Assembly: GCA_963752285.1 (NCBI GenBank)
Contig: CAVVXN010000005.1
Coordinates: 1,888,001 to 1,952,000, forward strand
Source of the DNA: an uncultured Planctomycetota bacterium
GTDB lineage: Bacteria > Planctomycetota > PLA2 > JAEUHO01
DNA length: 64,000 nucleotides
Direction: 5' to 3'
In this document: in pieces, positions 1-64,000 of the stretch
Layout of the letters: each line of letters starts with the position of its first letter
How positions within the stretch are numbered: position 1 is the first letter of the stretch
Notes under the pieces: model-generated
Seen by the model: only the letters and a program-made list of their open reading frames with translations
Told to the model about the DNA's origin: nothing
Databases searched by the model: none
Translations under genes and position numbers: made by a program

Positions 1-710
1 GTGAAGTAGCCCTTGCTCCCCACCGAGTCCGTCAGCTCGAAGGTCAGGAGGAAGGGGGCGCCGCCGGGCTTCACCTCGACCGGCGCGCCGACGAGGTTCG
101 GCGACTCCGACGCGATCACGATGCCGAGGGGGAGGTTCCCGTCGTCCACGCCGGGGGCGTCGTAGAGCTTCATCGTGTAGGGGCCGAATCCGCCGGCGAC
201 CACGAACTGGAGAGAGGTCGTCTCGTTGTAGACCGTGGTCGGGAGCGCCGGGTAGTCGGGGTTGAACGACGTGCCGCCGGGCGGGACGAGCGCGGGGTTG
301 CCGTCACGCAGGACGTCCACGACGGCGACCTGGCCCACGCCGACGTTCCACGAGAAGCTCGCCTGCGTCGCCGAGAACGGGTTGCAGCCCGTGTCGTCGA
401 TCTGCAGGGTGAAGTCGTACTGGCCGTCGGCGAGGATGGTCCCGCGGATGCTGTGGGTCTCGTCGTCGAGATGGAGGCCCGGCGGCAGCTCGCCCTGGAT
501 GAGCTTCATCACGTAGGGACCGCCGCACCCGCCCGAGAGCTCCACCAGGTAGTTCACGACCTGGCCGGAGACGGCCGGGGGCAGCGAGGTGCTGTCCACG
601 AGAACGGGATTGCTCGGGGTGCGAAGTCCCTGCCCTCCCCCACCGCAGGCCGGCAGGGTGAGCGCGAGGGTTCCGGCGACCAGCAGCGCGACGAACCTGA
701 CTCTCGACAT
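1..710 (-). CDS. Lipoprotein with putative Ig (He_PIG-like) repeats, 3' end outside window
   Basis: Not in the ORF track. Read manually from ATG 710 (GGAGAG upstream): MSRVRFVALLVAGTLALTLPAC (lipobox) then LPPAVSG..SGGCGGPY..GELPPGLHLD..IRGT..YDFTLQIDD, with a second similar unit. Frame stays open to the window edge. Confidence 0.75.
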   Translation of the reverse strand, partial: MSRVRFVALLVAGTLALTLPACGGGGQGLRTPSNPVLVDSTSLPPAVSGQVVNYLVELSGGCGGPYVMKLIQGELPPGLHLDDETHSIRGTILADGQYDFTLQIDDTGCNPFSATQASFSWNVGVGQVAVVDVLRDGNPALVPPGGTSFNPDYPALPTTVYNETTSLQFVVAGGFGPYTMKLYDAPGVDDGNLPLGIVIASESPNLVGAPVEVKPGGAPFLLTFELTDSVGSKGYF

Positions 711-822
711 GGGCTCTCCGACTCCGAAAGCGACCCGGATGGGGGCGCCCGGGGACTGGGTTTCCTGCTCGCGAGCCGGGCGGGTCCGGTGGCCAGGCGC
801 TCCCGTCTCAGCCCGCGCACCT

Positions 823-838
823 TGCAACGTGCGGGCCA
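823..838 (-). promoter_or_regulatory. sigma54 (-24/-12) promoter candidate for the Ig lipoprotein gene
   Basis: Minus strand TGGCCCG-CACG-TTGCA versus consensus TGGCACG-N4-TTGCW, about 110 bp upstream of ATG 710. Confidence 0.65.
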
Positions 839-1300
839 CCTGAGGCGGTATCGCGGTATCCACCGTAGCTCCCTCACCTGCGAGCGCCCGAGGCGGCCGG
901 CGCTTGAACCCGCCATCTTGGCTGGTTTCATGGCCATGGCCTCTCAGGACCTGCTTCGATCGGGGCCCATCGTGCCAGACCTGAGAACGGTTCGCAACCA
1001 GGTTTCCAGGTGCGTGGACCCGCCAAACGGCGAGCGATCTCGCACTTCGGGTCGGGAATCGTGCGAGTGCGCACGGACTCGGCTCCCGGGGCGCCGGCCG
1101 GGCGAAGCGTCCGCGGGTGGTCCCCGGAGGGCCGATCGCGGCCCGCCCTCCCGCCCGTCGCGCGTCCCGCGGGTGACGGGGTCGGGGACGTGAGGCCGCG
1201 ACCCCCCGCGCCCGCCGCCGTGGCGGGTGGCGCATGCGGCTCGGCCCCGCGTCCGCGCGCGCGGCGACCCTGGGCGGCTCTGGCCCGACCGGGTCGTCGC

Positions 1301-2836
1301 TCAGAGCGACGCGAGGGAGCGCGCGGCGGTCTCCGCCCACGCGTAGAACGGGCCCATGAAGATCCCCATGCCCAGCATGGCGATGATCCCGATCGCGAGG
1401 ACGACGCGCGCCCAGGGGGCGACGGGGACGCCCACGTCCTCGAGCATCGGCTCCGGCGGCTTCACGAACAGCTCCCGGATCCAGAGCAGGTAGAAGTAGA
1501 ACGACACCGCGACCCCGAGCGCGCCCACCACGGCGAGCGCCACGAGGTGCTTCTCCATCACGCTGGAGAGGATCAGGAACTTCCCGAAGAACCCCGACAG
1601 GGGAGGGACGCCGGCGAGCGAGAGGAGCGCGATCGTCATCGCGACGGCGAGGAAGGGCGAGCGCTTCCAGAGACCCCGGTATGCCCACGCCTCGTGCCGC
1701 CCGCCCGAGGACGCCGAGACGAGCACGATCACGGTGAAGGCCGTGAGGTTCGTGAAGAAGAAGGCGAGCAGGTAGAAGAGGATCGCAGTCGCCCCGTCCG
1801 TACCCTCCGACTTGCCGGCGGCCGCCAGCGCCGCGACCCCCATGAGGAGGTAGCCGGCGTGCCCGATCGACGAGTACCCGAAGAGGCGCTTCGCCGATCG
1901 CTGCGGGATCGCCCCCAGGATCCCGAATAGGAGGGTCACGACGGAGACGACGCCGAGCAGCCAGATCCACAGCGGGCCGCTCGGTCCCCCCGCCGCGGGG
2001 AGGAAGACCGCCTGCGCGATACGAAGCAGGAGGAACATCCCGGCGGCCTTCGATCCCGTCGAGAGGAACGCGGTGACGGGGCTCGGCGCGCCCTGGTAGA
2101 CGTCCGGGATCCAGATTTGGAAGGGGACCGCGCCCACCTTGAAGAAGATGCCCACGACCACGAGGACCAGACCCATCCCGAGCAGTGTCGGCTGGGCGCT
2201 CGCGCGCACGGCGTCGGCGATGGCTCCGAACGAGACCTCGCCCACCGCCCCGTAGACGAGCGAGATGCCGAAGAGGAGCACGGCCGAGGAGACGGCGCCG
2301 ATGAGCAGGTACTTCAGGCCGGCTTCGGTGGACCTGGGATCGTTTCGCTTGAAGGCGACGAGCACGTACGAGTTGATCGTGACGAGCTCGAGGCAGATGA
2401 AGAGCGTCAGCAGGTCGGTCACGCCCGTGACGAGCATCACGCCGAGTACGGCGAACAGCAGCAGGGCGTAGAACTCGCCGTGGCCGCGGTCGAGGCGGCG
2501 CGAGTACGGGATCGAGAGGAGAACCACGAGGAGCGCGCCGACCGTGGCCAGGGCGCGGCCGAAGAGCGAGAAGGCGTCCGACCGCCACGCCGTGAGGATC
2601 TGGCCCGCATGGTCCGCCCCGGGCGCCGCCACGAGGCGCAGCGCCGTCCCCTCGGGCCGGACCGCCAGCAGCCACACGGCGGCGGCGCCCAGGCCCAGCG
2701 CCGCGAGGAGCCCGGTTGCCCGGCTCCGCCGGTCGGGCGGGAGGAGGATCTCCGCGAGGAGCACGCCCAGCGCGGTCCCGGCGACGATCGCCTCCGGCAG
2801 GAGGAGGGAGAGATTCAGCTCGAGCGACGTGCCCAC
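1301..2836 (-). CDS. nuoN: NADH-quinone oxidoreductase subunit N
   Basis: GTG start just after the nuoM stop; STEAGLKY, FKVGAVPFQIWIPDVYQGAP, KRLFGYSSIGHAGY, LAGVPPLSGFFGKF. Confidence 0.95.
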   Translation of the reverse strand: MGTSLELNLSLLLPEAIVAGTALGVLLAEILLPPDRRSRATGLLAALGLGAAAVWLLAVRPEGTALRLVAAPGADHAGQILTAWRSDAFSLFGRALATVGALLVVLLSIPYSRRLDRGHGEFYALLLFAVLGVMLVTGVTDLLTLFICLELVTINSYVLVAFKRNDPRSTEAGLKYLLIGAVSSAVLLFGISLVYGAVGEVSFGAIADAVRASAQPTLLGMGLVLVVVGIFFKVGAVPFQIWIPDVYQGAPSPVTAFLSTGSKAAGMFLLLRIAQAVFLPAAGGPSGPLWIWLLGVVSVVTLLFGILGAIPQRSAKRLFGYSSIGHAGYLLMGVAALAAAGKSEGTDGATAILFYLLAFFFTNLTAFTVIVLVSASSGGRHEAWAYRGLWKRSPFLAVAMTIALLSLAGVPPLSGFFGKFLILSSVMEKHLVALAVVGALGVAVSFYFYLLWIRELFVKPPEPMLEDVGVPVAPWARVVLAIGIIAMLGMGIFMGPFYAWAETAARSLASL

Positions 2837-2838
2837 GG

Positions 2839-4428
2839 CTACCTCCCCTCGCCGGCCCGCGGGGCCGGAGCTTCCGGCGCCGCCCGCGGTCGCGCCGCGC
2901 GTTCCCGAGCCCCGTCGAGGCGCTCGACGAGCGGTTCCACGCCCTGGTGGACCACGTCGAGCATCGGCTGCGGCCAGAACCCGAAGAGCAGGAGCACGAC
3001 GATCAGCACCGCGTAGGGCGCGCGCTGGATGCCGCCCCGGGCGTCCTTCAGGCCCTTCCAGCGCTCGGGCATGTCGCCGTACCAGACGTTCTTCACGGCC
3101 CGGAGCAGGTAGACGCCGGTGATGACCAGGCCCCAGACCGCCAGGACGGCGGGCACCCAGGCCCAGGACATGCCGCCCCACGCCGCGGACCAGGCACCGA
3201 AGATCACCAGCGACTCGCTGATGAAGTTCGCGAAGCCGGGCAGTCCGACGGACGCCATCGCGGCGATCACGAAGCACGTCCCCGCGAACGGCATCACGCG
3301 CATCAGCCCGCCGAGGTCGTCCACCCAGCGCGTGTGCGTCTGGTCGTAGAACCACCCGATCAGCGCGAAGGTGAGGGCCGTCATGAGGCCGTGCGCGAAC
3401 ATGAGGAACACGGCGCCTTCCCACCCCATCACCGTCATCGACGCCACGCCGAGGAGCACGTAGCCCATGTGGCTCGAGGACGAGTAGCCCACCATGAGCT
3501 TCAGGTCCTTCTGCCAGACGGCCACGAGCCCGCCGTAGATGATGTTGAAGCAGCAGAGCACCCCCACGTAGGGGAGGTAGTGGACCGCGGCGTCGGGGAA
3601 GAACGAGCACGCGATGCGGAGGATCGAGTACGCCCCGAGCTTCATCAGGACGCCGGCGTGCAGCATCGACACGGCGGCCGGGGCCGCCGCGTGGCCCGCG
3701 GGGCTCCACGAGTGGAACGGCCACATCGGCACGAGGGTCGCGAACCCGATGAAGACCACGGGGAACCACAGGTACTGGAAGGCCGACGAGAACGCCCCGG
3801 CCCGCGAGAGCCGCTCGAGCTCCACGATGTCGAACGAGTGCGTATGCACGTACACGGCGATCAGGCCCACCAGCGAGATCACGGCGCCCGTGCTGAGCAG
3901 GAGCACCAGCTTCATCGTCGCGTAGTGGCGGTCCACGGTCGCCGTGGTGCTGCCCCAGATCCCGATGAGGAGGAACATCGGCACCACGGCCATCTCGTAG
4001 AAGAAGTAGTAGAAGAACAGGTCGAGCGCGGAGAACACGCCGAACACGCCCGTGACGAGCGCGAGGAGGTTGATGTAGTACTCCTTCACGCGCTCCTCGA
4101 TCGTGAAGGAGACCATGACACCCGTGAAGATCGTGATGGCCGTGAGCAGGAGCAGAGCGACGTTCATGCCGTCCGCGCCCAGCTTGAACTGCAGGCCGAT
4201 CGACGGGACCCAGGGGAGGGCCACCACGAACTTGTAGCCGTGGTCCCCCACCGTCTCCGACGTGGGCGTCGAGGGGAACGCGAGGAAGAGCCAGATCGCG
4301 GCGGCCAACGACACGGAGGTCCCGAGCCAGGCGACGAGGCGAACGAGGCGCTTGTTCCGCCCCGGGACGAGGAAGAGCACCCCGGCCGTGACAGCGGGCG
4401 CCAGGAGGATGACCACGAGGGGGTTCAC
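2839..4428 (-). CDS. nuoM: NADH-quinone oxidoreductase subunit M
   Basis: DLFFYYFFYE, WPFHSWSPAGHAAAP, LMKLGAY, QKDLK..GYSSSSHMGY, GLPGFANFISE. Confidence 0.95.
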   Translation of the reverse strand: MNPLVVILLAPAVTAGVLFLVPGRNKRLVRLVAWLGTSVSLAAAIWLFLAFPSTPTSETVGDHGYKFVVALPWVPSIGLQFKLGADGMNVALLLLTAITIFTGVMVSFTIEERVKEYYINLLALVTGVFGVFSALDLFFYYFFYEMAVVPMFLLIGIWGSTTATVDRHYATMKLVLLLSTGAVISLVGLIAVYVHTHSFDIVELERLSRAGAFSSAFQYLWFPVVFIGFATLVPMWPFHSWSPAGHAAAPAAVSMLHAGVLMKLGAYSILRIACSFFPDAAVHYLPYVGVLCCFNIIYGGLVAVWQKDLKLMVGYSSSSHMGYVLLGVASMTVMGWEGAVFLMFAHGLMTALTFALIGWFYDQTHTRWVDDLGGLMRVMPFAGTCFVIAAMASVGLPGFANFISESLVIFGAWSAAWGGMSWAWVPAVLAVWGLVITGVYLLRAVKNVWYGDMPERWKGLKDARGGIQRAPYAVLIVVLLLFGFWPQPMLDVVHQGVEPLVERLDGARERAARPRAAPEAPAPRAGEGR

Positions 4429-4441
4429 GAGTCCGTCCTCC

Positions 4442-6436
4442 TCACATCGAGCACGACGCGAGCAGCGCCACGAGGGAGGCGAGCACCACGCCGAAAGAGA
4501 ACACGGTCACGTACCCGGACAGGCGTCCGTTCTCGATCCGACGCGTGCGATCGCCCGCGACCTTCACGAGGTACGAGGTGCCGTTCACGAAGAACCCGAT
4601 GATGATCCACCGCTCGAAGAGCCAGCAGAGGTGGGCGATACCCTGCTGGACGCGGCGCACCAGCCAGAGATAGAAGTCGTCCACGAAGTAGAGACGGCTC
4701 CACAGCGTCCAGACGGGCCCGAGCCGCCGGGGCAGGGGGTCCGTGCCCGGCGCCGCTCGTCGGTACACCGCGAACGAGAGGACGAAACCGGCCACTGCGA
4801 CCACGGTCGAGAGCAGCGCGACGGGGACGTGCATCGCCGCGGCCTCGCCGGTGTGCCAGGCTTCGAGGAAGTGCTCGAACCGGTTCGAGAGTCCGGGGAG
4901 GAACTTGTCGGGGACGCCGACGAACCCGATGAACACGCTGAAGAACGCGAGCGCCCAGAGCGGCCAGGTCATGACCCTCGGGCTCTCGTGCGGCTTGGCG
5001 TGTCCCCGGTACTCGCCGAAGAACGTCAGGATCCACGCGCGGCCCATGTAGAAGGACGTGATCCCCGCGGTGATGAGGCCGACGAGGAAGAGGAACTGGT
5101 GGCCGCCCACGCGGTCGGCGTGCAGCATCGACCCGAGGATCTCGTCCTTCGACCAGAAGCCCGCCATCGGGACGATGCCGCAGAGGGCCAGGGTGCCGAT
5201 CACGAAGGTCCGGTACGTCGAGGGCATCAGCTTGCGCAGGCCCCCCATCTTGAAGATGTCCTGCTCGTGGTGGCAGCCGTGGATCACGCTGCCGGCGTCG
5301 AGGAAGAGCAGAGCCTTGAAGAAGGCGTGGGTCGTCAGGTGGAACATCGCGGCCGTGTACGCGCCCGCGCCCAGCGCCATCGTCATGTACCCGAGCTGCG
5401 AGAGGGTCGAGTAGGCGAGGATCTTCTTGATGTCGCGCTGGGTGATGGCGATCGTGCCGGCGAGGAAGGCGGTGATCGTCCCGATCCACGCGACGGCCGT
5501 CGGCGCCCAGGCGGTGTTCTCGAAGAGGAAGAACGACCGCGTGACCATGTAGATGCCCGCCGCGACCATCGTGGCGGCGTGCATCAGCGCGGAGACCGGC
5601 GTGGGGCCCTCCATCGCGTCGGGCAGCCACACGTGCAGGGGGAACTGGGCGCTCTTTCCCATCGCGCCGGCGAAGATCAGGATCCCGGCCACGGCGGCCA
5701 CGGCGGCGCTGCCGAACAGGAGGTCGGGGCGGAGCATCCCGTCCACCGTCATGCCCGCGCGGAGCGCCTCGAAGTCGATCGTGTACACGCCGAGGAAGTG
5801 GCCCGCGGCGGCCCACACGGCCAGGATGCCGAGGAGGAAGCCGAAGTCGCCCACGCGGTTCGTCATGAAGGCCTTCTTGGCGGCCTCGCCCGCGGAGTGC
5901 TTCTTCCAGTAGTACCCGATCAGGAAGTAGGAGGACGCGCCGACGAGCTCCCAGAACACGAAGACCTGGAAGAAGTTCGGCGCCAGGACGATCCCCAGCA
6001 TCGAGAACACGAAGAGGGAGAACTTGCCGTAGAAGCGCCCCATCGAGGCGTCGCCGTGCATGTACCCCATCGCGTACACGAAGATCGCGAGGCCGACGCC
6101 CGTAACGACCAACGTCATGGTCAGCGCGAGCTCGTCGAGCCGCACGCCGAAGCTCACGTCCAGGTTGCCGGAGTGGATCCACGGGACGATCGCCTCGTGC
6201 GTCGTCATCCCGTGCTGGAGCGCGGGCAGGAAGTACACGAAGAAGGTGAGGGCGAAGCAGACGGCGACGCCGGCGACGGAGAGCCAGCCCGCGAGGGGAC
6301 CGCGGCGGCGGAGGACGGGGAGGACGAGCACGGCGGCCGCGATCGCGAGGGGCAGGAACAGGATGACCCACAGCAGCCAGTCCCCGGTCACGACGGGGAC
6401 GGTCTCGGAGGCCAGGAGCGGCAGGAAGCTCGTCAT
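4442..6436 (-). CDS. nuoL: NADH-quinone oxidoreductase subunit L
   Basis: WELVG, KAFMTNRVGD, GKSAQFPLHVWLPDAMEGPTPVSALMHAATMV, THAFFKALLFL. Confidence 0.97.
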   Translation of the reverse strand: MTSFLPLLASETVPVVTGDWLLWVILFLPLAIAAAVLVLPVLRRRGPLAGWLSVAGVAVCFALTFFVYFLPALQHGMTTHEAIVPWIHSGNLDVSFGVRLDELALTMTLVVTGVGLAIFVYAMGYMHGDASMGRFYGKFSLFVFSMLGIVLAPNFFQVFVFWELVGASSYFLIGYYWKKHSAGEAAKKAFMTNRVGDFGFLLGILAVWAAAGHFLGVYTIDFEALRAGMTVDGMLRPDLLFGSAAVAAVAGILIFAGAMGKSAQFPLHVWLPDAMEGPTPVSALMHAATMVAAGIYMVTRSFFLFENTAWAPTAVAWIGTITAFLAGTIAITQRDIKKILAYSTLSQLGYMTMALGAGAYTAAMFHLTTHAFFKALLFLDAGSVIHGCHHEQDIFKMGGLRKLMPSTYRTFVIGTLALCGIVPMAGFWSKDEILGSMLHADRVGGHQFLFLVGLITAGITSFYMGRAWILTFFGEYRGHAKPHESPRVMTWPLWALAFFSVFIGFVGVPDKFLPGLSNRFEHFLEAWHTGEAAAMHVPVALLSTVVAVAGFVLSFAVYRRAAPGTDPLPRRLGPVWTLWSRLYFVDDFYLWLVRRVQQGIAHLCWLFERWIIIGFFVNGTSYLVKVAGDRTRRIENGRLSGYVTVFSFGVVLASLVALLASCSM

Positions 6437-6957
6437 CGGACGACCTCCCCGCCGGTTCTGGCCGTCATCGGCTCGTCGCCGGTCTCGGCCGGCTCGCCCG
6501 TGGCGTGGGGCTCCTCCGCGTGATGGGGGTGCTCGGGCACGCCCTCGAGCTGCGGGTACACGACGGGTCCGTAGTCGACCTCGCCGAGCTCCGTCACCTC
6601 GCTGACGTCGGTCGTACGGCGCAGGCGGTAGACGGCGATCACGATCGCGAGCCCGACCGCCACCTCGGCGGCGGCCACCGTCATGCCGAAGAAGACGAAC
6701 ACCTGGCCGGTGGGGTTCCCCCAGACCTTCGAGAACGTCACGAACATGAGGTTCGCGGCGTTCAGCATGATCTCGACCGAGAGCAGCATGATGAGGACGT
6801 TCTTGCGGCAGGTCACGCCGGCGAGACCGATCGCGAACAGCGCCGCCGCGAGCAGGGTGGCGTGGTCGAGGGGCACGGCGGTCGCGAGGGTCGCGAGCCC
6901 GGGCACCGAGGGCACGAGCCCGCCGAGGGCCGGCAGCGCACAGAGGGCGGACGTCAC
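6433..6957 (-). CDS. nuoK: NADH-quinone oxidoreductase subunit K with terminal extensions
   Basis: LLSVEIMLNAANL, GQVFVFF..VAAAEVAVGLAI; GTGA overlap with nuoJ; exact start uncertain. Confidence 0.92.
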   Translation of the reverse strand: MTSALCALPALGGLVPSVPGLATLATAVPLDHATLLAAALFAIGLAGVTCRKNVLIMLLSVEIMLNAANLMFVTFSKVWGNPTGQVFVFFGMTVAAAEVAVGLAIVIAVYRLRRTTDVSEVTELGEVDYGPVVYPQLEGVPEHPHHAEEPHATGEPAETGDEPMTARTGGEVVR

Positions 6958-7454
6958 GTGAGCCTCCGCTTCGTCAGGATCACCGCGCCGAGGATGGCGC
7001 CGAGCAGGAGGAAGCTCGTCACCTCGAACGCGAGCAGCCAGCGGTTGAAGAGCTCGAAGCCGATGGCGGACGCGGACCCGTCGGGTCCGCCGGCGACCGC
7101 CGGCTGGATCATCGCGCGAGAGCGCCAGAGCACGATGACCGCAACCGTGAGGAACCCGCCGGCGGCGACGACCCCCAGCCGGCGGAAGTCGGGCGAGGAG
7201 AGGATCGCCAGCTCCTCGTTCCTCAGGTCCAGCAGCATGATCACGAAGAGGAAGAGCACCATGATGGCGCCGGCGTAGACCAGCACCTGGACCACGGCTA
7301 CGAACCACGCCTCGAGCAGCACGAAGGTGCCGGCGAGCCCGAAGAACATCAGCACGAGCCAGAGGGCCGCGGCCACCGCGTTCTTGCGGGTCACCGCGAG
7401 CGTCGCCGAGACGAGCGCCGTCGCGCCGAAGAAGTAGAAGAGAACCTCGCTCAT
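6954..7454 (-). CDS. nuoJ: NADH-quinone oxidoreductase subunit J
   Basis: VQVLVYAGAIMVLFLFVIMLL, AFEVTSFLLL. Confidence 0.95.
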   Translation of the reverse strand: MSEVLFYFFGATALVSATLAVTRKNAVAAALWLVLMFFGLAGTFVLLEAWFVAVVQVLVYAGAIMVLFLFVIMLLDLRNEELAILSSPDFRRLGVVAAGGFLTVAVIVLWRSRAMIQPAVAGGPDGSASAIGFELFNRWLLAFEVTSFLLLGAILGAVILTKRRLT

Positions 7455-7547
7455 CGGTCGTTCACCGGCGGGACCTCGCGCCCCGCCCGTGCCTCCCTGG
7501 CCGGCCCGCCACGGGCCGGCGGCCGTTTGCTCGTACCCGGACGCGCC

Positions 7548-8054
7548 CTACTTGTGCGCCCACTTCTTGATGGGGTCGGGACGGACGCCGCCCATCTCGT
7601 AGAGCTTCTCCTTGTGGTGGATCAACGACTGCCGTGTCGGGCCCCAGAGTGCGTACTCCTTCGACATGAAGATCGCTTCCTCGGGGCACGCCTCCTCGCA
7701 GAGACCACAGAAGATGCAGCGGAGCATGTTGATGTCGAAGACCTCGGGGCCGCGCTCGACGGGGTTCCCGGGCTCCAGCTCGCCGGGCCGGATGTAGATC
7801 GCCTTGGGCGGGCACACGTACTCGCACAGCGAGCACGCCACGCACTTCGGACGGCCCTCGTCGTCCTGGACGAGCACCGGCGCGCCGCGGTAGCCCTCGC
7901 GGACCGACCACTTCTGCTCGGGGTACTCCATCGTCACCTTCCGCTGGAAGAGGGTGCGGAACGTGATGCTGAGCCCCTTCAGGATGCCGGGCAGGTAGAG
8001 CCGCTCGGCGAAGGTCGGAGGATGGCGGTCTACCGGCTTCGTGCGAACGGTCAT
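7548..8054 (-). CDS. nuoI: NADH-quinone oxidoreductase subunit I
   Basis: Two 4Fe-4S motifs CVACSLCEYVCP and CIFCGLCEEACP. Confidence 0.96.
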   Translation of the reverse strand: MTVRTKPVDRHPPTFAERLYLPGILKGLSITFRTLFQRKVTMEYPEQKWSVREGYRGAPVLVQDDEGRPKCVACSLCEYVCPPKAIYIRPGELEPGNPVERGPEVFDINMLRCIFCGLCEEACPEEAIFMSKEYALWGPTRQSLIHHKEKLYEMGGVRPDPIKKWAHK

Positions 8055-9268
8055 GTCGGGAGCTCCTCACCGGCCGGCGCGGCGTTCTCGGCGAGCCGCG
8101 GCACCGCCGCGCGGGGCGGCACCAGCCACGCGACCAGCAGCCCGGCCGCGATCAGGACGACCGGCAGCACCCAGGCCACCCAGGCGGCGTCGAGGGCGAG
8201 CGCCGCGGCCGTCAACACGATGTTCAGGAGGGCGAGCGGCAGGAACCAGCCCCAGCCGAGCCGCATGAGCTGGTCGTAGCGAAACCGGGGCAGGGTCCAC
8301 CGCACCCAGATGAAGAGGAAGAGGAACGCGGCCATCTTCGCGACGAAGATCGCGAGACCGACGAGCCATCCGGCGCGCTCGAGCCCGAAGAGCGTCCAGC
8401 CGCCGGCGAACAGGGTGACCGCGAGGGCGGCGGCCACGACCATGTTCACGTACTCGGCCAGGAAGAACGCCGCGAACTTCATCGCCGAGTACTCCGTGTG
8501 GTACCCGGCGACGATCTCGTGCTCGGCCTCGGGGAGGTCGAAGGGCAGTCGGTTCGTCTCGGCGTAGGACGACACGAGGAAGATGAAGAAGGCCACGGGC
8601 TGCTGGAACATCAGCCACGTGGTGCCGCCCTGGTATCCGACGATGTCGCCGAGTCGCAGCGACGACACGACCAGCACGATCGAGACGACGGCCAGGCCCA
8701 TGCTGAGCTCGTACGAGACCATCTGGGCGCTCGAACGGACGCCGCCCAGCAGCGAGTACTTGCCGTTGCTCGCCCAGCCGCCGAGCGTGATCCCGTAGAC
8801 CCCGAGGCTCGCGATGGCCAGGATGTAGAGGACGCCGATGTCGAGGTCGGCGAGCTGGAACGAGTGCCAAGCGCCCTCGCCGACCGAGCCCGTGTAGGGC
8901 ACGACCGCGAACGTGACCAGCGCGGGGATCAGGCTGATCCCGGGCGCGATCAGGTACATGAAGCGGTTCACGTGCGCCGGGACGAAGTCCTCCTTGAAGA
9001 TGAACTTGCCCAGGTCGGCGATGGGCTGGAGGAGGCCCTCGGGTCCCACGCGGTTCGGTCCCATCCGGCCCTGGATCCACGCGGCGATCCGCCGCTCGGC
9101 CCACACGAGGAGGGCCGCGACGAGAAGGAGGACGTTCAGGACGACGAACGCCAGGACGAGACGCCCGACGACCCAGCCGAGCGTGCTGCCGCCGGCCTCC
9201 GGCGGCGCGAAGACGTCGAAGATCCCGGCGACGGTCGGCGCGAGCGCCCGGTCCACGAACGCACTCAT
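8051..9268 (-). CDS. nuoH: NADH-quinone oxidoreductase subunit H
   Basis: ERRIAAWIQGRMGPNRVGPEGLLQPIAD, AETNRLPFDLPEAE, LPRFRYDQLM; ATG at 9268. Confidence 0.96.
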   Translation of the reverse strand: MSAFVDRALAPTVAGIFDVFAPPEAGGSTLGWVVGRLVLAFVVLNVLLLVAALLVWAERRIAAWIQGRMGPNRVGPEGLLQPIADLGKFIFKEDFVPAHVNRFMYLIAPGISLIPALVTFAVVPYTGSVGEGAWHSFQLADLDIGVLYILAIASLGVYGITLGGWASNGKYSLLGGVRSSAQMVSYELSMGLAVVSIVLVVSSLRLGDIVGYQGGTTWLMFQQPVAFFIFLVSSYAETNRLPFDLPEAEHEIVAGYHTEYSAMKFAAFFLAEYVNMVVAAALAVTLFAGGWTLFGLERAGWLVGLAIFVAKMAAFLFLFIWVRWTLPRFRYDQLMRLGWGWFLPLALLNIVLTAAALALDAAWVAWVLPVVLIAAGLLVAWLVPPRAAVPRLAENAAPAGEELPT

Positions 9269-10806
9269 GACGCGCTCCCGGCGGTCGCGGCCACGCCCTC
9301 GGCGACGGGCCAGGGCGCCGCGGCGAAGGCGGGCAGCGCGCGAAGCGCGTCTCGCACGCCGTCCCGACCGCGCGGCGCGCAGTCGGCGTCGAGCTCCAGG
9401 AGGAGCTCCTCGAGCGCCTCGTCCGCCGCGAGCAGGTCCGGCGAGCCCACCGCGGCGAGGCGTCGCATCTCCTGCACGCGGCCGTCCACGTTCACCATCA
9501 GGCCGTCCCGCTCCGCCCACGAGCCGTAGGGAAGCGCGACGCGCGCCGAGGCGGGCAGGTACGCCTGGTCGGTCGCGAAGACCACGACGGCGCCGGTCGC
9601 GTCGCGCATCGCGGCCGGGACGTTTTCGTCGCGCTCGACCACCAGGACCGCGGCGGGCGCGGGGGCCGTCTGCCGCGCGAGCCCGAGCATCTCGGCGCCC
9701 TTCGCGTTGGCGGCCTTCTCGTTCACGATCAGGAAGTCGTCGCCGTCGTCGCCCACCCGACCCGCGAACCGCGCGCGCCCGCCGAGCGCGCCGGCGAGGT
9801 CCTGGAGGAGCCGCATCTCCTCGAGCGTGGCGCCGCCGTCTGCGAGGACGTCGCCCTTCTGCCCCCGGAGCGCGACCGCCGCGGCGTGGATCGCGTCGTC
9901 CCACGAGACCGGCTGCCACGCGCCGCCCTCCTCGCGGACGGCGGGCACGGCGAGACGGCTCGCGGAGTTGACGTGCGCGTAGCCGAGACGCCCCGGGTCG
10001 CACATCCACCACTGGTTCACGTCGGGGTTCTCGCGCGGCTCCATCCGGAGGAACCGCCCGCCGCGGCCGCCGAGGACCACGTTGCAGCCCCGCGCGCAGC
10101 CGGTGCAGATCGACGGCGCGAAGTCCATGAACCACAGCCGGCTCTTGAACCGGAAGTCGCGGCTGGTCAGGGCGCCGACCGGGCAGAGGTCGATGACGTT
10201 CATCGCGTAGCGCGTCTCGAACTCGCCCCTCGACCACATCACCACGATCTCGTGGTCGCCGCGGGCGGCCATCGAGAGCTCGTGCGTCTTCGTGACCTCG
10301 TCCGTGAACCGGACGCAGCGCGTGCACTTGATGCACCGCTCCGAGTCGTAGACCACGCTCTCGCCGAAGGGCACGTTCTTCGGGCCGTGCGTCTTCTCGG
10401 TGGTCGAGCGGCTCTCGCCCTGTCCGACCTGGTACGCGAAGTCCTGGAGGCGGCACTCGCCCGCCTGGTCGCAGATCGGACAGTCCAGCGGGTGGTTGAC
10501 GAGCAGGAACTCCATCGTCGCCGCGCGCGCGGACTTCGCGAGCTCGCTCTGCGTCTCGACGGCCATCCCCGGGGCAGGCAAGATCTTGCAGGCGATCTGC
10601 GGCTTCGGGCTGCCCTTCACCTCGACCATGCAGATGCGGCAGTTCCCCGCGATCGACAGCCCAGGGTGGTAGCAGTAGTACGGGATGTCGATCCCGGCGT
10701 CCTTCGCGATCTGGATCACGGTGCGGCCCGGCACGACCGGGAGCTCGCGACCGTCCACGGTGAAGGTCGGCGGGGTGGAGGAAGGGCTGGGCGAGGAGGC
10801 GGCCAT
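9265..10806 (-). CDS. nuoG: NADH-quinone oxidoreductase subunit G (short form, about 513 aa)
   Basis: CYHPGLSIAGNCRIC, NHPLDCPICDQAGEC, CIKCTRC, CPVGALT, CTGCARGC..C. Confidence 0.93.
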   Translation of the reverse strand: MAASSPSPSSTPPTFTVDGRELPVVPGRTVIQIAKDAGIDIPYYCYHPGLSIAGNCRICMVEVKGSPKPQIACKILPAPGMAVETQSELAKSARAATMEFLLVNHPLDCPICDQAGECRLQDFAYQVGQGESRSTTEKTHGPKNVPFGESVVYDSERCIKCTRCVRFTDEVTKTHELSMAARGDHEIVVMWSRGEFETRYAMNVIDLCPVGALTSRDFRFKSRLWFMDFAPSICTGCARGCNVVLGGRGGRFLRMEPRENPDVNQWWMCDPGRLGYAHVNSASRLAVPAVREEGGAWQPVSWDDAIHAAAVALRGQKGDVLADGGATLEEMRLLQDLAGALGGRARFAGRVGDDGDDFLIVNEKAANAKGAEMLGLARQTAPAPAAVLVVERDENVPAAMRDATGAVVVFATDQAYLPASARVALPYGSWAERDGLMVNVDGRVQEMRRLAAVGSPDLLAADEALEELLLELDADCAPRGRDGVRDALRALPAFAAAPWPVAEGVAATAGSAS

Positions 10807-10808
10807 CG

Positions 10809-12140
<1,332 letters not shown>

Positions 12141-12144
12141 CGGG

Positions 12145-12741
12145 CTACTCGCAGGCGTCCAGGAGGCGGCCGAGCTCGTCCGGCGTCACCTCGACGTGGG
12201 GTTCTCCGTCCACGAAGACGGCGGGAGCGACCTCGCAGAGCCCGAGGCACTCCATCTCCATCACGGTGAAGCGGCCGTCCTCGCCCGTCTGGGGGTGGTT
12301 GTTCCCGCGCCGCTCGAGCCCCGCCTTCTCGTAGGCGACGCAGGAGAGCGCCTCGGCGCCGCGGAGCCAGCACGTGAGCGTGCGGCAGATCCACACCTCG
12401 TGGCGGCCCCGGGGCTCGGTGTGGTACATCGCGTAGAACGACAACACGCCGCGGACGTGCGCGGGGGAGCACCCGATGTACGCGGCGACGCCGGCCTCGA
12501 CCTCGGGCGAGACCCAGCCACCGAAACGCCGCTGCGCCACGTGGAGGATCGGGAGCAGCGCCGCGAGGCGCGTCGGGTACCGCCGGACGATGCCGTCGCA
12601 GAGCCCCCGCAGGTCGTCGGGCGGAAACGCGACCGGCTCCGGAGGCGCCGGGCGGTCCACGGCGGGCGCGGCCGTGCCGGGAACCGTCCGCGACGCGGCG
12701 ATCTCGGTGGAGGGGACGGGCGGGACGTGGCGCGCGTTCAC
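12145..12741 (-). CDS. nuoE: NADH-quinone oxidoreductase subunit E
   Basis: ALLPILHVAQ, SFYAMY, CRTLTC..ECLGLC 2Fe-2S ligands; GTGA overlap with nuoD. Confidence 0.93.
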   Translation of the reverse strand: MNARHVPPVPSTEIAASRTVPGTAAPAVDRPAPPEPVAFPPDDLRGLCDGIVRRYPTRLAALLPILHVAQRRFGGWVSPEVEAGVAAYIGCSPAHVRGVLSFYAMYHTEPRGRHEVWICRTLTCWLRGAEALSCVAYEKAGLERRGNNHPQTGEDGRFTVMEMECLGLCEVAPAVFVDGEPHVEVTPDELGRLLDACE

Positions 12742-13985
12742 TTGTCGCACTCCCCCATCACGAAGTCGTAGGAGCCCAGGATCGCGGTCACGTCGGCGAC
12801 CATGTGCCCCGGGATGACCTCCTTCAAGCTGTGGAGGTTCACGAAGGAGGGCGCGCGCATCTTGAGGCGCCAGGGCGCCGCGCCGCCTTCCGACCGGATG
12901 TAGTAGCCGTGCTCGCCCTTCGGGTTTTCGATGTAGGAGTGGACCTCGCCCTTCGGCGTGTCCATCTCGCCCGTGACGAGCATGAACTGGTGGATCAGCT
13001 GCTCCATCCCGGTCAGGACCTCGACCTTGGGGGGGAGCACGAACTTCGGCTCGTCCGCGAGGATCGGGCCGGAGGGGATCTTGTCGATCGCCTGCTGCAC
13101 GATCCGCGACGACTGGCGCATCTCCTCCAGACGGACGAGGTAGCGGTCGTACGCGTCGCCGTGCTCGCCGTACGGGACGTCGAAGTCGTACTGCTCGTAC
13201 CCGAAGTACGGCCGGTCCTTCCGCACGTCGTACGCGACGCCCGAGCCCCGGAGCACGGGGCCCGTGAGGCTGTAGTCGAGCGCCATCTCCCGCGAGATCA
13301 GGCCGACGCCCTCCGTGCGGAGGCGCCAGATGCGGTTCTTCGTGAGGAGGCGCTCCCAGACGTCCACCTTCGCCGGGAACCCCGCGCAGAACTCGCGCAC
13401 CTCGCCAAGCCAGCCCTCCTCGACGTCGCGGGCGACGCCGCCGACGCGGGTGTACGAGGTCGTGAATCGCGCGCCCGTCAGGAACTCGAAGAAGTTGTAG
13501 AGGGTCTCGCGCTCCGTGAACGTGTAGAGGAACACGGTCACCGCGCCGAGGTCCATCGCGTACGCGCCGAGACCGAGCAGATGGCTCGACATCCGCGCGA
13601 GCTCGCAGACGATCACGCGGATGGCCTGCGCGCGGGGCGGTGCCTCGATGCCGCACGCGCGCTCGGCGGCCAGGGCGATCGCGCAGTTGTTCGAGAGCGG
13701 GGCCAGGTAGTCCAGCCGGTCCGTGTACGGGATGAACCGGTGGTAGCCGAGCGTCTCCCCGAGCTTCTCCATGCCCCGGTGGAGGTATCCCACGTCCGGG
13801 ACGCACTTCACGATGCGCTCGCCGTCGAGCTCCAGGAGGAGCCGGAGCACGCCGTGCGTGGACGGGTGCGACGGCCCCATGTTGAGCACCATGCGCTCGC
13901 CGATGTCCTCGCCGGACTCGAGCCGGATGTCCGGCGCGTCGGTCGGCGGCGGGAGGGTCGGGGGTCGTTCGGGAGGGACGTTCAT
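12738..13985 (-). CDS. nuoD: NADH-quinone oxidoreductase subunit D
   Basis: NMGPSHPSTHGVLRL, GYLHRGMEK, DRLDY, ENPKGE, DFVMGECDK. Confidence 0.96.
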   Translation of the reverse strand: MNVPPERPPTLPPPTDAPDIRLESGEDIGERMVLNMGPSHPSTHGVLRLLLELDGERIVKCVPDVGYLHRGMEKLGETLGYHRFIPYTDRLDYLAPLSNNCAIALAAERACGIEAPPRAQAIRVIVCELARMSSHLLGLGAYAMDLGAVTVFLYTFTERETLYNFFEFLTGARFTTSYTRVGGVARDVEEGWLGEVREFCAGFPAKVDVWERLLTKNRIWRLRTEGVGLISREMALDYSLTGPVLRGSGVAYDVRKDRPYFGYEQYDFDVPYGEHGDAYDRYLVRLEEMRQSSRIVQQAIDKIPSGPILADEPKFVLPPKVEVLTGMEQLIHQFMLVTGEMDTPKGEVHSYIENPKGEHGYYIRSEGGAAPWRLKMRAPSFVNLHSLKEVIPGHMVADVTAILGSYDFVMGECDK

Positions 13986-14108
13986 GGGGGCGGGACCTAC
14001 GAGGCGGAGGGGCACGCGGGCGGGCGGGGGACGGCACGAGGCGACCGGCGGACGAAGGAACCCGCTGCGGCGGGCGGTAGGGCGAGCCCTGGTCGGTCGG
14101 CTCGACGG

Positions 14109-14612
14109 TCAGTCACGGAACCTCAGGTGTCCCTGCAGGGGGAAGTCGCGGCGCATCGGCCAGCCGTCGTAGCTCTGCGGCAGGTAGATGCGCGTGAGAT
14201 CGGGATGGCCCTCGAACGCGACGCCGAACATGTCGTACGTCTCGCGCTCCGCCCAGTTCGCGGCCTCCCACAGCGGGGTCAGGCTCGCGACCGGCTCGCC
14301 GTCGGCCGTACGGGTCTTGACCACCAGGCGGTCCTGCGTCTCCCGGTTCATGAGGATCACGAGGACGGTGAGGCGCGGGCGGCGCGCCGGGTAGTCGACG
14401 GCCGTGTGGTCCACGAAACCGGACCAGCCCGCGTCCTTCAAGGCCTTCACCGCGTCGAAGAAGGCCTCCTTCTCGACGAGGACCGCGCGGAAGCCGTGGT
14501 GCTCGGACCAGCGCGGGTGGAAGGGCGACAGCGCCGCGACCGCCGCGGAGGGCGCGCCCTCGGGCGGCTCGTCGAGGTACGCAATGGAGCTCTCGGTCGG
14601 GTCGTGTTTCAT
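14109..14612 (-). CDS. nuoC: NADH-quinone oxidoreductase subunit C
   Basis: TAVDY, ANWAERETYDMFGVAFEGHPDLTRI, PMRRDFP. Confidence 0.95.
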   Translation of the reverse strand: MKHDPTESSIAYLDEPPEGAPSAAVAALSPFHPRWSEHHGFRAVLVEKEAFFDAVKALKDAGWSGFVDHTAVDYPARRPRLTVLVILMNRETQDRLVVKTRTADGEPVASLTPLWEAANWAERETYDMFGVAFEGHPDLTRIYLPQSYDGWPMRRDFPLQGHLRFRD

Positions 14613-14682
14613 GGCCGTCGGTGGTCGTCCCGGAGCGGTTCGGATCGCGGTTCGGACGGGAGGAGAGGATCGCCGCTGCCGG

Positions 14683-15387
14683 TCAGCGGACCTCCTCCAC
14701 GGGCTTCGTGCGGCGGACGCCCGTCTGCGGGCCCTCCTCGGCGAAGTGCTCGTCGGTCGTCGCCAGGGCGACGGGGGCCGGTTCGCCGGAGAGGCCGCCC
14801 GAGGTCGGCGCGACCCGGAGCGGCCCCGTGCCGCGGGCCTCGGGCCGCTGGAGCTCGAGGCGATAGGACCGGTCCCTCTCGATCTTCTTCTGCAGCTGCA
14901 TCAGGCACTCGAGCACGGCGTCGGGCCGCGGCGGGCACCCCGGGATGTAGAAGTCCACGGGGATGAACTCGTCGATGCCCTGCACGACGGGATACGACCG
15001 GAACATCCCGCCCGACGACGCGCACGCGCCCATCGCGATGACCCACTTCGGCTCGGACATCTGGTCGTAGAGCCGCGACATCACGTGCGCCATCTTGTAC
15101 GTGAGGGTGCCCGCGACGAGCATCAGGTCGGCTTGCCGCGGGGAGAAGCGCGCGACCTCCATGCCGAAGCGCGCCATGTCGTAGCGGCTCGCCGCGGTGG
15201 CCATGAACTCGATGCCGCAGCAGGAGAGGCCGAGGGGCAGAGGCCACACGCTGTTCTTCCGGCACCAGTTGGCCATCGCCTGGACGCTCGTCAGGAGGAA
15301 CGAGCCCTCGCTGCTGCCGGACGCCTCGAGGACGTCGGCCTTCGCGCTCGAAGCCTGCTGCTCGTCGGACGTGGCTCGCGGTTCCAT
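14683..15387 (-). CDS. nuoB: NADH-quinone oxidoreductase subunit B
   Basis: [37 protein letters not shown] at 15387. Confidence 0.96.
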
Positions 15388-15410
15388 GGCGTGTCCTTTC
15401 CGGCCCTCCG

Positions 15411-15839
15411 CTACTCCTTCGACCAGTTCACGGCGCCCTTCTTGATCACGTAGAACCAGCCGAGGAAGAGGATCCCGAGGAACACGATCATCTCGCCCAG
15501 CAGGAACAGGGGCTGCTGCCGGAAGTGAACCGCCCACGGGTAGAGGAAGACCACCTCGATGTCGAACAGAACGAAGAGGAGGGCGACCAGGTAGAACTTC
15601 ACGCTGAACCGCTGGTGCGCGTCGGTGAGCGGCGGCATGCCGCACTCGTACGCCGCGTCCTTGACGGGGTTCGTGGGCGCCTTCGCGCCGGCGGCCCACG
15701 AGAGCGTGAAGATCAGCACGGCGAAGACCAGGGCGAAGCCGAACATCACCAGGACGGGGAGGTACTCGCCGAGGTCGGACGCCAGCACACCTCGCAGTGC
15801 TTCGAGCCCGTTTCCGGCCTGGACCAGGATCGTCGTCAT
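15411..15839 (-). CDS. nuoA: NADH-quinone oxidoreductase subunit A
   Basis: [31 protein letters not shown]. Confidence 0.95.
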
Positions 15840-16131
15840 CCGCGCGCTCCGTGGGAGGGTCCACACGGCCCGGGGAACCGGGTTGGCGGCCCATTCAAAG
15901 GCGGCCGCGGCCGCCTTGCGACGAATACCCCACCGGCCCCCGGGAGGTGCGGACGTCGCGCCCGCGTCCGGCCCCCGCCGACGGTGGATTTGTCCAAGAA
16001 TATACGCGGGCAACGAGGGCGGGACGGGGGTCCGGAACGGGGCGAAAGGCGGGGGTCCGTCGGGTCGGAGACGGCGCGCCCGCCGCGCGCGCGATCGGAG
16101 GCGGAGCGCCGCTGGAGTACCGTGCGTGGCG

Positions 16132-17313
16132 ATGGACGAGGCCACCCTGCGAACCCTCGCGAGCCCGCGCGGGGAGGACCTCCTCCGCGCCGCGAAGGAG
16201 ACGCGCGACCTCCCGGCGCACCGGCGAGCGTCCGCGCTCGCCGCCTGCCCCGAGGGCCGCGGCGCGAGCCCGACCGAAATCCGCGCGGCGCTCCAGCAAG
16301 ACGACCTCCGGCGCCGCGCGCGCGCGCGGTGCCCGCACGCCGAGACGCTCCTCTTCACGAGGACCGGGCTCGAGCAGGCGACGGCGTGGCCCGTCGCGGA
16401 GGAGCGTGCCGGACGCTGGCCGGGGCCCGTGACCGACCGGCTCCACGACCTGACGGCGGGGATCGGGCTCGATGCGCTCGCGACCGCGCTCACCGGCCGC
16501 CCCGTGCTCGCGTTCGAACCGGACCCCGTGCGAGCGTGCCTTCTCGCGGCGAACGCGCGCGCGCTGGGCGTGGCGCCGCTCGTCGAGGTCCGGGTCGAGC
16601 GGGCCGCCACCGGCCGCGGGCCGCTCGCTTTCCTCGACCCGGACCGTCGGGCGACGGGCCGGCGCACGCGCGCACCCGAGCGCTTCGACCCGCCGGCCCG
16701 CGACTGGCCCGCGCTGCTCGGGGGCTACGCGGCGTCGATGCTGAAGCTCCCTCCGGCCTCCCGAGTCCCGGTCCCCCCGGGCGCCCGGCTCGAGGTCGTG
16801 TCGCTCGACGGGCGCGCGCGCGAGCGGCGTCTCCTCGCGGGCGGCCTCGGCCTCGGCGCCCCGCGGCGCGCCCTCGCGCTCCCCGCGGGCCTCCACGTCG
16901 AGGGCCCGGGCCTCCCCTGGCCCGCGCCGCGCCGTCCCGAGCCGGGCCTCTGGCTCCTCGACCCCGACCCGGCCGTGACGCTCGCGGGCCTCGTCGGGGA
17001 CCTCGCGCTCGCGGCGGGCCTCGCACCCGTCCACCCCCGCATCGCGTACCTGGTCGGGGCGGCCCCACCCCCCACGGCCCCGGGGCGCCCGCTCCGGATC
17101 GACGCCGTCCTCCCCGCCCGGACCCGGGAGATCCAGGCGTGGCTTCGGGCCCGGCACGTCGGGACGCTCGAGATCAAGACGCGGGGCGTTGACGACGACG
17201 CCGGGCGCTGGCGGGCCCGGCTCCGCCTCCGCGGGGAGGCCTCGGCGTGGCTCGCGGTGACGCGCGGGCCGGACGACCGCTGGATGGCCCTCGCCGGCAT
17301 GACCCGCGAGTGA
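16132..17313 (+). CDS. Class I SAM-dependent methyltransferase with C-terminal THUMP-like domain
   Basis: GLEQAT, DLTAGIGLD (motif I), FLDPDRR, LLDPDPAVTLAGLV, LEIKTRGV. Confidence 0.75.
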   Translation: MDEATLRTLASPRGEDLLRAAKETRDLPAHRRASALAACPEGRGASPTEIRAALQQDDLRRRARARCPHAETLLFTRTGLEQATAWPVAEERAGRWPGPVTDRLHDLTAGIGLDALATALTGRPVLAFEPDPVRACLLAANARALGVAPLVEVRVERAATGRGPLAFLDPDRRATGRRTRAPERFDPPARDWPALLGGYAASMLKLPPASRVPVPPGARLEVVSLDGRARERRLLAGGLGLGAPRRALALPAGLHVEGPGLPWPAPRRPEPGLWLLDPDPAVTLAGLVGDLALAAGLAPVHPRIAYLVGAAPPPTAPGRPLRIDAVLPARTREIQAWLRARHVGTLEIKTRGVDDDAGRWRARLRLRGEASAWLAVTRGPDDRWMALAGMTRE

Positions 17314-17340
17314 CGGAGGTCCGGGAGCCTCGAACGGACC

Positions 17341-17940
17341 ATGACGTGCTCCCCCGGTTCCCATCCGCCCCGTCTGCGCGCCCGCGCGAAGACGCGGCCC
17401 GTGTCCCTCGCGGCCAGCCTCCTGGCCCTTCCCCTCCTCCTCCTCGGCGCCTGCCAGACGGCCCAGAAGCCCACGGGCGCCGCCACGAGCGAGGGGTTCC
17501 CCGCGCCGAACCAGGGGATCGTCTACGACTTCGCGCTCCAGGCCCTCGACCAGCAGGGGTTCATCCCGGACCTCGACCGTTCCGACCCCACGGCCGGCCG
17601 CATCGAGACGCGGTACAAGACCTCGCTCCAGCCGTTCAGCCGCAAGGGCTTCCGCGAGAAGGCGACCGTGACGATCCGTCCCGTGTCCGGGCGGCCGGGC
17701 TACTTCACCACCGACGCGCAGATCGTGCGGGACTACAACGACAATCTGGACCAGCCGAGCAGCATCGGCGCCGCCGAGTGGACCCGGACCGAGCGGGTCG
17801 AGGACGAGGAGCAGCTCCTGAACGAGCGGATCCAGATGAACTTCCTGCCCGGCGGCCTCTCCCCGGCCTTCCGACGGATCCACGGGATGGAGGACAGCGG
17901 CGCGGACGAGCCTCCCCCGCGGCCCGCCCCGACGCGCTGA
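17341..17940 (+). CDS. Hypothetical lipoprotein
   Basis: Hydrophobic stretch plus lipobox LLGAC, strong GC3 codon bias; start may be GTG 17401. Confidence 0.75.
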   Translation: MTCSPGSHPPRLRARAKTRPVSLAASLLALPLLLLGACQTAQKPTGAATSEGFPAPNQGIVYDFALQALDQQGFIPDLDRSDPTAGRIETRYKTSLQPFSRKGFREKATVTIRPVSGRPGYFTTDAQIVRDYNDNLDQPSSIGAAEWTRTERVEDEEQLLNERIQMNFLPGGLSPAFRRIHGMEDSGADEPPPRPAPTR

Positions 17941-17958
17941 GTCGCCACGCCGGGGCCG

Positions 17959-19404
17959 TCAGAGCTCGCGGCGCTCGCGGGGTCTCAACACGAGGCGCAG
18001 CGGCACGCCCTCGAACCCGAGCGCGGCCTTCATCCGGTTCTCGAGGTACCGCAGATACGCGTCGTCGAAGAGACGCGGGTCGTTCACGAAGAGCACGAAG
18101 GTCGGCGGCGCGCTCGAGACCTGGGTGCCGTAGTAGGCCTGTCCCCGGCGCCCGTGGCGCGGGCGCGGCCCGCGGCGGGCCTGGGCTTCGAGGAGCGCCT
18201 TGTTCACGTCGGCCGTGGACACGCGCGCCTCGGCCCGTTCGTGGAGGCGCCACGCGGTGGCGAGGAGCGCGGAGACGCCGCGGCCGCTCTTCGCGCTCGT
18301 GAAGACGACCGGCGCGCCCTTGAGCCCCGGGAGGACCTGGCCGAGGTACGCGCGGAGCGCCCGCGCCTTGAGGCCCTCGGGTCGGAGGTCCCACTTGTTG
18401 GCCGCCACGACGACGGGATGGCGGTGCTCCACGGCGTACGCCGCGATGCGCCGGTCGAGGCGCCCCACGTCCACGCTCGCGTCGAGGACCAGGACCGACA
18501 CGTTCGCGCGCCGCATGGCCCGCTCCGCGCGGCGCTGGGCGTAGAACTCGAGCGACCCCTGGACGGTGCGCTCCTTGCGGATGCCGGCGGTGTCGATCAC
18601 GACGACCGCACGGCCGTCCACCTCGAAACGAACGTCCACCGAGTCGCGCGTCGTCCCCGGTGTGTCGCTCACGATCATGCGCTCGTCCTCGAGCAGCGTG
18701 TTCACGAGGGACGACTTCCCCGCGTTCCTCCGCCCGACCAGGGCGAGGAGGAGCTCGGGCGCATCGAGACGGCGCGGGGTCGTCGGCCCCGCGGGGAGGA
18801 GTCGCTCGAGGCGTTCCTCGAGCTCCCCGAGTCCCAGGCGCTCCTTCGCGCTCACCGCGAGGGCCTCGCCGAACCCCAGGCCGTGAAGCTCCGCGACGCC
18901 CCACGTCGCCGACGACGCCTCCGACTTGTTCGCGAGGAGGACGACGGGCGCGCCCGAGCCGCGGAGCCGTGCGGCGACGGCCTGGTCGAGCGGCGTCGGA
19001 CCCTCGCGCGCGTCGGTGACGAAGAGCACGACGTCCGCGTCGGCGACGGCGCGCGCCACCTGGGCCTCGACGTCCCGCTCGAGTCCGTGGCGGTCCACGA
19101 TCCCGACGCCCCCCGTGTCCACCACCTCCACGGTCCGGTCCGCGAGCGTCACGAGGACCGCGACGCGGTCGCGCGTCACGCCGGGCGTCTCCTCGACGAT
19201 GGCGACGCGGCTCCTCGCGAGCGCGTTCAGGAGCGTGGACTTCCCGACGTTCGGCCGGCCGACGATGGCCACGACGGGCGGCCGCGCGTCCGGGTCGCGG
19301 ACGAGGAGGTCGGGCGCCGGCGGGGCGGGCCGCCGCGGACCCTTGCGCCCCGTCTCGTCCCGCCGCTTCCGAGGCCGGCCCGTACCGTCCCTTCGTCCCG
19401 TCAT
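17959..19404 (-). CDS. der: Ribosome biogenesis GTPase Der/EngA
   Basis: Two G domains: [23 protein letters not shown] and [24 protein letters not shown]-terminal YLRYLEN. Confidence 0.96.
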
Positions 19405-19521
19405 CCCGCGATTGTACGGACGGGCGCGGAGTGAGACGCGGCGCGCCGGCGGGGATCGACGCCGACCTCGCGGTCCCCACGCGCGTCGGGCCGCGCGCGC
19501 GTCGGCCGCTGGAACCCTCGG

Positions 19522-20292
19522 TCAGCGGACGCCGAGCGCGCGGTGCGTCTGGCCGATCACGCGGACGTCGGCGTGCCGCCCGGCCGCCGCGGCGTGGAGC
19601 GCGCGGAGCGCGAGGGCGTCCGGCGGCCCGGGCCCGTCCGGCCGTTTCGTCACGGGCTGGATCACGAACGGCGTGCCCGGGCACCGCGCGGCGGCGAAGG
19701 CCGCGGCCTCCGAGACCTCGGCGGGCGTGGTGGACGACGCGACGACGACCTTCACGGCGAGCGCCTTCTTCGACGCGGCGAGGAGGTCGAGCACGCGCGC
19801 GTGCCGGTCCCAGGGCGTCGGGGCGCCGGTGGCCGAGGAGAGCTTCAGGTCGGGTGTGACCTCGTCCAGGTCGCCGAGGACGAGCGCGAGCGCGTCGGGA
19901 CGGTGGCCACCGGTCTCCAGGTGGACACGGAGCCCGCCGGCCCGCGCGTCGCGCGCGATCCGGACCACGGCCTCGGGATAGAGCAGCGGCTCGCCGCCCG
20001 TGATCGAGACGGCGCGGTGGAGGCCCAAGGGACGGTCGAGGCGCCGCACCCACGCACCGATCCGGTCCACGGGCACCGGGTTCGCGGGTCGCTCCTCGTC
20101 GTCGCGGTCGGGCGCGACCTCGACCCGGGCGGCGGGCGGCGCGGGGAACGACTCGGGCGTGTCGCAGAACGCGCAGCGGAGGTCGCAGCCCGAGAGCCGG
20201 ACGAAGACCTGCCGCTCGCCGACGCGAGGTCCCTCGCCCTGGAACGAGGAGAACAGCTCGAGCAGCGGGACGGTCCGGCCGCGCGCCGTCAT
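19522..20292 (-). CDS. queE: 7-carboxy-7-deazaguanine synthase (radical SAM)
   Basis: ELFSSFQGEG..G..QVFVRLSGCDLRCAFCDT, ITGGEPL, LETGG, QTHR. Confidence 0.85.
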   Translation of the reverse strand: MTARGRTVPLLELFSSFQGEGPRVGERQVFVRLSGCDLRCAFCDTPESFPAPPAARVEVAPDRDDEERPANPVPVDRIGAWVRRLDRPLGLHRAVSITGGEPLLYPEAVVRIARDARAGGLRVHLETGGHRPDALALVLGDLDEVTPDLKLSSATGAPTPWDRHARVLDLLAASKKALAVKVVVASSTTPAEVSEAAAFAAARCPGTPFVIQPVTKRPDGPGPPDALALRALHAAAAGRHADVRVIGQTHRALGVR

Positions 20293-21332
20293 TCGACGCG
20301 ACCGACGAGACGGAAACCGGCCTCCTCGGCGTCCCGGTGCCGCCACGGGTCGGGCGACGCGACGACGTACGAGGGCCCCACCCGGTCGATCCGCGCGCGG
20401 AGCGCGAGGTAGGCGTCGGCGCGCGCGAGGGCCACGGCGGAGGAGAACGCCGCGAGCACCCGGAGCGCCGCCATGGCGAGCACCGCGACGAGCGCGCCGG
20501 CCAGCGCGACGTCGAGGGACGACGAGCCGAGACGCGCGGCGTCGGGCGGGCGGCCCGTCGCCTCGAGCACCGCAAGGGCGCGCGTGAAGCCCGCCCCGCC
20601 GGCGACGGCCCGGAGGAGGAACACGAGGACGATCGCGATCCCGAGGGCGAGGATCGACGCGCGCAGGGCCGCCACGAGCCGGGGGCCGAGGGCCCGCACC
20701 CGGAGCGCGAGGACCTCCCGCGGCCGCTCGCGCGCCCACGTGAGCGCGCGGTCCACCGCCTCGAACCCCGAACATCCCTCCACGGCGACCGCGAGGACGA
20801 GGGCGAACCCTCCCACGAAGACGCGCCACGCCGCGAACAGCCACGCGGCGAGGAGGAGGAGGAGGAGCACGTCGAGCACGATCGGCGACCGGATCGCGCC
20901 CCGCGGACCGCTCGCGCCCACCACGACCAGCGCGAGGACCGGCGGCAGCGCGAGGGCCAGGACCGCCCCCGCGCGCGCGCCGAACGCGGCCGGGAGGTGG
21001 CGGCGGGCGAACGACAGCGCGCCGCGGCGGGACGGCGCGGGCGCGCCGGAGAGCCGGAGGGCCGCCGTCCGCGCGAGCGCGAGCGCGAAGTACGTCCACG
21101 CCGCGAGGACGAGCGCGGCCTCGAGGAGCAGGTAGCCGAGGAGCGCGAGATCGCGGTCCGAGAGCCACGCGTCCCGCGCGGGCGCGCCGATCCAGGCGAG
21201 CGGTCGGAGCAGGTCCGCGAGGTGCGGCGCCGGGAGGCGCGCGAGGAGCCCGCCCAGGACGAGCGCGCCGAGGCCGGCGAGCCACCCGTCGGCCGCGAGG
21301 CGCCGGAAGGGCGCGCCGGTCTCAGCGGTCAT
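20289..21332 (-). CDS. Hypothetical polytopic membrane protein
   Basis: Several hydrophobic helices; overlaps both neighbours; AYLALRARID motif near the C-terminus. Confidence 0.7.
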   Translation of the reverse strand: MTAETGAPFRRLAADGWLAGLGALVLGGLLARLPAPHLADLLRPLAWIGAPARDAWLSDRDLALLGYLLLEAALVLAAWTYFALALARTAALRLSGAPAPSRRGALSFARRHLPAAFGARAGAVLALALPPVLALVVVGASGPRGAIRSPIVLDVLLLLLLAAWLFAAWRVFVGGFALVLAVAVEGCSGFEAVDRALTWARERPREVLALRVRALGPRLVAALRASILALGIAIVLVFLLRAVAGGAGFTRALAVLEATGRPPDAARLGSSSLDVALAGALVAVLAMAALRVLAAFSSAVALARADAYLALRARIDRVGPSYVVASPDPWRHRDAEEAGFRLVGRVE

Positions 21333-21528
21333 CGTCCTCGTCCTCGGGCGGCGCGAGGTCCCCGAGGTCGAGGGTGTCCTCCCCCGGGACGACGTACGCG
21401 CCGTCGAGCCAGCGGCCGAGATCCACCAACTTGCAGCGCTTCGAGCAGAACGGCCGCTCGGGCGCGCCGGGGGGGAGCTCGCGCGCGCAGATCGGACAGG
21501 TCCCGGCGCGCGGCGAGGCTCGGCTCAC
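21322..21528 (-). CDS. yacG: DNA gyrase inhibitor YacG
   Basis: CPIC..RPFCSKRCKLVDLGRWLDGAYVVPG with acidic tail; GTGA overlap with upstream gene. Confidence 0.92.
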   Translation of the reverse strand: MSRASPRAGTCPICARELPPGAPERPFCSKRCKLVDLGRWLDGAYVVPGEDTLDLGDLAPPEDEDDDR

Positions 21529-21872
21529 GAAGACGTCCCGGAGGCCTTCGCGTCCTGGCCGCCCTTCGCCTCGCCCGACTTCTTCCCGGCGGCGGGGGCC
21601 GGCGCGGCGCCGCCACCCGCGCCCGCGTCCGATCCGCCACCCGACCCGCCATCGGAGGCGTCGCGCTTGGCGCCGGTCCGCGCGGCGGCGCGCTTGTAGT
21701 CGGTCTCGTAGAAGCCCGAGCCGCGGAAGATCACGCCGAGCCCCGTGCCGACGAGCCGGATCAGCTTGCGCTTCCCGCAGGAGGGGCAGGTCTTGAGCTT
21801 CGGCGCGGTCATCTCCTGGAACCGCTCGAACGTGTGGCCGCAGGCCTCGCACTCGTAGTCGTACGTGGGCAT
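21525..21872 (-). CDS. FmdB family zinc-ribbon protein
   Basis: MPTYDYECEACGHTFE..CPSCG..IFRGSGFYETDY. Confidence 0.92.
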   Translation of the reverse strand: MPTYDYECEACGHTFERFQEMTAPKLKTCPSCGKRKLIRLVGTGLGVIFRGSGFYETDYKRAAARTGAKRDASDGGSGGGSDAGAGGGAAPAPAAGKKSGEAKGGQDAKASGTSS

Positions 21873-21873
21873 C

Positions 21874-22539
21874 TCAGAGGTCCTCTTCCGATTCCCGGTC
21901 CGCCGCGCCGTCCTCCCGATCCGGGTCGGCGGCCGAAGTCCTCGCCCCGCTCTCGCGCTCCGCGGCCACGGCCACGTGCGCGGGACGGACCACCCGGTCG
22001 TGGAGCGTGAAGCCCGGCCGGAGCTCGCGCGCGATCGTGTGCGCGTCGAGGTCCGCGCGGTCCACCATCACGATGGCGTGGTGCCGTGAGGGGTCGAACG
22101 GCGCGCCCTCGGCGGCGTCGATCCTCGCGACGCCGTGGCGGGAGAGCACGTTCAGGAGCTCCTTCTCGACCAGGTCGAAGCCCTCGAGCGCCGCGGTGGC
22201 CGTCGGCGCGGCCGCTCCCGACGCATGGAGGGCCCGTTCCTGGAACCCCTCGCGCGCGGCGTGGAGCGCGTCGAAGACGGGTAGGAGGTCCGAGAGGAGC
22301 TGCTCGATCGCGTAGCGGCCGCGGTCGTCGGACTGACGCCGGATGCGCTGCGTCTCGTTCACGAAGTCGGCCTGCATCCGGCGGAGCCGGTCCTCGAGCG
22401 CGGCCACGCGCGGGTCGGGCCCGTCGGCGGCCGGCCCGAACCCGGCGCCGTCCTCGCGGGGCTCGGCGGAGCCCGTGCCGTCGAACGACTTCGCGTCGTC
22501 GCGGTCGTCGAGCGGGCGGGGGTCCACGGGCGCGGTCAC
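21874..22539 (-). CDS. grpE: Nucleotide exchange factor GrpE
   Basis: [41 protein letters not shown]. Confidence 0.92.
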
Positions 22540-23708
22540 CGGGCGCGCTCCTCGGCCGAGGACCGGCGCTCGTCGAGCCGGCGCCGGTGCGCGTCGAGAC
22601 GGTCGCCGAACACGCGGCGCGCGGGCCCCACCTCGCGCGTCTCCTCCTCGCGGAGCCCCTCGAGCGCGCGCTTGAGCCGGCGCCCCGGCTTCTTCGGCAC
22701 GTCGTAGGCCACGCGCACGTAGAGGCTGCCGCGCCCGCCCGACCGGAGCCGCGGGAGCCCCCCGCCGCGCATCCGTACGGTGTCGCCGGGGGCGGTGCCC
22801 GAGGCGAGCGAGAGCTTCTCGACTCCTTCGAGCGTCGGCACCTCGACCTCGCCGCCGAGGAGCGCGGCCGCGATCGGGACGGGCACCTCGACGAACAGGT
22901 CGGCGGGATCGCGGGGGCTCCGGACGAAGAGTGGGTGCTCCCGGACGCGGACGACGCAGTGCAGATCGCCCGCGGGCCCCCCACGAGGGCCGGCCTCGCC
23001 CTGGCCGCGGACGCTGAGCGTCATGCCGTCCTCGATGCCCGCCGGGACGTCTACGGCGACCTCGCGCCGCCTTGGGACGAGCCCGCTCCCGCGGCAGGTC
23101 GGGCAGGGGTCCTCCACCACCATCCCCTCGCCGCCGCACGCGGCGCAGCTCCGCCGCACCGCGAAGAACCCCTGGTTGGACACCTCGTAGCCGGCGCCGG
23201 CGCAGCGCCCGCAGCGCACGAGCGGACGCCCGCCCTTCGAGCCGCTCCCCCCGCACGCGTCGCAGGGCTCGCGGCGCTCGAGGGGAACGGTCCGCCGGGC
23301 ACCGGCCGCCACGTCCTCCAGGTCGAGTTCGACCTCGACGCCGAGCGTCGCGCCGCGCCGGGGGCCGGCGGACCCCCCGCGCGACCCGCCGAAGAACGAG
23401 CCGAAGAGGTCGCCTCCGAAGATCTCGCCGAACGCGCGGAAGATGTCGTGGACGTCCGCGAAACCGGTCTGGCCGTTCAGGCCCTCGTGGCCGTAGCGGT
23501 CGTACCGCTGCCGTTTCTCCGGATGCGCCAGGACCTCGTACGCCTCGGCCGCCTCCTTGAACCGCTCCTCCGCCTCGGGATCTCCGGGGTTCTTGTCGGG
23601 GTGGTACTGGACGGCGAGCCGGCGGTACGAGGCCTTGACCTCGGTGTCGCTCGCGTGACGGGACACGCCCAGGATCTCGTAGTAGTCGCGTTTCATCGAC
23701 GTGGTCAC
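22536..23708 (-). CDS. dnaJ: Chaperone DnaJ
   Basis: [16 protein letters not shown]-domain, four CxxCxGxG repeats; start GTG 23708 or ATG 23696. Confidence 0.96.
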
Positions 23709-23832
23709 GAGATCCTACTCCTCGACGAGGCCGGATCCACGGGCCGTCGGTGATCGAACGCCGCGGATGGCGCGCCCCACGCCGGCTCGACGCCCGGCCC
23801 CCGCGCGCCCGGTCGCTCGCCGCCGGACGGCG

Positions 23833-25446
<1,614 letters not shown>

Positions 25447-25515
25447 GTGTTCCTCGTCGGGTCTGGGGGTCGGGTCAGGGCTCTCTCTCGGTCGTCGTTC
25501 GGACGGGGCGCGCGC

Positions 25516-25803
25516 TCACTCGAAGAGCGCGAGCACCTCGTTCTCGCGGAGGATCTTGAGCTCGTCCCCCTTCCACTTGATCTCGGTGCCGGCGTACTTG
25601 CCGTAGAGCACCTCGTCGCCGACCTTGACGGTGAGCGGGACGCGCTTGCCGTCGTCGTTGAGCCGGCCCTCACCCACCGCCAGGACCTTGCCCCGCTGGG
25701 GCTTCTCCTTGGCGGTGTCGGGCAGCAGGATGCCGCCGGCCGTCTTCTCCTCGGCCTCGATCGGCTGGACCACGATGCGGTCATCGAGCGGGCGGATGGC
25801 CAT
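25516..25803 (-). CDS. groES: Co-chaperonin GroES
   Basis: [41 protein letters not shown]. Confidence 0.97.
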
Positions 25804-25942
25804 GTTCGGTCGTCTCCATCGCGGGGCCGGGGCCGGGGAGCGGTCCCCGCGCGCCGGTCCCATCACGGTTTCAGTCTCGTCCGGGATCCTCGGTCTTCGA
25901 TCCGGCCCGCCGCGCCCTTCCGCGCGCCGGGCCGGCTCCGGT

Positions 25943-27586
25943 TCAGTAGTCCTCGTCCATGCCGCCCGGCATCTCCGGGCCCTCGTCGTCCTCGGGGAGA
26001 TTCGCGACGAGGCAGTCCGTGGAGATCAGGAGCGTCGCGACGCTCGCGGCGTTCTGGAGCGCCGAGCGCGAGACCTTCGTCGGGTCCACGATGCCGGCCT
26101 CGAACATGTCGGTCTGCTTCCCCGACACGACGTCGAAGCCCTCGTTCCGGGCCGTGCCGCGGAGCTTGCGGACGACGACGTCGCCCTCGAAGCCCGCGTT
26201 CGCCGCGATCGTGCGCGCGGGGACGGAGAGCGCGTCGTGGAGCGCCTTCGCGCCGAGCCGCGCGTCGCCGTCGACGGCCCCCGACGACATCCACTCGCCG
26301 ACGGCCTTCTCGGCCCGGAGGAACGCCGTGCCGCCGCCGGGGAGGATGCCCTCCTCCACCGCGGCGCGCGTGGCGTGCAGCGCGTCCTCGACGCGCGACT
26401 TCTTCTCCTTCATCTCGGTCTCGGTCGCGGCTCCGACCTCGATCTGGGCGACGCCGCCGGCGAGCTTCGCGAGCCGTTCCTGGAGCTTCTCCTTGTCGTA
26501 GTCCGAGTCGCTCTTCTCGAGCTCCTGGCGGATCTGACGCATACGGGAGGAGAGGTCCGACTGCGACCCGCCGCCGTCCACGAGGGTGGTGTTCTCGGCC
26601 TCGATCGTCGCGCGGCGACACGTGCCGAGCTGGTCGATGGTCACGTTCTCGAGGTCCACACCCAGGTCCTTGTAGAAGGCGTGCGCACCCGTCAGGATCG
26701 CGATGTCCCCGAGCATGGCCTTGCGCCGGTCGCCGTACCCCGGAGCCTTGACGGCCGTGGTCTGCACGACGCCGCGGAGCTTGTTGAGGACGAGCGTCGC
26801 CAGGGCGTCGCCCTCGATGTCCTCGGCGATGATCAGGAGCGGTCGCCCCCGCTTGCTCACCGTCTCGAGCAGGGGCACGAGCTTCGCGGCGGCCGAGATC
26901 TTGTCCTCCCAGATGAGGACGAGGGGGTTGTCGAGGACGGCCTGCATGCGCTCGGGATCGGTCACGAAGTGCGGCGAGAGGTAGCCGCGGTCGAACTGCA
27001 TGCCCTGGATGACGTTCACCTTCGTATCGAGGGTCTTCCCCTCCTCGATCGTGATGACGCCGTCGTTCCCCACCTTGTCCATCGCCTCGGCGATCATCGA
27101 GCCGATCTCGGTGTCGCCGTTGGCGGCGATCGTCGCGACGTGCTTCACGTGCGCCTTGTCGGACGAGACCTTCTTCGAGAGCTTCTTGAGCGCGCCCACC
27201 GCGACGTCGGTCGCCTCGCGGATGCCGCGCGAGAGCGCGGCGACCGAAGCGCCGGACGCCGCGTACTTGTGCGCCTCCAGGAAGATCGCCTCGGCGAGGA
27301 CCGTCGCCGTCGTCGTGCCGTCGCCCGCGACGTCGGAGGTCTTCGACGCGGCCTCCTTCACGAGCTGCGCGCCCATGTCCTCGTAGGGGTTCTCGAGCTC
27401 GACCTCCTCGGCTACCGTGGCGCCGTCCTTCGTGAAGGTGGGGCTTCCCCAGCCCTTGTCGATCACGGCGTTCCGGCCCCGGGGGCCGTACGTGATCTTG
27501 ACGGCACGCGCGAGCTTCTGCACGCCGACGCGGACGTGTTCCCGGGCCTCCTGGTCGAAGGCGAGCTGCTTGGCGGGCATGGGCAT
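25943..27586 (-). CDS. groEL: Chaperonin GroEL (first copy in the operon)
   Basis: [36 protein letters not shown]-terminus MPGGMDEDY; start 27586 or 27580. Confidence 0.97.
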
Positions 27587-27623
27587 CTCCTGGGGTACGG
27601 GGCCGTCCCTCGGGGGCGCGTCT

Positions 27624-27639
27624 AGCCAAGGGCGTGCCG
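27624..27639 (-). promoter_or_regulatory. sigma54 (-24/-12) promoter candidate for the groEL operon
   Basis: Minus strand CGGCACG-CCCT-TGGCT: GG and GC at correct spacing, about 40 bp upstream of the groEL start. Confidence 0.6.
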
Positions 27640-27716
27640 TCCGCCGGACCTCGACTGAAGCCGTTGGGGCACTTCATCTTGCGCGCGCGCCGTCCGATTG
27701 AGGTAGGGACGGGCGC

Positions 27717-27770
27717 TGCCAGGATGTCATACGCCCAGGCGAGCGTCCTCGGCGGGATGTCAACTTGTCA
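27717..27770. promoter_or_regulatory. Pair of TGYCA-N3-TGTCA boxes, putative upstream activator sites
   Basis: TGCCAGGATGTCA at 27717-27729 and TGTCAACTTGTCA at 27758-27770, 41 bp apart, about 80 and 120 bp upstream of the sigma54 motif. Confidence 0.5.
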
Positions 27771-27870
27771 ATCCGCCGCCAACCGCCATCCGGCCCCCCT
27801 CGGGTATAGAAGGGGGCCTTCTACGGGAGGCCGCCCGGCCGCGAGGCTGGGGCCACGGGAGGACTGTCCG

Positions 27871-29100
27871 ATGCGCACGTCGATCGTGCTGTGCGTGGTC
27901 GTCGCCCTGATGGGGTGTTCTTCGCGGAGCCAGCCGCAACCCGCTCCGGCCACGGTGTACGGGCCCGCCTCGCAGGGCCCGATCGTCTACGCGAGCCCCA
28001 GCCCCGCTCCGGCCTACGCGCCGCCGGCCGCTCGGCCCGCGCCGCCCCCGGCGCCGATCGCCCGGCCGAGCCCGGCTCCGTCGGCCCCCGCCGCCCCCTC
28101 CTCCTACGCCCCGAGCCAGCCGTGGCAGTGGTATCCGACGCTCGCGGCCGCCCAGGCGGAGGCCCGGCGTGAGGGGAAGCTCGTCCTCGTCGGGTCCACC
28201 CAGCCCGGGTGCGGGCTCTGCGAGAAGTTCCGCAACACGATCGTCCCCGAGATGAGCTCGAGGATCTCGCGGTACGCGGTCGGGTACATGGTCCACGCGA
28301 GCGCCGGCTCCAACGACCCCGCCTGGCAGATCCTCAAGGCGAACCTCTCCCGCGAGCGCCTGATGCCCCTCGTCGGGGTGTTGACGCCCGACCTGCGCTG
28401 GCTCGCCGGCTTCGGTGGCCCGCCCGACGAGCAGAAGCTCATGAACGCGCTCGAGACGGCCCGACGCCTGTACCCGGTCTCCTCGGCCTGGCGGCCCACG
28501 GCCACGGAAACCGATACGCGCACGGCGCAGCTGAACGAGTACGGCGAGTACGAGTGGACCCCGCTCGAGTCGCTGTTCCCCGACGCGCCCCACGCCGAGA
28601 TCGCGACGACCGACGCCGCGCCCCCGGCGGGAAGCGGGGGGCGCATGACGCCGGTCGTCGCACCGCGGGACGCCGGCGTGGCGACGACCGACCATGACGC
28701 GTCGGCGCCCGCGGAGGCGGCCGACGTCGATGCGGCCCCCGAGCCGACGGCCACCGTGGTGGCGATGGCGGCGCCCGAGGAGCCCGACGTGGCGAGCGAC
28801 GCGGAACCGACCGCGGCGACCGCGCCTGCGTCCTACGCGGGCGAGTCGCCCGCGCAGGCGCTCCGACGCGCGGCCGACCAGATTCGTTCGGGCGACCTGG
28901 ACGGCGCGAAGGCGACGCTCGCCGACGTCCTCACCCGCGCCACCGACGACGATACGCGGCGCGAGGCCCAGAAGGGCGGCGTCGCGGTCTACAACGCCGA
29001 GCGCATCCGCGACGCCCGCGGCGACCGCGAGCGCGACCGCATCCTCGAGGAAGCGCGCCAGAACCTCCGCGGCTCCCTCTGGGGCGCTCTCTTCTCCTGA
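27871..29100 (+). CDS. Thioredoxin-like (CGLC) lipoprotein with Pro/Ala linkers and helical C-domain
   Basis: GGAGGA RBS; lipobox LMGC; WYPTLAAAQAEARREGKLVLV..CGLC..MPLVGVLTPD. Confidence 0.8.
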   Translation: MRTSIVLCVVVALMGCSSRSQPQPAPATVYGPASQGPIVYASPSPAPAYAPPAARPAPPPAPIARPSPAPSAPAAPSSYAPSQPWQWYPTLAAAQAEARREGKLVLVGSTQPGCGLCEKFRNTIVPEMSSRISRYAVGYMVHASAGSNDPAWQILKANLSRERLMPLVGVLTPDLRWLAGFGGPPDEQKLMNALETARRLYPVSSAWRPTATETDTRTAQLNEYGEYEWTPLESLFPDAPHAEIATTDAAPPAGSGGRMTPVVAPRDAGVATTDHDASAPAEAADVDAAPEPTATVVAMAAPEEPDVASDAEPTAATAPASYAGESPAQALRRAADQIRSGDLDGAKATLADVLTRATDDDTRREAQKGGVAVYNAERIRDARGDRERDRILEEARQNLRGSLWGALFS

Positions 29101-29436
29101 TCGGCGCGCGCTTCTCCTGACCGGCGCCTGCGACGTGCCGTGAGACGTCGCGTGGAAGGTCCGGTCCGCGGTCCGTCCACGGCTTCCGTCGGCCGGGGCT
29201 CGCTGCCCGGCATCCGGGGACCCGACGGCGGTCGCGACGGTAGGCGCGTCACGCTCAAGTCATCCTGCGGGACGACCGACCTCCCGGGCAGGGTTCGGCT
29301 CTCCCGGTGGCGGGGCGTCCCGCGAGGAGCGGCCCGAGCACGCGACCCGGCGCGCGGGCGCGCTCGGCCGCTCGCACCCGACGAGCACGCGCACGAGGGC
29401 CCTCCCGCTGTCCCTCCCTTGTCGGATGCTCCTCGC

Positions 29437-30714
29437 ATGCGAAGCCGCGCTCCCTTCGTCCTCCTCGTCTCCACGCTGGCCGCCGTCCTCTCGGTCGTCG
29501 CCGCCCCCCGCGCCGACGCCGGCCGATCGTCGCACCCCTACTTCGACGACGGCGGCACGCTCACGTGGTACCGGCGGTTCGACGACGCCGCGCGGGCCGC
29601 GCGCGCGGAGGGAAAGCTCGTCTTCGTCGAGTACGGCCGGCGGATCTGCGGCTCGTGCAAGCAGCTCGTCTCGACCGTGCTCCCCGATCCGCGCGTCCGG
29701 TCGCGCCTCTCGCGCGTCGCCGTCGGCCTCGCCGCGGACTGCGACCAGCCCGAGCCGTTCCTCGCCCGCCTCTTCCAGCGCGAACAGCCGTCGGCGCGCA
29801 TGCTGCCGCTCGTCGCGTTCCTGACGCCCGACGGCGGGTACGTCACGGGCTTCTCGGGCGGGTGCGACGCCGACCGGCTGCTCGCACACGTGCGCCACGC
29901 CGAGGCGATGCTGCCGGCCCGCGCGGACCCCGTTCCCGCACCCGAGCCGCACGTGGTCCCACGCGTGCGCCCGCGTCTTCCCGTGCCCGCTGTCGATCCG
30001 TCCCTCCACGCCTCGACCCCGACGAGGTCGGCCACCCCGGCGCCCGCGCCGGTGCCGGCGGTGCGCCCGACCCCGGCCGTCCGCGGCGAGCTCGCGTCCC
30101 GGGACGAGACCCTCGTCCGTCGTCCGACCCGGGACGACGTGGCGCCGCCCGCGATCCCGGCGCTCACCGGAAGCCCGGACGGCTCGGACGCGACGGAGAG
30201 CGGGTGCGGCCTGCCGGCCCACTTCCACCGCCCCCCGGGCCCCCTCCCGCCTCCCCAGGTCCGCCTCGTCGGACCGACCAAGGTGACGGCTCCGCGAACC
30301 CGGGAGCGGAGCCGGAGCCCCGCCCCCCGCGCGACGCCGGTCGCACGCCCCGACGTGCGCGACCTGGCCGCCCGGGGCGCGTGGCGCGACGTCCTCAAGC
30401 TCTCGGCCACGTCGCCCGACGACCCCGAGCTCAGACACCTCACGACCCGCGCGCACGAGTGGGCCAACACCCGCCTCGACGAGGCGGCTGCGGCGGCGAA
30501 GGAGGCGCGGTTCAAGGACGCGCTCGAGGCGATCGAGCAGGTGATCGACCAGATGCCGGGCGAACCCGAGTACGTGGACGGGGCCCGCGGCCTCACCGCC
30601 ATCAAGACCCTGCTCGAGCTCCGGTTCCTGAACGCCGACGGCGAGGTGGCCCACGCCGTCCGTGAGCGCGCCCGCGACGACCTGCGCGGCACCCGCTGGG
30701 TCACGCTGTTCTAG
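29437..30714 (+). CDS. Secreted thioredoxin-like (CGSC) protein, paralog of the upstream gene
   Basis: Signal peptide ending ADA; WYRRFDDAARAARAEGKLVFV..CGSC..LPLVAFLTPDG. Confidence 0.8.
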   Translation: MRSRAPFVLLVSTLAAVLSVVAAPRADAGRSSHPYFDDGGTLTWYRRFDDAARAARAEGKLVFVEYGRRICGSCKQLVSTVLPDPRVRSRLSRVAVGLAADCDQPEPFLARLFQREQPSARMLPLVAFLTPDGGYVTGFSGGCDADRLLAHVRHAEAMLPARADPVPAPEPHVVPRVRPRLPVPAVDPSLHASTPTRSATPAPAPVPAVRPTPAVRGELASRDETLVRRPTRDDVAPPAIPALTGSPDGSDATESGCGLPAHFHRPPGPLPPPQVRLVGPTKVTAPRTRERSRSPAPRATPVARPDVRDLAARGAWRDVLKLSATSPDDPELRHLTTRAHEWANTRLDEAAAAAKEARFKDALEAIEQVIDQMPGEPEYVDGARGLTAIKTLLELRFLNADGEVAHAVRERARDDLRGTRWVTLF

Positions 30715-30889
30715 CCCGCTCGCAACGCCCACCGCACGCGCCCCGGGGTCAGGGGAGGGGCGGATGCGAGCCGGAGCCATCCCCCGGATCCGACCGGGAC
30801 GCCCTGCCGTCCACCCGCATCGCCCGCGGCGGATTCGGACGAATTGCTCTGGCTCCGTATGTCTGGCGCCGTGTGTGGGATGCGGTCCG

Positions 30890-32647
30890 TCAGCGCGTCG
30901 GGGCCAGGGTCAGGAAGTGGACCGCGTCGCCCGGTTCGAGACCGTCGGCGCGTGACGCCCGATACCCCGCGAGCGTCAACACGACCTCGTAGGCGCCCGC
31001 CGGCAGGTCGGGGAGGACGAGTCCCCCGTTCTCGTCGGTTCGGGCCGGCAGCGCGTCCGGGTCCGCTACCCATCGGAGCCCGCCCTGGCGCTCGACCAGC
31101 ACCCGTGCGCCCTGGAGCGGGAGCCCGCCGGGATCCTCCACGACGAGGCGGAGCGGGAGGCCCCTGGCCAGGCGGAGGGTCGGCGGGGGCGCGTCGGCGC
31201 CCACGTCGTAGGTGGCGGCCGCCCACGCGCTCCCCTCCGTGTGCGCGAACACCTCCACGCCCCCCGGCGGGAGGTCGCGGACGTCGGCGACGCCGGCCGC
31301 GTCGCTCGTCGCCTCGCGGCGCCACGACACCCCGTCCGTCACGCCGCGCACGATGACCTCGGCGCGGACCACGGGCTTCCCCGACTCGTCCACGACGTGG
31401 ACGTTCGCCCGGGCCCCGGGCGGAAGAAGGGCCACGCGGCGTCCGCCCGCCTCCCGCCCCTCGATCCGCACGACCGTCGGCGCGCTGTAGTCCGCCTCGA
31501 CGAGGACCTCGGCCGACGTGCCGTCCGGGACGCGCACGTCGTCGGGAGACGGACGGACCGTCACGGGTGTCGGCTCCTCGAGCGGGAGCGGCGCGTCCGA
31601 TCCGGCCGGCGGCACGTACCGGACCTCCACGTGGAGGCCCGCGGAGAGCGCGTGGTGGCCGAGGTCGGCGGCGCGCACGTCGAACGCGCGGCCGCGGGGG
31701 AGGAGGAGGCGCGCCGGAGCCTCTCCCAGCGGCACGCGCACCACGACGTGCCCCGGGGCGCCGACCTCGAGCACGGCGTCTTCGAGCGACGCGTCGCCGA
31801 GGATCCGGGCCATCTCGAGGACGTCCTGTGCGGCGCCGAGGAGGTCCCCCTCGTCGTAGCGGACCTCGCCCTGCTTGGTGATCACGCGCAGGTGGTCCAC
31901 GGCGACCGGGCTCTGGTCCTCGGCGTCCAGGAACCGGACCTCCTCGGCCCGGCGCTTCACGAGCGCCACGCGGGCCGCGCCGTCCCTCGGGTCCATCCAC
32001 CGCGCGAGCGCGAACCGCCCGGGCGACTCCACGCGGACCCGAAGGCGCGTCCCCGGCACGTCGAGCCCCGCCTTCCCGTCGGCGTCGGTCCGGCCCTCGG
32101 CGGCGCCCGCCTCGCCGGACACCGTGACGTGGGCGCCCGCGAGGGGCCGTCCGTCCTCCGCCGCGACCACGTCCACCTCGGCGCGACCGGGCGGGTTCGC
32201 CGCGGGCTTCGCCTCGACGGCCGTCTCGGGCAGGTGCACCACCCACTCGGAGCCGTAGGCGAACCCGTGCTCCGTCCGACGCGAGCCCGGCCCCTCGATC
32301 GCGAAGCCCTGGCGGCCGTCGGCGTCGCCCGGTACGCGCGCCTCGCCGCCCGCCGCCGACGCGACCGCCTTGTCCCCGAGCCGGAGGGTCCACGACTCCA
32401 GCGCGGACCCGTCGGGCGCGCGGACGCGGACGAGGACGCCCTCCTTGGGGAGGCGTGGCAGCTCGCCCGCCGGCGGGCGGACGCGCGTGGGATCGGGGCG
32501 CGGCAGGTTCGCCGAACGCCAGGCCGTCTCGCCACCCCCGGCGAAGCCGCCCGGGAGCCAGCGGTTCAGCTCGAACAGCAGGTAGAGGACCAGGAGGGCG
32601 ACGAGGGCGGCGAGCACGCCTCGCAAGCGCGGACGGCGACGGGCCAT
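30890..32647 (-). CDS. Membrane-anchored carboxypeptidase regulatory-like (Cna-B type) repeat protein
   Basis: N-terminal TM; repeats such as VVDESGKPV..ATSDAAG..DLPPG and RTDENG..DLPAGAYEV..GY. Confidence 0.75.
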   Translation of the reverse strand: MARRRPRLRGVLAALVALLVLYLLFELNRWLPGGFAGGGETAWRSANLPRPDPTRVRPPAGELPRLPKEGVLVRVRAPDGSALESWTLRLGDKAVASAAGGEARVPGDADGRQGFAIEGPGSRRTEHGFAYGSEWVVHLPETAVEAKPAANPPGRAEVDVVAAEDGRPLAGAHVTVSGEAGAAEGRTDADGKAGLDVPGTRLRVRVESPGRFALARWMDPRDGAARVALVKRRAEEVRFLDAEDQSPVAVDHLRVITKQGEVRYDEGDLLGAAQDVLEMARILGDASLEDAVLEVGAPGHVVVRVPLGEAPARLLLPRGRAFDVRAADLGHHALSAGLHVEVRYVPPAGSDAPLPLEEPTPVTVRPSPDDVRVPDGTSAEVLVEADYSAPTVVRIEGREAGGRRVALLPPGARANVHVVDESGKPVVRAEVIVRGVTDGVSWRREATSDAAGVADVRDLPPGGVEVFAHTEGSAWAAATYDVGADAPPPTLRLARGLPLRLVVEDPGGLPLQGARVLVERQGGLRWVADPDALPARTDENGGLVLPDLPAGAYEVVLTLAGYRASRADGLEPGDAVHFLTLAPTR

Positions 32648-32792
32648 GCGCCGCACGATACCCGGCCGCGGCGCCGGGACCGGGCCTCTGCGTCCGTATA
32701 CTCCCGGGCCGTCGTCCCCGGTTTGGCGTCGCGGGCGGGCCCGGCACGGGGCCGAGGTCGTCCCCCGGGGCCCTCCCGGTCCGGAGTCCGCG

Positions 32793-34643
32793 TTGCACGA
32801 GGACCTGCGAGAGCGCCTGGCACGCGAGCCGCTCGTGGCGGACGGGGCGATGGGCACGATGCTCTACGCGAAGGGCGTCTACATCAACCGCTGCTACGAC
32901 GAGGTGACCCTCGAGTCCCCGGAGCTGGTCCGCGACGTCCACCGCGAGTACGTCCGAGCGGGCGCCGACCTCCTCCAGACCAACTCGTTCGGGGCGAACC
33001 CCGTGAAGCTCCAGCGGCACGGCCTCGCCGAGCGGACGGAGGAGCTGAACGAGCGCGCGGCGCGGATCGCCCGCCAGGAGGCTGGCGACCGCGTGTACGT
33101 CGCGGGAAGCGTCGGGCCGCTCGGCATCCGCATCGAGCCGTGGGGCCCGACGAGCGCCGAGGAGGCCACCGCGCTCTTCGGCCGGCAGGTCGAGGGGCTC
33201 CTCGCCGGCGGCGTGGACGCCTTCCTCCTCGAGACGTTCGGCGACCTGACCGAGGTCCGCGCGGCCATGGAGGCGGTCCGCCGCGCCGCGCCCGACCACC
33301 CGCTCGTGGTGCAGATGACGGTGGACCGGAGCGGCGCGAGCCTGTACGGCACGCCGCCCGAGGTGTTCGGCGCGCGGCTCCACGAGTGGGGCGCCGACGT
33401 GATCGGCGTCAACTGCGGCGTCGGCCCGCACGTGATGCTCGAGGTCCTGAACCGCCTCCGCGAGGTGACGGACCGTCCCCTGTCGGTCCAGCCCAACGCG
33501 GGTCCGCCCCGCCAGGTGGACGGGCGGACGATGTTCCTCTGCTCGCCGGACTACCTCGAGAAGTTCGCGCGCCGGTTCCTGGACGCCGGGGCCCGGCTGG
33601 TCGGCGGCTGCTGCGGGACCACGCCGGACCACATCCGCGCGCTCGCGAAGTCCGTGCGCCGGGGCCGCGCGACCGTCGGCGTCGGGGCCGCTCCCGCGCC
33701 GGCGCGCGCGCCGGCCTCCCCCCGTGGCGTCGAGCCGAGCCCCCTCGCGGAGCGCTCCGTGCTGGGACGGGCACTCGCCGAGGGGACGCGCCCCCTCCTG
33801 GTCGAGCTGCTCCCGCCGCGCGGCGCCGACCCCAGTCGCGTGCTCGAGAAGGCGAGGACGCTCCGGGCGCTCGGGGTCACGGGCATCAACATCCCCGACG
33901 GCGCCCGGGCCAGCGCCCGGATGGGGCACGTCGCGCTCGCCGCGCTCGTGCGGCGCGAGGTGGGCGTCGCGCCGGTGCTCCACTACTGCTGTCGCGACCG
34001 CAACGTCCTCGGGATGCAGGCCGACCTCCTCGGCGCCGCGGCGCTCGGGATCCGCGACCTGATCCTGATCACGGGCGATCCCCCGATCATGGGAGACTAT
34101 CCCGACGCGACGGCCGTGTTCGACGTGGACGCGATCGGCCTCACGAACCTGGTCTCACGGCTGAACCACGGCCTCGACCTCGGCGGGAACCCGATCGGCG
34201 CGTCCACGAACTTCGTCATCGGCGTCGGCCTGAACCCGACGGCGGTGGACCTGGAGCGCGAGGTCTCCCGCTACCGCTGGAAGGTGGACGCCGGCGCCGA
34301 GTACGCCGTGACGCAGCCCGTGTTCGACGTGGCGGCGCTCGACCGCTTCCTCGACCGCCTGGGCCGCCCGAGGATCCCGATCCTCGCGGGCATCTGGCCC
34401 CTCGCGAGCCTCAGGAACGCGGAGTTCCTGAACACGGAGGTCCCGGGCTGCAAGGTCGCGGACGCCGTGCTCCAGCGCATGGCCGCCGCGGGCGACGCCG
34501 CGGCCGAGCGTCGCGTCGGCCTCGAGATCGCGATCGAGATGATCGAGGCGGTGAAGGGCCGCGTGGACGGCATCCAGGTCTCGGTGCCGTTCGGCCGCGT
34601 CGAGGTCGTGGGCGAGCTCGTGGGCGCCGTGCGGTCCTCGTGA
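32793..34643 (+). CDS. yitJ: Bifunctional homocysteine S-methyltransferase / methylenetetrahydrofolate reductase (YitJ-type)
   Basis: ADGAMGT, GVNC, PNAG, GGCCGTTPDHI, then HYCCRDRN, ITGDPP, TQPVFD; TTG start after GGAG. Confidence 0.92.
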   Translation: MHEDLRERLAREPLVADGAMGTMLYAKGVYINRCYDEVTLESPELVRDVHREYVRAGADLLQTNSFGANPVKLQRHGLAERTEELNERAARIARQEAGDRVYVAGSVGPLGIRIEPWGPTSAEEATALFGRQVEGLLAGGVDAFLLETFGDLTEVRAAMEAVRRAAPDHPLVVQMTVDRSGASLYGTPPEVFGARLHEWGADVIGVNCGVGPHVMLEVLNRLREVTDRPLSVQPNAGPPRQVDGRTMFLCSPDYLEKFARRFLDAGARLVGGCCGTTPDHIRALAKSVRRGRATVGVGAAPAPARAPASPRGVEPSPLAERSVLGRALAEGTRPLLVELLPPRGADPSRVLEKARTLRALGVTGINIPDGARASARMGHVALAALVRREVGVAPVLHYCCRDRNVLGMQADLLGAAALGIRDLILITGDPPIMGDYPDATAVFDVDAIGLTNLVSRLNHGLDLGGNPIGASTNFVIGVGLNPTAVDLEREVSRYRWKVDAGAEYAVTQPVFDVAALDRFLDRLGRPRIPILAGIWPLASLRNAEFLNTEVPGCKVADAVLQRMAAAGDAAAERRVGLEIAIEMIEAVKGRVDGIQVSVPFGRVEVVGELVGAVRSS

Positions 34644-34661
34644 CCGGCGTCGCCGCGGGGG

Positions 34662-36479
34662 TCAGGGCCGGACGGGCGCGCCGTCCAGAACGCGTCGCGC
34701 CCAGAGCTCGAGCATGACGACCGCGTGGATCACGGCGCCGAGGTTCCGGCCGCCCCGCAGGTGCTCACCGAGGAGTCGGCCCGCGCCGGCCGTCGAGACG
34801 AAGCCCCGCTCGCGGAGCGGCCGGCCGAGGAGCAGGTCCTCCGCGAGGTCGCGCAGCGAGGTCCGGTAGAGGTCGTCCACCGGGAAGGCGAACCCGCGCT
34901 TCGGCGCGCGCGCGAGGTCGGGGTCGATCACGGCGCGGACGTACGCGCGGAGCACCTGCTTCTGGCGGCCGCGCCCGGGACCGCCGCGGACCTCGAGGTC
35001 GTGGGCCGCGCGGCGCACGCGCCGGTCGAGGAACGGGTGCCGCCCCTCCATGCCGTGCGCGGCGAGGGCGCGGTCCTCCTTCACGAGGAGGTCGTCGGGG
35101 AGGTAGTTCACGAAGTCGTCCGCCATCGCCTCGGCGGGCGTGTGGGGCGAGGGCCGCGGGACCGGGAGCCCCGCGCCCGCGAGGCGCGGGCCGAGCAGCG
35201 CGCGGACCTCCGGCACGGGCTGGAGCCGCAAGAGCCCGCGGTAGAGCCCCTGCGGGTCGCCCGACGCGCGGAGCAGCCGCGCTCCCGACGGCAGCGTGCG
35301 CTCGAGGACGATGCTCACGGGCTCGCGCACGAAGCCCGGCACGTGCCGGAGCCACGGGCCCGAACCGAGGAGCCAGTACCGGCGGTACCCGCCGAAGACC
35401 TCGTCGCCGCCCGTGCCGGTGAGGGCGACGGGCGCGCGGCGACCCGCCGCGAGGGAGAGCCCCCACGTGGGGATCGCGCTCGCATCGGCGAAGGGCTCGT
35501 CGAACGCCTCGGCGGCGCCGAGCACCCACGGGGTGACGTCGCGGGGGCACGGCACCTCGACGTGCAGGAGCGCGAGGCGGCGCGCGGTGCGTTCGGCCCG
35601 CCGCGTCTCGTCCACCGCGCCGTGCGAGGGATACGTGAGCGTCAGCGCGGGAACGTCCGCCTCCTCGCGCGCGAGGGCGGCGACGATCGCGCTGTCCACG
35701 CCGCCCGAGAGGAAGACGACCTTCGGACGGGGCCCCTGCAGGCGGTCGTGGACCGCGGCGCGGAGCGCGCCGAGGACGTCGTGCGGCCGGTCCTCGTGGA
35801 GCACCGGGGCGGGCACGCGCCGGGAGGCGAGACCGAGGCCCGGCCGGACCTCGAGGACCTCGCCGGGCGCGACGCGCCGGACGCCCCGGATCGCGGTGCG
35901 GCAGCTCGGCACGACCCCGTCGCGGAGCACGTCGGCGATCGCGTCGCAGTCGGGGTCGCGCCGCACCGCCCCCGTCGCGAGGATCGCGTCGAGCGTGGAC
36001 GCGAAGACGAGCCCCTCGGGCAGGAGCGCCACGACGAGCGGTCGGATCCCGAGGGGGTCACGCCCGAGGAGCAGGGGCCCGTCCGGAGCCCCGAGCCACG
36101 CGAAGGCGTAGCTCCCCTCCACCGCGGCGAGGCCCTCCACCCCGCGCCGCTCGAGCAGCGCGGCGAGGACCTCCGCGTCACCGTCGCCGAAAAACGGCTC
36201 GCCGTCCTTCTCGAGCTCCCGGCGGAGGGCGACGTGGTTGTAGATCTCGCCGTTCAGCGCCAGGCAGGCGCCCGACGGGCGTCGCGCCGGCTGACCGGGC
36301 CCGCCGGGGTCCACGAGCTCGAGCCGGCGGACCCCGACCTCGACCGGCAGGTCGCCGAGGCGGCCGTCGGCCCGGCCCAGCCCGTCCGGCCCCCGTTCGT
36401 GGAGGCGACGGAGCGCCGCGTGGAGCGGATCCTCGACCTTCGTGCGGATCTTCCCGACGAGGCCTGCGATCCCGCACAT
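34662..36479 (-). CDS. asnB: Asparagine synthase (glutamine-hydrolysing) family amidotransferase
   Basis: MCGIAG Ntn start, RGPDG, NGEIYNH, LSGGVDS, GGDEVFGGY, RHPFLD. Confidence 0.88.
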   Translation of the reverse strand: MCGIAGLVGKIRTKVEDPLHAALRRLHERGPDGLGRADGRLGDLPVEVGVRRLELVDPGGPGQPARRPSGACLALNGEIYNHVALRRELEKDGEPFFGDGDAEVLAALLERRGVEGLAAVEGSYAFAWLGAPDGPLLLGRDPLGIRPLVVALLPEGLVFASTLDAILATGAVRRDPDCDAIADVLRDGVVPSCRTAIRGVRRVAPGEVLEVRPGLGLASRRVPAPVLHEDRPHDVLGALRAAVHDRLQGPRPKVVFLSGGVDSAIVAALAREEADVPALTLTYPSHGAVDETRRAERTARRLALLHVEVPCPRDVTPWVLGAAEAFDEPFADASAIPTWGLSLAAGRRAPVALTGTGGDEVFGGYRRYWLLGSGPWLRHVPGFVREPVSIVLERTLPSGARLLRASGDPQGLYRGLLRLQPVPEVRALLGPRLAGAGLPVPRPSPHTPAEAMADDFVNYLPDDLLVKEDRALAAHGMEGRHPFLDRRVRRAAHDLEVRGGPGRGRQKQVLRAYVRAVIDPDLARAPKRGFAFPVDDLYRTSLRDLAEDLLLGRPLRERGFVSTAGAGRLLGEHLRGGRNLGAVIHAVVMLELWARRVLDGAPVRP

Positions 36480-36561
36480 ACCGCCTCCGCTCGCCACACG
36501 CGCGTCCCTGGGCGAGGGCCTTCCTATCATCGGTCGGACGCGCGCCCCCGATGGAGACGAG

Positions 36562-37050
36562 ATGGCATCCCCGCCCGTGAACACCCCGCCCACACCGTCG
36601 TCCCCGGCCGCGCCCCCCACCGACGCGGCCGCGATCCGCCTCGTCCTGTCCACGGCGCCGCCCGACGTGGCGGCCAGGATCGGCAGGACGCTCGTGGAGG
36701 AGCGCCTCGCGGCGTGCGTCCACCTCGTCCCGGGTCTTCGGAGCGTCTACCGGTGGAGCGGCGCCGTGAACGACGACCCGGAGACGATGCTCGTCGTGAA
36801 GACGACGACCGAGCGCCTCCCGGCGCTCGCGAACCGCCTCGAAGAGCTCCACCCCTACGAGGTTGTGGAGCTCCTGGTCCTGCGTCCCGAGGGCGCCTCG
36901 CCAGCCTACGCGGAATGGCTCCGGGAGGCGTGCGCGGAGGGGGTGACAGCCCCGGCGCGGGGCGCACCCGGGCCGGCGGGAGGCCTCGGCGCCGCAGCCC
37001 GGGAAATCGGGCTTTCCGAGGAGACCGGCGCGGTCCCCGATTCGCCTTAA
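36562..37050 (+). CDS. cutA: Divalent-cation tolerance protein CutA
   Basis: LVEERLAACV..SVYRWSG..KTT..LHPYEVVE. Confidence 0.9.
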   Translation: MASPPVNTPPTPSSPAAPPTDAAAIRLVLSTAPPDVAARIGRTLVEERLAACVHLVPGLRSVYRWSGAVNDDPETMLVVKTTTERLPALANRLEELHPYEVVELLVLRPEGASPAYAEWLREACAEGVTAPARGAPGPAGGLGAAAREIGLSEETGAVPDSP

Positions 37051-37098
37051 CCGGTCGCCGACAGCCGGTCGATAGGCGGGCGTTACCCGGGCGGGGCG

Positions 37099-38358
37099 GT
37101 GGTGCCCTCGCCGCCGGGGGTCCCCGTGCCCGACTCGCGAACGCCCGCCCCCGTCGCCACCCCCCAGGGCGCGCTCCGGCTGTACTACCGGATCGTGCTC
37201 GCGGCGGTCGCGACGGTGGTGGTGATCCAGCTGCTCCTGCGCCTCCTCTTCAAGTCGGGGACGAGGCTCACGGTCCAGCTGATGGTCGTGTACGGCGCCG
37301 TCCTCGTCCTGTCGTGGATCGGGTACGAGCTGGCGCAGTTCCCCACCAGCTCGGGTCGGCGACCGAAGGGCGGCCTGATCGGGGTCATGGCCTTGCTCCT
37401 CGTCGTGCTCTGCGTGGAGACGGGCGGCCTCGCGAGCCCGTTCTACATGCTGCTTTTCACCACCTGCGTGTTCGGGGGCCTCCTCCTCGACGCGCACCGC
37501 GCGATCGTCGTCACCGCGATCACCACCATCGCGTACGTGGCGACCACCTGGGCGTACGCCAGCCGGGGCGTGACGCTCCTCGAGGGGAGCCTGTCCGGCC
37601 TGATCGACGCGATGGTGAACGCGCCGCGCCTCGGCGCCGACGAGGTCAGCGCGCTCGTCGTGCACTCGGGGTTCCTCTCGATCGGCACGTACCTCGCACA
37701 GCAGTTCGCGACGAGCTTCCGCGCGCGGGTCGGACGGCTCGAGACGAGCGCGAACCTCGATCCGTTGACCGGTCTCGTCAACCGCCGGGGGTTCACGGAG
37801 AAGCTGCAGCTCGAGGAGGAGCGCATCGTGCAGCTCGACTGGCCGATCGCGCTCCTCGCGATCGACCTCGACCACTTCAAACGCGTGAACGACACGTTCA
37901 ACCACCAGGTCGGCGATGCGGTGCTCGTCGAGACGGCGCGCCTCATGCGCGACGCCGCGGGCCCCCTCGACCACGTGGCGCGGCTCGGCGGAGAGGAGTT
38001 CGCCGTGGCCGCGGTCGGCGTAGACGAGCGACAGGCGCGCGACCTCGCGGACCGGCTCGTACGGATGTTCCGCGTGCACGACTGGGACCGCGTCCAGCCC
38101 GGACTCGAGCGAATCACCATCTCCGTCGGCGTCGCGGTGCGTGCGGCGAGCCGCGGCCTCTCGCGTTACATCGACCTCGACGCGCTGATCGCCGAGGCCG
38201 ACCAGGCGCTCCTCCGCGTCAAGCGAAACGGTCGAGACGGCTTCCTCCTCGCCGGCGAGGCGCTCCGACCGGGCCCCGTCACGTCGTCCACGATCCTCGC
38301 CCGCATCGTGCCCGACGCGCCTCCGGCCGGTCGCGGTCGTTTCATCCGCCGCCGGTAG
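37099..38358 (+). CDS. Membrane-bound diguanylate cyclase
   Basis: About 6 N-terminal TM helices; DPLTGLVNRR, DLDHFKRVNDTFNHQVGD, RLGGEEF, TISVGVA; start uncertain (37099-37126). Confidence 0.9.
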   Translation: MVPSPPGVPVPDSRTPAPVATPQGALRLYYRIVLAAVATVVVIQLLLRLLFKSGTRLTVQLMVVYGAVLVLSWIGYELAQFPTSSGRRPKGGLIGVMALLLVVLCVETGGLASPFYMLLFTTCVFGGLLLDAHRAIVVTAITTIAYVATTWAYASRGVTLLEGSLSGLIDAMVNAPRLGADEVSALVVHSGFLSIGTYLAQQFATSFRARVGRLETSANLDPLTGLVNRRGFTEKLQLEEERIVQLDWPIALLAIDLDHFKRVNDTFNHQVGDAVLVETARLMRDAAGPLDHVARLGGEEFAVAAVGVDERQARDLADRLVRMFRVHDWDRVQPGLERITISVGVAVRAASRGLSRYIDLDALIAEADQALLRVKRNGRDGFLLAGEALRPGPVTSSTILARIVPDAPPAGRGRFIRRR

Positions 38359-38427
38359 CCACCCCGGCCCCGGCGAGGTGCGCGCGCGCCCGGCGGGCGC
38401 CGGCGCCCGCGGTACGATCGCGCGACG

Positions 38428-39069
38428 ATGTCGTCCGACGCCGCCCCGCCCGCGCCGTCCCGCGGGCCCGACCTGCCGGCGCCGAGCCGCCGGGAGCTGC
38501 TCTGCCAGACCGTCGCGACGGCCACGGTCGCGTGGCTGTGGTTCGAGGGGGTCCCCGACCCCACGAGGCGCCGCCGGGTCGTCGCGACCGCGCCGGACGA
38601 GACCCCGAAGAACCTCTCGCCGCGCGAGTGGGCGACGCTCGAGGCCGCACTCGACCGGTTGCTCCCCTCGGGCGAAGGCTTCCCCGGCGCCCGGGACGTG
38701 CATGCGATCGGGTACCTCGACGGCGCGCTCTCGGACCCCGGCGTCGATCCCGACCACGTCCAGCGCGTGCACGAGGGTGCGCGCCTCCTCGACGAACACG
38801 CGACCGCGCACGGCGCGGCGACGTTCGACGCGCTCCCGCCGGACCTCGAGGACGAGGGCGTCCGGTCGCTCGAGACCCCGTGGGCGCGACAGCTCGTCCT
38901 CCGCGCGCTCCTCTCGTTCGCGCTCGAGGCGTATCTCGGCGACCCCGTGCACGGAGGGAACCCGGACCGACGGGTCTGGAGGTGGGCCGACCTCGAGCCG
39001 GGCTACCCGCGGCCGCTCGGACCGTGGCAGCCGCGCGGCGCCGGGCCCCAGGCGAAGGACGACCGGTGA
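38428..39069 (+). CDS. Gluconate 2-dehydrogenase subunit 3 family protein (Tat signal)
   Basis: SRRELL twin-arginine motif; PGA..IGYLD; DPVHGGN..W..GYP. Confidence 0.85.
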   Translation: MSSDAAPPAPSRGPDLPAPSRRELLCQTVATATVAWLWFEGVPDPTRRRRVVATAPDETPKNLSPREWATLEAALDRLLPSGEGFPGARDVHAIGYLDGALSDPGVDPDHVQRVHEGARLLDEHATAHGAATFDALPPDLEDEGVRSLETPWARQLVLRALLSFALEAYLGDPVHGGNPDRRVWRWADLEPGYPRPLGPWQPRGAGPQAKDDR

Positions 39070-40724
39070 GCGAGTCCGTGGACGCCCTCGTCGTGGGGAG
39101 CGGCGCGGGGGGCGGGCCCGTCGCGGCCGTGCTCGCCGAGGCCGGTCTCTCGGTCCTCGTGCTCGAGAAGGGCGCGTGGTTCACGCGGAAGGACTTCTTG
39201 AAGGACGAGATCGTCGCCGCGCGGCGCGCGGTCTTCGCCCCGTCGCAGGCCGACGACCCGCACGTGTGGGATCGGGACCTGCCCGAGGGACGCCGCGCGT
39301 GGATCACGCGCGACGGGTGGAACGCCGTCGCCGTCGGCGGCGCGTCGAACCTGATGAGCGGCTACTTCCTCCGCGCGAAGCCGCTCGATCTGCGGCAACG
39401 GAGCGAGCTCGGAGACCTCCCGGGCGCGGCGCTCGCCGACTGGCCGATCCCGTACGACGTGCTCCGCCCGTACTACGACCGCGTCGAACGCGAGGTCGGC
39501 GTGTCCGGCCGGCACGTGGAGCACCGGTGGGCGGACCGCCGCTCGGGCGGGTTTCCCTTCCCGCCGACGCCGGAGCACCCCTTCGCCGACCAGGTCGATC
39601 TGACGGCGCGGGCGATGGGCCTCGAGCCGTTCCCGATCCCCCGTGCGATCCTGCCGGAGGACACGGACGACCGCCGGCAGTGCAACGACTCGGGCTGGTG
39701 CGCGGGCTACGGCTGCACGACCGGCGCGAAGGGGTCGAGCCGCGAGACGTTCCTCCCGCGGGCGCGCGCGACGACGCGCGCCGAGGTCCGTCCGGGGTGC
39801 ACGGTCCTCGCGATCGAGACCGACGACGCGGGGCGCGCCGTCGCCGCGCGGTACGTGGACGCGAAGGGCGAGGAGCGCCGCGTCGAGGCGGGCGTGTTCG
39901 TCGTGGCGTGCTCGGCGATCGAGAGCGCCCGCCTGCTCCTCCTCTCCACCGGTCCGCGACACCCGGACGGCATCGGCAACGCGAACGACCTCGTGGGGCG
40001 CCACCTCCTCTTCAGCACCTCGGGGGGCGCCTGGGGCGACTTCCCGTACGCCACGTTCGAGAGGCGCTGGCCGTGGCTCCGGTCGAGCGAGCCCTGGGTG
40101 AACCGCGGGCTCCAGGACTGGTACGTGATCGACGACCCCGCCCTCGGCCGCCGCAAGGGCGGGACGATCTCGTTCCTGCGCATGCATCCGAACCCGATCG
40201 CGGCGGCGATCGGCGAGGCGGTCACGGGGACGAACGTGATCTGGGGCCGCCCGCTCCAGTCCCGGCTCGCGTCGTACTTCCGCGACAACGCCCACCTCCG
40301 TTTCGAGATCTTCGGCGACTACACGCCGACGGCGGAGGGGCGCGTCCGACTCGACCCGTACGTGAAGGACCGTTACGGCCGTCCCGCCGCGCGCGTGCGC
40401 ATCGTCCGCCACCCCCGCGACGAGGAGAGCGCGCGGTTCCTGGTGACGCGCGGCCGCGAGGTGCTCGAGCGCATGGGCGCGCAGAACCTCCGCGTGACGG
40501 AGGTCGGCGGCGAGTCCACGAACCTCGTCGGCGGGACGTGCCGCTTCGGCGACGACCCCGCGCGCTCGGTCCTCGACCCCTCGTGCCGGGTCTGGGACTG
40601 CGACAATCTCTACGTCACGGACGGCTCCTTCCTCCCCTCGGGCGGCAGCGTGCCGTTCACGTTCACGATCTACGCGAACGCGCTTCGGGTCGCGGACCAG
40701 ATCGTGGAGCGGCACCGCGGCTGA
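39066..40724 (+). CDS. GMC family flavin oxidoreductase
   Basis: VVGSGAGGG..VLVLEKG FAD motif, SAIESARLLLLS, GTCRFGDDP..SVLD, NLYVTDGSFLP; GTGA overlap. Confidence 0.9.
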   Translation: MSESVDALVVGSGAGGGPVAAVLAEAGLSVLVLEKGAWFTRKDFLKDEIVAARRAVFAPSQADDPHVWDRDLPEGRRAWITRDGWNAVAVGGASNLMSGYFLRAKPLDLRQRSELGDLPGAALADWPIPYDVLRPYYDRVEREVGVSGRHVEHRWADRRSGGFPFPPTPEHPFADQVDLTARAMGLEPFPIPRAILPEDTDDRRQCNDSGWCAGYGCTTGAKGSSRETFLPRARATTRAEVRPGCTVLAIETDDAGRAVAARYVDAKGEERRVEAGVFVVACSAIESARLLLLSTGPRHPDGIGNANDLVGRHLLFSTSGGAWGDFPYATFERRWPWLRSSEPWVNRGLQDWYVIDDPALGRRKGGTISFLRMHPNPIAAAIGEAVTGTNVIWGRPLQSRLASYFRDNAHLRFEIFGDYTPTAEGRVRLDPYVKDRYGRPAARVRIVRHPRDEESARFLVTRGREVLERMGAQNLRVTEVGGESTNLVGGTCRFGDDPARSVLDPSCRVWDCDNLYVTDGSFLPSGGSVPFTFTIYANALRVADQIVERHRG

Positions 40725-40747
40725 CGAGGGCACCGGAGGTCTCGCGG

Positions 40748-41029
40748 ATGCACGTCGCGACGCTCGAAGTGAGGCTCCACATCCCCGAGGCGGACTCGCT
40801 GAAGGAGAAGCGCCGGGTCGTGAAGAGCATCCTCGACCGGGCCCGCGAGCGGTTCTCGGTCGCGGCGGCGGAGGTGGACGAGCAGGACGTCCACCGGATC
40901 GCCGTCCTCGGCTTCGCGGCGGTGAGCGGGAGCGCCCACCACGCGCGCGAGGTCGTCCTGAAGCTCCTCGACGCCCTCCACGTCCACCCGGCCGCGCGGG
41001 TCATCGAGCACGAGCTCGACGGCTGGTAG
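40748..41029 (+). CDS. DUF503 (YlxP-like) protein
   Basis: SLKEKRRVVKSI..RFSVAAAEVDEQD..LGFAAVS. Confidence 0.88.
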   Translation: MHVATLEVRLHIPEADSLKEKRRVVKSILDRARERFSVAAAEVDEQDVHRIAVLGFAAVSGSAHHAREVVLKLLDALHVHPAARVIEHELDGW

Positions 41030-41068
41030 CGCGCGCGCCGCGGGGGACCGGCCTCCGCGCCCGCCGGC

Positions 41069-41767
41069 TCAGAGCCGCGGGCGCATCTCGGCCCAGAACG
41101 CCGCCGCGATCTGGGCGTAGCCGTCGTTGTTCGGGTGGAACCCGTCCACGAAGAAGAGGTCGCTCGTGAGGACGGCCGAGGCAAGGTGGACGAGGACGTA
41201 CCCGTGGGCTTGGACGGCCGTCGCGATCTGGTCGTTGAACGCCTGGACGCGCGCGGGCGTCACGTCGGGGTCCGGGTCGTTCACGAACCGCGGCGCCTGG
41301 GTGAGGTCCGGCAGGTCGCCCACGAAGACGAGGGCGTGCGTTCCGTTCTCGAGCGCGCCGAGGCACTGGTCGAGCGCGACGCCGAAGGCCACGGGGTCGG
41401 CCCCGCCCACCACGTCGTTCGCACCGGTCCAGAGCGTCACGACGTCCGGGTCGGCCGCGAGGGCGGTCGGAAGCTCCTCCGCCACGATCTGCCCGATCTC
41501 GGCCCCGTTGATGCCGAGGTTCACCAGCGCGGTATTCGCCGGCAGAGCCTCGAGGTCGCCCTGGAGGTCGTACACGTAGCCCTTCGTGAGCGGCACCGCA
41601 CCGATCCCCACGGCATCCGACGCGCCGAGGGCCACGTAGACGATCGACCGGGGCGAGGAGGTCGCCGACGACCCGCCGCCGCCGCACCCGACGAGGAGGA
41701 GGGTCGAGAGGACGGCCGGGACGACGACGCGCCGGGGTCGCGGGGCCGGGGGACGACGAAGGATCAC
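41069..41767 (-). CDS. SGNH/GDSL hydrolase lipoprotein
   Basis: Lipobox LVGC; YVALGASDAVG, NLGING, GAND, DGFHPN. Confidence 0.88.
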   Translation of the reverse strand: MILRRPPAPRPRRVVVPAVLSTLLLVGCGGGGSSATSSPRSIVYVALGASDAVGIGAVPLTKGYVYDLQGDLEALPANTALVNLGINGAEIGQIVAEELPTALAADPDVVTLWTGANDVVGGADPVAFGVALDQCLGALENGTHALVFVGDLPDLTQAPRFVNDPDPDVTPARVQAFNDQIATAVQAHGYVLVHLASAVLTSDLFFVDGFHPNNDGYAQIAAAFWAEMRPRL

Positions 41768-41832
41768 CCCGCGAGGGTATCCGACCCGTCGCCTTCGTGG
41801 TCTCCCCGCACGGGTCGTGGCATCGTGGGGCC

Positions 41833-42399
41833 ATGTACTCGACCAGCGACCTGAAGAAGGGCCTCGTCGTGGAGCTCGACGGGGTCCCCCACCTCGTGGA
41901 GTCCGTCCAGGTCTCGGCCCCCACCGCACGGGGGGCGTCCACGATCACCCGCGTCCGGCTCCGCAACCTCAAGACGAGGCTCAAGACGGACCGCTCGTTC
42001 CGCGGCAGCGAGACGTTTCCGGTCCCGGACTTCGAGCGGCGCCCCTGCCAGCTCCTCTACGAGCAGCACGGGACCTACCACTTCATGGACCAGGAGTCCT
42101 ACGAGCAGTTCCAGCTCCCGAAGGAGGCGCTCCAGTGGGAGTCGAACTTCCTCCACGACGGCCTGGAGGGCCTGATCGCCTGGCACAGCGCCGGTGAGAT
42201 CCTGGGCCTCGAGCTCCCGCCGAACGTGGTGCTCGAGGTGACCGACACGCCCCCCGCGATCAAGGGGGCGTCCCAGTCCGCCCGCACGAAGCCCGCCACC
42301 CTCTCGACGGGCTACGTCGTGCAGGTCCCCGAGCACGTCACGAACGGCGACCGTCTCAAGATCGACACCACGGAGGGCGGGTTCCTCGGCCGGGCGTGA
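41833..42399 (+). CDS. efpL: Elongation factor P-like protein EfpL/YeiP
   Basis: EF-P motifs YHFMDQESYEQ and KPATLSTG..VQVPE; tip loop PTARG; SARTKPA. Confidence 0.85.
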   Translation: MYSTSDLKKGLVVELDGVPHLVESVQVSAPTARGASTITRVRLRNLKTRLKTDRSFRGSETFPVPDFERRPCQLLYEQHGTYHFMDQESYEQFQLPKEALQWESNFLHDGLEGLIAWHSAGEILGLELPPNVVLEVTDTPPAIKGASQSARTKPATLSTGYVVQVPEHVTNGDRLKIDTTEGGFLGRA

Positions 42400-42411
42400 C
42401 GGGCCCGAACG

Positions 42412-43218
42412 TCACTTCGGGAGGAAGTGCAGCCAGTCCCGGAGCAGGAACTGGGCCCGGCCGATGAAGAGGGACAGGCGCGCCATGACCGTGAAGCCGA
42501 AGGACGCGCCGAACCCGACCATCAGGAACCAGACGCCCAGGCTCGCCGCGAATCCGAACGCGCCCCGGTGAGGCACGGAGAAGAAGAAGTACATCAGGCC
42601 GCAGATCGTCCCGATGATCAGCAGCGGCACGCCGATCTGCCACAGCGGCACGAGCGTGAAGCCGGCGGGAACGCCCGTCCCGTACAGCGCGCTCGCGTAC
42701 TGGATGGGCAGCATGGTGGCGATCTCCAGCTGCGTCGTGATGTTGGCCTGAATCGTCACGGGGATGGCGAGGCCCGACGAGATGCCGATCGTGGCGGCGA
42801 TCGACCAGCGCGACAGCCAGGCCACCTTGGGGAAGATGCGCGTAAGCATGAGGACGCCCAGGATCGCGGGGACCAGCAGCGCCCAGCGGAAGACCACGGC
42901 GCTGCCGAACAGGACGTCGTCCTCGCCGAGCTGGCCGTACACCAGCTTGTCCCAGAACCGCGGTTTCAGGACCTGGAAGGCGTAGTAGACGGCGAAGTAA
43001 CCCATCGCGAGGCCCACCATCATGTGCTCGGCGGCCTTGTAGACGGGATTGTCGCGGTAGAGAAACGAGAGGATGATCAGCGTGAGCCACGCCGCGACCA
43101 CCATTCCCAGCGTCTCCCGGAAGGTCGCCGCGTCGTCGGTCTTCACGGTCGCCGTATACGACCACACGAAGAGACCGAGCAGCACGACCCCGATGGCGAT
43201 CTGCAGCTGACGTTTCAT
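42412..43218 (-). CDS. Hypothetical polytopic membrane protein (GlmL-like module)
   Basis: About 7 TM; SFLYRDNPVYKAAEH..VG..GY; FLMVGFGASFGFTVMAR; ATGA overlap. Confidence 0.85.
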   Translation of the reverse strand: MKRQLQIAIGVVLLGLFVWSYTATVKTDDAATFRETLGMVVAAWLTLIILSFLYRDNPVYKAAEHMMVGLAMGYFAVYYAFQVLKPRFWDKLVYGQLGEDDVLFGSAVVFRWALLVPAILGVLMLTRIFPKVAWLSRWSIAATIGISSGLAIPVTIQANITTQLEIATMLPIQYASALYGTGVPAGFTLVPLWQIGVPLLIIGTICGLMYFFFSVPHRGAFGFAASLGVWFLMVGFGASFGFTVMARLSLFIGRAQFLLRDWLHFLPK

Positions 43219-44126
43219 CGCTCACCTGCCTTCTTGCGACCGAGGAAGAAGCCGAGGTTCCCGAGGACGATCAAGAGGAGGATGTACATGTGCGTGATGG
43301 ACTGGGGATCCATCCCCTCCGCGGCTCGTCCCAGCGGATCCCCGTACCTCTCGTGCACGAGCTCCTCGTACTCGGCGGCGCCTCTCAGGCCCGCGATCAT
43401 CCCCTTCGACTGCAGGGGGATGTAGGGCGTGAAGTCCGCGGCCATGACGTTCGTGACGCCCATGGCGAAGCGCGCGCCGAAGCGCTCGACGGCGTTCGAG
43501 ATCCAACCCTGGGGGATGTTCGTGCCCGAGAGGTCGAGGACGATCTGGAGGTCCTTGTAGTTCTTCACGTTGCGGAAGATCGGCATGTCGTCCAACGGGA
43601 CCCCGCGGACGTCCTTCGGGTAGTTCGCCCGGATGTCCACGCCGATCGACTGGATGACCGCCCCGTAGGGCGTGTTGAACCCGAGGTACGCGTAGTTCAC
43701 GCCCTCCTCGATGCTCGGGGCCCGTCCCGCGGCCACGTCCTCCTGGTTGAACTCCGCGGCCACGGCGTCGAGGAGGTCCCGAGCGAGGCCGGCGCCCGTC
43801 GGCAGGAAGGAGATGACGACGACCTCCCCGTGCCGGTGGAACACGTGTCGGAGCACGGCCTTGGCCATGGGCCCCAGCTCGGCCAGCGTGCCGGGATCGA
43901 AGTCCATCGAGAGGAGCAGCGGCCGCGAGGCAGGGTCGCTCGCCGGCTTCAGCTTCTCGAGCTCGTCGAACACCATCTGCGTGTACCGGGTCGCGCGCAC
44001 CGGGAGGCGCATCGGGTACTTGAGGGGGATCACGGTCGCCAGCGCGACGCCGAGGAACACCCAGCGCCGGTCCATCCGGGACAGGCCGACGACGAACCGG
44101 CCCAGCATCGGCAGGAAGTTCTTCAT
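43215..44126 (-). CDS. Hypothetical membrane-anchored alpha/beta protein (GlmL-like module)
   Basis: N- and C-terminal TM; DRRW, DFDPGT.AEL.P, GMIAGLRGAAEYE, GMDPQS. Confidence 0.85.
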   Translation of the reverse strand: MKNFLPMLGRFVVGLSRMDRRWVFLGVALATVIPLKYPMRLPVRATRYTQMVFDELEKLKPASDPASRPLLLSMDFDPGTLAELGPMAKAVLRHVFHRHGEVVVISFLPTGAGLARDLLDAVAAEFNQEDVAAGRAPSIEEGVNYAYLGFNTPYGAVIQSIGVDIRANYPKDVRGVPLDDMPIFRNVKNYKDLQIVLDLSGTNIPQGWISNAVERFGARFAMGVTNVMAADFTPYIPLQSKGMIAGLRGAAEYEELVHERYGDPLGRAAEGMDPQSITHMYILLLIVLGNLGFFLGRKKAGER

Positions 44127-44128
44127 GG

Positions 44129-44791
44129 CTATCCCCTCCCCACCCAAGTCCGGTCGATGCCGAGCATGAGCTTCAGGGCGGTGGCCGTCATGCCGAGACC
44201 GACTCCGATCATGATGGCGCGCTTCGCCGCCGTGTTGGGGAACTCCATGATCCACTGCTTCGCGTCGGAGATGCCCGGGATCCAGGCCTCACCGAGCGGA
44301 ACGGCGCCGAGCATCACGAGCGCGGCCGCCACGAGCAGGAGCGTCGCCTCGAGGTTCCGCGCGCGGAACGCGCGGAATGCCGCGCTCGCGATGTAGAACG
44401 CGAGCAGGGCGAACATCGTCGCCTCCATCGGCACGAGCCCGTAGTTGAAGAGCCACGTGAAGAGCACGCTGTCCTGGGGGCGGCCCGGCGGGGAGTGGAA
44501 GAGATCCGCGAACGCCCCCGGGAAGAGGCCCGGGAGCATCCCCGGGATGAGGATCACGAAGAACGCGGCGATGGCGAGCAGGTTGTAGCCCCACCCCTTC
44601 GCCTTGCGCCGGAACCGCGCCCAGTGGTGGAGGAGGAACGACAAGATCGCCAGGAAGAACGCGAAGCCCGTGATCACAGGCGTCCAGACGAGGACGAGCT
44701 GGTAGAAGCCGTTCATCCACGGCAGGTAGTACGTGGTGATCATCAGCGTTCCGATGATCAGCGCGATCGCGAGCGGAACGGTGCGTCTCAT
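44129..44791 (-). CDS. Hypothetical polytopic membrane protein (GlmL-like module)
   Basis: 5-6 TM; ATMFALLAFYIASAAFRAFR, PNTAAKRAIMIGVGLG, GIDR. Confidence 0.85.
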   Translation of the reverse strand: MRRTVPLAIALIIGTLMITTYYLPWMNGFYQLVLVWTPVITGFAFFLAILSFLLHHWARFRRKAKGWGYNLLAIAAFFVILIPGMLPGLFPGAFADLFHSPPGRPQDSVLFTWLFNYGLVPMEATMFALLAFYIASAAFRAFRARNLEATLLLVAAALVMLGAVPLGEAWIPGISDAKQWIMEFPNTAAKRAIMIGVGLGMTATALKLMLGIDRTWVGRG

Positions 44792-46140
44792 TGCCCCACC
44801 TTGAAGAGCGTTTCGGGGAGGTCCAGGATCCGGTGATCCCAGTCACCGGGGCTCCGGAACGCCGCGTAGACGAAGAACCCCACGGAGAGCAGGACCATGG
44901 CGGCGATGACGATCGCCTTGTTCCAGTCCTGACCTTTCAGGCCGCCCGTGAGCTTGGGGTCGCCGCCCATGTAGGCGCCCGCGGCGTAGAGCTCCTCGCC
45001 GATGAGCGTGTAGTCGCACGCCACGATGAAGAACGGGAGCTGGGTCACGGCGTCCGTCCCGGCGATCTGGATCGCGCCGGTGAGGTTGCCCGTCTCGGCG
45101 AGGAGGAGGGACTCGGCGTAGAACATGCCGAGGAAGAAGTTGGTGGCCGGCTTGTCGCGCACCATGATCCCGTTGACGGCGGCGGCGTACGCGAACTGAC
45201 GAGCGGAGAGGTAGAAGACGTTGTCGTCCGAGTACGCGTCCGGGCGGCCGGCCTTCAGGAACGACTCCCTCACGACCTCCTGCGCGACGGTGAACACGAT
45301 CGGGTCGTAGTTGGGAACGACCAGCTTGCTGTCGTACCGCGCGGCCTTCTCGGCGACCGCGCCGAGGATGCTGAGCGCCGCGAGGGTGGCCACGTCCTCG
45401 ATCGTCGAGATCCCGGGGACGAAGAGGATGGGTTTCCCCATCTCCGTGGAGCGCCCGATCGCCTCCTCGACCGCCTGGATCGCCGGGATGGGTCGGACGT
45501 AGATCTTGCTGTTCCGCTTGAGGATGGGGATCGCGAGCGCGAGGAGCGGAAGGAGGGCCACGATGGCCGCCTTCACGCCCGCGTACGACTCCCCCGCCGC
45601 GAGGATGATGAGCGCGAAGACGAGGCCGAGGGCGACGTAGCCGAGCAGGAAGGGGACGGACACGCGCCGGCCGGCCGCCCAGATCCACCCGAGGATCAAG
45701 GACGTGAAGAGGAACACGAAGACGAGGCTCTTGAACTTCGGGCTGTCGAACGCGTTCGGCTCCGCGACCGCCTCCGTGTCGGCGACGGCACGCGTCCCTT
45801 CGAGGACGGACCCCGGCGACCCGGCGAGCGAGGACACCGCGTAGAACCAGGTGTCGGTCCCCGCCGACCCGTCGAGGTAGGCGTGCGTCGCGCGGTCCAC
45901 GTCGGTGACACGCGTCCAGGGCCCGTCCGCCGCCGGTCCGCGGGAGATCCGGTAGCCCTGGAAGCCCGGCGAGGACTCCTCCTTCGACGCGCCCCACTTC
46001 ACCTGGATCGTCCCGCCGCCCCAGTCGTACGGGTAGTCCACGGCGCTCACGCGGGAGGGCGGCGCCGGGCCTTGCTCCTGCGCGAGGGCGGGCGGCGCGA
46101 AGAGCACCGCCAGCAACAGCACGGGCCACCAACGTCTCAT
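44788..46140 (-). CDS. Fibronectin type III plus DUF6754-like membrane protein
   Basis: Signal peptide; FN3-like (V.W..GYRISR..YLD..YAV); 3 TM; EAIGRSTEMGKP, QFAYAA, AESLLLAETG, DYTLIGEELYAAGAY. Confidence 0.8.
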   Translation of the reverse strand: MRRWWPVLLLAVLFAPPALAQEQGPAPPSRVSAVDYPYDWGGGTIQVKWGASKEESSPGFQGYRISRGPAADGPWTRVTDVDRATHAYLDGSAGTDTWFYAVSSLAGSPGSVLEGTRAVADTEAVAEPNAFDSPKFKSLVFVFLFTSLILGWIWAAGRRVSVPFLLGYVALGLVFALIILAAGESYAGVKAAIVALLPLLALAIPILKRNSKIYVRPIPAIQAVEEAIGRSTEMGKPILFVPGISTIEDVATLAALSILGAVAEKAARYDSKLVVPNYDPIVFTVAQEVVRESFLKAGRPDAYSDDNVFYLSARQFAYAAAVNGIMVRDKPATNFFLGMFYAESLLLAETGNLTGAIQIAGTDAVTQLPFFIVACDYTLIGEELYAAGAYMGGDPKLTGGLKGQDWNKAIVIAAMVLLSVGFFVYAAFRSPGDWDHRILDLPETLFKVGQ

Positions 46141-46177
46141 GGCGCCCTCCCTCCGGGGGACCCGCCCGCGCGAGCCC

Positions 46178-47305
46178 TCACGACTCGATCATCTCTACGT
46201 TCGCGCGCGGAAGCATGTACTCCTTCCCGGAGTCGAGCTTCACTTGGAGCACGCGCACCTTCGTCTCGCACTCCATCTCATGGAGCTCGTGCGGCAGCCC
46301 GGTCACGTGACCGAGCTCTCCGAAGTTGGGCTCTCGGATGATGCGCACGCGCGAACCCTCGCGGAGGCCCATCGTGAGCGCCTCGCCCCCCATCGCCTCC
46401 GGCCGGGCGCGGTCGAGCTTCGGGATCACGATCTCGGGGCGGATCACGCCCGCACGGATCTGGGTCGCCCCGTTGATCGAGGCGCGGAGCCCCTGGTTCT
46501 CCCTCAGGAGGTCGAAGGTGCGCTGGGCCATCGCGATCTCGCCGAAGCCCTCGGTCAGGACCAGCGTGACGCCGATGTCCTCGTGCCCCGTGATCGCCAC
46601 GCCGAGGTCGTGCCCGAGGAGCGTCTTCAGGTCGCGGTCGTCGAACCCGCCGCAGATGAGACCGCGGACGCCCGCCGCCTTCGCCTTCTCGATCGCCTCC
46701 ATCGTGAGGCGGCGGCCACCGACCAGGAGCTCGCCCTCGGCCCGGGCGGGGATCCGGGCGGCCGTCAGGTCGTCGCCGGGACCGTCCACCACCGTCCTCA
46801 GCGTCCCGCTCGTCTCGCCGCCGACGCCGAAGATGCCCTGGATGAAGGTGCCCCACGTCTCGATCGTGGCGCCCTCCTGCTCGTGCACCTCGGAGACGAC
46901 CCCGTCCACGTACGCGAGGACCTCGACGGGCACCGGCGGCTCCCGGAGCAGCACCTGTCCCGTCACCTTGGAGAGCGTCTCGATCGTGCCCGTGATCGGC
47001 GACTCACAGGTACTCGTGAACAGGCCGAAGAACGACTTCGACTCCGCGATCACCTCGCCCTTCTCGACCTCCTGGCCCTCCGTCTTCTTCATGTACCGGC
47101 CGAGGTCGGAAGCCTCGATCGAGAGGCGGTGCGCGACGTTCACCGAGTGGACGTCGCCGGGGAGCTTGGTCCGCGCGATGACCTGGTCGTGCTTCACGGC
47201 GTCGCCGGCCCTCACGAGCACCTCGCCGAGGAGCGGCAACCGCCGCTCCTTCACGAGGAGCGTGAACTCGGAGACGCGCAGTCCGGGCGTGTAGGCGTGG
47301 CCCAT
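46178..47305 (-). CDS. Hypothetical protein with barrel-sandwich-hybrid repeats and C-terminal KOW/SH3-like domain
   Basis: MGHAYTPGL; GDAVKHDQVIA, GQEVEKGEVIA..SPITGTI; QGIFGVGGE; TEGFG; GATQIRAGVIRPE; GSRVRIIREP.FG. Confidence 0.85.
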   Translation of the reverse strand: MGHAYTPGLRVSEFTLLVKERRLPLLGEVLVRAGDAVKHDQVIARTKLPGDVHSVNVAHRLSIEASDLGRYMKKTEGQEVEKGEVIAESKSFFGLFTSTCESPITGTIETLSKVTGQVLLREPPVPVEVLAYVDGVVSEVHEQEGATIETWGTFIQGIFGVGGETSGTLRTVVDGPGDDLTAARIPARAEGELLVGGRRLTMEAIEKAKAAGVRGLICGGFDDRDLKTLLGHDLGVAITGHEDIGVTLVLTEGFGEIAMAQRTFDLLRENQGLRASINGATQIRAGVIRPEIVIPKLDRARPEAMGGEALTMGLREGSRVRIIREPNFGELGHVTGLPHELHEMECETKVRVLQVKLDSGKEYMLPRANVEMIES

Positions 47306-47369
47306 GTCGGTCCTCGTCCTCTCGGAAGAGCGCGGGCCCCTCGTGGACCGCGCGCCGCGCAATCGATCC

Positions 47370-49233
47370 CTACGACTCGAGCTTCGGGTACGCGTCGAGC
47401 GCCTTCGTCCAGCGTCCGATCCACCCCACCCGCTCGGCGGGGTCCTCGGGAATCGTGAAGGGCCGCCGGCCGCGGCAGTCCACGACGATCCCGGTCACGC
47501 CGCCCTCCATCTCCACCTCGACTTCCTTCCCGGGGCCCGCGCCCACGTCGAAGCCGCGCTGCGGCCTGAGCACGCCCTTCGCCTTCGCGTCCCCGTACGG
47601 GAAGGGGAACACGCGGGTGTCCCCGTACGAGAAGGTCTCCCTGATCGGCGATCCGCCCGGCACGTCGATCTCGACTTCGAGGCAGGGCTTGCCCGGCTTC
47701 CCGCTCCCGACCGGCGCGATCACCGTGCCGAGCTGGATCAGGCAGTCCTTGTGGAAGACCTCGACGGCGGCGCGTTTCGCCGACTCCTCGATGCCCTCCG
47801 TGTCCACGGCCGACAGCACGCCGAGCTGCGGCATCATGAAGATGGAGTCCACCGCGATCCGCGTCACGCCCTCGGGCAGGAACGCGTCGATCAGCATCAT
47901 GGCCGCCTGCGCGCGCCGAGGGGCATGGGAGAGGACGCCGCCCGAACCGACCAGGAGGTCGAGCTTCATGAGGTCGACGAGGGTCTTCCCCGACCCCGAC
48001 TGCTTGAACGTGTCGGCGATCGTGCGCGTCTGCTGCACGCCCTTGAGCCCCACCGCGAGCTCCTTGTGCTGGATGAAGGCGAGGCGCAGCGCTTCGCGCG
48101 CGATCGCCTGCTCCACCATGAGCTCCTGGAGGGTCTGCGGGATGGTGGTCGGCCGGATCATCTTGTTCCGGATCCGGTTGCTCAGGTCGCGCTCGTCGAT
48201 CTCGAAGGGGACCCAGCGGAGGATGTTCGCGAGGCCCGCCTCGGCCAGCACGTTCGAGACCGAGTAGCTCATGCCGAGGTTCGCCGAGACGGTGCGGTTG
48301 AAGATCTCCTGCTTCACCCCCTTCTCGTCCTCGGTCGCCAGACGGAGAAGACGTCGGTCGTGGCGCCGCCGATGTCGACGCCGACCACGCTGATGCTCTG
48401 GAGGTGCGCGATCGTCTGGATGATGAGCCCGACCGCGCCCGGGGTGGGCATGATCGGCACCTCGGTCCAGTTCATCAGCTTCTTGTAGCCGGGGGCGTGC
48501 GCCATCACGTGCTCCATGAACAGCTCGTGGATCGCGTCGCGCGCGGGCTTCAGGTTCTCGCGCTCGAGTACGGGCCGCAGGTTGTCCACGATCGTCAGCG
48601 CGCACTTCGCCTCGAGCAGGTCGCGGATGTTCTGGCGCGCGTCCTTGTTGCCGGCGTAGATGATCGGCAGCTTGTACTGTGCGCCGAGGCGCGCCTGCGG
48701 GCGCGCGGCGGAGACGAGCTCCGCGATCTCGACGACCTTGTCCACCGTCCCGCCGTCGGTGCCGCCGGAGAGCAGGATCATGTCGGGCCGGAGCTGGCGG
48801 ATCCGCTCGATCGTTCGTGGGGACGGCGGCCGTCGTTGGTCGCGAGCACGTCCATGACGATCGCGCCGGCGCCGAGCGCCGCCCGCTCGGCCGTCTCGCC
48901 GGTCATCTGCTTGACCACGCCCGCGACCATCATCTGGAGCCCGCCGCCCGCCGACGAGGTCGAGACGTAGAGGTCCACCCCCTCGCCGTCCTTCTCGGGG
49001 CTGATGATTCGTTCGCCGTCGAGGATCTTGCGGCCGGCGAGCTCCTCGACCTCGCCCACGGCGTTCAGGACGCCGCGGGTCACGTCCTCGAACGGCGCCT
49101 CGACCGTGGTCGGCGCCTCGCCGCGGACCACGAGGCGGTACCCGTCCTCCTGCTTCTCGATCAGGATCGCCTTCGTGGTCGTGGAGCCGCAGTCGGTGGC
49201 GAGGATGCTCCGGAGCTCGGTCGGTCCGCTCAT
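47370..49233 (-). pseudogene. glmL: GlmL/MutL-like ASKHA (actin-fold) ATPase, about 621 aa, split by two 1-nt frameshifts (pseudogene or sequencing error)
   Basis: TDCGSTTTKA, SSAGGGL, LLSGGTDGG, MPTPGAV, DIGGATTDVFS, GSGGVLSH spread over three frames; adding 1 nt near 48812 and 1 nt near 48339 gives one continuous 1866-nt ORF. Confidence 0.8.
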
Positions 49234-49667
49234 GCGCTGCCTCCGCCGGCGCGATCGACCCGCGCGGCCTTGATCGCCCGCCACCTCGCGCGGGCCTCCC
49301 GGCGCCTCGCCTTCGCGGCCCTCCGCTCGGCTCGGCGGCGGTCCTGCTCTTCCTGGCTCTCGCGCTCGATCGTCACGATCAGGCGCTCGACGTTGTCGCG
49401 GTTCTCCAGGAGCTCGGCGAAGCGCCGGTAGATGGCGTGGGAGTAGCCCGGGCCGGCGAAGCCCTGTAGGAACGGCTCGAACACGTGGACGATCGGGCTC
49501 GCGGCGACCATCGCCTGCGAGCCCAGGAACGAGAGGGGCCGGTGCGACTCGAGGAAGAGGATCGCCGGCGCCGTCAGGCGACGGGCGACGACCCAGGTCG
49601 CCAGCCGGTCGAAGATCTGCTGGTCGGTCAGATCCTCCGGGGGGGTCGGGTCCGGCTTCTCGGTCAT
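49230..49667 (-). CDS. Hypothetical small helical protein (GlmL-like module)
   Basis: PAILFLESHRPLSFLGSQ..LLENRDNVERLI..IE; ATGA overlaps on both sides. Confidence 0.8.
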   Translation of the reverse strand: MTEKPDPTPPEDLTDQQIFDRLATWVVARRLTAPAILFLESHRPLSFLGSQAMVAASPIVHVFEPFLQGFAGPGYSHAIYRRFAELLENRDNVERLIVTIERESQEEQDRRRAERRAAKARRREARARWRAIKAARVDRAGGGSA

Positions 49668-50098
49668 GCCCGCTCGGTCTTCGGTTGGAGCCGCCGCTCC
49701 AGGTACGCGAGGACCCGGTCCCGGTCGGGGGCGTCGAACCGCAGGTTGAGGCCGTGGAGCCTGTCGAGACGGGACGGCCGGTCGAACGGGGAGAGCAGGG
49801 CCCCGTACCGATCCGCCTGCCACCGCCGGTAGAGGTCCCAGGGCTTCTCGCGGGTGCCGAACGGGGTCCGGATGGACACGGTATCTTGCGTCATCCGATA
49901 GCGCGTCGGCAGGTAAAACGGGGACAGCGAGACGGCCAGCACGACCGCGGAGAGCGCCGTCATGAGCGCGTCGTGGAAGGCCGCGGCAATGCCCGCCACG
50001 AGCAGGACGAGGAACGCGGTCAGCAGCGCGCCCGTGACGGGTCGATGACGGACGGGGTGACACACCCACTCGATCGCCTCCGGTTCTTCGGACCCCAC
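49664..50098 (-). CDS. Hypothetical 2-TM protein with C-terminal beta (PH-like) domain
   Basis: W..HP, two TM helices, FYLPTRY, LLSPFDRPSRLDRLHGL; GTG start inferred. Confidence 0.75.
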   Translation of the reverse strand: MGSEEPEAIEWVCHPVRHRPVTGALLTAFLVLLVAGIAAAFHDALMTALSAVVLAVSLSPFYLPTRYRMTQDTVSIRTPFGTREKPWDLYRRWQADRYGALLSPFDRPSRLDRLHGLNLRFDAPDRDRVLAYLERRLQPKTERA

Positions 50099-50204
50099 CG
50101 CCCGCGCGCCTCCTCCACCACGTCCCGCTCGAGGGGCGGACCCTATCCGGGGCTCGCCGCCGGCGTCAACTCGTGCCAGGACCGGACCGTAGGATCGCCG
50201 TCCG

Positions 50205-50900
50205 ATGGAGATCCGCCTCCTCCCCGACCGCGTGCTCGAGACGTGCAGGACCCTCGAGAGCCGGATCGAGGAGCGGTTCCCGGGCTCGGGGCTGGCCGAG
50301 GTCGCCGCCGACCTCCGCCGGATCGCGGCCGAGGTGCCCGAGCGGGCCGCGGCCATCCGGCGCCCGCGCGCGGGTCTCCGACTCGTGGTCGCGCTGGTGT
50401 TCGCGGCCTCCGTCGGGGTGCTCGCGTACGCCGCGGTCGGGCTCCGCTTCGGGATCCCGGACGGGTGGGAGGCGATCCAGACGGCGGAGGCCTTCATCTC
50501 GGCGGTCGTGTTCCTCGGCGCCGCAACGCTGTTCCTCCTGACGCTCGAGAAGCGGTCGAAGCGGCGGGACCTCCTCGCCGCGATCGAGCCGCTCCGCCTG
50601 CTCGTCCACATCGTGGACATGCACCAGCTGACGAAGGACCCGGAGCGCGCGCGGCCGCGCGGGCCCACGACGCCGTCGTCCCCCCAGGTCGGCCTCGACG
50701 CCCACGCGCTCTCACGCTACCTCGTGTACTGCTCCGAGCTCCTCGCGCTGATCGGGAAGCTCGCCGTCCTCTACGGACAGGGCTTCGACGACGCGCAGGT
50801 CCTCGACGCGGTGGACGACATCACCGACCTGACGATCGCGCTCCACCGGAACATCTGGCAGAAGCTCGTGATCCTGGATCGGCGGGCGGAGCCGACGTAG
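50205..50900 (+). CDS. Hypothetical 2-TM membrane protein
   Basis: RIEERFPGSGL, two TM, HIVDMHQLTKDP, RYLVYCSELL, NIWQK; good codon bias. Confidence 0.8.
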   Translation: MEIRLLPDRVLETCRTLESRIEERFPGSGLAEVAADLRRIAAEVPERAAAIRRPRAGLRLVVALVFAASVGVLAYAAVGLRFGIPDGWEAIQTAEAFISAVVFLGAATLFLLTLEKRSKRRDLLAAIEPLRLLVHIVDMHQLTKDPERARPRGPTTPSSPQVGLDAHALSRYLVYCSELLALIGKLAVLYGQGFDDAQVLDAVDDITDLTIALHRNIWQKLVILDRRAEPT

Positions 50901-50964
50901 ACCGGCGGTCGGGCGTCGGGGGGCGCGGGGGCCGGACGCGCGGCGGGCGCCCGGGACCGCACGG

Positions 50965-52098
50965 TCAGAACGGTACGGTGTCGGAGATGACCATCAGGAA
51001 GTTCGGGTGGTCGTGGAACGTGTCGATGTCGATCTCGACGTTGCCCGCCTTCTCGATCGCCTTCTTCACGGCGGCCATGTCGGTCAGCTCGATCTCGCCC
51101 GCGAGCTTCTGACGGACCAGGTCGACGCTCGCCTCGATCATCGCGATGTGCATCGAGGTCTTCCAGGTCGCGAAGCGCCCCTTCATGCCCGCGGCGTCGA
51201 CCTTCTCGGCGATCTTCTCGCGGATCTTCGCCATGTCGCCCGCGATGTCGTCGGTGATCGTGATGCCGAGCGCGCCGGGGTAGCCGTGCGTCGGGCTCGG
51301 GCAGCACTGCTCGACGAAGATCCCCCCGCCGTCGAGGGTCGCCCGGATCAACGGCTCCTGCATGGCGCAGTTCGTCGAGAAGAACGCGGTGTCCTTGCCG
51401 TACTGCGCGATCTTGCGCGGCACGTCCTCGAGGATGAACTTCTGCGAGCCCGCGATCCCCTGGTCGCCGGTCGGGTCGGGCGCGTTCGCGTCGACGAACG
51501 CGAGGCCGTCCTTCTTGCACTGCTCGCGCATGATGTCGCGGCGCTTCGCGAGGATCTCCATCGACATGTGCCGCGGGAACGTGTAGTGGACGAAGACCTT
51601 GGCCCCCATCTTCTTGGCCGAGTCGATGATCGAGACGCCGCGCTTGAGGTCGTCGGTCTGCATGACGAGGTCGGCGTACTCGGCGATCTGCTCGGGGTCC
51701 TCCTGCGGCGCGATCAGCACGAAGAGGAGGTCCTGGCGCTGACGGCGGGCCTTCTTGATCGCGGGCAGCGTTCCGGGTACGGCCTGCGCGACGACGATCG
51801 CCTTGACCTGCGGGTCCCGCGCCATCTCCATGAGCTGGGTGACCGTCGTCTCCTGCTCCGTCATGAAGTTGTCCGGGTACGTCTTGTGGATCACCTGCTC
51901 TCTGCCGTACCTCGCCTGGACGCGCTGGGCGCCGCGGTACTCGTCCTCGCCCTGCGAGACCGTACCGGTGAGGATCCCGATCTTGAACCCGAGCGGCTCG
52001 TGGCCCGGCTCGACGACGACGGCGGCGGACCTCCCGCCGCACGCGGCGAAGACGAGGGACACGGTGAGCAGGAGGGCGGACGGCGGGCGAAGGGACAT
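50965..52098 (-). CDS. DUF3798 family ABC substrate-binding lipoprotein
   Basis: Lipobox FAAC; KIGILTGTVSQGEDEY, TYPDNFM.EQET, HYTFPRHMS, EQCCPSPTHGYPGALG. Confidence 0.85.
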   Translation of the reverse strand: MSLRPPSALLLTVSLVFAACGGRSAAVVVEPGHEPLGFKIGILTGTVSQGEDEYRGAQRVQARYGREQVIHKTYPDNFMTEQETTVTQLMEMARDPQVKAIVVAQAVPGTLPAIKKARRQRQDLLFVLIAPQEDPEQIAEYADLVMQTDDLKRGVSIIDSAKKMGAKVFVHYTFPRHMSMEILAKRRDIMREQCKKDGLAFVDANAPDPTGDQGIAGSQKFILEDVPRKIAQYGKDTAFFSTNCAMQEPLIRATLDGGGIFVEQCCPSPTHGYPGALGITITDDIAGDMAKIREKIAEKVDAAGMKGRFATWKTSMHIAMIEASVDLVRQKLAGEIELTDMAAVKKAIEKAGNVEIDIDTFHDHPNFLMVISDTVPF

Positions 52099-52141
52099 CG
52101 CGGGCACCTCGGCGTGACGCCGCCCCGCGCGGCGATCCGGT

Positions 52142-53260
52142 TCAGTCTACAGGCCCACGCGCGGTCGGCCCGGATCGGGCGAGAGCCGGACGGCGCCCTT
52201 TCCAGGCGTGGAGCGCGAGCGTCACGCCGATGATCAGGTAGGTCGAGAACTCGCGGAGGTACTCCCCCACCTGCGCCGAGGCGAGGAGCTTCTGGCCCGC
52301 GAGCGAGACCACCACGATCAGCGTGTGGAAGAGCACCGTGCCGAGGACCGCGTGGCCGATCGTCGCGCGGGCCACGGTCGCGCCCCCCACCAGAAGGGCG
52401 GCGATGGCGTAGAAGCCCACCTGCTCGTGCGACGTGAACGTGTTCATGACCGTCATGTTCTGGAGGAAGAGGATCTGGCCGATCCCCGCGAGGACCATCG
52501 AGAACACCACCGCGAGGACGCGCCCGCGCCGGACGCCGATCCCGGCCACCTCGGCGACGTGCGGGTCCTGCCCGATCGCGCGGAGGTCCTGCCCGAGCTT
52601 GGTGCGGAAGAGGAGCCAGATCCCCACGCAGAGCAGAACCGAGCACCCCAGCGTCACGACGGGGAGCTCGCCCCAGAACCGGCCGTCGATCCGGAGCGGG
52701 ATCGACAGGACGCCGTCGACCGCGCGTTCGACCGTCGTGAGGTCGATCGTCACGCGGACGCCCATGCCCCCGCCCTCGGGCAGGAGGACGTCCCGGGCGT
52801 GGATCGGGAGCACCGGCCCCGCGAGGATCATGAACACGAACTGGTAGATGCCGGCCGCGAAGAAGCCGAGGATGATGCCCGTGATCATCTCGCGGCCCGG
52901 CGCGCGGTTGAAGAGGCGCCCGGTGGCCCACCCGAGGAGCGTCGCGATCGGGATCGAGACGATCGTCGCCACGACGATCCCGCCGACGCCGCCGATCTGC
53001 CCGTTCTGCACGACGAGGAGCCCGGCCTGGCCCGCCATGGCACCCAGCACGATCCCGAAGTTCAGGCCGAGCCCCGCGGCGATCGGAATCACGAGCGAGA
53101 GGACGAGGAAGAGGTTCCGCGCGACGCGGTCGAGAACGTCGCTCGTCACGCGCGGGAGGTCGAGGTGGGCCGTGGCGATGCCCGCCGCGCAGACCGCGAG
53201 CACGACGAGCGGCACGAGCTGGTGGCCCCCGAGGCGGAGGCGTCGCAGGTCGAGCCTCAC
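52142..53260 (-). CDS. ABC transporter permease (CUT2/BPD_transp_2 type)
   Basis: GLGLNFGIVLG, RTKLGQDLRAIGQD..AEVAGI, AIAALLVGGA. Confidence 0.88.
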   Translation of the reverse strand: MRLDLRRLRLGGHQLVPLVVLAVCAAGIATAHLDLPRVTSDVLDRVARNLFLVLSLVIPIAAGLGLNFGIVLGAMAGQAGLLVVQNGQIGGVGGIVVATIVSIPIATLLGWATGRLFNRAPGREMITGIILGFFAAGIYQFVFMILAGPVLPIHARDVLLPEGGGMGVRVTIDLTTVERAVDGVLSIPLRIDGRFWGELPVVTLGCSVLLCVGIWLLFRTKLGQDLRAIGQDPHVAEVAGIGVRRGRVLAVVFSMVLAGIGQILFLQNMTVMNTFTSHEQVGFYAIAALLVGGATVARATIGHAVLGTVLFHTLIVVVSLAGQKLLASAQVGEYLREFSTYLIIGVTLALHAWKGRRPALARSGPTARGPVD

Positions 53261-54459
53261 GACGACCTCCGCACGACGCGCGTCAACGCGTACAGGATCA
53301 CCCCGTTCTGGATCACGAGACGGGCGATCTCGGGCAGGTTCGCGAGGGCCCGCCTGTAGGGGCTGCTCTGGACGAGGTCGTTCACGACCGGGAGCGACGT
53401 CGTCAAGAGCGACTGGAAGAGGAAGGTCCCGACGATCGCGTGGAAGACCGTGGCGCGCCGGAGCGACGCGCCGCCGAGCAGGAGCGACGCGACGGCGGGG
53501 AAGGCCATCCAGAGGGGCGCCTTGTAGAGCTGGTAGAAGCCGTAGGACTGGGAGTAGACGAGGATCCCGACCGCGGCGAGCACCGTCGAGAGGACGATCG
53601 AGAGCACGCGCATCCGCGGCACCGAGACGCCGATCGAGGTCGCGTACCGCGGGTTGGAGCCGGCGACGGTCAACGCGGTCCCGAGGCGCGTGCGGAGGAA
53701 GACCGCGACGGCCGCACACGCGCCGAGCCAGTAGAGCAGGAGCCCGGTCGGTACGTAGAAGCCCGGCGGGCGCGTGAGCGCGCCCGGCGCCTCCTTGGCC
53801 GTCGCCCCCCACGAGCCGAAGTCGATCTCGCCGAACGAGTCGAGGATCCACTTGTAGTGGGCGTCGAGGACCAGCGTGTTCCTCACGCCGCTCCCGCCGA
53901 TGGGCCAGATCAGCTCGGGGCTGGTCACGGGCGCGACGAGCCAGACCACGCACATCCCGGCCACCGCGCCGAATCCCACGTAGATCCCGACCATCATCTC
54001 CTGTCCGCGCACGCGCTCGAGGAGCCAGCCGTAGCCGAGCCCGAGGAGCGCGCCGAGCGGGATCGCCACGAGGTGGGCCAGCGCGAACCCCGAGAGCCCG
54101 CGCGCATACGCCGAGAGTGACGACAGCGCGGCGATCCCGAACGGCGTCGTGGCCGTCAGCTCCATCACCGCGATCCCGCCGACGAGGCCGCAGACGATCC
54201 CCAGCGGGAGCCCGAAGTTCAGGCCGTTCCCCGCGCGGACGGGGAGCACGAGCGCCAGCACGAGCACGCCGTTCATGCCCGTCCGGACGAGGCAGTCGCC
54301 CAACAGCGTCCCGAGGTCGTTCGACGTGAAGGCCGCCGCGACGACCCAGATGACGGCGAGGAACAGGACGATGATCCACCGCGCGAGCCCGAACGCGCGC
54401 GTCCCGTCCGCCAGGCGCTCGAGGAACGCGCGCGGGGCGATGTCGGAGCCTCCCCTCAC
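53257..54459 (-). CDS. ABC transporter permease (CUT2/BPD_transp_2 type)
   Basis: GNGLNFGLPLG, RTRLG..AGSNPRYA..GV, FPAVASLLLGGA. Confidence 0.88.
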   Translation of the reverse strand: MRGGSDIAPRAFLERLADGTRAFGLARWIIVLFLAVIWVVAAAFTSNDLGTLLGDCLVRTGMNGVLVLALVLPVRAGNGLNFGLPLGIVCGLVGGIAVMELTATTPFGIAALSSLSAYARGLSGFALAHLVAIPLGALLGLGYGWLLERVRGQEMMVGIYVGFGAVAGMCVVWLVAPVTSPELIWPIGGSGVRNTLVLDAHYKWILDSFGEIDFGSWGATAKEAPGALTRPPGFYVPTGLLLYWLGACAAVAVFLRTRLGTALTVAGSNPRYATSIGVSVPRMRVLSIVLSTVLAAVGILVYSQSYGFYQLYKAPLWMAFPAVASLLLGGASLRRATVFHAIVGTFLFQSLLTTSLPVVNDLVQSSPYRRALANLPEIARLVIQNGVILYALTRVVRRSS

Positions 54460-56066
54460 GCGGCCTCCCCCGACATGAGGAGCCCGAAGCGCGCGTCCGG
54501 GGCGTCGGGCGGGAGGACCCCCGCGATCCTCCCTTCGCTCACGATCGCGATGCGGTGGCAGATCGACCTGAGCTCCGCCAGCTCGCTCGACGTCATGACG
54601 ATGGTCAGGCCCTCTTCGCGGTTCTGGCGCACGAGCCGGTCGAGCACGAGCGCTTTCGCGCCCACGTCGATGCCGCGCGTCGGCTCCGAGACGAGCAAAA
54701 TGCGCGGCGCGAGGGCCAATGCGCGTGCGAGGCACACCTTCTGCTGGTTCCCGCCCGAGAGACGCCGGACGGCCTGCGACGGACCCGTCGTGCGGATGTC
54801 GAGGTCCTCGATCCAGCGGCGCGCCGCGGCGCGCACGGCGCGGCGGTCCACCCACGCGAGCGGCCCGAGCCAGCGGGCCCGGAGGAACGCGTGCCGCACC
54901 TCGACCGAGGGGAGGGCGACGTTCACGTCGAGGGGCTCGTCGAGGAGGAGCCCGACGCCGCGACGGTCCTCGCTCACGAAGGCGAGGCCGAGCGCGTGCG
55001 CGGCGCGCGGGCTGCCGAGCGAGAGCGGCCGCCCCTCCACGACGACCTCCCCCGTCGCGGGAACGAGCCCCATCAGACCGTTCGCGACGCCGAGCTTCCC
55101 CTGGCCGGCGAGGCCGCCGATGCCGAGGATCTCGCCGTTCCGGACCTCGAGGTCCACGCCGCGCACGATCTCTCCGGGCATGTCCACGCGAAGCCCCCGC
55201 ACCGCGAGGGCCACGCCCGACGACGCCGCCGGCGGGGTCGGCGCCGAGCCCGCCTCGAGCGCGCGCCCCACCATCTTCGCGGCGATCTCCTCGATCGACG
55301 TCTCGTGTGTCGGCCCCACGAACACGCGTCGGCCGTCGCGGAGGATCGTCACGCGGTCGGCCACGGCCAGGACCTCGTGGAGGCGGTGGGTGATGAAGAG
55401 GATCGCGACGCCCTCCTTTGCGAGGCGACGCATCACGTCGAGGAGGCGCGAAGCCTCGTCCTCGGTCAGCACCGCGGTCGGCTCGTCGAACACGAGCACG
55501 CGCGTCCCTTCCTTGTCGATCTCCCGCGCGATCTCGACGAGCTGCTTGTGCCCGACGGGGAGCCCTCCCACGACGACGCCCGGCCCCACCTCGAGGCCCG
55601 CGCGCTCGAGACTCGCCTCCGTGTCGCGCGTCATGCGCGGCCGGTCGAGTAGCTGGAGGATCCGTCCCCACGTGGTGCCGACGACGGGCTCGCGGCCGAG
55701 CTTCACGTTCTCCGCCACCGTGAAGCCGGGGAGCAGCATGAACTCCTGGTGGACCATGCCGATCCCGAGCGCCATCGCCTCGCGGGGCGACCGCACCACG
55801 ACGGCCTCGCCCCCGATCTCGACGGTCCCCTCGAAGCCGCCCGTCGCGTGGACGACGGGCATGCCGAAGAGCACGTTCATGAGCGTGGACTTGCCCGCGC
55901 CGTTCTCGCCGACGAGCGCGTGGACCTCGCCGGGCCCGACCTCGAGGTCCACGCCGTCCAGCACGACGGTGCCGTGGTACGCCTTGCGGATCCCGCGCAG
56001 GGCGAGCGCGGGCGCCGAGGCCCGGGCGTCCGTTGCGGAAGCTGCTGCTGTCCGGTCCTCGCCCAT
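54456..56066 (-). CDS. Sugar-type ABC transporter ATP-binding protein (two ABC domains)
   Basis: GENGAGKST, GMVHQE, FDEPTA, EDRR, LSGGNQQK, EPTRGIDVGAK. Confidence 0.93.
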   Translation of the reverse strand: MGEDRTAAASATDARASAPALALRGIRKAYHGTVVLDGVDLEVGPGEVHALVGENGAGKSTLMNVLFGMPVVHATGGFEGTVEIGGEAVVVRSPREAMALGIGMVHQEFMLLPGFTVAENVKLGREPVVGTTWGRILQLLDRPRMTRDTEASLERAGLEVGPGVVVGGLPVGHKQLVEIAREIDKEGTRVLVFDEPTAVLTEDEASRLLDVMRRLAKEGVAILFITHRLHEVLAVADRVTILRDGRRVFVGPTHETSIEEIAAKMVGRALEAGSAPTPPAASSGVALAVRGLRVDMPGEIVRGVDLEVRNGEILGIGGLAGQGKLGVANGLMGLVPATGEVVVEGRPLSLGSPRAAHALGLAFVSEDRRGVGLLLDEPLDVNVALPSVEVRHAFLRARWLGPLAWVDRRAVRAAARRWIEDLDIRTTGPSQAVRRLSGGNQQKVCLARALALAPRILLVSEPTRGIDVGAKALVLDRLVRQNREEGLTIVMTSSELAELRSICHRIAIVSEGRIAGVLPPDAPDARFGLLMSGEAA

Positions 56067-56249
56067 CGCGGCGAAGGGTACCGCGCGCCCGCCCCGATCG
56101 GAGCACGGAACGGCTCCCACGAGGGAGCGCGGCGTAACGGGAGCAGGAGCGGGGAGCGCGCGGGTCCCCGCGGGCGACGGCGCCGGCGCTCTTGCCGATC
56201 CCGGAGTCTTGGCCCGCCGAGACGAGGGGCTACGACTCCGCCCATGGTC

Positions 56250-58028
56250 TCAGGCGTCGTCGAACGTCTCGCCCGGCTCGAGGCGTCGGACCGTGCCGTT
56301 CTCGACGACGAGGCGGAGGTCGCACGACGCGAGCGTCTCGATCCGGTGGGCGATCGTGAACGTCGTCCGTCCTCGCATCAGGCGGTCGAGCGCGGCCATC
56401 ACCTCGGCCTCGGTCTCGCGGTCGAGCGCGCTCGTGGGCTCGTCGAGGATCAGCACCGGTGCGTCGCGCAGGAACGCGCGGGCCAAGGCGATCCGCTGGC
56501 GCTCCCCGCCCGAGAGGCGCATGCCGCGTTGTCCCACCGGGGTCTCGTACCCCTTCGGCAGCGCGGACACGAACTCGTGCGCCGCCGCCGCCCGCGCGGC
56601 GGCCTCGATCTCGTCCGCCGAGGCGTCGGGTCGCCCGTAGGCGATGTTCTCGCGCACCGTGCCGGCGAAGAGGACGCTCTCCTGCAGCACGATCGAGAAC
56701 TGGCGCCTCAGGTCGCGGAGCTTCAGGTCGCGAAGGTCGACGCCGTCGAGGCGGATCGTCCCGGACGTGGGGTCGTGGAGCCGCGGCAGGAGCCCCAGGA
56801 GCGTGCTCTTCCCCGAACCGGTCCGTCCCGCGATGCCGACGCGCGCGCCCGCGGGCACCTGGAGCGAGAGGTGGCGCAGCACCTCGGCGCCGTCCTGGTA
56901 CCCGAACGACACGTCCTCGAACGTGAAGGCGCCCTCGGCCCGGTCGAGGGACCTCGCGCCCGGTCGCTCCACCGTCTCGGGCTCCTCGTCCAGGACCGCG
57001 AAGACGCGCGCCGCGCTCGCGAGCGATCGTTGAAGGGCCCCCATGCGCGTGCCGAGGTCGCGGAGGGGCGCGACGAGCTGCGACAGGTACGCGATCACCA
57101 ACAACAGCTCGCCGAGCGTGACGGCCCCGGCCTCCACGTGCCGCGCGCCGAGGTAGAGGACGGCGGCGCCGATGACTCCCGTGACGAGGCCGGCGATCAG
57201 GTCGAAGGTGCCGTGCGCGAGCACCGCGCCGAGCGCGGCGCGGAGGCCCGCCTCCGCGCGAACGTAGAAGCGGCCGCGCTCGCGATCCTCGGCACCGAAG
57301 GTCTTGACGACCCGGAGCGCGCCGAGGGCCTGCTCGGCCGCGGCGATCGCCGAGCTCTCCTCCTCGCGAACCGTCGCCCAGCGGCGGCGGAGCCCGCGCC
57401 TGAACAGCTCCGTCACGCCGAAGAGGACCGGACCTCCCAGCAGCGCCACCAGCGCGAGCACGAGGTCGAGGCGCGCCGTCGCGTAGATCAGCACCGCCAC
57501 CTTCGCGAGCGAGGTCGCGAACGGGATCCAGCCCTCGACCGCGACGGCCTGGATGGCGGGCGCGTCCTGCTGGAGGCGGTAGACCGCGTCCGCCACCCCC
57601 CGGCGGTCGTGGAAGGCGATGGAGAGACGCTGCAGGTGCTCGAGCAGTCGGCTCCGGAAGCCGAGGATCAGCTTCTGCCCGACGTACGTCTCGAGCGTCC
57701 AGGAGAGGAGCGACTGGACCTGGAGGAGGAGGGCGAGGACGACCGTCGCGACGGCGGACGCCACCAGGAGGGTGTTCGGGTCGGCGATCCAGGCGTCGGG
57801 GAGGAAGCGTTGCAGCCACGCCGGCACGGGCTCCCGGGCGAGCACGTGGTCCACGACGACCTTGACCGGGAGCGGCATGAGGAGCGCCAGGGGCGCGCCG
57901 AGGAGTCGCAGGAGGAAGGCGAGCGAGAGCCCCGGCAGGAACGGCCGCGCCTCGGCGAGGAGCCGGCGGGAGAGGACGAGGTCGCCGTACGTCCGCGGCG
58001 TGTCGGTCGGGGCCGGGGGCGCGGTCAT
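56250..58028 (-). CDS. ABC exporter, fused permease/ATPase (MsbA-like)
   Basis: TMD then GRTGSGKST, LSGGERQR, ILDEPTSALD, IAHR; GGAGG RBS. Confidence 0.92.
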   Translation of the reverse strand: MTAPPAPTDTPRTYGDLVLSRRLLAEARPFLPGLSLAFLLRLLGAPLALLMPLPVKVVVDHVLAREPVPAWLQRFLPDAWIADPNTLLVASAVATVVLALLLQVQSLLSWTLETYVGQKLILGFRSRLLEHLQRLSIAFHDRRGVADAVYRLQQDAPAIQAVAVEGWIPFATSLAKVAVLIYATARLDLVLALVALLGGPVLFGVTELFRRGLRRRWATVREEESSAIAAAEQALGALRVVKTFGAEDRERGRFYVRAEAGLRAALGAVLAHGTFDLIAGLVTGVIGAAVLYLGARHVEAGAVTLGELLLVIAYLSQLVAPLRDLGTRMGALQRSLASAARVFAVLDEEPETVERPGARSLDRAEGAFTFEDVSFGYQDGAEVLRHLSLQVPAGARVGIAGRTGSGKSTLLGLLPRLHDPTSGTIRLDGVDLRDLKLRDLRRQFSIVLQESVLFAGTVRENIAYGRPDASADEIEAAARAAAAHEFVSALPKGYETPVGQRGMRLSGGERQRIALARAFLRDAPVLILDEPTSALDRETEAEVMAALDRLMRGRTTFTIAHRIETLASCDLRLVVENGTVRRLEPGETFDDA

Positions 58029-58935
58029 CCACCCTCCTCCCGCCCTCTGTCGCGCGGGGGCCGCGGATTGTAGGGGGCGCCGGCCCGGCGCTCGCGCCGG
58101 GGTGGCCGGTCGCGCCATCCTGCGCCCGCGGGGACGACGCGGCTCGCGGCAAGGCGCCCCGCGCCAGGGGAACGCGATGGTGGAGCGCACGAGGGGACGG
58201 CGCCCCGGGGACGAAGCCATGGGCCTCCCTCGACGGAGCCCCGAACCGACCGCCTCCGGATTCCACGTGGAACGAAGCCCGGACGGCCTGGTCTCGGCGG
58301 ATGCCGCGACCGTCGAGGAGGTCTACGGACAAGGCGGTCGAACTGCGGTCGGTTCGGCAACGCCGTATGCTTCCAGCCGCGGCGGAACCCGAGGCGCCAT
58401 GGCGGAGAGTCCCATGCGCGTCGTCGGGGAAGATCGCTTTCGCCTGTGGCGGCGACCCGTAACAGAGTGAGCTGCGTGACCCCATTCCAAACCCTCTTGA
58501 TCACCGACCAGACCCTCTCCCCCTCTCCCGAGGGTTCGAGAGGAAGGCGTACGGTTGGTGAGTTGAATGGCTGGTCGCCAGCCGGAAAGCCCAAGAAGTC
58601 CACCGTCCGCCAGGCCCGCGGTTCTGGCCCTCGCGGGCGCCCGTCCGGACCGGTTCTCTCCGCGTGCTCTCGTGCCTCTCAGGGGCGCATGCGAAGAGGT
58701 GGCTCCACGGGGAACACACGCCCGCGAGCACGCTCTGCTCGCGAAAGGCGCTGGGGACGCGATCACGGAGCGAACCCGGCTGTGCGTCACGGACGTCGGC
58801 TCTCGCCGATGCCACCCCGATCTGCGCCGATCCCGAATCAGAACGCGCGAAGCAACGGATTCCGCGGCTCTGTGCGCACGGGTTCGGCGGCGAGGGCTGG
58901 AGAGCCGGCCGCACGCTCCCGTGCTACGCCACCGG

Positions 58936-59151
58936 TCACTCCTGGCCGTTGACCTCATCCGTCACGATGCCCTCATCGACGTACCGCACCGAGAGCTCCT
59001 CGAGGTGGTCCATGATCGACTCGAAGGTCATCCCGCCGCAATGGTACGTGCACACCGGGTCGGCCTCGAGGTGGATGCCCGCGATGTGGAGGCCGTACCC
59101 ACCGCCGTTGACGTCAACGTGCGCATGGTAGGCATCGACGAGCCGCGCCAC
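58936..59151 (-). other. Short ORF or gene remnant just downstream of tRNA-Phe
   Basis: 71-aa frame with strong GC3 bias (VARLVDAYHAHVD..CTYHCGG..); no recognisable family or RBS. Confidence 0.35.
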
Positions 59152-59234
59152 GTTGGGCCAGGCGTGTCCTGGCCCGGCGCCTCGGTGGAATGGCGAAAAA
59201 CACGCCAGCGGGTTCGAAGTCTGCGGGAAAGAGG

Positions 59235-59310
59235 TGGTGGTCAGGGCCGGAGTTGAACCGGCGACCCCAGCATTTTCAGTGCTGTGCTCTACCAGCTGAG
59301 CTACCTGACC
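59235..59310 (-). tRNA. tRNA-Phe (GAA)
   Basis: 76-nt cloverleaf GGTCAGG..CAGCA-CTGAAAA-TGCTG..GCCGG-TTCAACT-CCGGC-CCTGACC-A-CCA. Confidence 0.97.
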
Positions 59311-59441
59311 ACGCGGCGGCGGGGGGATTCGATACCACGAACGGGACCGGCCCTCGGAGGGTTTTCGCGCCCGCGGCGCGCCACGCGCGGTCGGTCGGCC
59401 GCGGAGGATCCCGGGGCAGGCGGCCCGGGCCGACGGGGCCA

Positions 59442-59496
59442 CGCCGAGGACCCGCCGAGGAACCGGCGAGGAACCGCGGAGCCTCCGCGGAGGGGC
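59442..59496. repeat. Degenerate 11-bp tandem repeat (5 units)
   Basis: CGCCGAGGACC CGCCGAGGAAC CGGCGAGGAAC CGCGGAGCCTC CGCGGAGGGGC. Confidence 0.5.
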
Positions 59497-59523
59497 CCTC
59501 CCGCGAGCCGACGAACCCGCGCG

Positions 59524-60462
59524 TCAGGGCCCGAGCGAGGCGACGTCCTCGCGGATCTGGCGGATCAGCGCCTCCTGGTCGGGGAACGTCCGTTCGTCGC
59601 GGAGCTTCCGGACCAGCTCCACCTCGATCCGCTCGCCGTAGAGGTCGGTCTCGAGACCCGGGACGTGCACCTCGAGCACCGTCGGGCGTGCGCCCCCCTG
59701 CGCCGCGAAGGTCGGGCGCACGCCGATGTTCGCGACCGCGGCGTACCGCTCGCCGCGCACGCGCGCGACCACCTGGTACACGCCGCGCGGCGGGAGGATC
59801 TCGCCCTCGGGATCGACGTTCGCCGTCGGGAAGCCGAGCGCGCGTCCCCGCCCGTCGCCCCGGACCACGCGTCCGTAGATCGCCGGGGCCCGGCCGAGCA
59901 TCTCGCTCGCGGCCCTGAGCTCGCCCGACTCGATCGCGTCGCGGATCCGGCTCGACGAGATCGGCTGGCCGTCCAGCGAGATCGGCGGCGCCTCCTCGAC
60001 AACGAAGCCGAGGGCCTCGCCGAGCGGCCAGAGCCTCTCGGCCGTGCCCGCTCCGTCGTGGCCGAACCGGCCGTTGTAGCCGAACAGCAGACCGACGACG
60101 CCCAGACGCTCGACGAGCACCTCGCTCGTGAAGCGCTCGTACGTCATCTGCCGCGTGTCGTCGTCGAACGGAAGGACGACGGTCTGATCGACGCCGAGTC
60201 GCTCGAGCAGCACGAGCCGGTGCTCGAGCGAGAGGATGCTCCTCGGTGCGACGCCCTCGATCACCGCGCGCGGATGGGTGTCGAACGTCACCACCACCGC
60301 CTCGCCGTGCAGGCGGTCGGCCATCGCCCTCAGGTGCTCGATCAGATGGCGGTGGCCGCGGTGCATCCCGTCGAACACGCCCACGGTCGCGACGGGGCGG
60401 GCGAAGGAACGCGGCGCGAGATCCTCGAGCCCGTAGCGCCGGCGCATGCGCCCCTCGTCCAT
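59524..60462 (-). CDS. ribF: Bifunctional riboflavin kinase/FAD synthetase
   Basis: GVFDGMHRGH, TFDTHP, ISSSRIR, GRALGFPTAN, NIGVRPTF. Confidence 0.95.
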   Translation of the reverse strand: MDEGRMRRRYGLEDLAPRSFARPVATVGVFDGMHRGHRHLIEHLRAMADRLHGEAVVVTFDTHPRAVIEGVAPRSILSLEHRLVLLERLGVDQTVVLPFDDDTRQMTYERFTSEVLVERLGVVGLLFGYNGRFGHDGAGTAERLWPLGEALGFVVEEAPPISLDGQPISSSRIRDAIESGELRAASEMLGRAPAIYGRVVRGDGRGRALGFPTANVDPEGEILPPRGVYQVVARVRGERYAAVANIGVRPTFAAQGGARPTVLEVHVPGLETDLYGERIEVELVRKLRDERTFPDQEALIRQIREDVASLGP

Positions 60463-60478
60463 CGACGCGCGCCCTCTT

Positions 60479-60991
60479 TCAGACCGACCGTGCCGTGTGG
60501 TGCTGGCGGAGCTGCTCGAGCTGCCCCTCGATCCGGGCGCGCGACTCCGGCACCATCCGGTCGATGAAGACCCGGCCGTCGAGGTGATCGAGCTCGTGCT
60601 GGAAGACCCGCGCCACGAACCCCGCGAGCTCGATGTCGCGCTCCCGGAACTCGAGGTCGCGGTACCGGACGTGCACCACCGTCGCGCGGGGCACGATGCC
60701 GTAGATCCCGGGAAAGGAGAGGCAGCCCTCCTCCCCGTGCTCCGAGCCCTCGGCGGCGACCACCTCGGGGTTCAGGACGACCTCCTCGTCGCCGGGCTCC
60801 CCGGAGGGGCAGACGAGCATCAGGCGCTTCGCCAACCCGACCTGGGGGGCGGCCAGACCGACGCCCCGCGACTCGAACATGACGCGCCGCATCTCGCCCA
60901 CGACCTGGCGGAGCTCGTCGTCGACGCCGGGCAGCGCTCGCGTCCCCGCGAGCAGGACCGGGTCGGGCCAGAGGACGATCTCGATAGGCAT
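60479..60991 (-). CDS. def: Peptide deformylase
   Basis: GVGLAAPQVG, EGCLS, QHELDHLDG. Confidence 0.96.
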   Translation of the reverse strand: MPIEIVLWPDPVLLAGTRALPGVDDELRQVVGEMRRVMFESRGVGLAAPQVGLAKRLMLVCPSGEPGDEEVVLNPEVVAAEGSEHGEEGCLSFPGIYGIVPRATVVHVRYRDLEFRERDIELAGFVARVFQHELDHLDGRVFIDRMVPESRARIEGQLEQLRQHHTARSV

Positions 60992-61116
60992 CGAACGGAT
61001 GGTAGCAGCCGCGCCGGGCGCCGGCCCGCGGGGGCCGTCGAGGCTGCGGGCGGCGGGGACGCGACGACCCACGCGGCCCGGGGGCTATCATGGCGCCCCA
61101 CCCGTCGGGAGCCAGC

Positions 61117-62466
61117 ATGGGCGTTTCGGAGCTCAAGCAGAAGGCCAAGGACGCCTTCCGTCGCAAGCAGTACGACCTCGCCATCGAGATGTACCTGGAA
61201 GCGCTGCGCTTCGAGGCAAACGATCGCGAGCTGGTCGAGGGCTTCTTCCAGGCCGCCCGGAAGGCCCGGGAGTCGAAGGGCAAGGCGCTCTTCGGGGGCA
61301 TGTTCTCGCGCATGTCACTCGGCTCGAGCCGGGACCCCGAGAAGCGGATGACCGCCTGCTTCCGCGGCCTCGCGAAGAACCCCGAGGACCGAAACCTCCT
61401 GCTCGCCCTCGGCGAGGCCGCCGGACAGCTGGGCAAGGACGAGACGGCCGTCGCCGCGTACCGCCTCGCCACCGAGGTGGACACGGAGGACGCGAAGACG
61501 TGGAAGTACCTCGGCGAGTTCCTGGGCCGGCTCGGCCGCATCGAAGAGGCCCTCGACGCGCTCGGCCAGTCGGTGCGGCTCGACCCGAAGGACCAGGAGG
61601 CCATGAAGCTCCGGAAGAACCTGGCCGCCGAGGGCGCCCTCCAGGCCGGGCGCTACCACGAAGCCGGCTCGAGCCGCGAGCTCATGAAGGACCAGGACGA
61701 GGCGCGCCGCCTGGAGGCCGACGCCCGCCTCCAGGTGACGCCCGAGCACGCACAGCAGGAGGTGGACCAGATCCGCGAGAAGATCCTCGCGACGCCGGAG
61801 AACCCGAGGCTCCACACCCGCCTCGCCGAGTTCCTGCTCCAGGCCGGCAAGGAGGACGAGGCCCTCGAAGCCCTCCGCGAGGCCTCGCGGCTCGACCCGC
61901 AGAACTTCGACCTGAGCGTGCGCACCGGCGACATCCAGCTCCGGAGCCTCCAGCGCGCGGCGCGCGCGGCCAAGGAGGCGCTCGAGGCCGCACCGGACGA
62001 CCCGAGCCGGCAGGCCCGCCGCGACGAGACCCTCCGCGTCTTCCTCGAGGCCCAGCGGGAGGAGTTCGGTCGTCGGGTCCACGAGCACCCCATGGACCTC
62101 GCGGAGCGGTTCCGGCTCGGCCGGACGCTCCTCGCGCTCGGCGACCTGGACCTGGCCGCCGCCGAGTTCCAGCAGACCGTGCGCGACCCCCGCCGCAAGA
62201 CGGAGAGCCTCCTGCTCCTCGCCACCTGCTTCGAGAAGAAGGGCCTCGGGAGCCTCGCCGTGAAGAAGCTCGAGGAGGCGATCGAGGACTTCCCGACGCC
62301 GACGAGCCCCCAGGCGAAGGACGTCCACTACGCATACGGCGACCTGCTCGAGCGTTCGGGCGACAGGGCGCGGGCCCGCGAGGTGTTCGAGCGGATCTTC
62401 GAGGTGGACATCACGTACCGCGACGTCTCCCAGCGCCTGACCTCGCTCACCGAGGCCCAGGCCTGA
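61117..62466 (+). CDS. Tetratricopeptide repeat protein
   Basis: Multiple TPR-like helical repeats; C-terminal DITYRDV; GGGAG RBS. Confidence 0.85.
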   Translation: MGVSELKQKAKDAFRRKQYDLAIEMYLEALRFEANDRELVEGFFQAARKARESKGKALFGGMFSRMSLGSSRDPEKRMTACFRGLAKNPEDRNLLLALGEAAGQLGKDETAVAAYRLATEVDTEDAKTWKYLGEFLGRLGRIEEALDALGQSVRLDPKDQEAMKLRKNLAAEGALQAGRYHEAGSSRELMKDQDEARRLEADARLQVTPEHAQQEVDQIREKILATPENPRLHTRLAEFLLQAGKEDEALEALREASRLDPQNFDLSVRTGDIQLRSLQRAARAAKEALEAAPDDPSRQARRDETLRVFLEAQREEFGRRVHEHPMDLAERFRLGRTLLALGDLDLAAAEFQQTVRDPRRKTESLLLLATCFEKKGLGSLAVKKLEEAIEDFPTPTSPQAKDVHYAYGDLLERSGDRARAREVFERIFEVDITYRDVSQRLTSLTEAQA

Positions 62467-62507
62467 GCCGGGGGCCGGGGCGGGCCGCGGCGGGCCCCCG
62501 CGCGGGG

Positions 62508-62527
62508 GCCGGGGGCGCCCGGCTTTT
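62508..62527 (+). terminator. Possible intrinsic terminator after the TPR gene
   Basis: GCCGGG-GGCG-CCCGGC hairpin followed by TTTT. Confidence 0.4.
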
Positions 62528-62595
62528 CCCGTGGACCCGCCCTCCCGGGCGGGCAAGATGGCTCGTTCGCCAGGACCCGCCAGGATCTCCCGTCC

Positions 62596-62856
62596 ATGCC
62601 GACCTCCCCCTCCGCCAAGAAGCGCCTGCGCCAGAACACGAGCCGGGCCGAGAAGAACCGCGCCCAGCGCTCCTCCATGCGGACCTTCGAGAAGCGGATC
62701 CTCTCCGAGATCGCCGCGGGACACGCCGACGCGGCCCGCGCCCTCCTCCCCCAGGTCTGCCAGCAGCTCGACAAGGCGGCGAAGAAGCGGCTGATCCACC
62801 CCAACACCGCGGCGAACCACAAGAGCCGGATCGCACGGAAGCTCGCCTCGCTCTGA
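62596..62856 (+). CDS. rpsT: 30S ribosomal protein S20
   Basis: SAKKRLRQ..N..S.MRT..K..LDKAAKKRLIHPNTAANHKSR. Confidence 0.96.
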   Translation: MPTSPSAKKRLRQNTSRAEKNRAQRSSMRTFEKRILSEIAAGHADAARALLPQVCQQLDKAAKKRLIHPNTAANHKSRIARKLASL

Positions 62857-62887
62857 CGCCGTCGCAGCGTCCCGTCGGGCGCCGGCC

Positions 62888-64000
62888 TCAGGCGCGCGAG
62901 GTGACCCGGCGCAGGACCTCGGGCAGGAGGGCCAGCGCGAGGTCCACCGTCCGCTCGTCCACCGCGTACGAGATGCGGAAGTAGCCCGGCCGACCGAACC
63001 CCGTGCCGGGCACGACGAGCAGGCGTTCTTCGAGCGCGGCCTCGGCGAACGCCACGTCGTCCATCCCGCCGGGCGTCCTCGGGAACACGTAGAAGGCGCC
63101 CTCGGGACGGACGACCTCGATGCCCGAGGCGTCGAGCGCGGCGAGGATCCGGCGGCGCGTGCGGTCGTAGCGCGTGACGTCCACCGTCACCTCGAGGAGC
63201 GTCTCGACGAGCCGCTGCTGGAGCGCGGGCGCGTTCACGAAGCCGAGGGCGCGCATCGAGAAGACGACGGCGCGCACGAGCGTCTCGGCGCCCTCGAGCC
63301 GCGGCGGGATCGCGACGTAGCCGATGCGCTCGCCGGGGAGGGCGAGGTCCTTGGAGAAGGACGTGACGTGCACCGTCGCGGGGTAGTGGTTCACGGGCCA
63401 CGGCACGTCCACGCCGTCGTAGACGATCGCGCGGTAGGGCTCGTCGGAGAGGAGGAGGATCGGACGCTCCCGGCCCGCCGACGCCCGGGCGAGCACCTCG
63501 GCCACCCGGGCGAGGTCCGCGTCGCCGTACACCACGCCGGTCGGGTTGTTCGGCGAGTTGAGGAGCAGCGCGCGGGTTCTCTCGGTGATCGCGCGCCGGA
63601 GGGCGTCGGGGTCGGGTCGGAACCGCTCGTCCGTCGGCACCACCACGGCGCGGCCGCCGTGGCTCGCGACGTAGTGCAGGTACTCGACGAAGTACGGCGC
63701 GAGGAGGAGGACCTCGTCGCCCGGGTCGAGGATCGAGCGGAGCACGACGTTGAGGCCCCCGCCGGCCCCCACCGTCATGACGACGTGCTCGGGCCCGTAC
63801 GGGACGCCGGTCCGGGCCGCGAGGTGCCGCGCGACCGCCTCGCGCGTGGGGAGGAGCCCGGCGTTCGGCATGTACCGGTGGAGCCCGGGGGTCTCGTCCG
63901 CGGCGACCTCGCGGAGCCGCGCGAGGACCTCCGGCGGGGGCTCCACGACCGGGTTCCCGAGCGAGAGGTCCGCGACCCGGTCCGCGCCGTACAGGCGCTT
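62888..64000 (-). CDS. PLP-dependent class I aminotransferase (aspartate aminotransferase-like), 5' end outside window
   Basis: DLSLGNP, NSPNNPTG, SDEPY, SFSKDLALPGERIGY, PEGAFY. Confidence 0.9.
   Translation of the reverse strand, partial: KRLYGADRVADLSLGNPVVEPPPEVLARLREVAADETPGLHRYMPNAGLLPTREAVARHLAARTGVPYGPEHVVMTVGAGGGLNVVLRSILDPGDEVLLLAPYFVEYLHYVASHGGRAVVVPTDERFRPDPDALRRAITERTRALLLNSPNNPTGVVYGDADLARVAEVLARASAGRERPILLLSDEPYRAIVYDGVDVPWPVNHYPATVHVTSFSKDLALPGERIGYVAIPPRLEGAETLVRAVVFSMRALGFVNAPALQQRLVETLLEVTVDVTRYDRTRRRILAALDASGIEVVRPEGAFYVFPRTPGGMDDVAFAEAALEERLLVVPGTGFGRPGYFRISYAVDERTVDLALALLPEVLRRVTSRA

Follow-up and report, generated by a model that had tools for sequence, protein, structure and literature searches.

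A long GlmL-like ATPase and a DUF6754 membrane complex encoded together in an uncultured Planctomycetota bacterium

The window, a 64,000-nucleotide stretch from the genome of an uncultured Planctomycetota bacterium, contains a group of eight co-directional genes, A to H, that occupies positions 42412..50098 of the minus strand (Table 1). Four pairs of neighboring genes share a 4-base ATGA overlap (49664/49667, 49230/49233, 44788/44791, and 43215/43218). An initial annotation of this DNA had described the eight genes and the four overlaps, and both are borne out by the reading frame coordinates and the sequence.

Table 1. Genes and frame shifts of the locus, with the evidence for each
Feature	Position	Strand	Description	Evidence
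A	49664..50098	-	144-aa small membrane protein	ORF and hydropathy
B	49230..49667	-	145-aa small protein	ORF and hydropathy
C	47370..49233	-	long GlmL/MutL-family actin-fold (ASKHA) ATPase, ~620 codons	PF13941 on three pieces
C frame shift 1	48811..48814	-	one base fewer than a relative	blastx and contig of run X5
C frame shift 2	48336..48340	-	one base fewer than a near relative	blastx and contig of run X1
D	46178..47305	-	375-aa cytoplasmic partner of the ATPase	alignment and structure model
E	44788..46140	-	450-aa membrane protein with DUF6754 and FN3	PF20539 and structure model
F	44129..44791	-	220-aa polytopic membrane protein	ORF and hydropathy
G	43215..44126	-	303 aa, soluble domain flanked by TM helices	ORF and hydropathy
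H	42412..43218	-	268-aa polytopic membrane protein	ORF and hydropathy

We compared the locus with 76 loci that encode DUF6754, each with up to 10 kb on either side (less at contig ends). The start of A was taken as the GTG at 50098. Its protein is hydrophobic over one long stretch (about residues 23-60), which fits two TM helices as first proposed, and ends in a soluble tail; there is no match in Pfam, NCBIfam, or PADLOC. Relatives of A (tblastn, 32-38% identity) lie directly upstream of B in 7 of the 76 loci. B overlaps both A and C, with an ATGA at each end, and a Kyte-Doolittle scan found no strongly hydrophobic segment, which fits its earlier description as a small helical protein. Genes related to B adjoin the ATPase in 11/76 loci and are also beside it in WOR-3 and Cloacimonadales genomes, where the ATPase sits away from E-F-G-H.

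C matches the Pfam MutL family (PF13941) on three pieces (2.4e-34, 8.6e-48, and 8.5e-34) that cover model positions 1-109, 120-264, and 274-440 of 450. It thus belongs to the same Pfam family as GlmL/MutL and the Or-4 ornithine-degradation relative (PF13941; NF040745, NF040744, TIGR01319), and it has the same actin-fold (ASKHA) nucleotide-binding motifs; DCGSTTTK, DIGGATTD, and GSGG are all present in the translations. GlmL/MutL proteins have about 460 residues, whereas C has about 620. The long C-terminal extension that the initial annotation had suspected amounts to about 140 residues past the end of the MutL model and is kept in orthologues of 593-625 aa. The summed bits of the three pieces are far below the NCBIfam equivalog cut-off.

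Family membership, and the name "glutamate mutase L" carried by database relatives, would point to a classical GlmL, which assists or reactivates coenzyme-B12-dependent glutamate (methylaspartate) mutase. The absence of GlmE refutes this role in these data, and we consider it almost certainly wrong for C. The E subunit of glutamate mutase was not found anywhere in the genome (89% complete), and no B12-binding family was recognized by Pfam among the 61 coding segments of the window, in keeping with what had been noted from the sequence. Across the phylum, GlmE scores above the cut-off in 3 of 201 genomes, none of which is among the 48 that carry the long ATPase. The low equivalog score, the additional C-terminal residues, and a different set of partners also argue against it: in the genomes compared, the long ATPase always occurs with D and DUF6754, is often fused to D, and is never found with glutamate mutase.

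The structure model of D (pLDDT 84.9) has a barrel-sandwich hybrid part (about residues 16-150), a swivelling beta/beta/alpha-like domain (about 130-300), and a KOW/SH3-like barrel (313-375; Z 8.5, rmsd 1.5, 52 aligned). Together with a score of 26.7 bits on Pfam Biotin_lipoyl (cut-off 22.1), the model upholds the earlier barrel-sandwich-hybrid/KOW description. The Pfam families RnfC_N and NQRA_N also match, each below its cut-off. The alignment contains an invariant N-terminal H-x-Y-T-P-G-L. Fold comparison with VIA-align gave the PTS enzyme I His domain (Z 9.4), RraA (8.9), rifampin phosphotransferase (8.6), KOW (8.5), RnfC (7.8), and NqrA (7.7), and these values are only slightly above the background of the tool, for which a best Z of 7-8 is typical. 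NqrA and RnfC, of the Na+-NQR and Rnf complexes, have an N-terminal barrel-sandwich hybrid like that of D (64 residues, at tool-background level) and are likewise cytoplasmic and encoded beside polytopic membrane subunits. Unlike in those proteins, no FMN/NADH-binding, SLBB, or Fe-S domain was recognized in D, and neither F nor H was recognized as a subunit of Nqr or Rnf. The central domain has its best structural matches (108-126 aligned residues) in PTS enzyme I, rifampin phosphotransferase, and RraA-like proteins, but in contrast to PEP-utilizing enzymes D has no Pfam PEP-utilizer match and no invariant histidine in that domain; its sole invariant histidine is residue 3, in the N-terminal tail. 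The D family has 3480 representatives at E<=0.001. About 50 protein clusters are C-D fusions of 659-1022 aa with the D part behind PF13941, and this part is 44-52% identical to D over 91-100% of its length.

E encodes a signal peptide, an FN3 domain, three TM helices, a DUF6754 domain (residues 219-392), and a last TM helix. Both domains had been named in the initial annotation: DUF6754 matches Pfam PF20539 at 1e-104, and FN3, although missed by Pfam at E<=0.01, was found by a profile search against solved structures (titin, 3.4e-4) and in the structure model (pLDDT 91.5; Z 12.5), where FN3 filled both result lists of the fold comparison. Based on the positive-inside rule, the FN3 domain would be outside and DUF6754 inside, and the soluble domain of G is probably outside as well. 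G has no match in Pfam, even with 47 members and a threshold of E<=1, or in the PDB profile search. We count about 5-6 hydrophobic segments in F, which has no match in Pfam, NCBIfam, or the PDB profile search, and about 6-7 in H, which has none in the PDB profile search.

The membrane genes accompany E at most of the DUF6754 loci (F in 72/76, G in 67/76, and H in 65/76), and a second E-F-G-H copy without A-D is present on contig C3 of the same genome. In 10 of the 76 loci, E is preceded on its own strand by C and D. All eight genes are contiguous and in the order of the window in three (L057, L064, and L071), and three others (L030, L036, and L038) have the full set with H about 4.6 kb further on. 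Neither C nor D occurs within the flanks of up to 10 kb at 61/76 loci, an observation that counts against an ATP-driven machine. The module had been described as one of eight genes; it is not a fixed block but consists of two conserved units, A-B-C-D and E-F-G-H, which many genomes carry at separate places.

Genome-wide, the two units go together. In the organism's own phylum, 48 genomes encode both the ATPase and DUF6754, 150 encode neither, none has the ATPase only, and three have DUF6754 only, so that presence of the two agrees in 198/201 genomes; the three exceptions are all assemblies of 410-660 contigs. In a second phylum, both DUF6754 (2-6 matches per genome) and the ATPase are found in 61/61 genomes. 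The ATPase match is single in 59 of these; in G081 it is divided between two contigs, and G052 has an additional match at 45% identity. Whole genomes with E-F-G-H encode C (62-77% identity) and D in 5/5 cases, even where the genes are apart, and E-F-G-H often has multiple copies per one ATPase. These data support the part of the earlier interpretation that ties the long GlmL-like ATPase to membrane genes and not to glutamate mutase. C-D paralogues are also found away from E-F-G-H, for example a 951-aa fusion among unrelated genes (L097); C-D can therefore work independently of this membrane complex.

Most of what the initial annotation reported on the locus (gene set, overlaps, motifs, and domains) is confirmed, but the ATPase is not one open frame. 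The three motifs are in three different frames (48781-49233, 48317-48781, and 47373-48338), and both shifts had been read across without mention. Orthologues are single ORFs, with lengths of 593-610 aa at 11 loci and of 609-625 aa in the whole genomes examined. Against three of them, blastx gives a seamless run over orthologue residues 3-138, 139-296, and 288-595, with frame changes at 48811 and 48338. At the first shift, one extra base lies behind 48814 in a 142-base contig (run X5) that differs in 15 other letters; at the second, one extra base lies behind 48336 in a 151-base contig (run X1) that differs in 3. There are no in-frame stops in C, and it retains 231 of the 237 columns that do not vary among 14 orthologues, within the range of 0-17 columns broken when each orthologue is left out in turn. 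With no sign of decay, both assembly error and very recent inactivation are compatible with the gene: in this assembly, either C contains consensus errors and belongs to an intact system, or the motor has only just been lost.

Random assembly error alone explains the breaks poorly, because two fall within 480 bases of one gene whereas frames are broken in 0/51 other coding segments of the window and at 1/144 other tested places in the genome. Neither site is at a homopolymer. DUF6754 and the ATPase were absent from the 30 relatives searched (one of the same genus, 17 of the family, 11 of the order, and one of the phylum), so the module is dispensable in the lineage, and G+C content is 0.66-0.69 across 42-46 kb vs 0.72-0.76 upstream of 42 kb. 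It is a serious possibility, if somewhat short of even, that the module was recently acquired and that its motor gene was truly inactivated by two 1-base deletions, leaving the locus non-functional in this organism. Against this, the invariant residues are kept as in intact orthologues, the reading frames of the seven other genes and of the second E-F-G-H copy are uninterrupted, and the extra base at 48336 is present in a near-identical population (run X1). The shift sites also border very conserved blocks that attract contigs of other organisms, where the consensus polishing of a metagenome assembly may misfire; at the second, next to the DIGGATTDVF block, contigs of many organisms stack (depth 570 in X5). 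Furthermore, the assembly has 5 contigs at 89% completeness, and its relatives have 80-90% at 7-20 contigs and mostly 91-96% at 60-230 contigs, a pattern that suggests long-read assemblies with some indel errors. A real inactivation here would be compatible with any reading of the system's role elsewhere.

For that role, we give about an even chance to an ATP-driven envelope machine, with a cytoplasmic C-D unit working for one or several E-F-G-H modules. Mechanotransmission ABC systems (MacB, FtsEX, LolCDE) and shared-energizer transporters of the ECF type combine a cytoplasmic ATPase with membrane subunits that have outward domains, with several modules per motor. The likeness is by analogy only, with no sequence relation; the module has no ABC nucleotide-binding domain and its ATPase is of the actin fold. 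We know of no transporter class with such an ATPase as motor.

E-F-G-H could instead be an ordinary (secondary) transporter or receptor and C-D a soluble, ATP-dependent hydantoinase/oxoprolinase-type enzyme acting on the imported compound, in which case the genes would co-occur because of a common substrate and not a complex. MutL/GlmL is related to hydantoinase A, with PF01968 precomputed on many C-D fusions, and D has a central domain similar to swivelling domains of the RraA/aldolase and phosphotransfer types. In the WOR-3 genome, C, D, and E-F-G-H lie scattered, and a glycine-dehydrogenase-like gene (named by the look of its N-terminus) is beside B-C in 7 loci. We find this unlikely. One nearly invariant ATPase (77-100% identity within a phylum) is encoded vs 2-6 membrane modules per genome, a ratio more in line with a common motor than with a single enzyme for several substrates. 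Within E, conservation is far higher in the predicted cytoplasmic domain than in the outward parts, as expected for a docking surface, a single 707-aa D-DUF6754 fusion exists, and no riboswitch was found here or in 7 related loci.

More improbable still, C-D may be a reactivase-like ATP-dependent chaperone that loads, unloads, or resets the Rossmann-like DUF6754 of E as its client, as proposed for GlmL and the Rossmann-like B12-binding subunit of glutamate mutase. Membership of C in the GlmL/MutL family would fit, as would the predicted (beta-alpha)6 pattern of DUF6754 and its enzyme-like conservation, with 44 invariant columns in 81 E sequences, including C375-D376. The diol/glycerol dehydratase reactivase (DdrA) and EutA likewise combine an actin-fold ATPase with a swivelling domain; unlike these, the module has no B12 enzyme in its neighborhood and its partners are membrane proteins. 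No cofactor-binding family was recognized in E, and to our knowledge the role of GlmL itself is not established.

We regard the locus as one copy of a widespread bacterial system that is uncharacterized and matches no described one. As an envelope machine, it would have a cytoplasmic part, the actin-fold ATPase C and its obligate partner D, preceded by A and B, and an inner-membrane complex of four subunits, in which E would present FN3 outward and DUF6754 inward, G would contribute a soluble domain between two TM helices, and F and H would be polytopic. Which way energy flows, where the parts dock, how E and G are oriented, and that one motor is shared are all inferred. C would bind and hydrolyze ATP and, by way of D, alter the conformation of E-F-G-H at the cytoplasmic face, and this change may drive transport across the inner membrane or pass a mechanical signal through it. 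A single C-D unit may work with one or several interchangeable E-F-G-H modules.

Eight minus-strand reading frames lie at 42412-50098, as the initial annotation had described, and the four ATGA overlaps that it listed are borne out by the gene coordinates and the sequence. The genome (G000; 4.64 Mb, 5 contigs, 89% complete) carries the window at G000:C5:1888001-1952000, where G+C is about 70%. We refer to the genes as A to H: a small membrane protein (A), a small protein (B), a long GlmL/MutL-like ATPase (C), its partner protein (D), an FN3 and DUF6754 membrane protein (E), two polytopic proteins (F and H) and a protein with a soluble domain between transmembrane (TM) helices (G).

Genes of the ATPase and membrane-complex module (window coordinates)
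Gene	Position	Strand	Assignment
A	49664-50098	-	reading frame
B	49230-49667	-	reading frame
C	47370-49233	-	three frames; Pfam MutL (PF13941)
D	46178-47305	-	weak barrel-sandwich Pfam matches
E	44788-46140	-	Pfam DUF6754 (PF20539), 1e-104
F	44129-44791	-	without Pfam match
G	43215-44126	-	without Pfam match
H	42412-43218	-	without Pfam match

Pfam also gave no match for A or B. The domain ABC_tran is absent from all ten module pieces in Pfam and NCBIfam searches, and the window does have ABC genes, but at 52202-58034, beyond the module. PADLOC matched no defence family among 11 proteins (E<=0.001), and Rfam found no riboswitch or other RNA family in the module locus and seven related loci. A promoter and terminator scan returned no promoter-like site and one terminator-like site, which is under the shuffle mean.

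Elsewhere in the window there is a complete 14-gene nuoA-N operon for NADH:quinone oxidoreductase (1304-15788, minus strand), each gene with a nearly full-length Pfam match. A Cpn10 (groES) gene sits between two full-length Cpn60 (groEL) genes (23836-27622, minus strand), downstream of dnaJ and grpE (21940-23711). A 620 amino acid product (32781-34640, plus strand) combines the domains of a homocysteine S-methyltransferase and of a methylenetetrahydrofolate reductase, without a recognisable B12-binding domain.

The C pieces belong to PF13941, with 119.3, 163.7 and 117.5 bits against a gathering cut-off of 27 bits (179.5, 117.3 and 116.8 bits in a six-frame search), and align to positions 1-109, 120-264 and 274-440 of the MutL model. 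The claimed motifs DCGSTTTK, DIGGATTD and GSGG are present in the translations. We take these to be the phosphate-1, phosphate-2 and adenosine motifs of ASKHA (actin/Hsp70/sugar-kinase) ATPases, and by all three C is predicted to be one. NCBIfam gave GlmL-type matches only, all under threshold; the pieces were scored separately because the gene is frameshifted. They reach 60.1, 111.6 and 45.1 bits (rough sum 217) for the GlmL equivalog NF040745 (cut-off 475 bits) and 41.1, 89.5 and 24.2 bits (rough sum 155) for the GlmL family TIGR01319 (cut-off 204 bits), so C was assigned to neither. Orthologues of C are each one ORF, of 593-610 amino acids in 11 loci and 609-625 in four complete or near-complete genomes, and share 60-77% identity across phyla.

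The initial annotation had read the ATPase as a single gene. Its motifs are all there, but they are split over three frames (48781-49233, 48317-48781 and 47373-48338), and segmentation by third-position G+C coding potential switches frame at the same two places. By blastx against three orthologues, residues 3-138, 139-296 and 288-595 are covered without loss, with frame changes at 48811 and 48338. Neither site is a homopolymer, the pieces contain no in-frame stops, and the other seven module genes are open. C retains 231 of the 237 columns that are invariant in 14 orthologues (orthologues left out one at a time break 0-17). No public sequencing run contained half of the sampled words (best 0.23). 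Two runs did yield contigs with one extra base at the breaks: run X1 a 151-base contig with 3 differing letters (extra base behind 48336) and run X5 a 142-base contig with 15 (behind 48814). Each is a single, low-depth contig from a relative rather than from the assembled strain.

A generally error-ridden assembly was rejected as the cause: the 51 other coding segments in the window are all unbroken (46 match Pfam families, including the nuo operon), and among 145 genomic places with strong matches to proteins of the retrieved loci, only two have adjacent matches in different frames, C itself and C5:1034351-1035009. The latter is a possible second frameshift (G000:C5:1034351-1035009, query L013_2393_3073). 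Both break sites in C flank highly conserved blocks, at which contigs from many different organisms accumulate (X5 depth 570 at 48305-48371), and for this reason a local consensus or polishing error is plausible. That C has been inactivated for real, and very recently, has in our judgement a substantial but less than even chance. What the broken gene shows is either a faulty consensus of a conserved gene, in a metagenome assembly with long contigs, or a function that was lost only recently.

D had been described as a barrel-sandwich-hybrid and KOW protein, and its model (14 sequences, pLDDT 84.9) contains both parts at the level of fold, together with a central domain. Since Z values of 7-8 are commonly the best found for models that have no true match, these matches are fold-level leads. 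The barrel-sandwich part resembles RnfC (Z 7.8) and NqrA (Z 7.7) over 64 aligned residues each. The central domain is closest to swivelling beta/beta/alpha domains of PTS enzyme I (Z 9.4), RraA (8.9) and rifampin phosphotransferase (8.6), and it also matches the C-terminal domain of pyruvate kinase (Z 8.0). The KOW/SH3-like barrel has Z 8.5 and rmsd 1.5. Foldseek returned weak matches only, and an ESM Atlas search with whole D returned only its own unnamed clusters.

In Pfam, D reaches 26.7 bits for Biotin_lipoyl (cut-off 22.1), with no single stretch passing, and stays under the cut-offs for RnfC_N and NQRA_N. A biotinyl or lipoyl carrier was rejected: there is no M-K-M motif, and the lysine of A-E-[ST]-K is absent from the list of columns at least 90% conserved in the 14-sequence alignment, with Gln in 3 of the 14 sequences. 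A PEP-utiliser phosphohistidine domain was also rejected, as the 14 sequences have no invariant His within 130-300 and no Pfam match. Likeness to NqrA and RnfC was seen for the first domain only, and the RnfC parts Complex1_51K, SLBB and Fer4 are unmatched in D by Pfam. The 89 invariant columns of D include an N-terminal H-x-Y-T-P-G-L that starts with His3, Q-G-I-F-G-x-G-G-E, T-E-G-F-G and G-A-T-Q-I-R-A-G-V. The family comprises 3,480 clusters at 50% identity.

E is the FN3-DUF6754 protein that had been proposed. It matches PF20539 with 349.7 bits (cut-off 27 bits) over model positions 17-241 of 257, and its model (81 sequences, pLDDT 91.5) runs from a signal peptide through an FN3 domain (Z 12.5), three TM helices and a (beta-alpha)6 domain at 219-392 to a last TM helix. 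It has 44 invariant columns, including T-E-M-G-x-P and C-D-Y-T-x-x-G-E-E. By the positive-inside rule, the DUF6754 domain is predicted to face the cytoplasm and the soluble domain of G to face outward. In a fold search with the E model the FN3 domain filled both match lists, and residues 208-408 of E had no usable match in the ESM Atlas. A complex prediction of D with these residues scored 0.00, which counts neither for nor against binding. Profile searches of D, G, F and H against solved structures gave nothing under E 0.04, and in 47 G sequences no Pfam family appeared in more than three members (E<=1). E is not related to G (hhalign probability 0.2%), nor F to H (12.6%). More than 7,998 DUF6754 protein clusters exist at 90% identity.

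A tblastn search with the eight products found a second E-F-G-H set in the same genome, on contig C3, at 35-48% identity and without A-D; its E copy scores 360.7 bits to DUF6754. Locus L006 (G000:C3:28000-45999) holds, at about 8636-11760 and 11822-14473, this set, whose E lacks FN3, and after it on the same strand an 883 amino acid protein with many CXXCH motifs that resembles a multihaem cytochrome. Downstream of the cytochrome-like gene, 14379-16121 of L006 holds long Gly/Arg/Ala-rich frames in which a unit like AAPRRG...GGLAGPP repeats in several frames, which suggests a tandem DNA repeat.

Relatives of DUF6754 occur in at least 623 places when one genome per species is scanned, and 76 loci were kept. 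The sources are metagenome-assembled genomes (MAGs) labelled WOR-3, Zixibacteria, Latescibacterota, Fermentibacteria, Cloacimonadota, Ignavibacteria, Gemmatimonas, Planctomycetota and others. F is present in 72 of these loci, G in 67 and H in 65. For A to D the counts are 7 (A), 11 (B), 13-14 (pieces of C) and 14 (D), many loci being truncated at the end of a contig. In 10 of the 76, E has both C and D upstream on its own strand. These neighbourhoods and the dispersed genes of whole genomes rule out A-H as a fixed operon. The eight-gene module of the initial annotation is better described as two conserved units, A-B-C-D on the ATPase side and E-F-G-H as the membrane complex; a WOR-3 genome, for instance, carries C at position 1.295 Mb, D at 1.403 Mb and E-F-G-H around 2.07 Mb. 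When ORFs of 79 loci were clustered, the sole other recurrent neighbour was a glycine-dehydrogenase-like gene (7 loci). A further cluster, with members in 24 loci, overlaps F in antisense orientation and was judged to be a spurious ORF.

C and D also occur as one protein. Among 105 longer relatives of D, about 50 (659-1022 amino acids) carry PF13941 together with a part that matches 91-100% of D at 44-52% identity, and several of these are named "glutamate mutase L" by their sources. More distant fusions have 24-39% identity. In a Cloacimonadales genome (L097, G032:C1:1526000-1545999, at 8971-11826), a paralogous fusion of 951 amino acids joins a MutL-like ATPase to a D-like part, at 25-46% identity to the window pieces; it lies away from any E-F-G-H genes and adjoins a 698 amino acid protein of unknown kind. 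In one 707 amino acid protein (P0149), D continues without a break into the signal peptide, FN3 and DUF6754 of an E protein; this single case may stem from the loss of a stop codon or from faulty sequencing. A Coatesbacteria MAG (L035) has the ATPase in two parts, at 13923-14783 (plus strand) and 20161-21039 (minus strand), with H, G, F and D between. The same split is seen at G034:C1:382264-383448 and 388964-389677. Query residues 205-242 are covered by both parts. The arrangement resembles an inversion that broke within the gene, or else a misassembly.

All five E-F-G-H genomes searched have an orthologous ATPase (62-77% identity) and D, even where the genes lie well separated. In 30 relatives of G000 (one of the same genus, 17 more of the family, 11 of the order and one of the phylum), searches for DUF6754 and for the ATPase found no match. 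Across 201 genomes of the phylum that are at least 80% complete, DUF6754 is found in 51 and the ATPase in 48, with both in 48, the ATPase alone in none and neither in 150; the three with DUF6754 alone (G153, G179 and G286) are in 410-660 contigs each. The carriers in this phylum include complete genomes that consist of one contig. In the phylum of G033, a Zixibacteria-labelled MAG, DUF6754 is found in 61 of 61 genomes (2-6 matches each), as is the ATPase (77-100% identity), which has one match in 59 and is often within a few kb of a DUF6754 array. Of the other two genomes, G081 has its ATPase split between two contigs, one piece on each, and G052 carries an additional match at 45% identity. 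The DUF6754 genes of G036-G095 often form tandem arrays of two to three modules about 3.5 kb apart, with five matches in most genomes. The tie between ATPase and membrane complex is tight, since the two are jointly present or jointly absent in 198 of the 201 genomes and a whole second phylum carries both; these counts are descriptive because related genomes are not independent. An enzyme paired with a transporter is, in our view, an unlikely account of this pattern.

No link between the ATPase and glutamate mutase was found, in line with the initial annotation, which had recognised neither subunit in the window. The E subunit family PF06368 was not found in G000 (89% complete) and is over the cut-off in three of the 201 phylum genomes, none of which is among the 48 carriers of the long ATPase; strict co-occurrence with glutamate mutase is therefore not observed. 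A reactivase-like chaperone with the DUF6754 domain as its client is an improbable reading of the ATPase.

We propose instead that C and D would form a cytoplasmic, ATP-driven unit that acts on E-F-G-H, probably at the conserved face of DUF6754, and that one such unit would serve several membrane modules. Tentatively, this may be a new class of ATP-powered envelope machine, with the actin-fold ATPase C as motor and D as swivelling adaptor, shared by interchangeable E-F-G-H modules that differ in their outward domains. In a bolder variant of this proposal, a phosphorelay-like group translocation, D may take over a group from C and pass it to the invariant Cys375-Asp376 in the DUF6754 domain of E, which is predicted to be Rossmann-like.

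A literature search returned no paper with DUF6754 or PF13941. For GlmL nothing relevant was among the matches listed, and for GlmL with glutamate mutase the search gave PMC4682846. The module has no match among solved structures, defence models or RNA families. New here are the analysis of the frameshifted ATPase, the near-perfect profile in a patchy phylum, the one motor set against several modules, and the reading of the D domains. The result corrects a common mis-annotation, "glutamate mutase L". The cluster counts and the 60-77% identity point to a large and old system, probably with a core function in many uncultured lineages. To our knowledge, all primary membrane transporters and mechanotransducers described so far are powered by a small set of ATPase folds (ABC, P-type, rotary and AAA+/RecA-like). 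An actin-fold ATPase linked this closely with a membrane complex of four subunits would extend that set.
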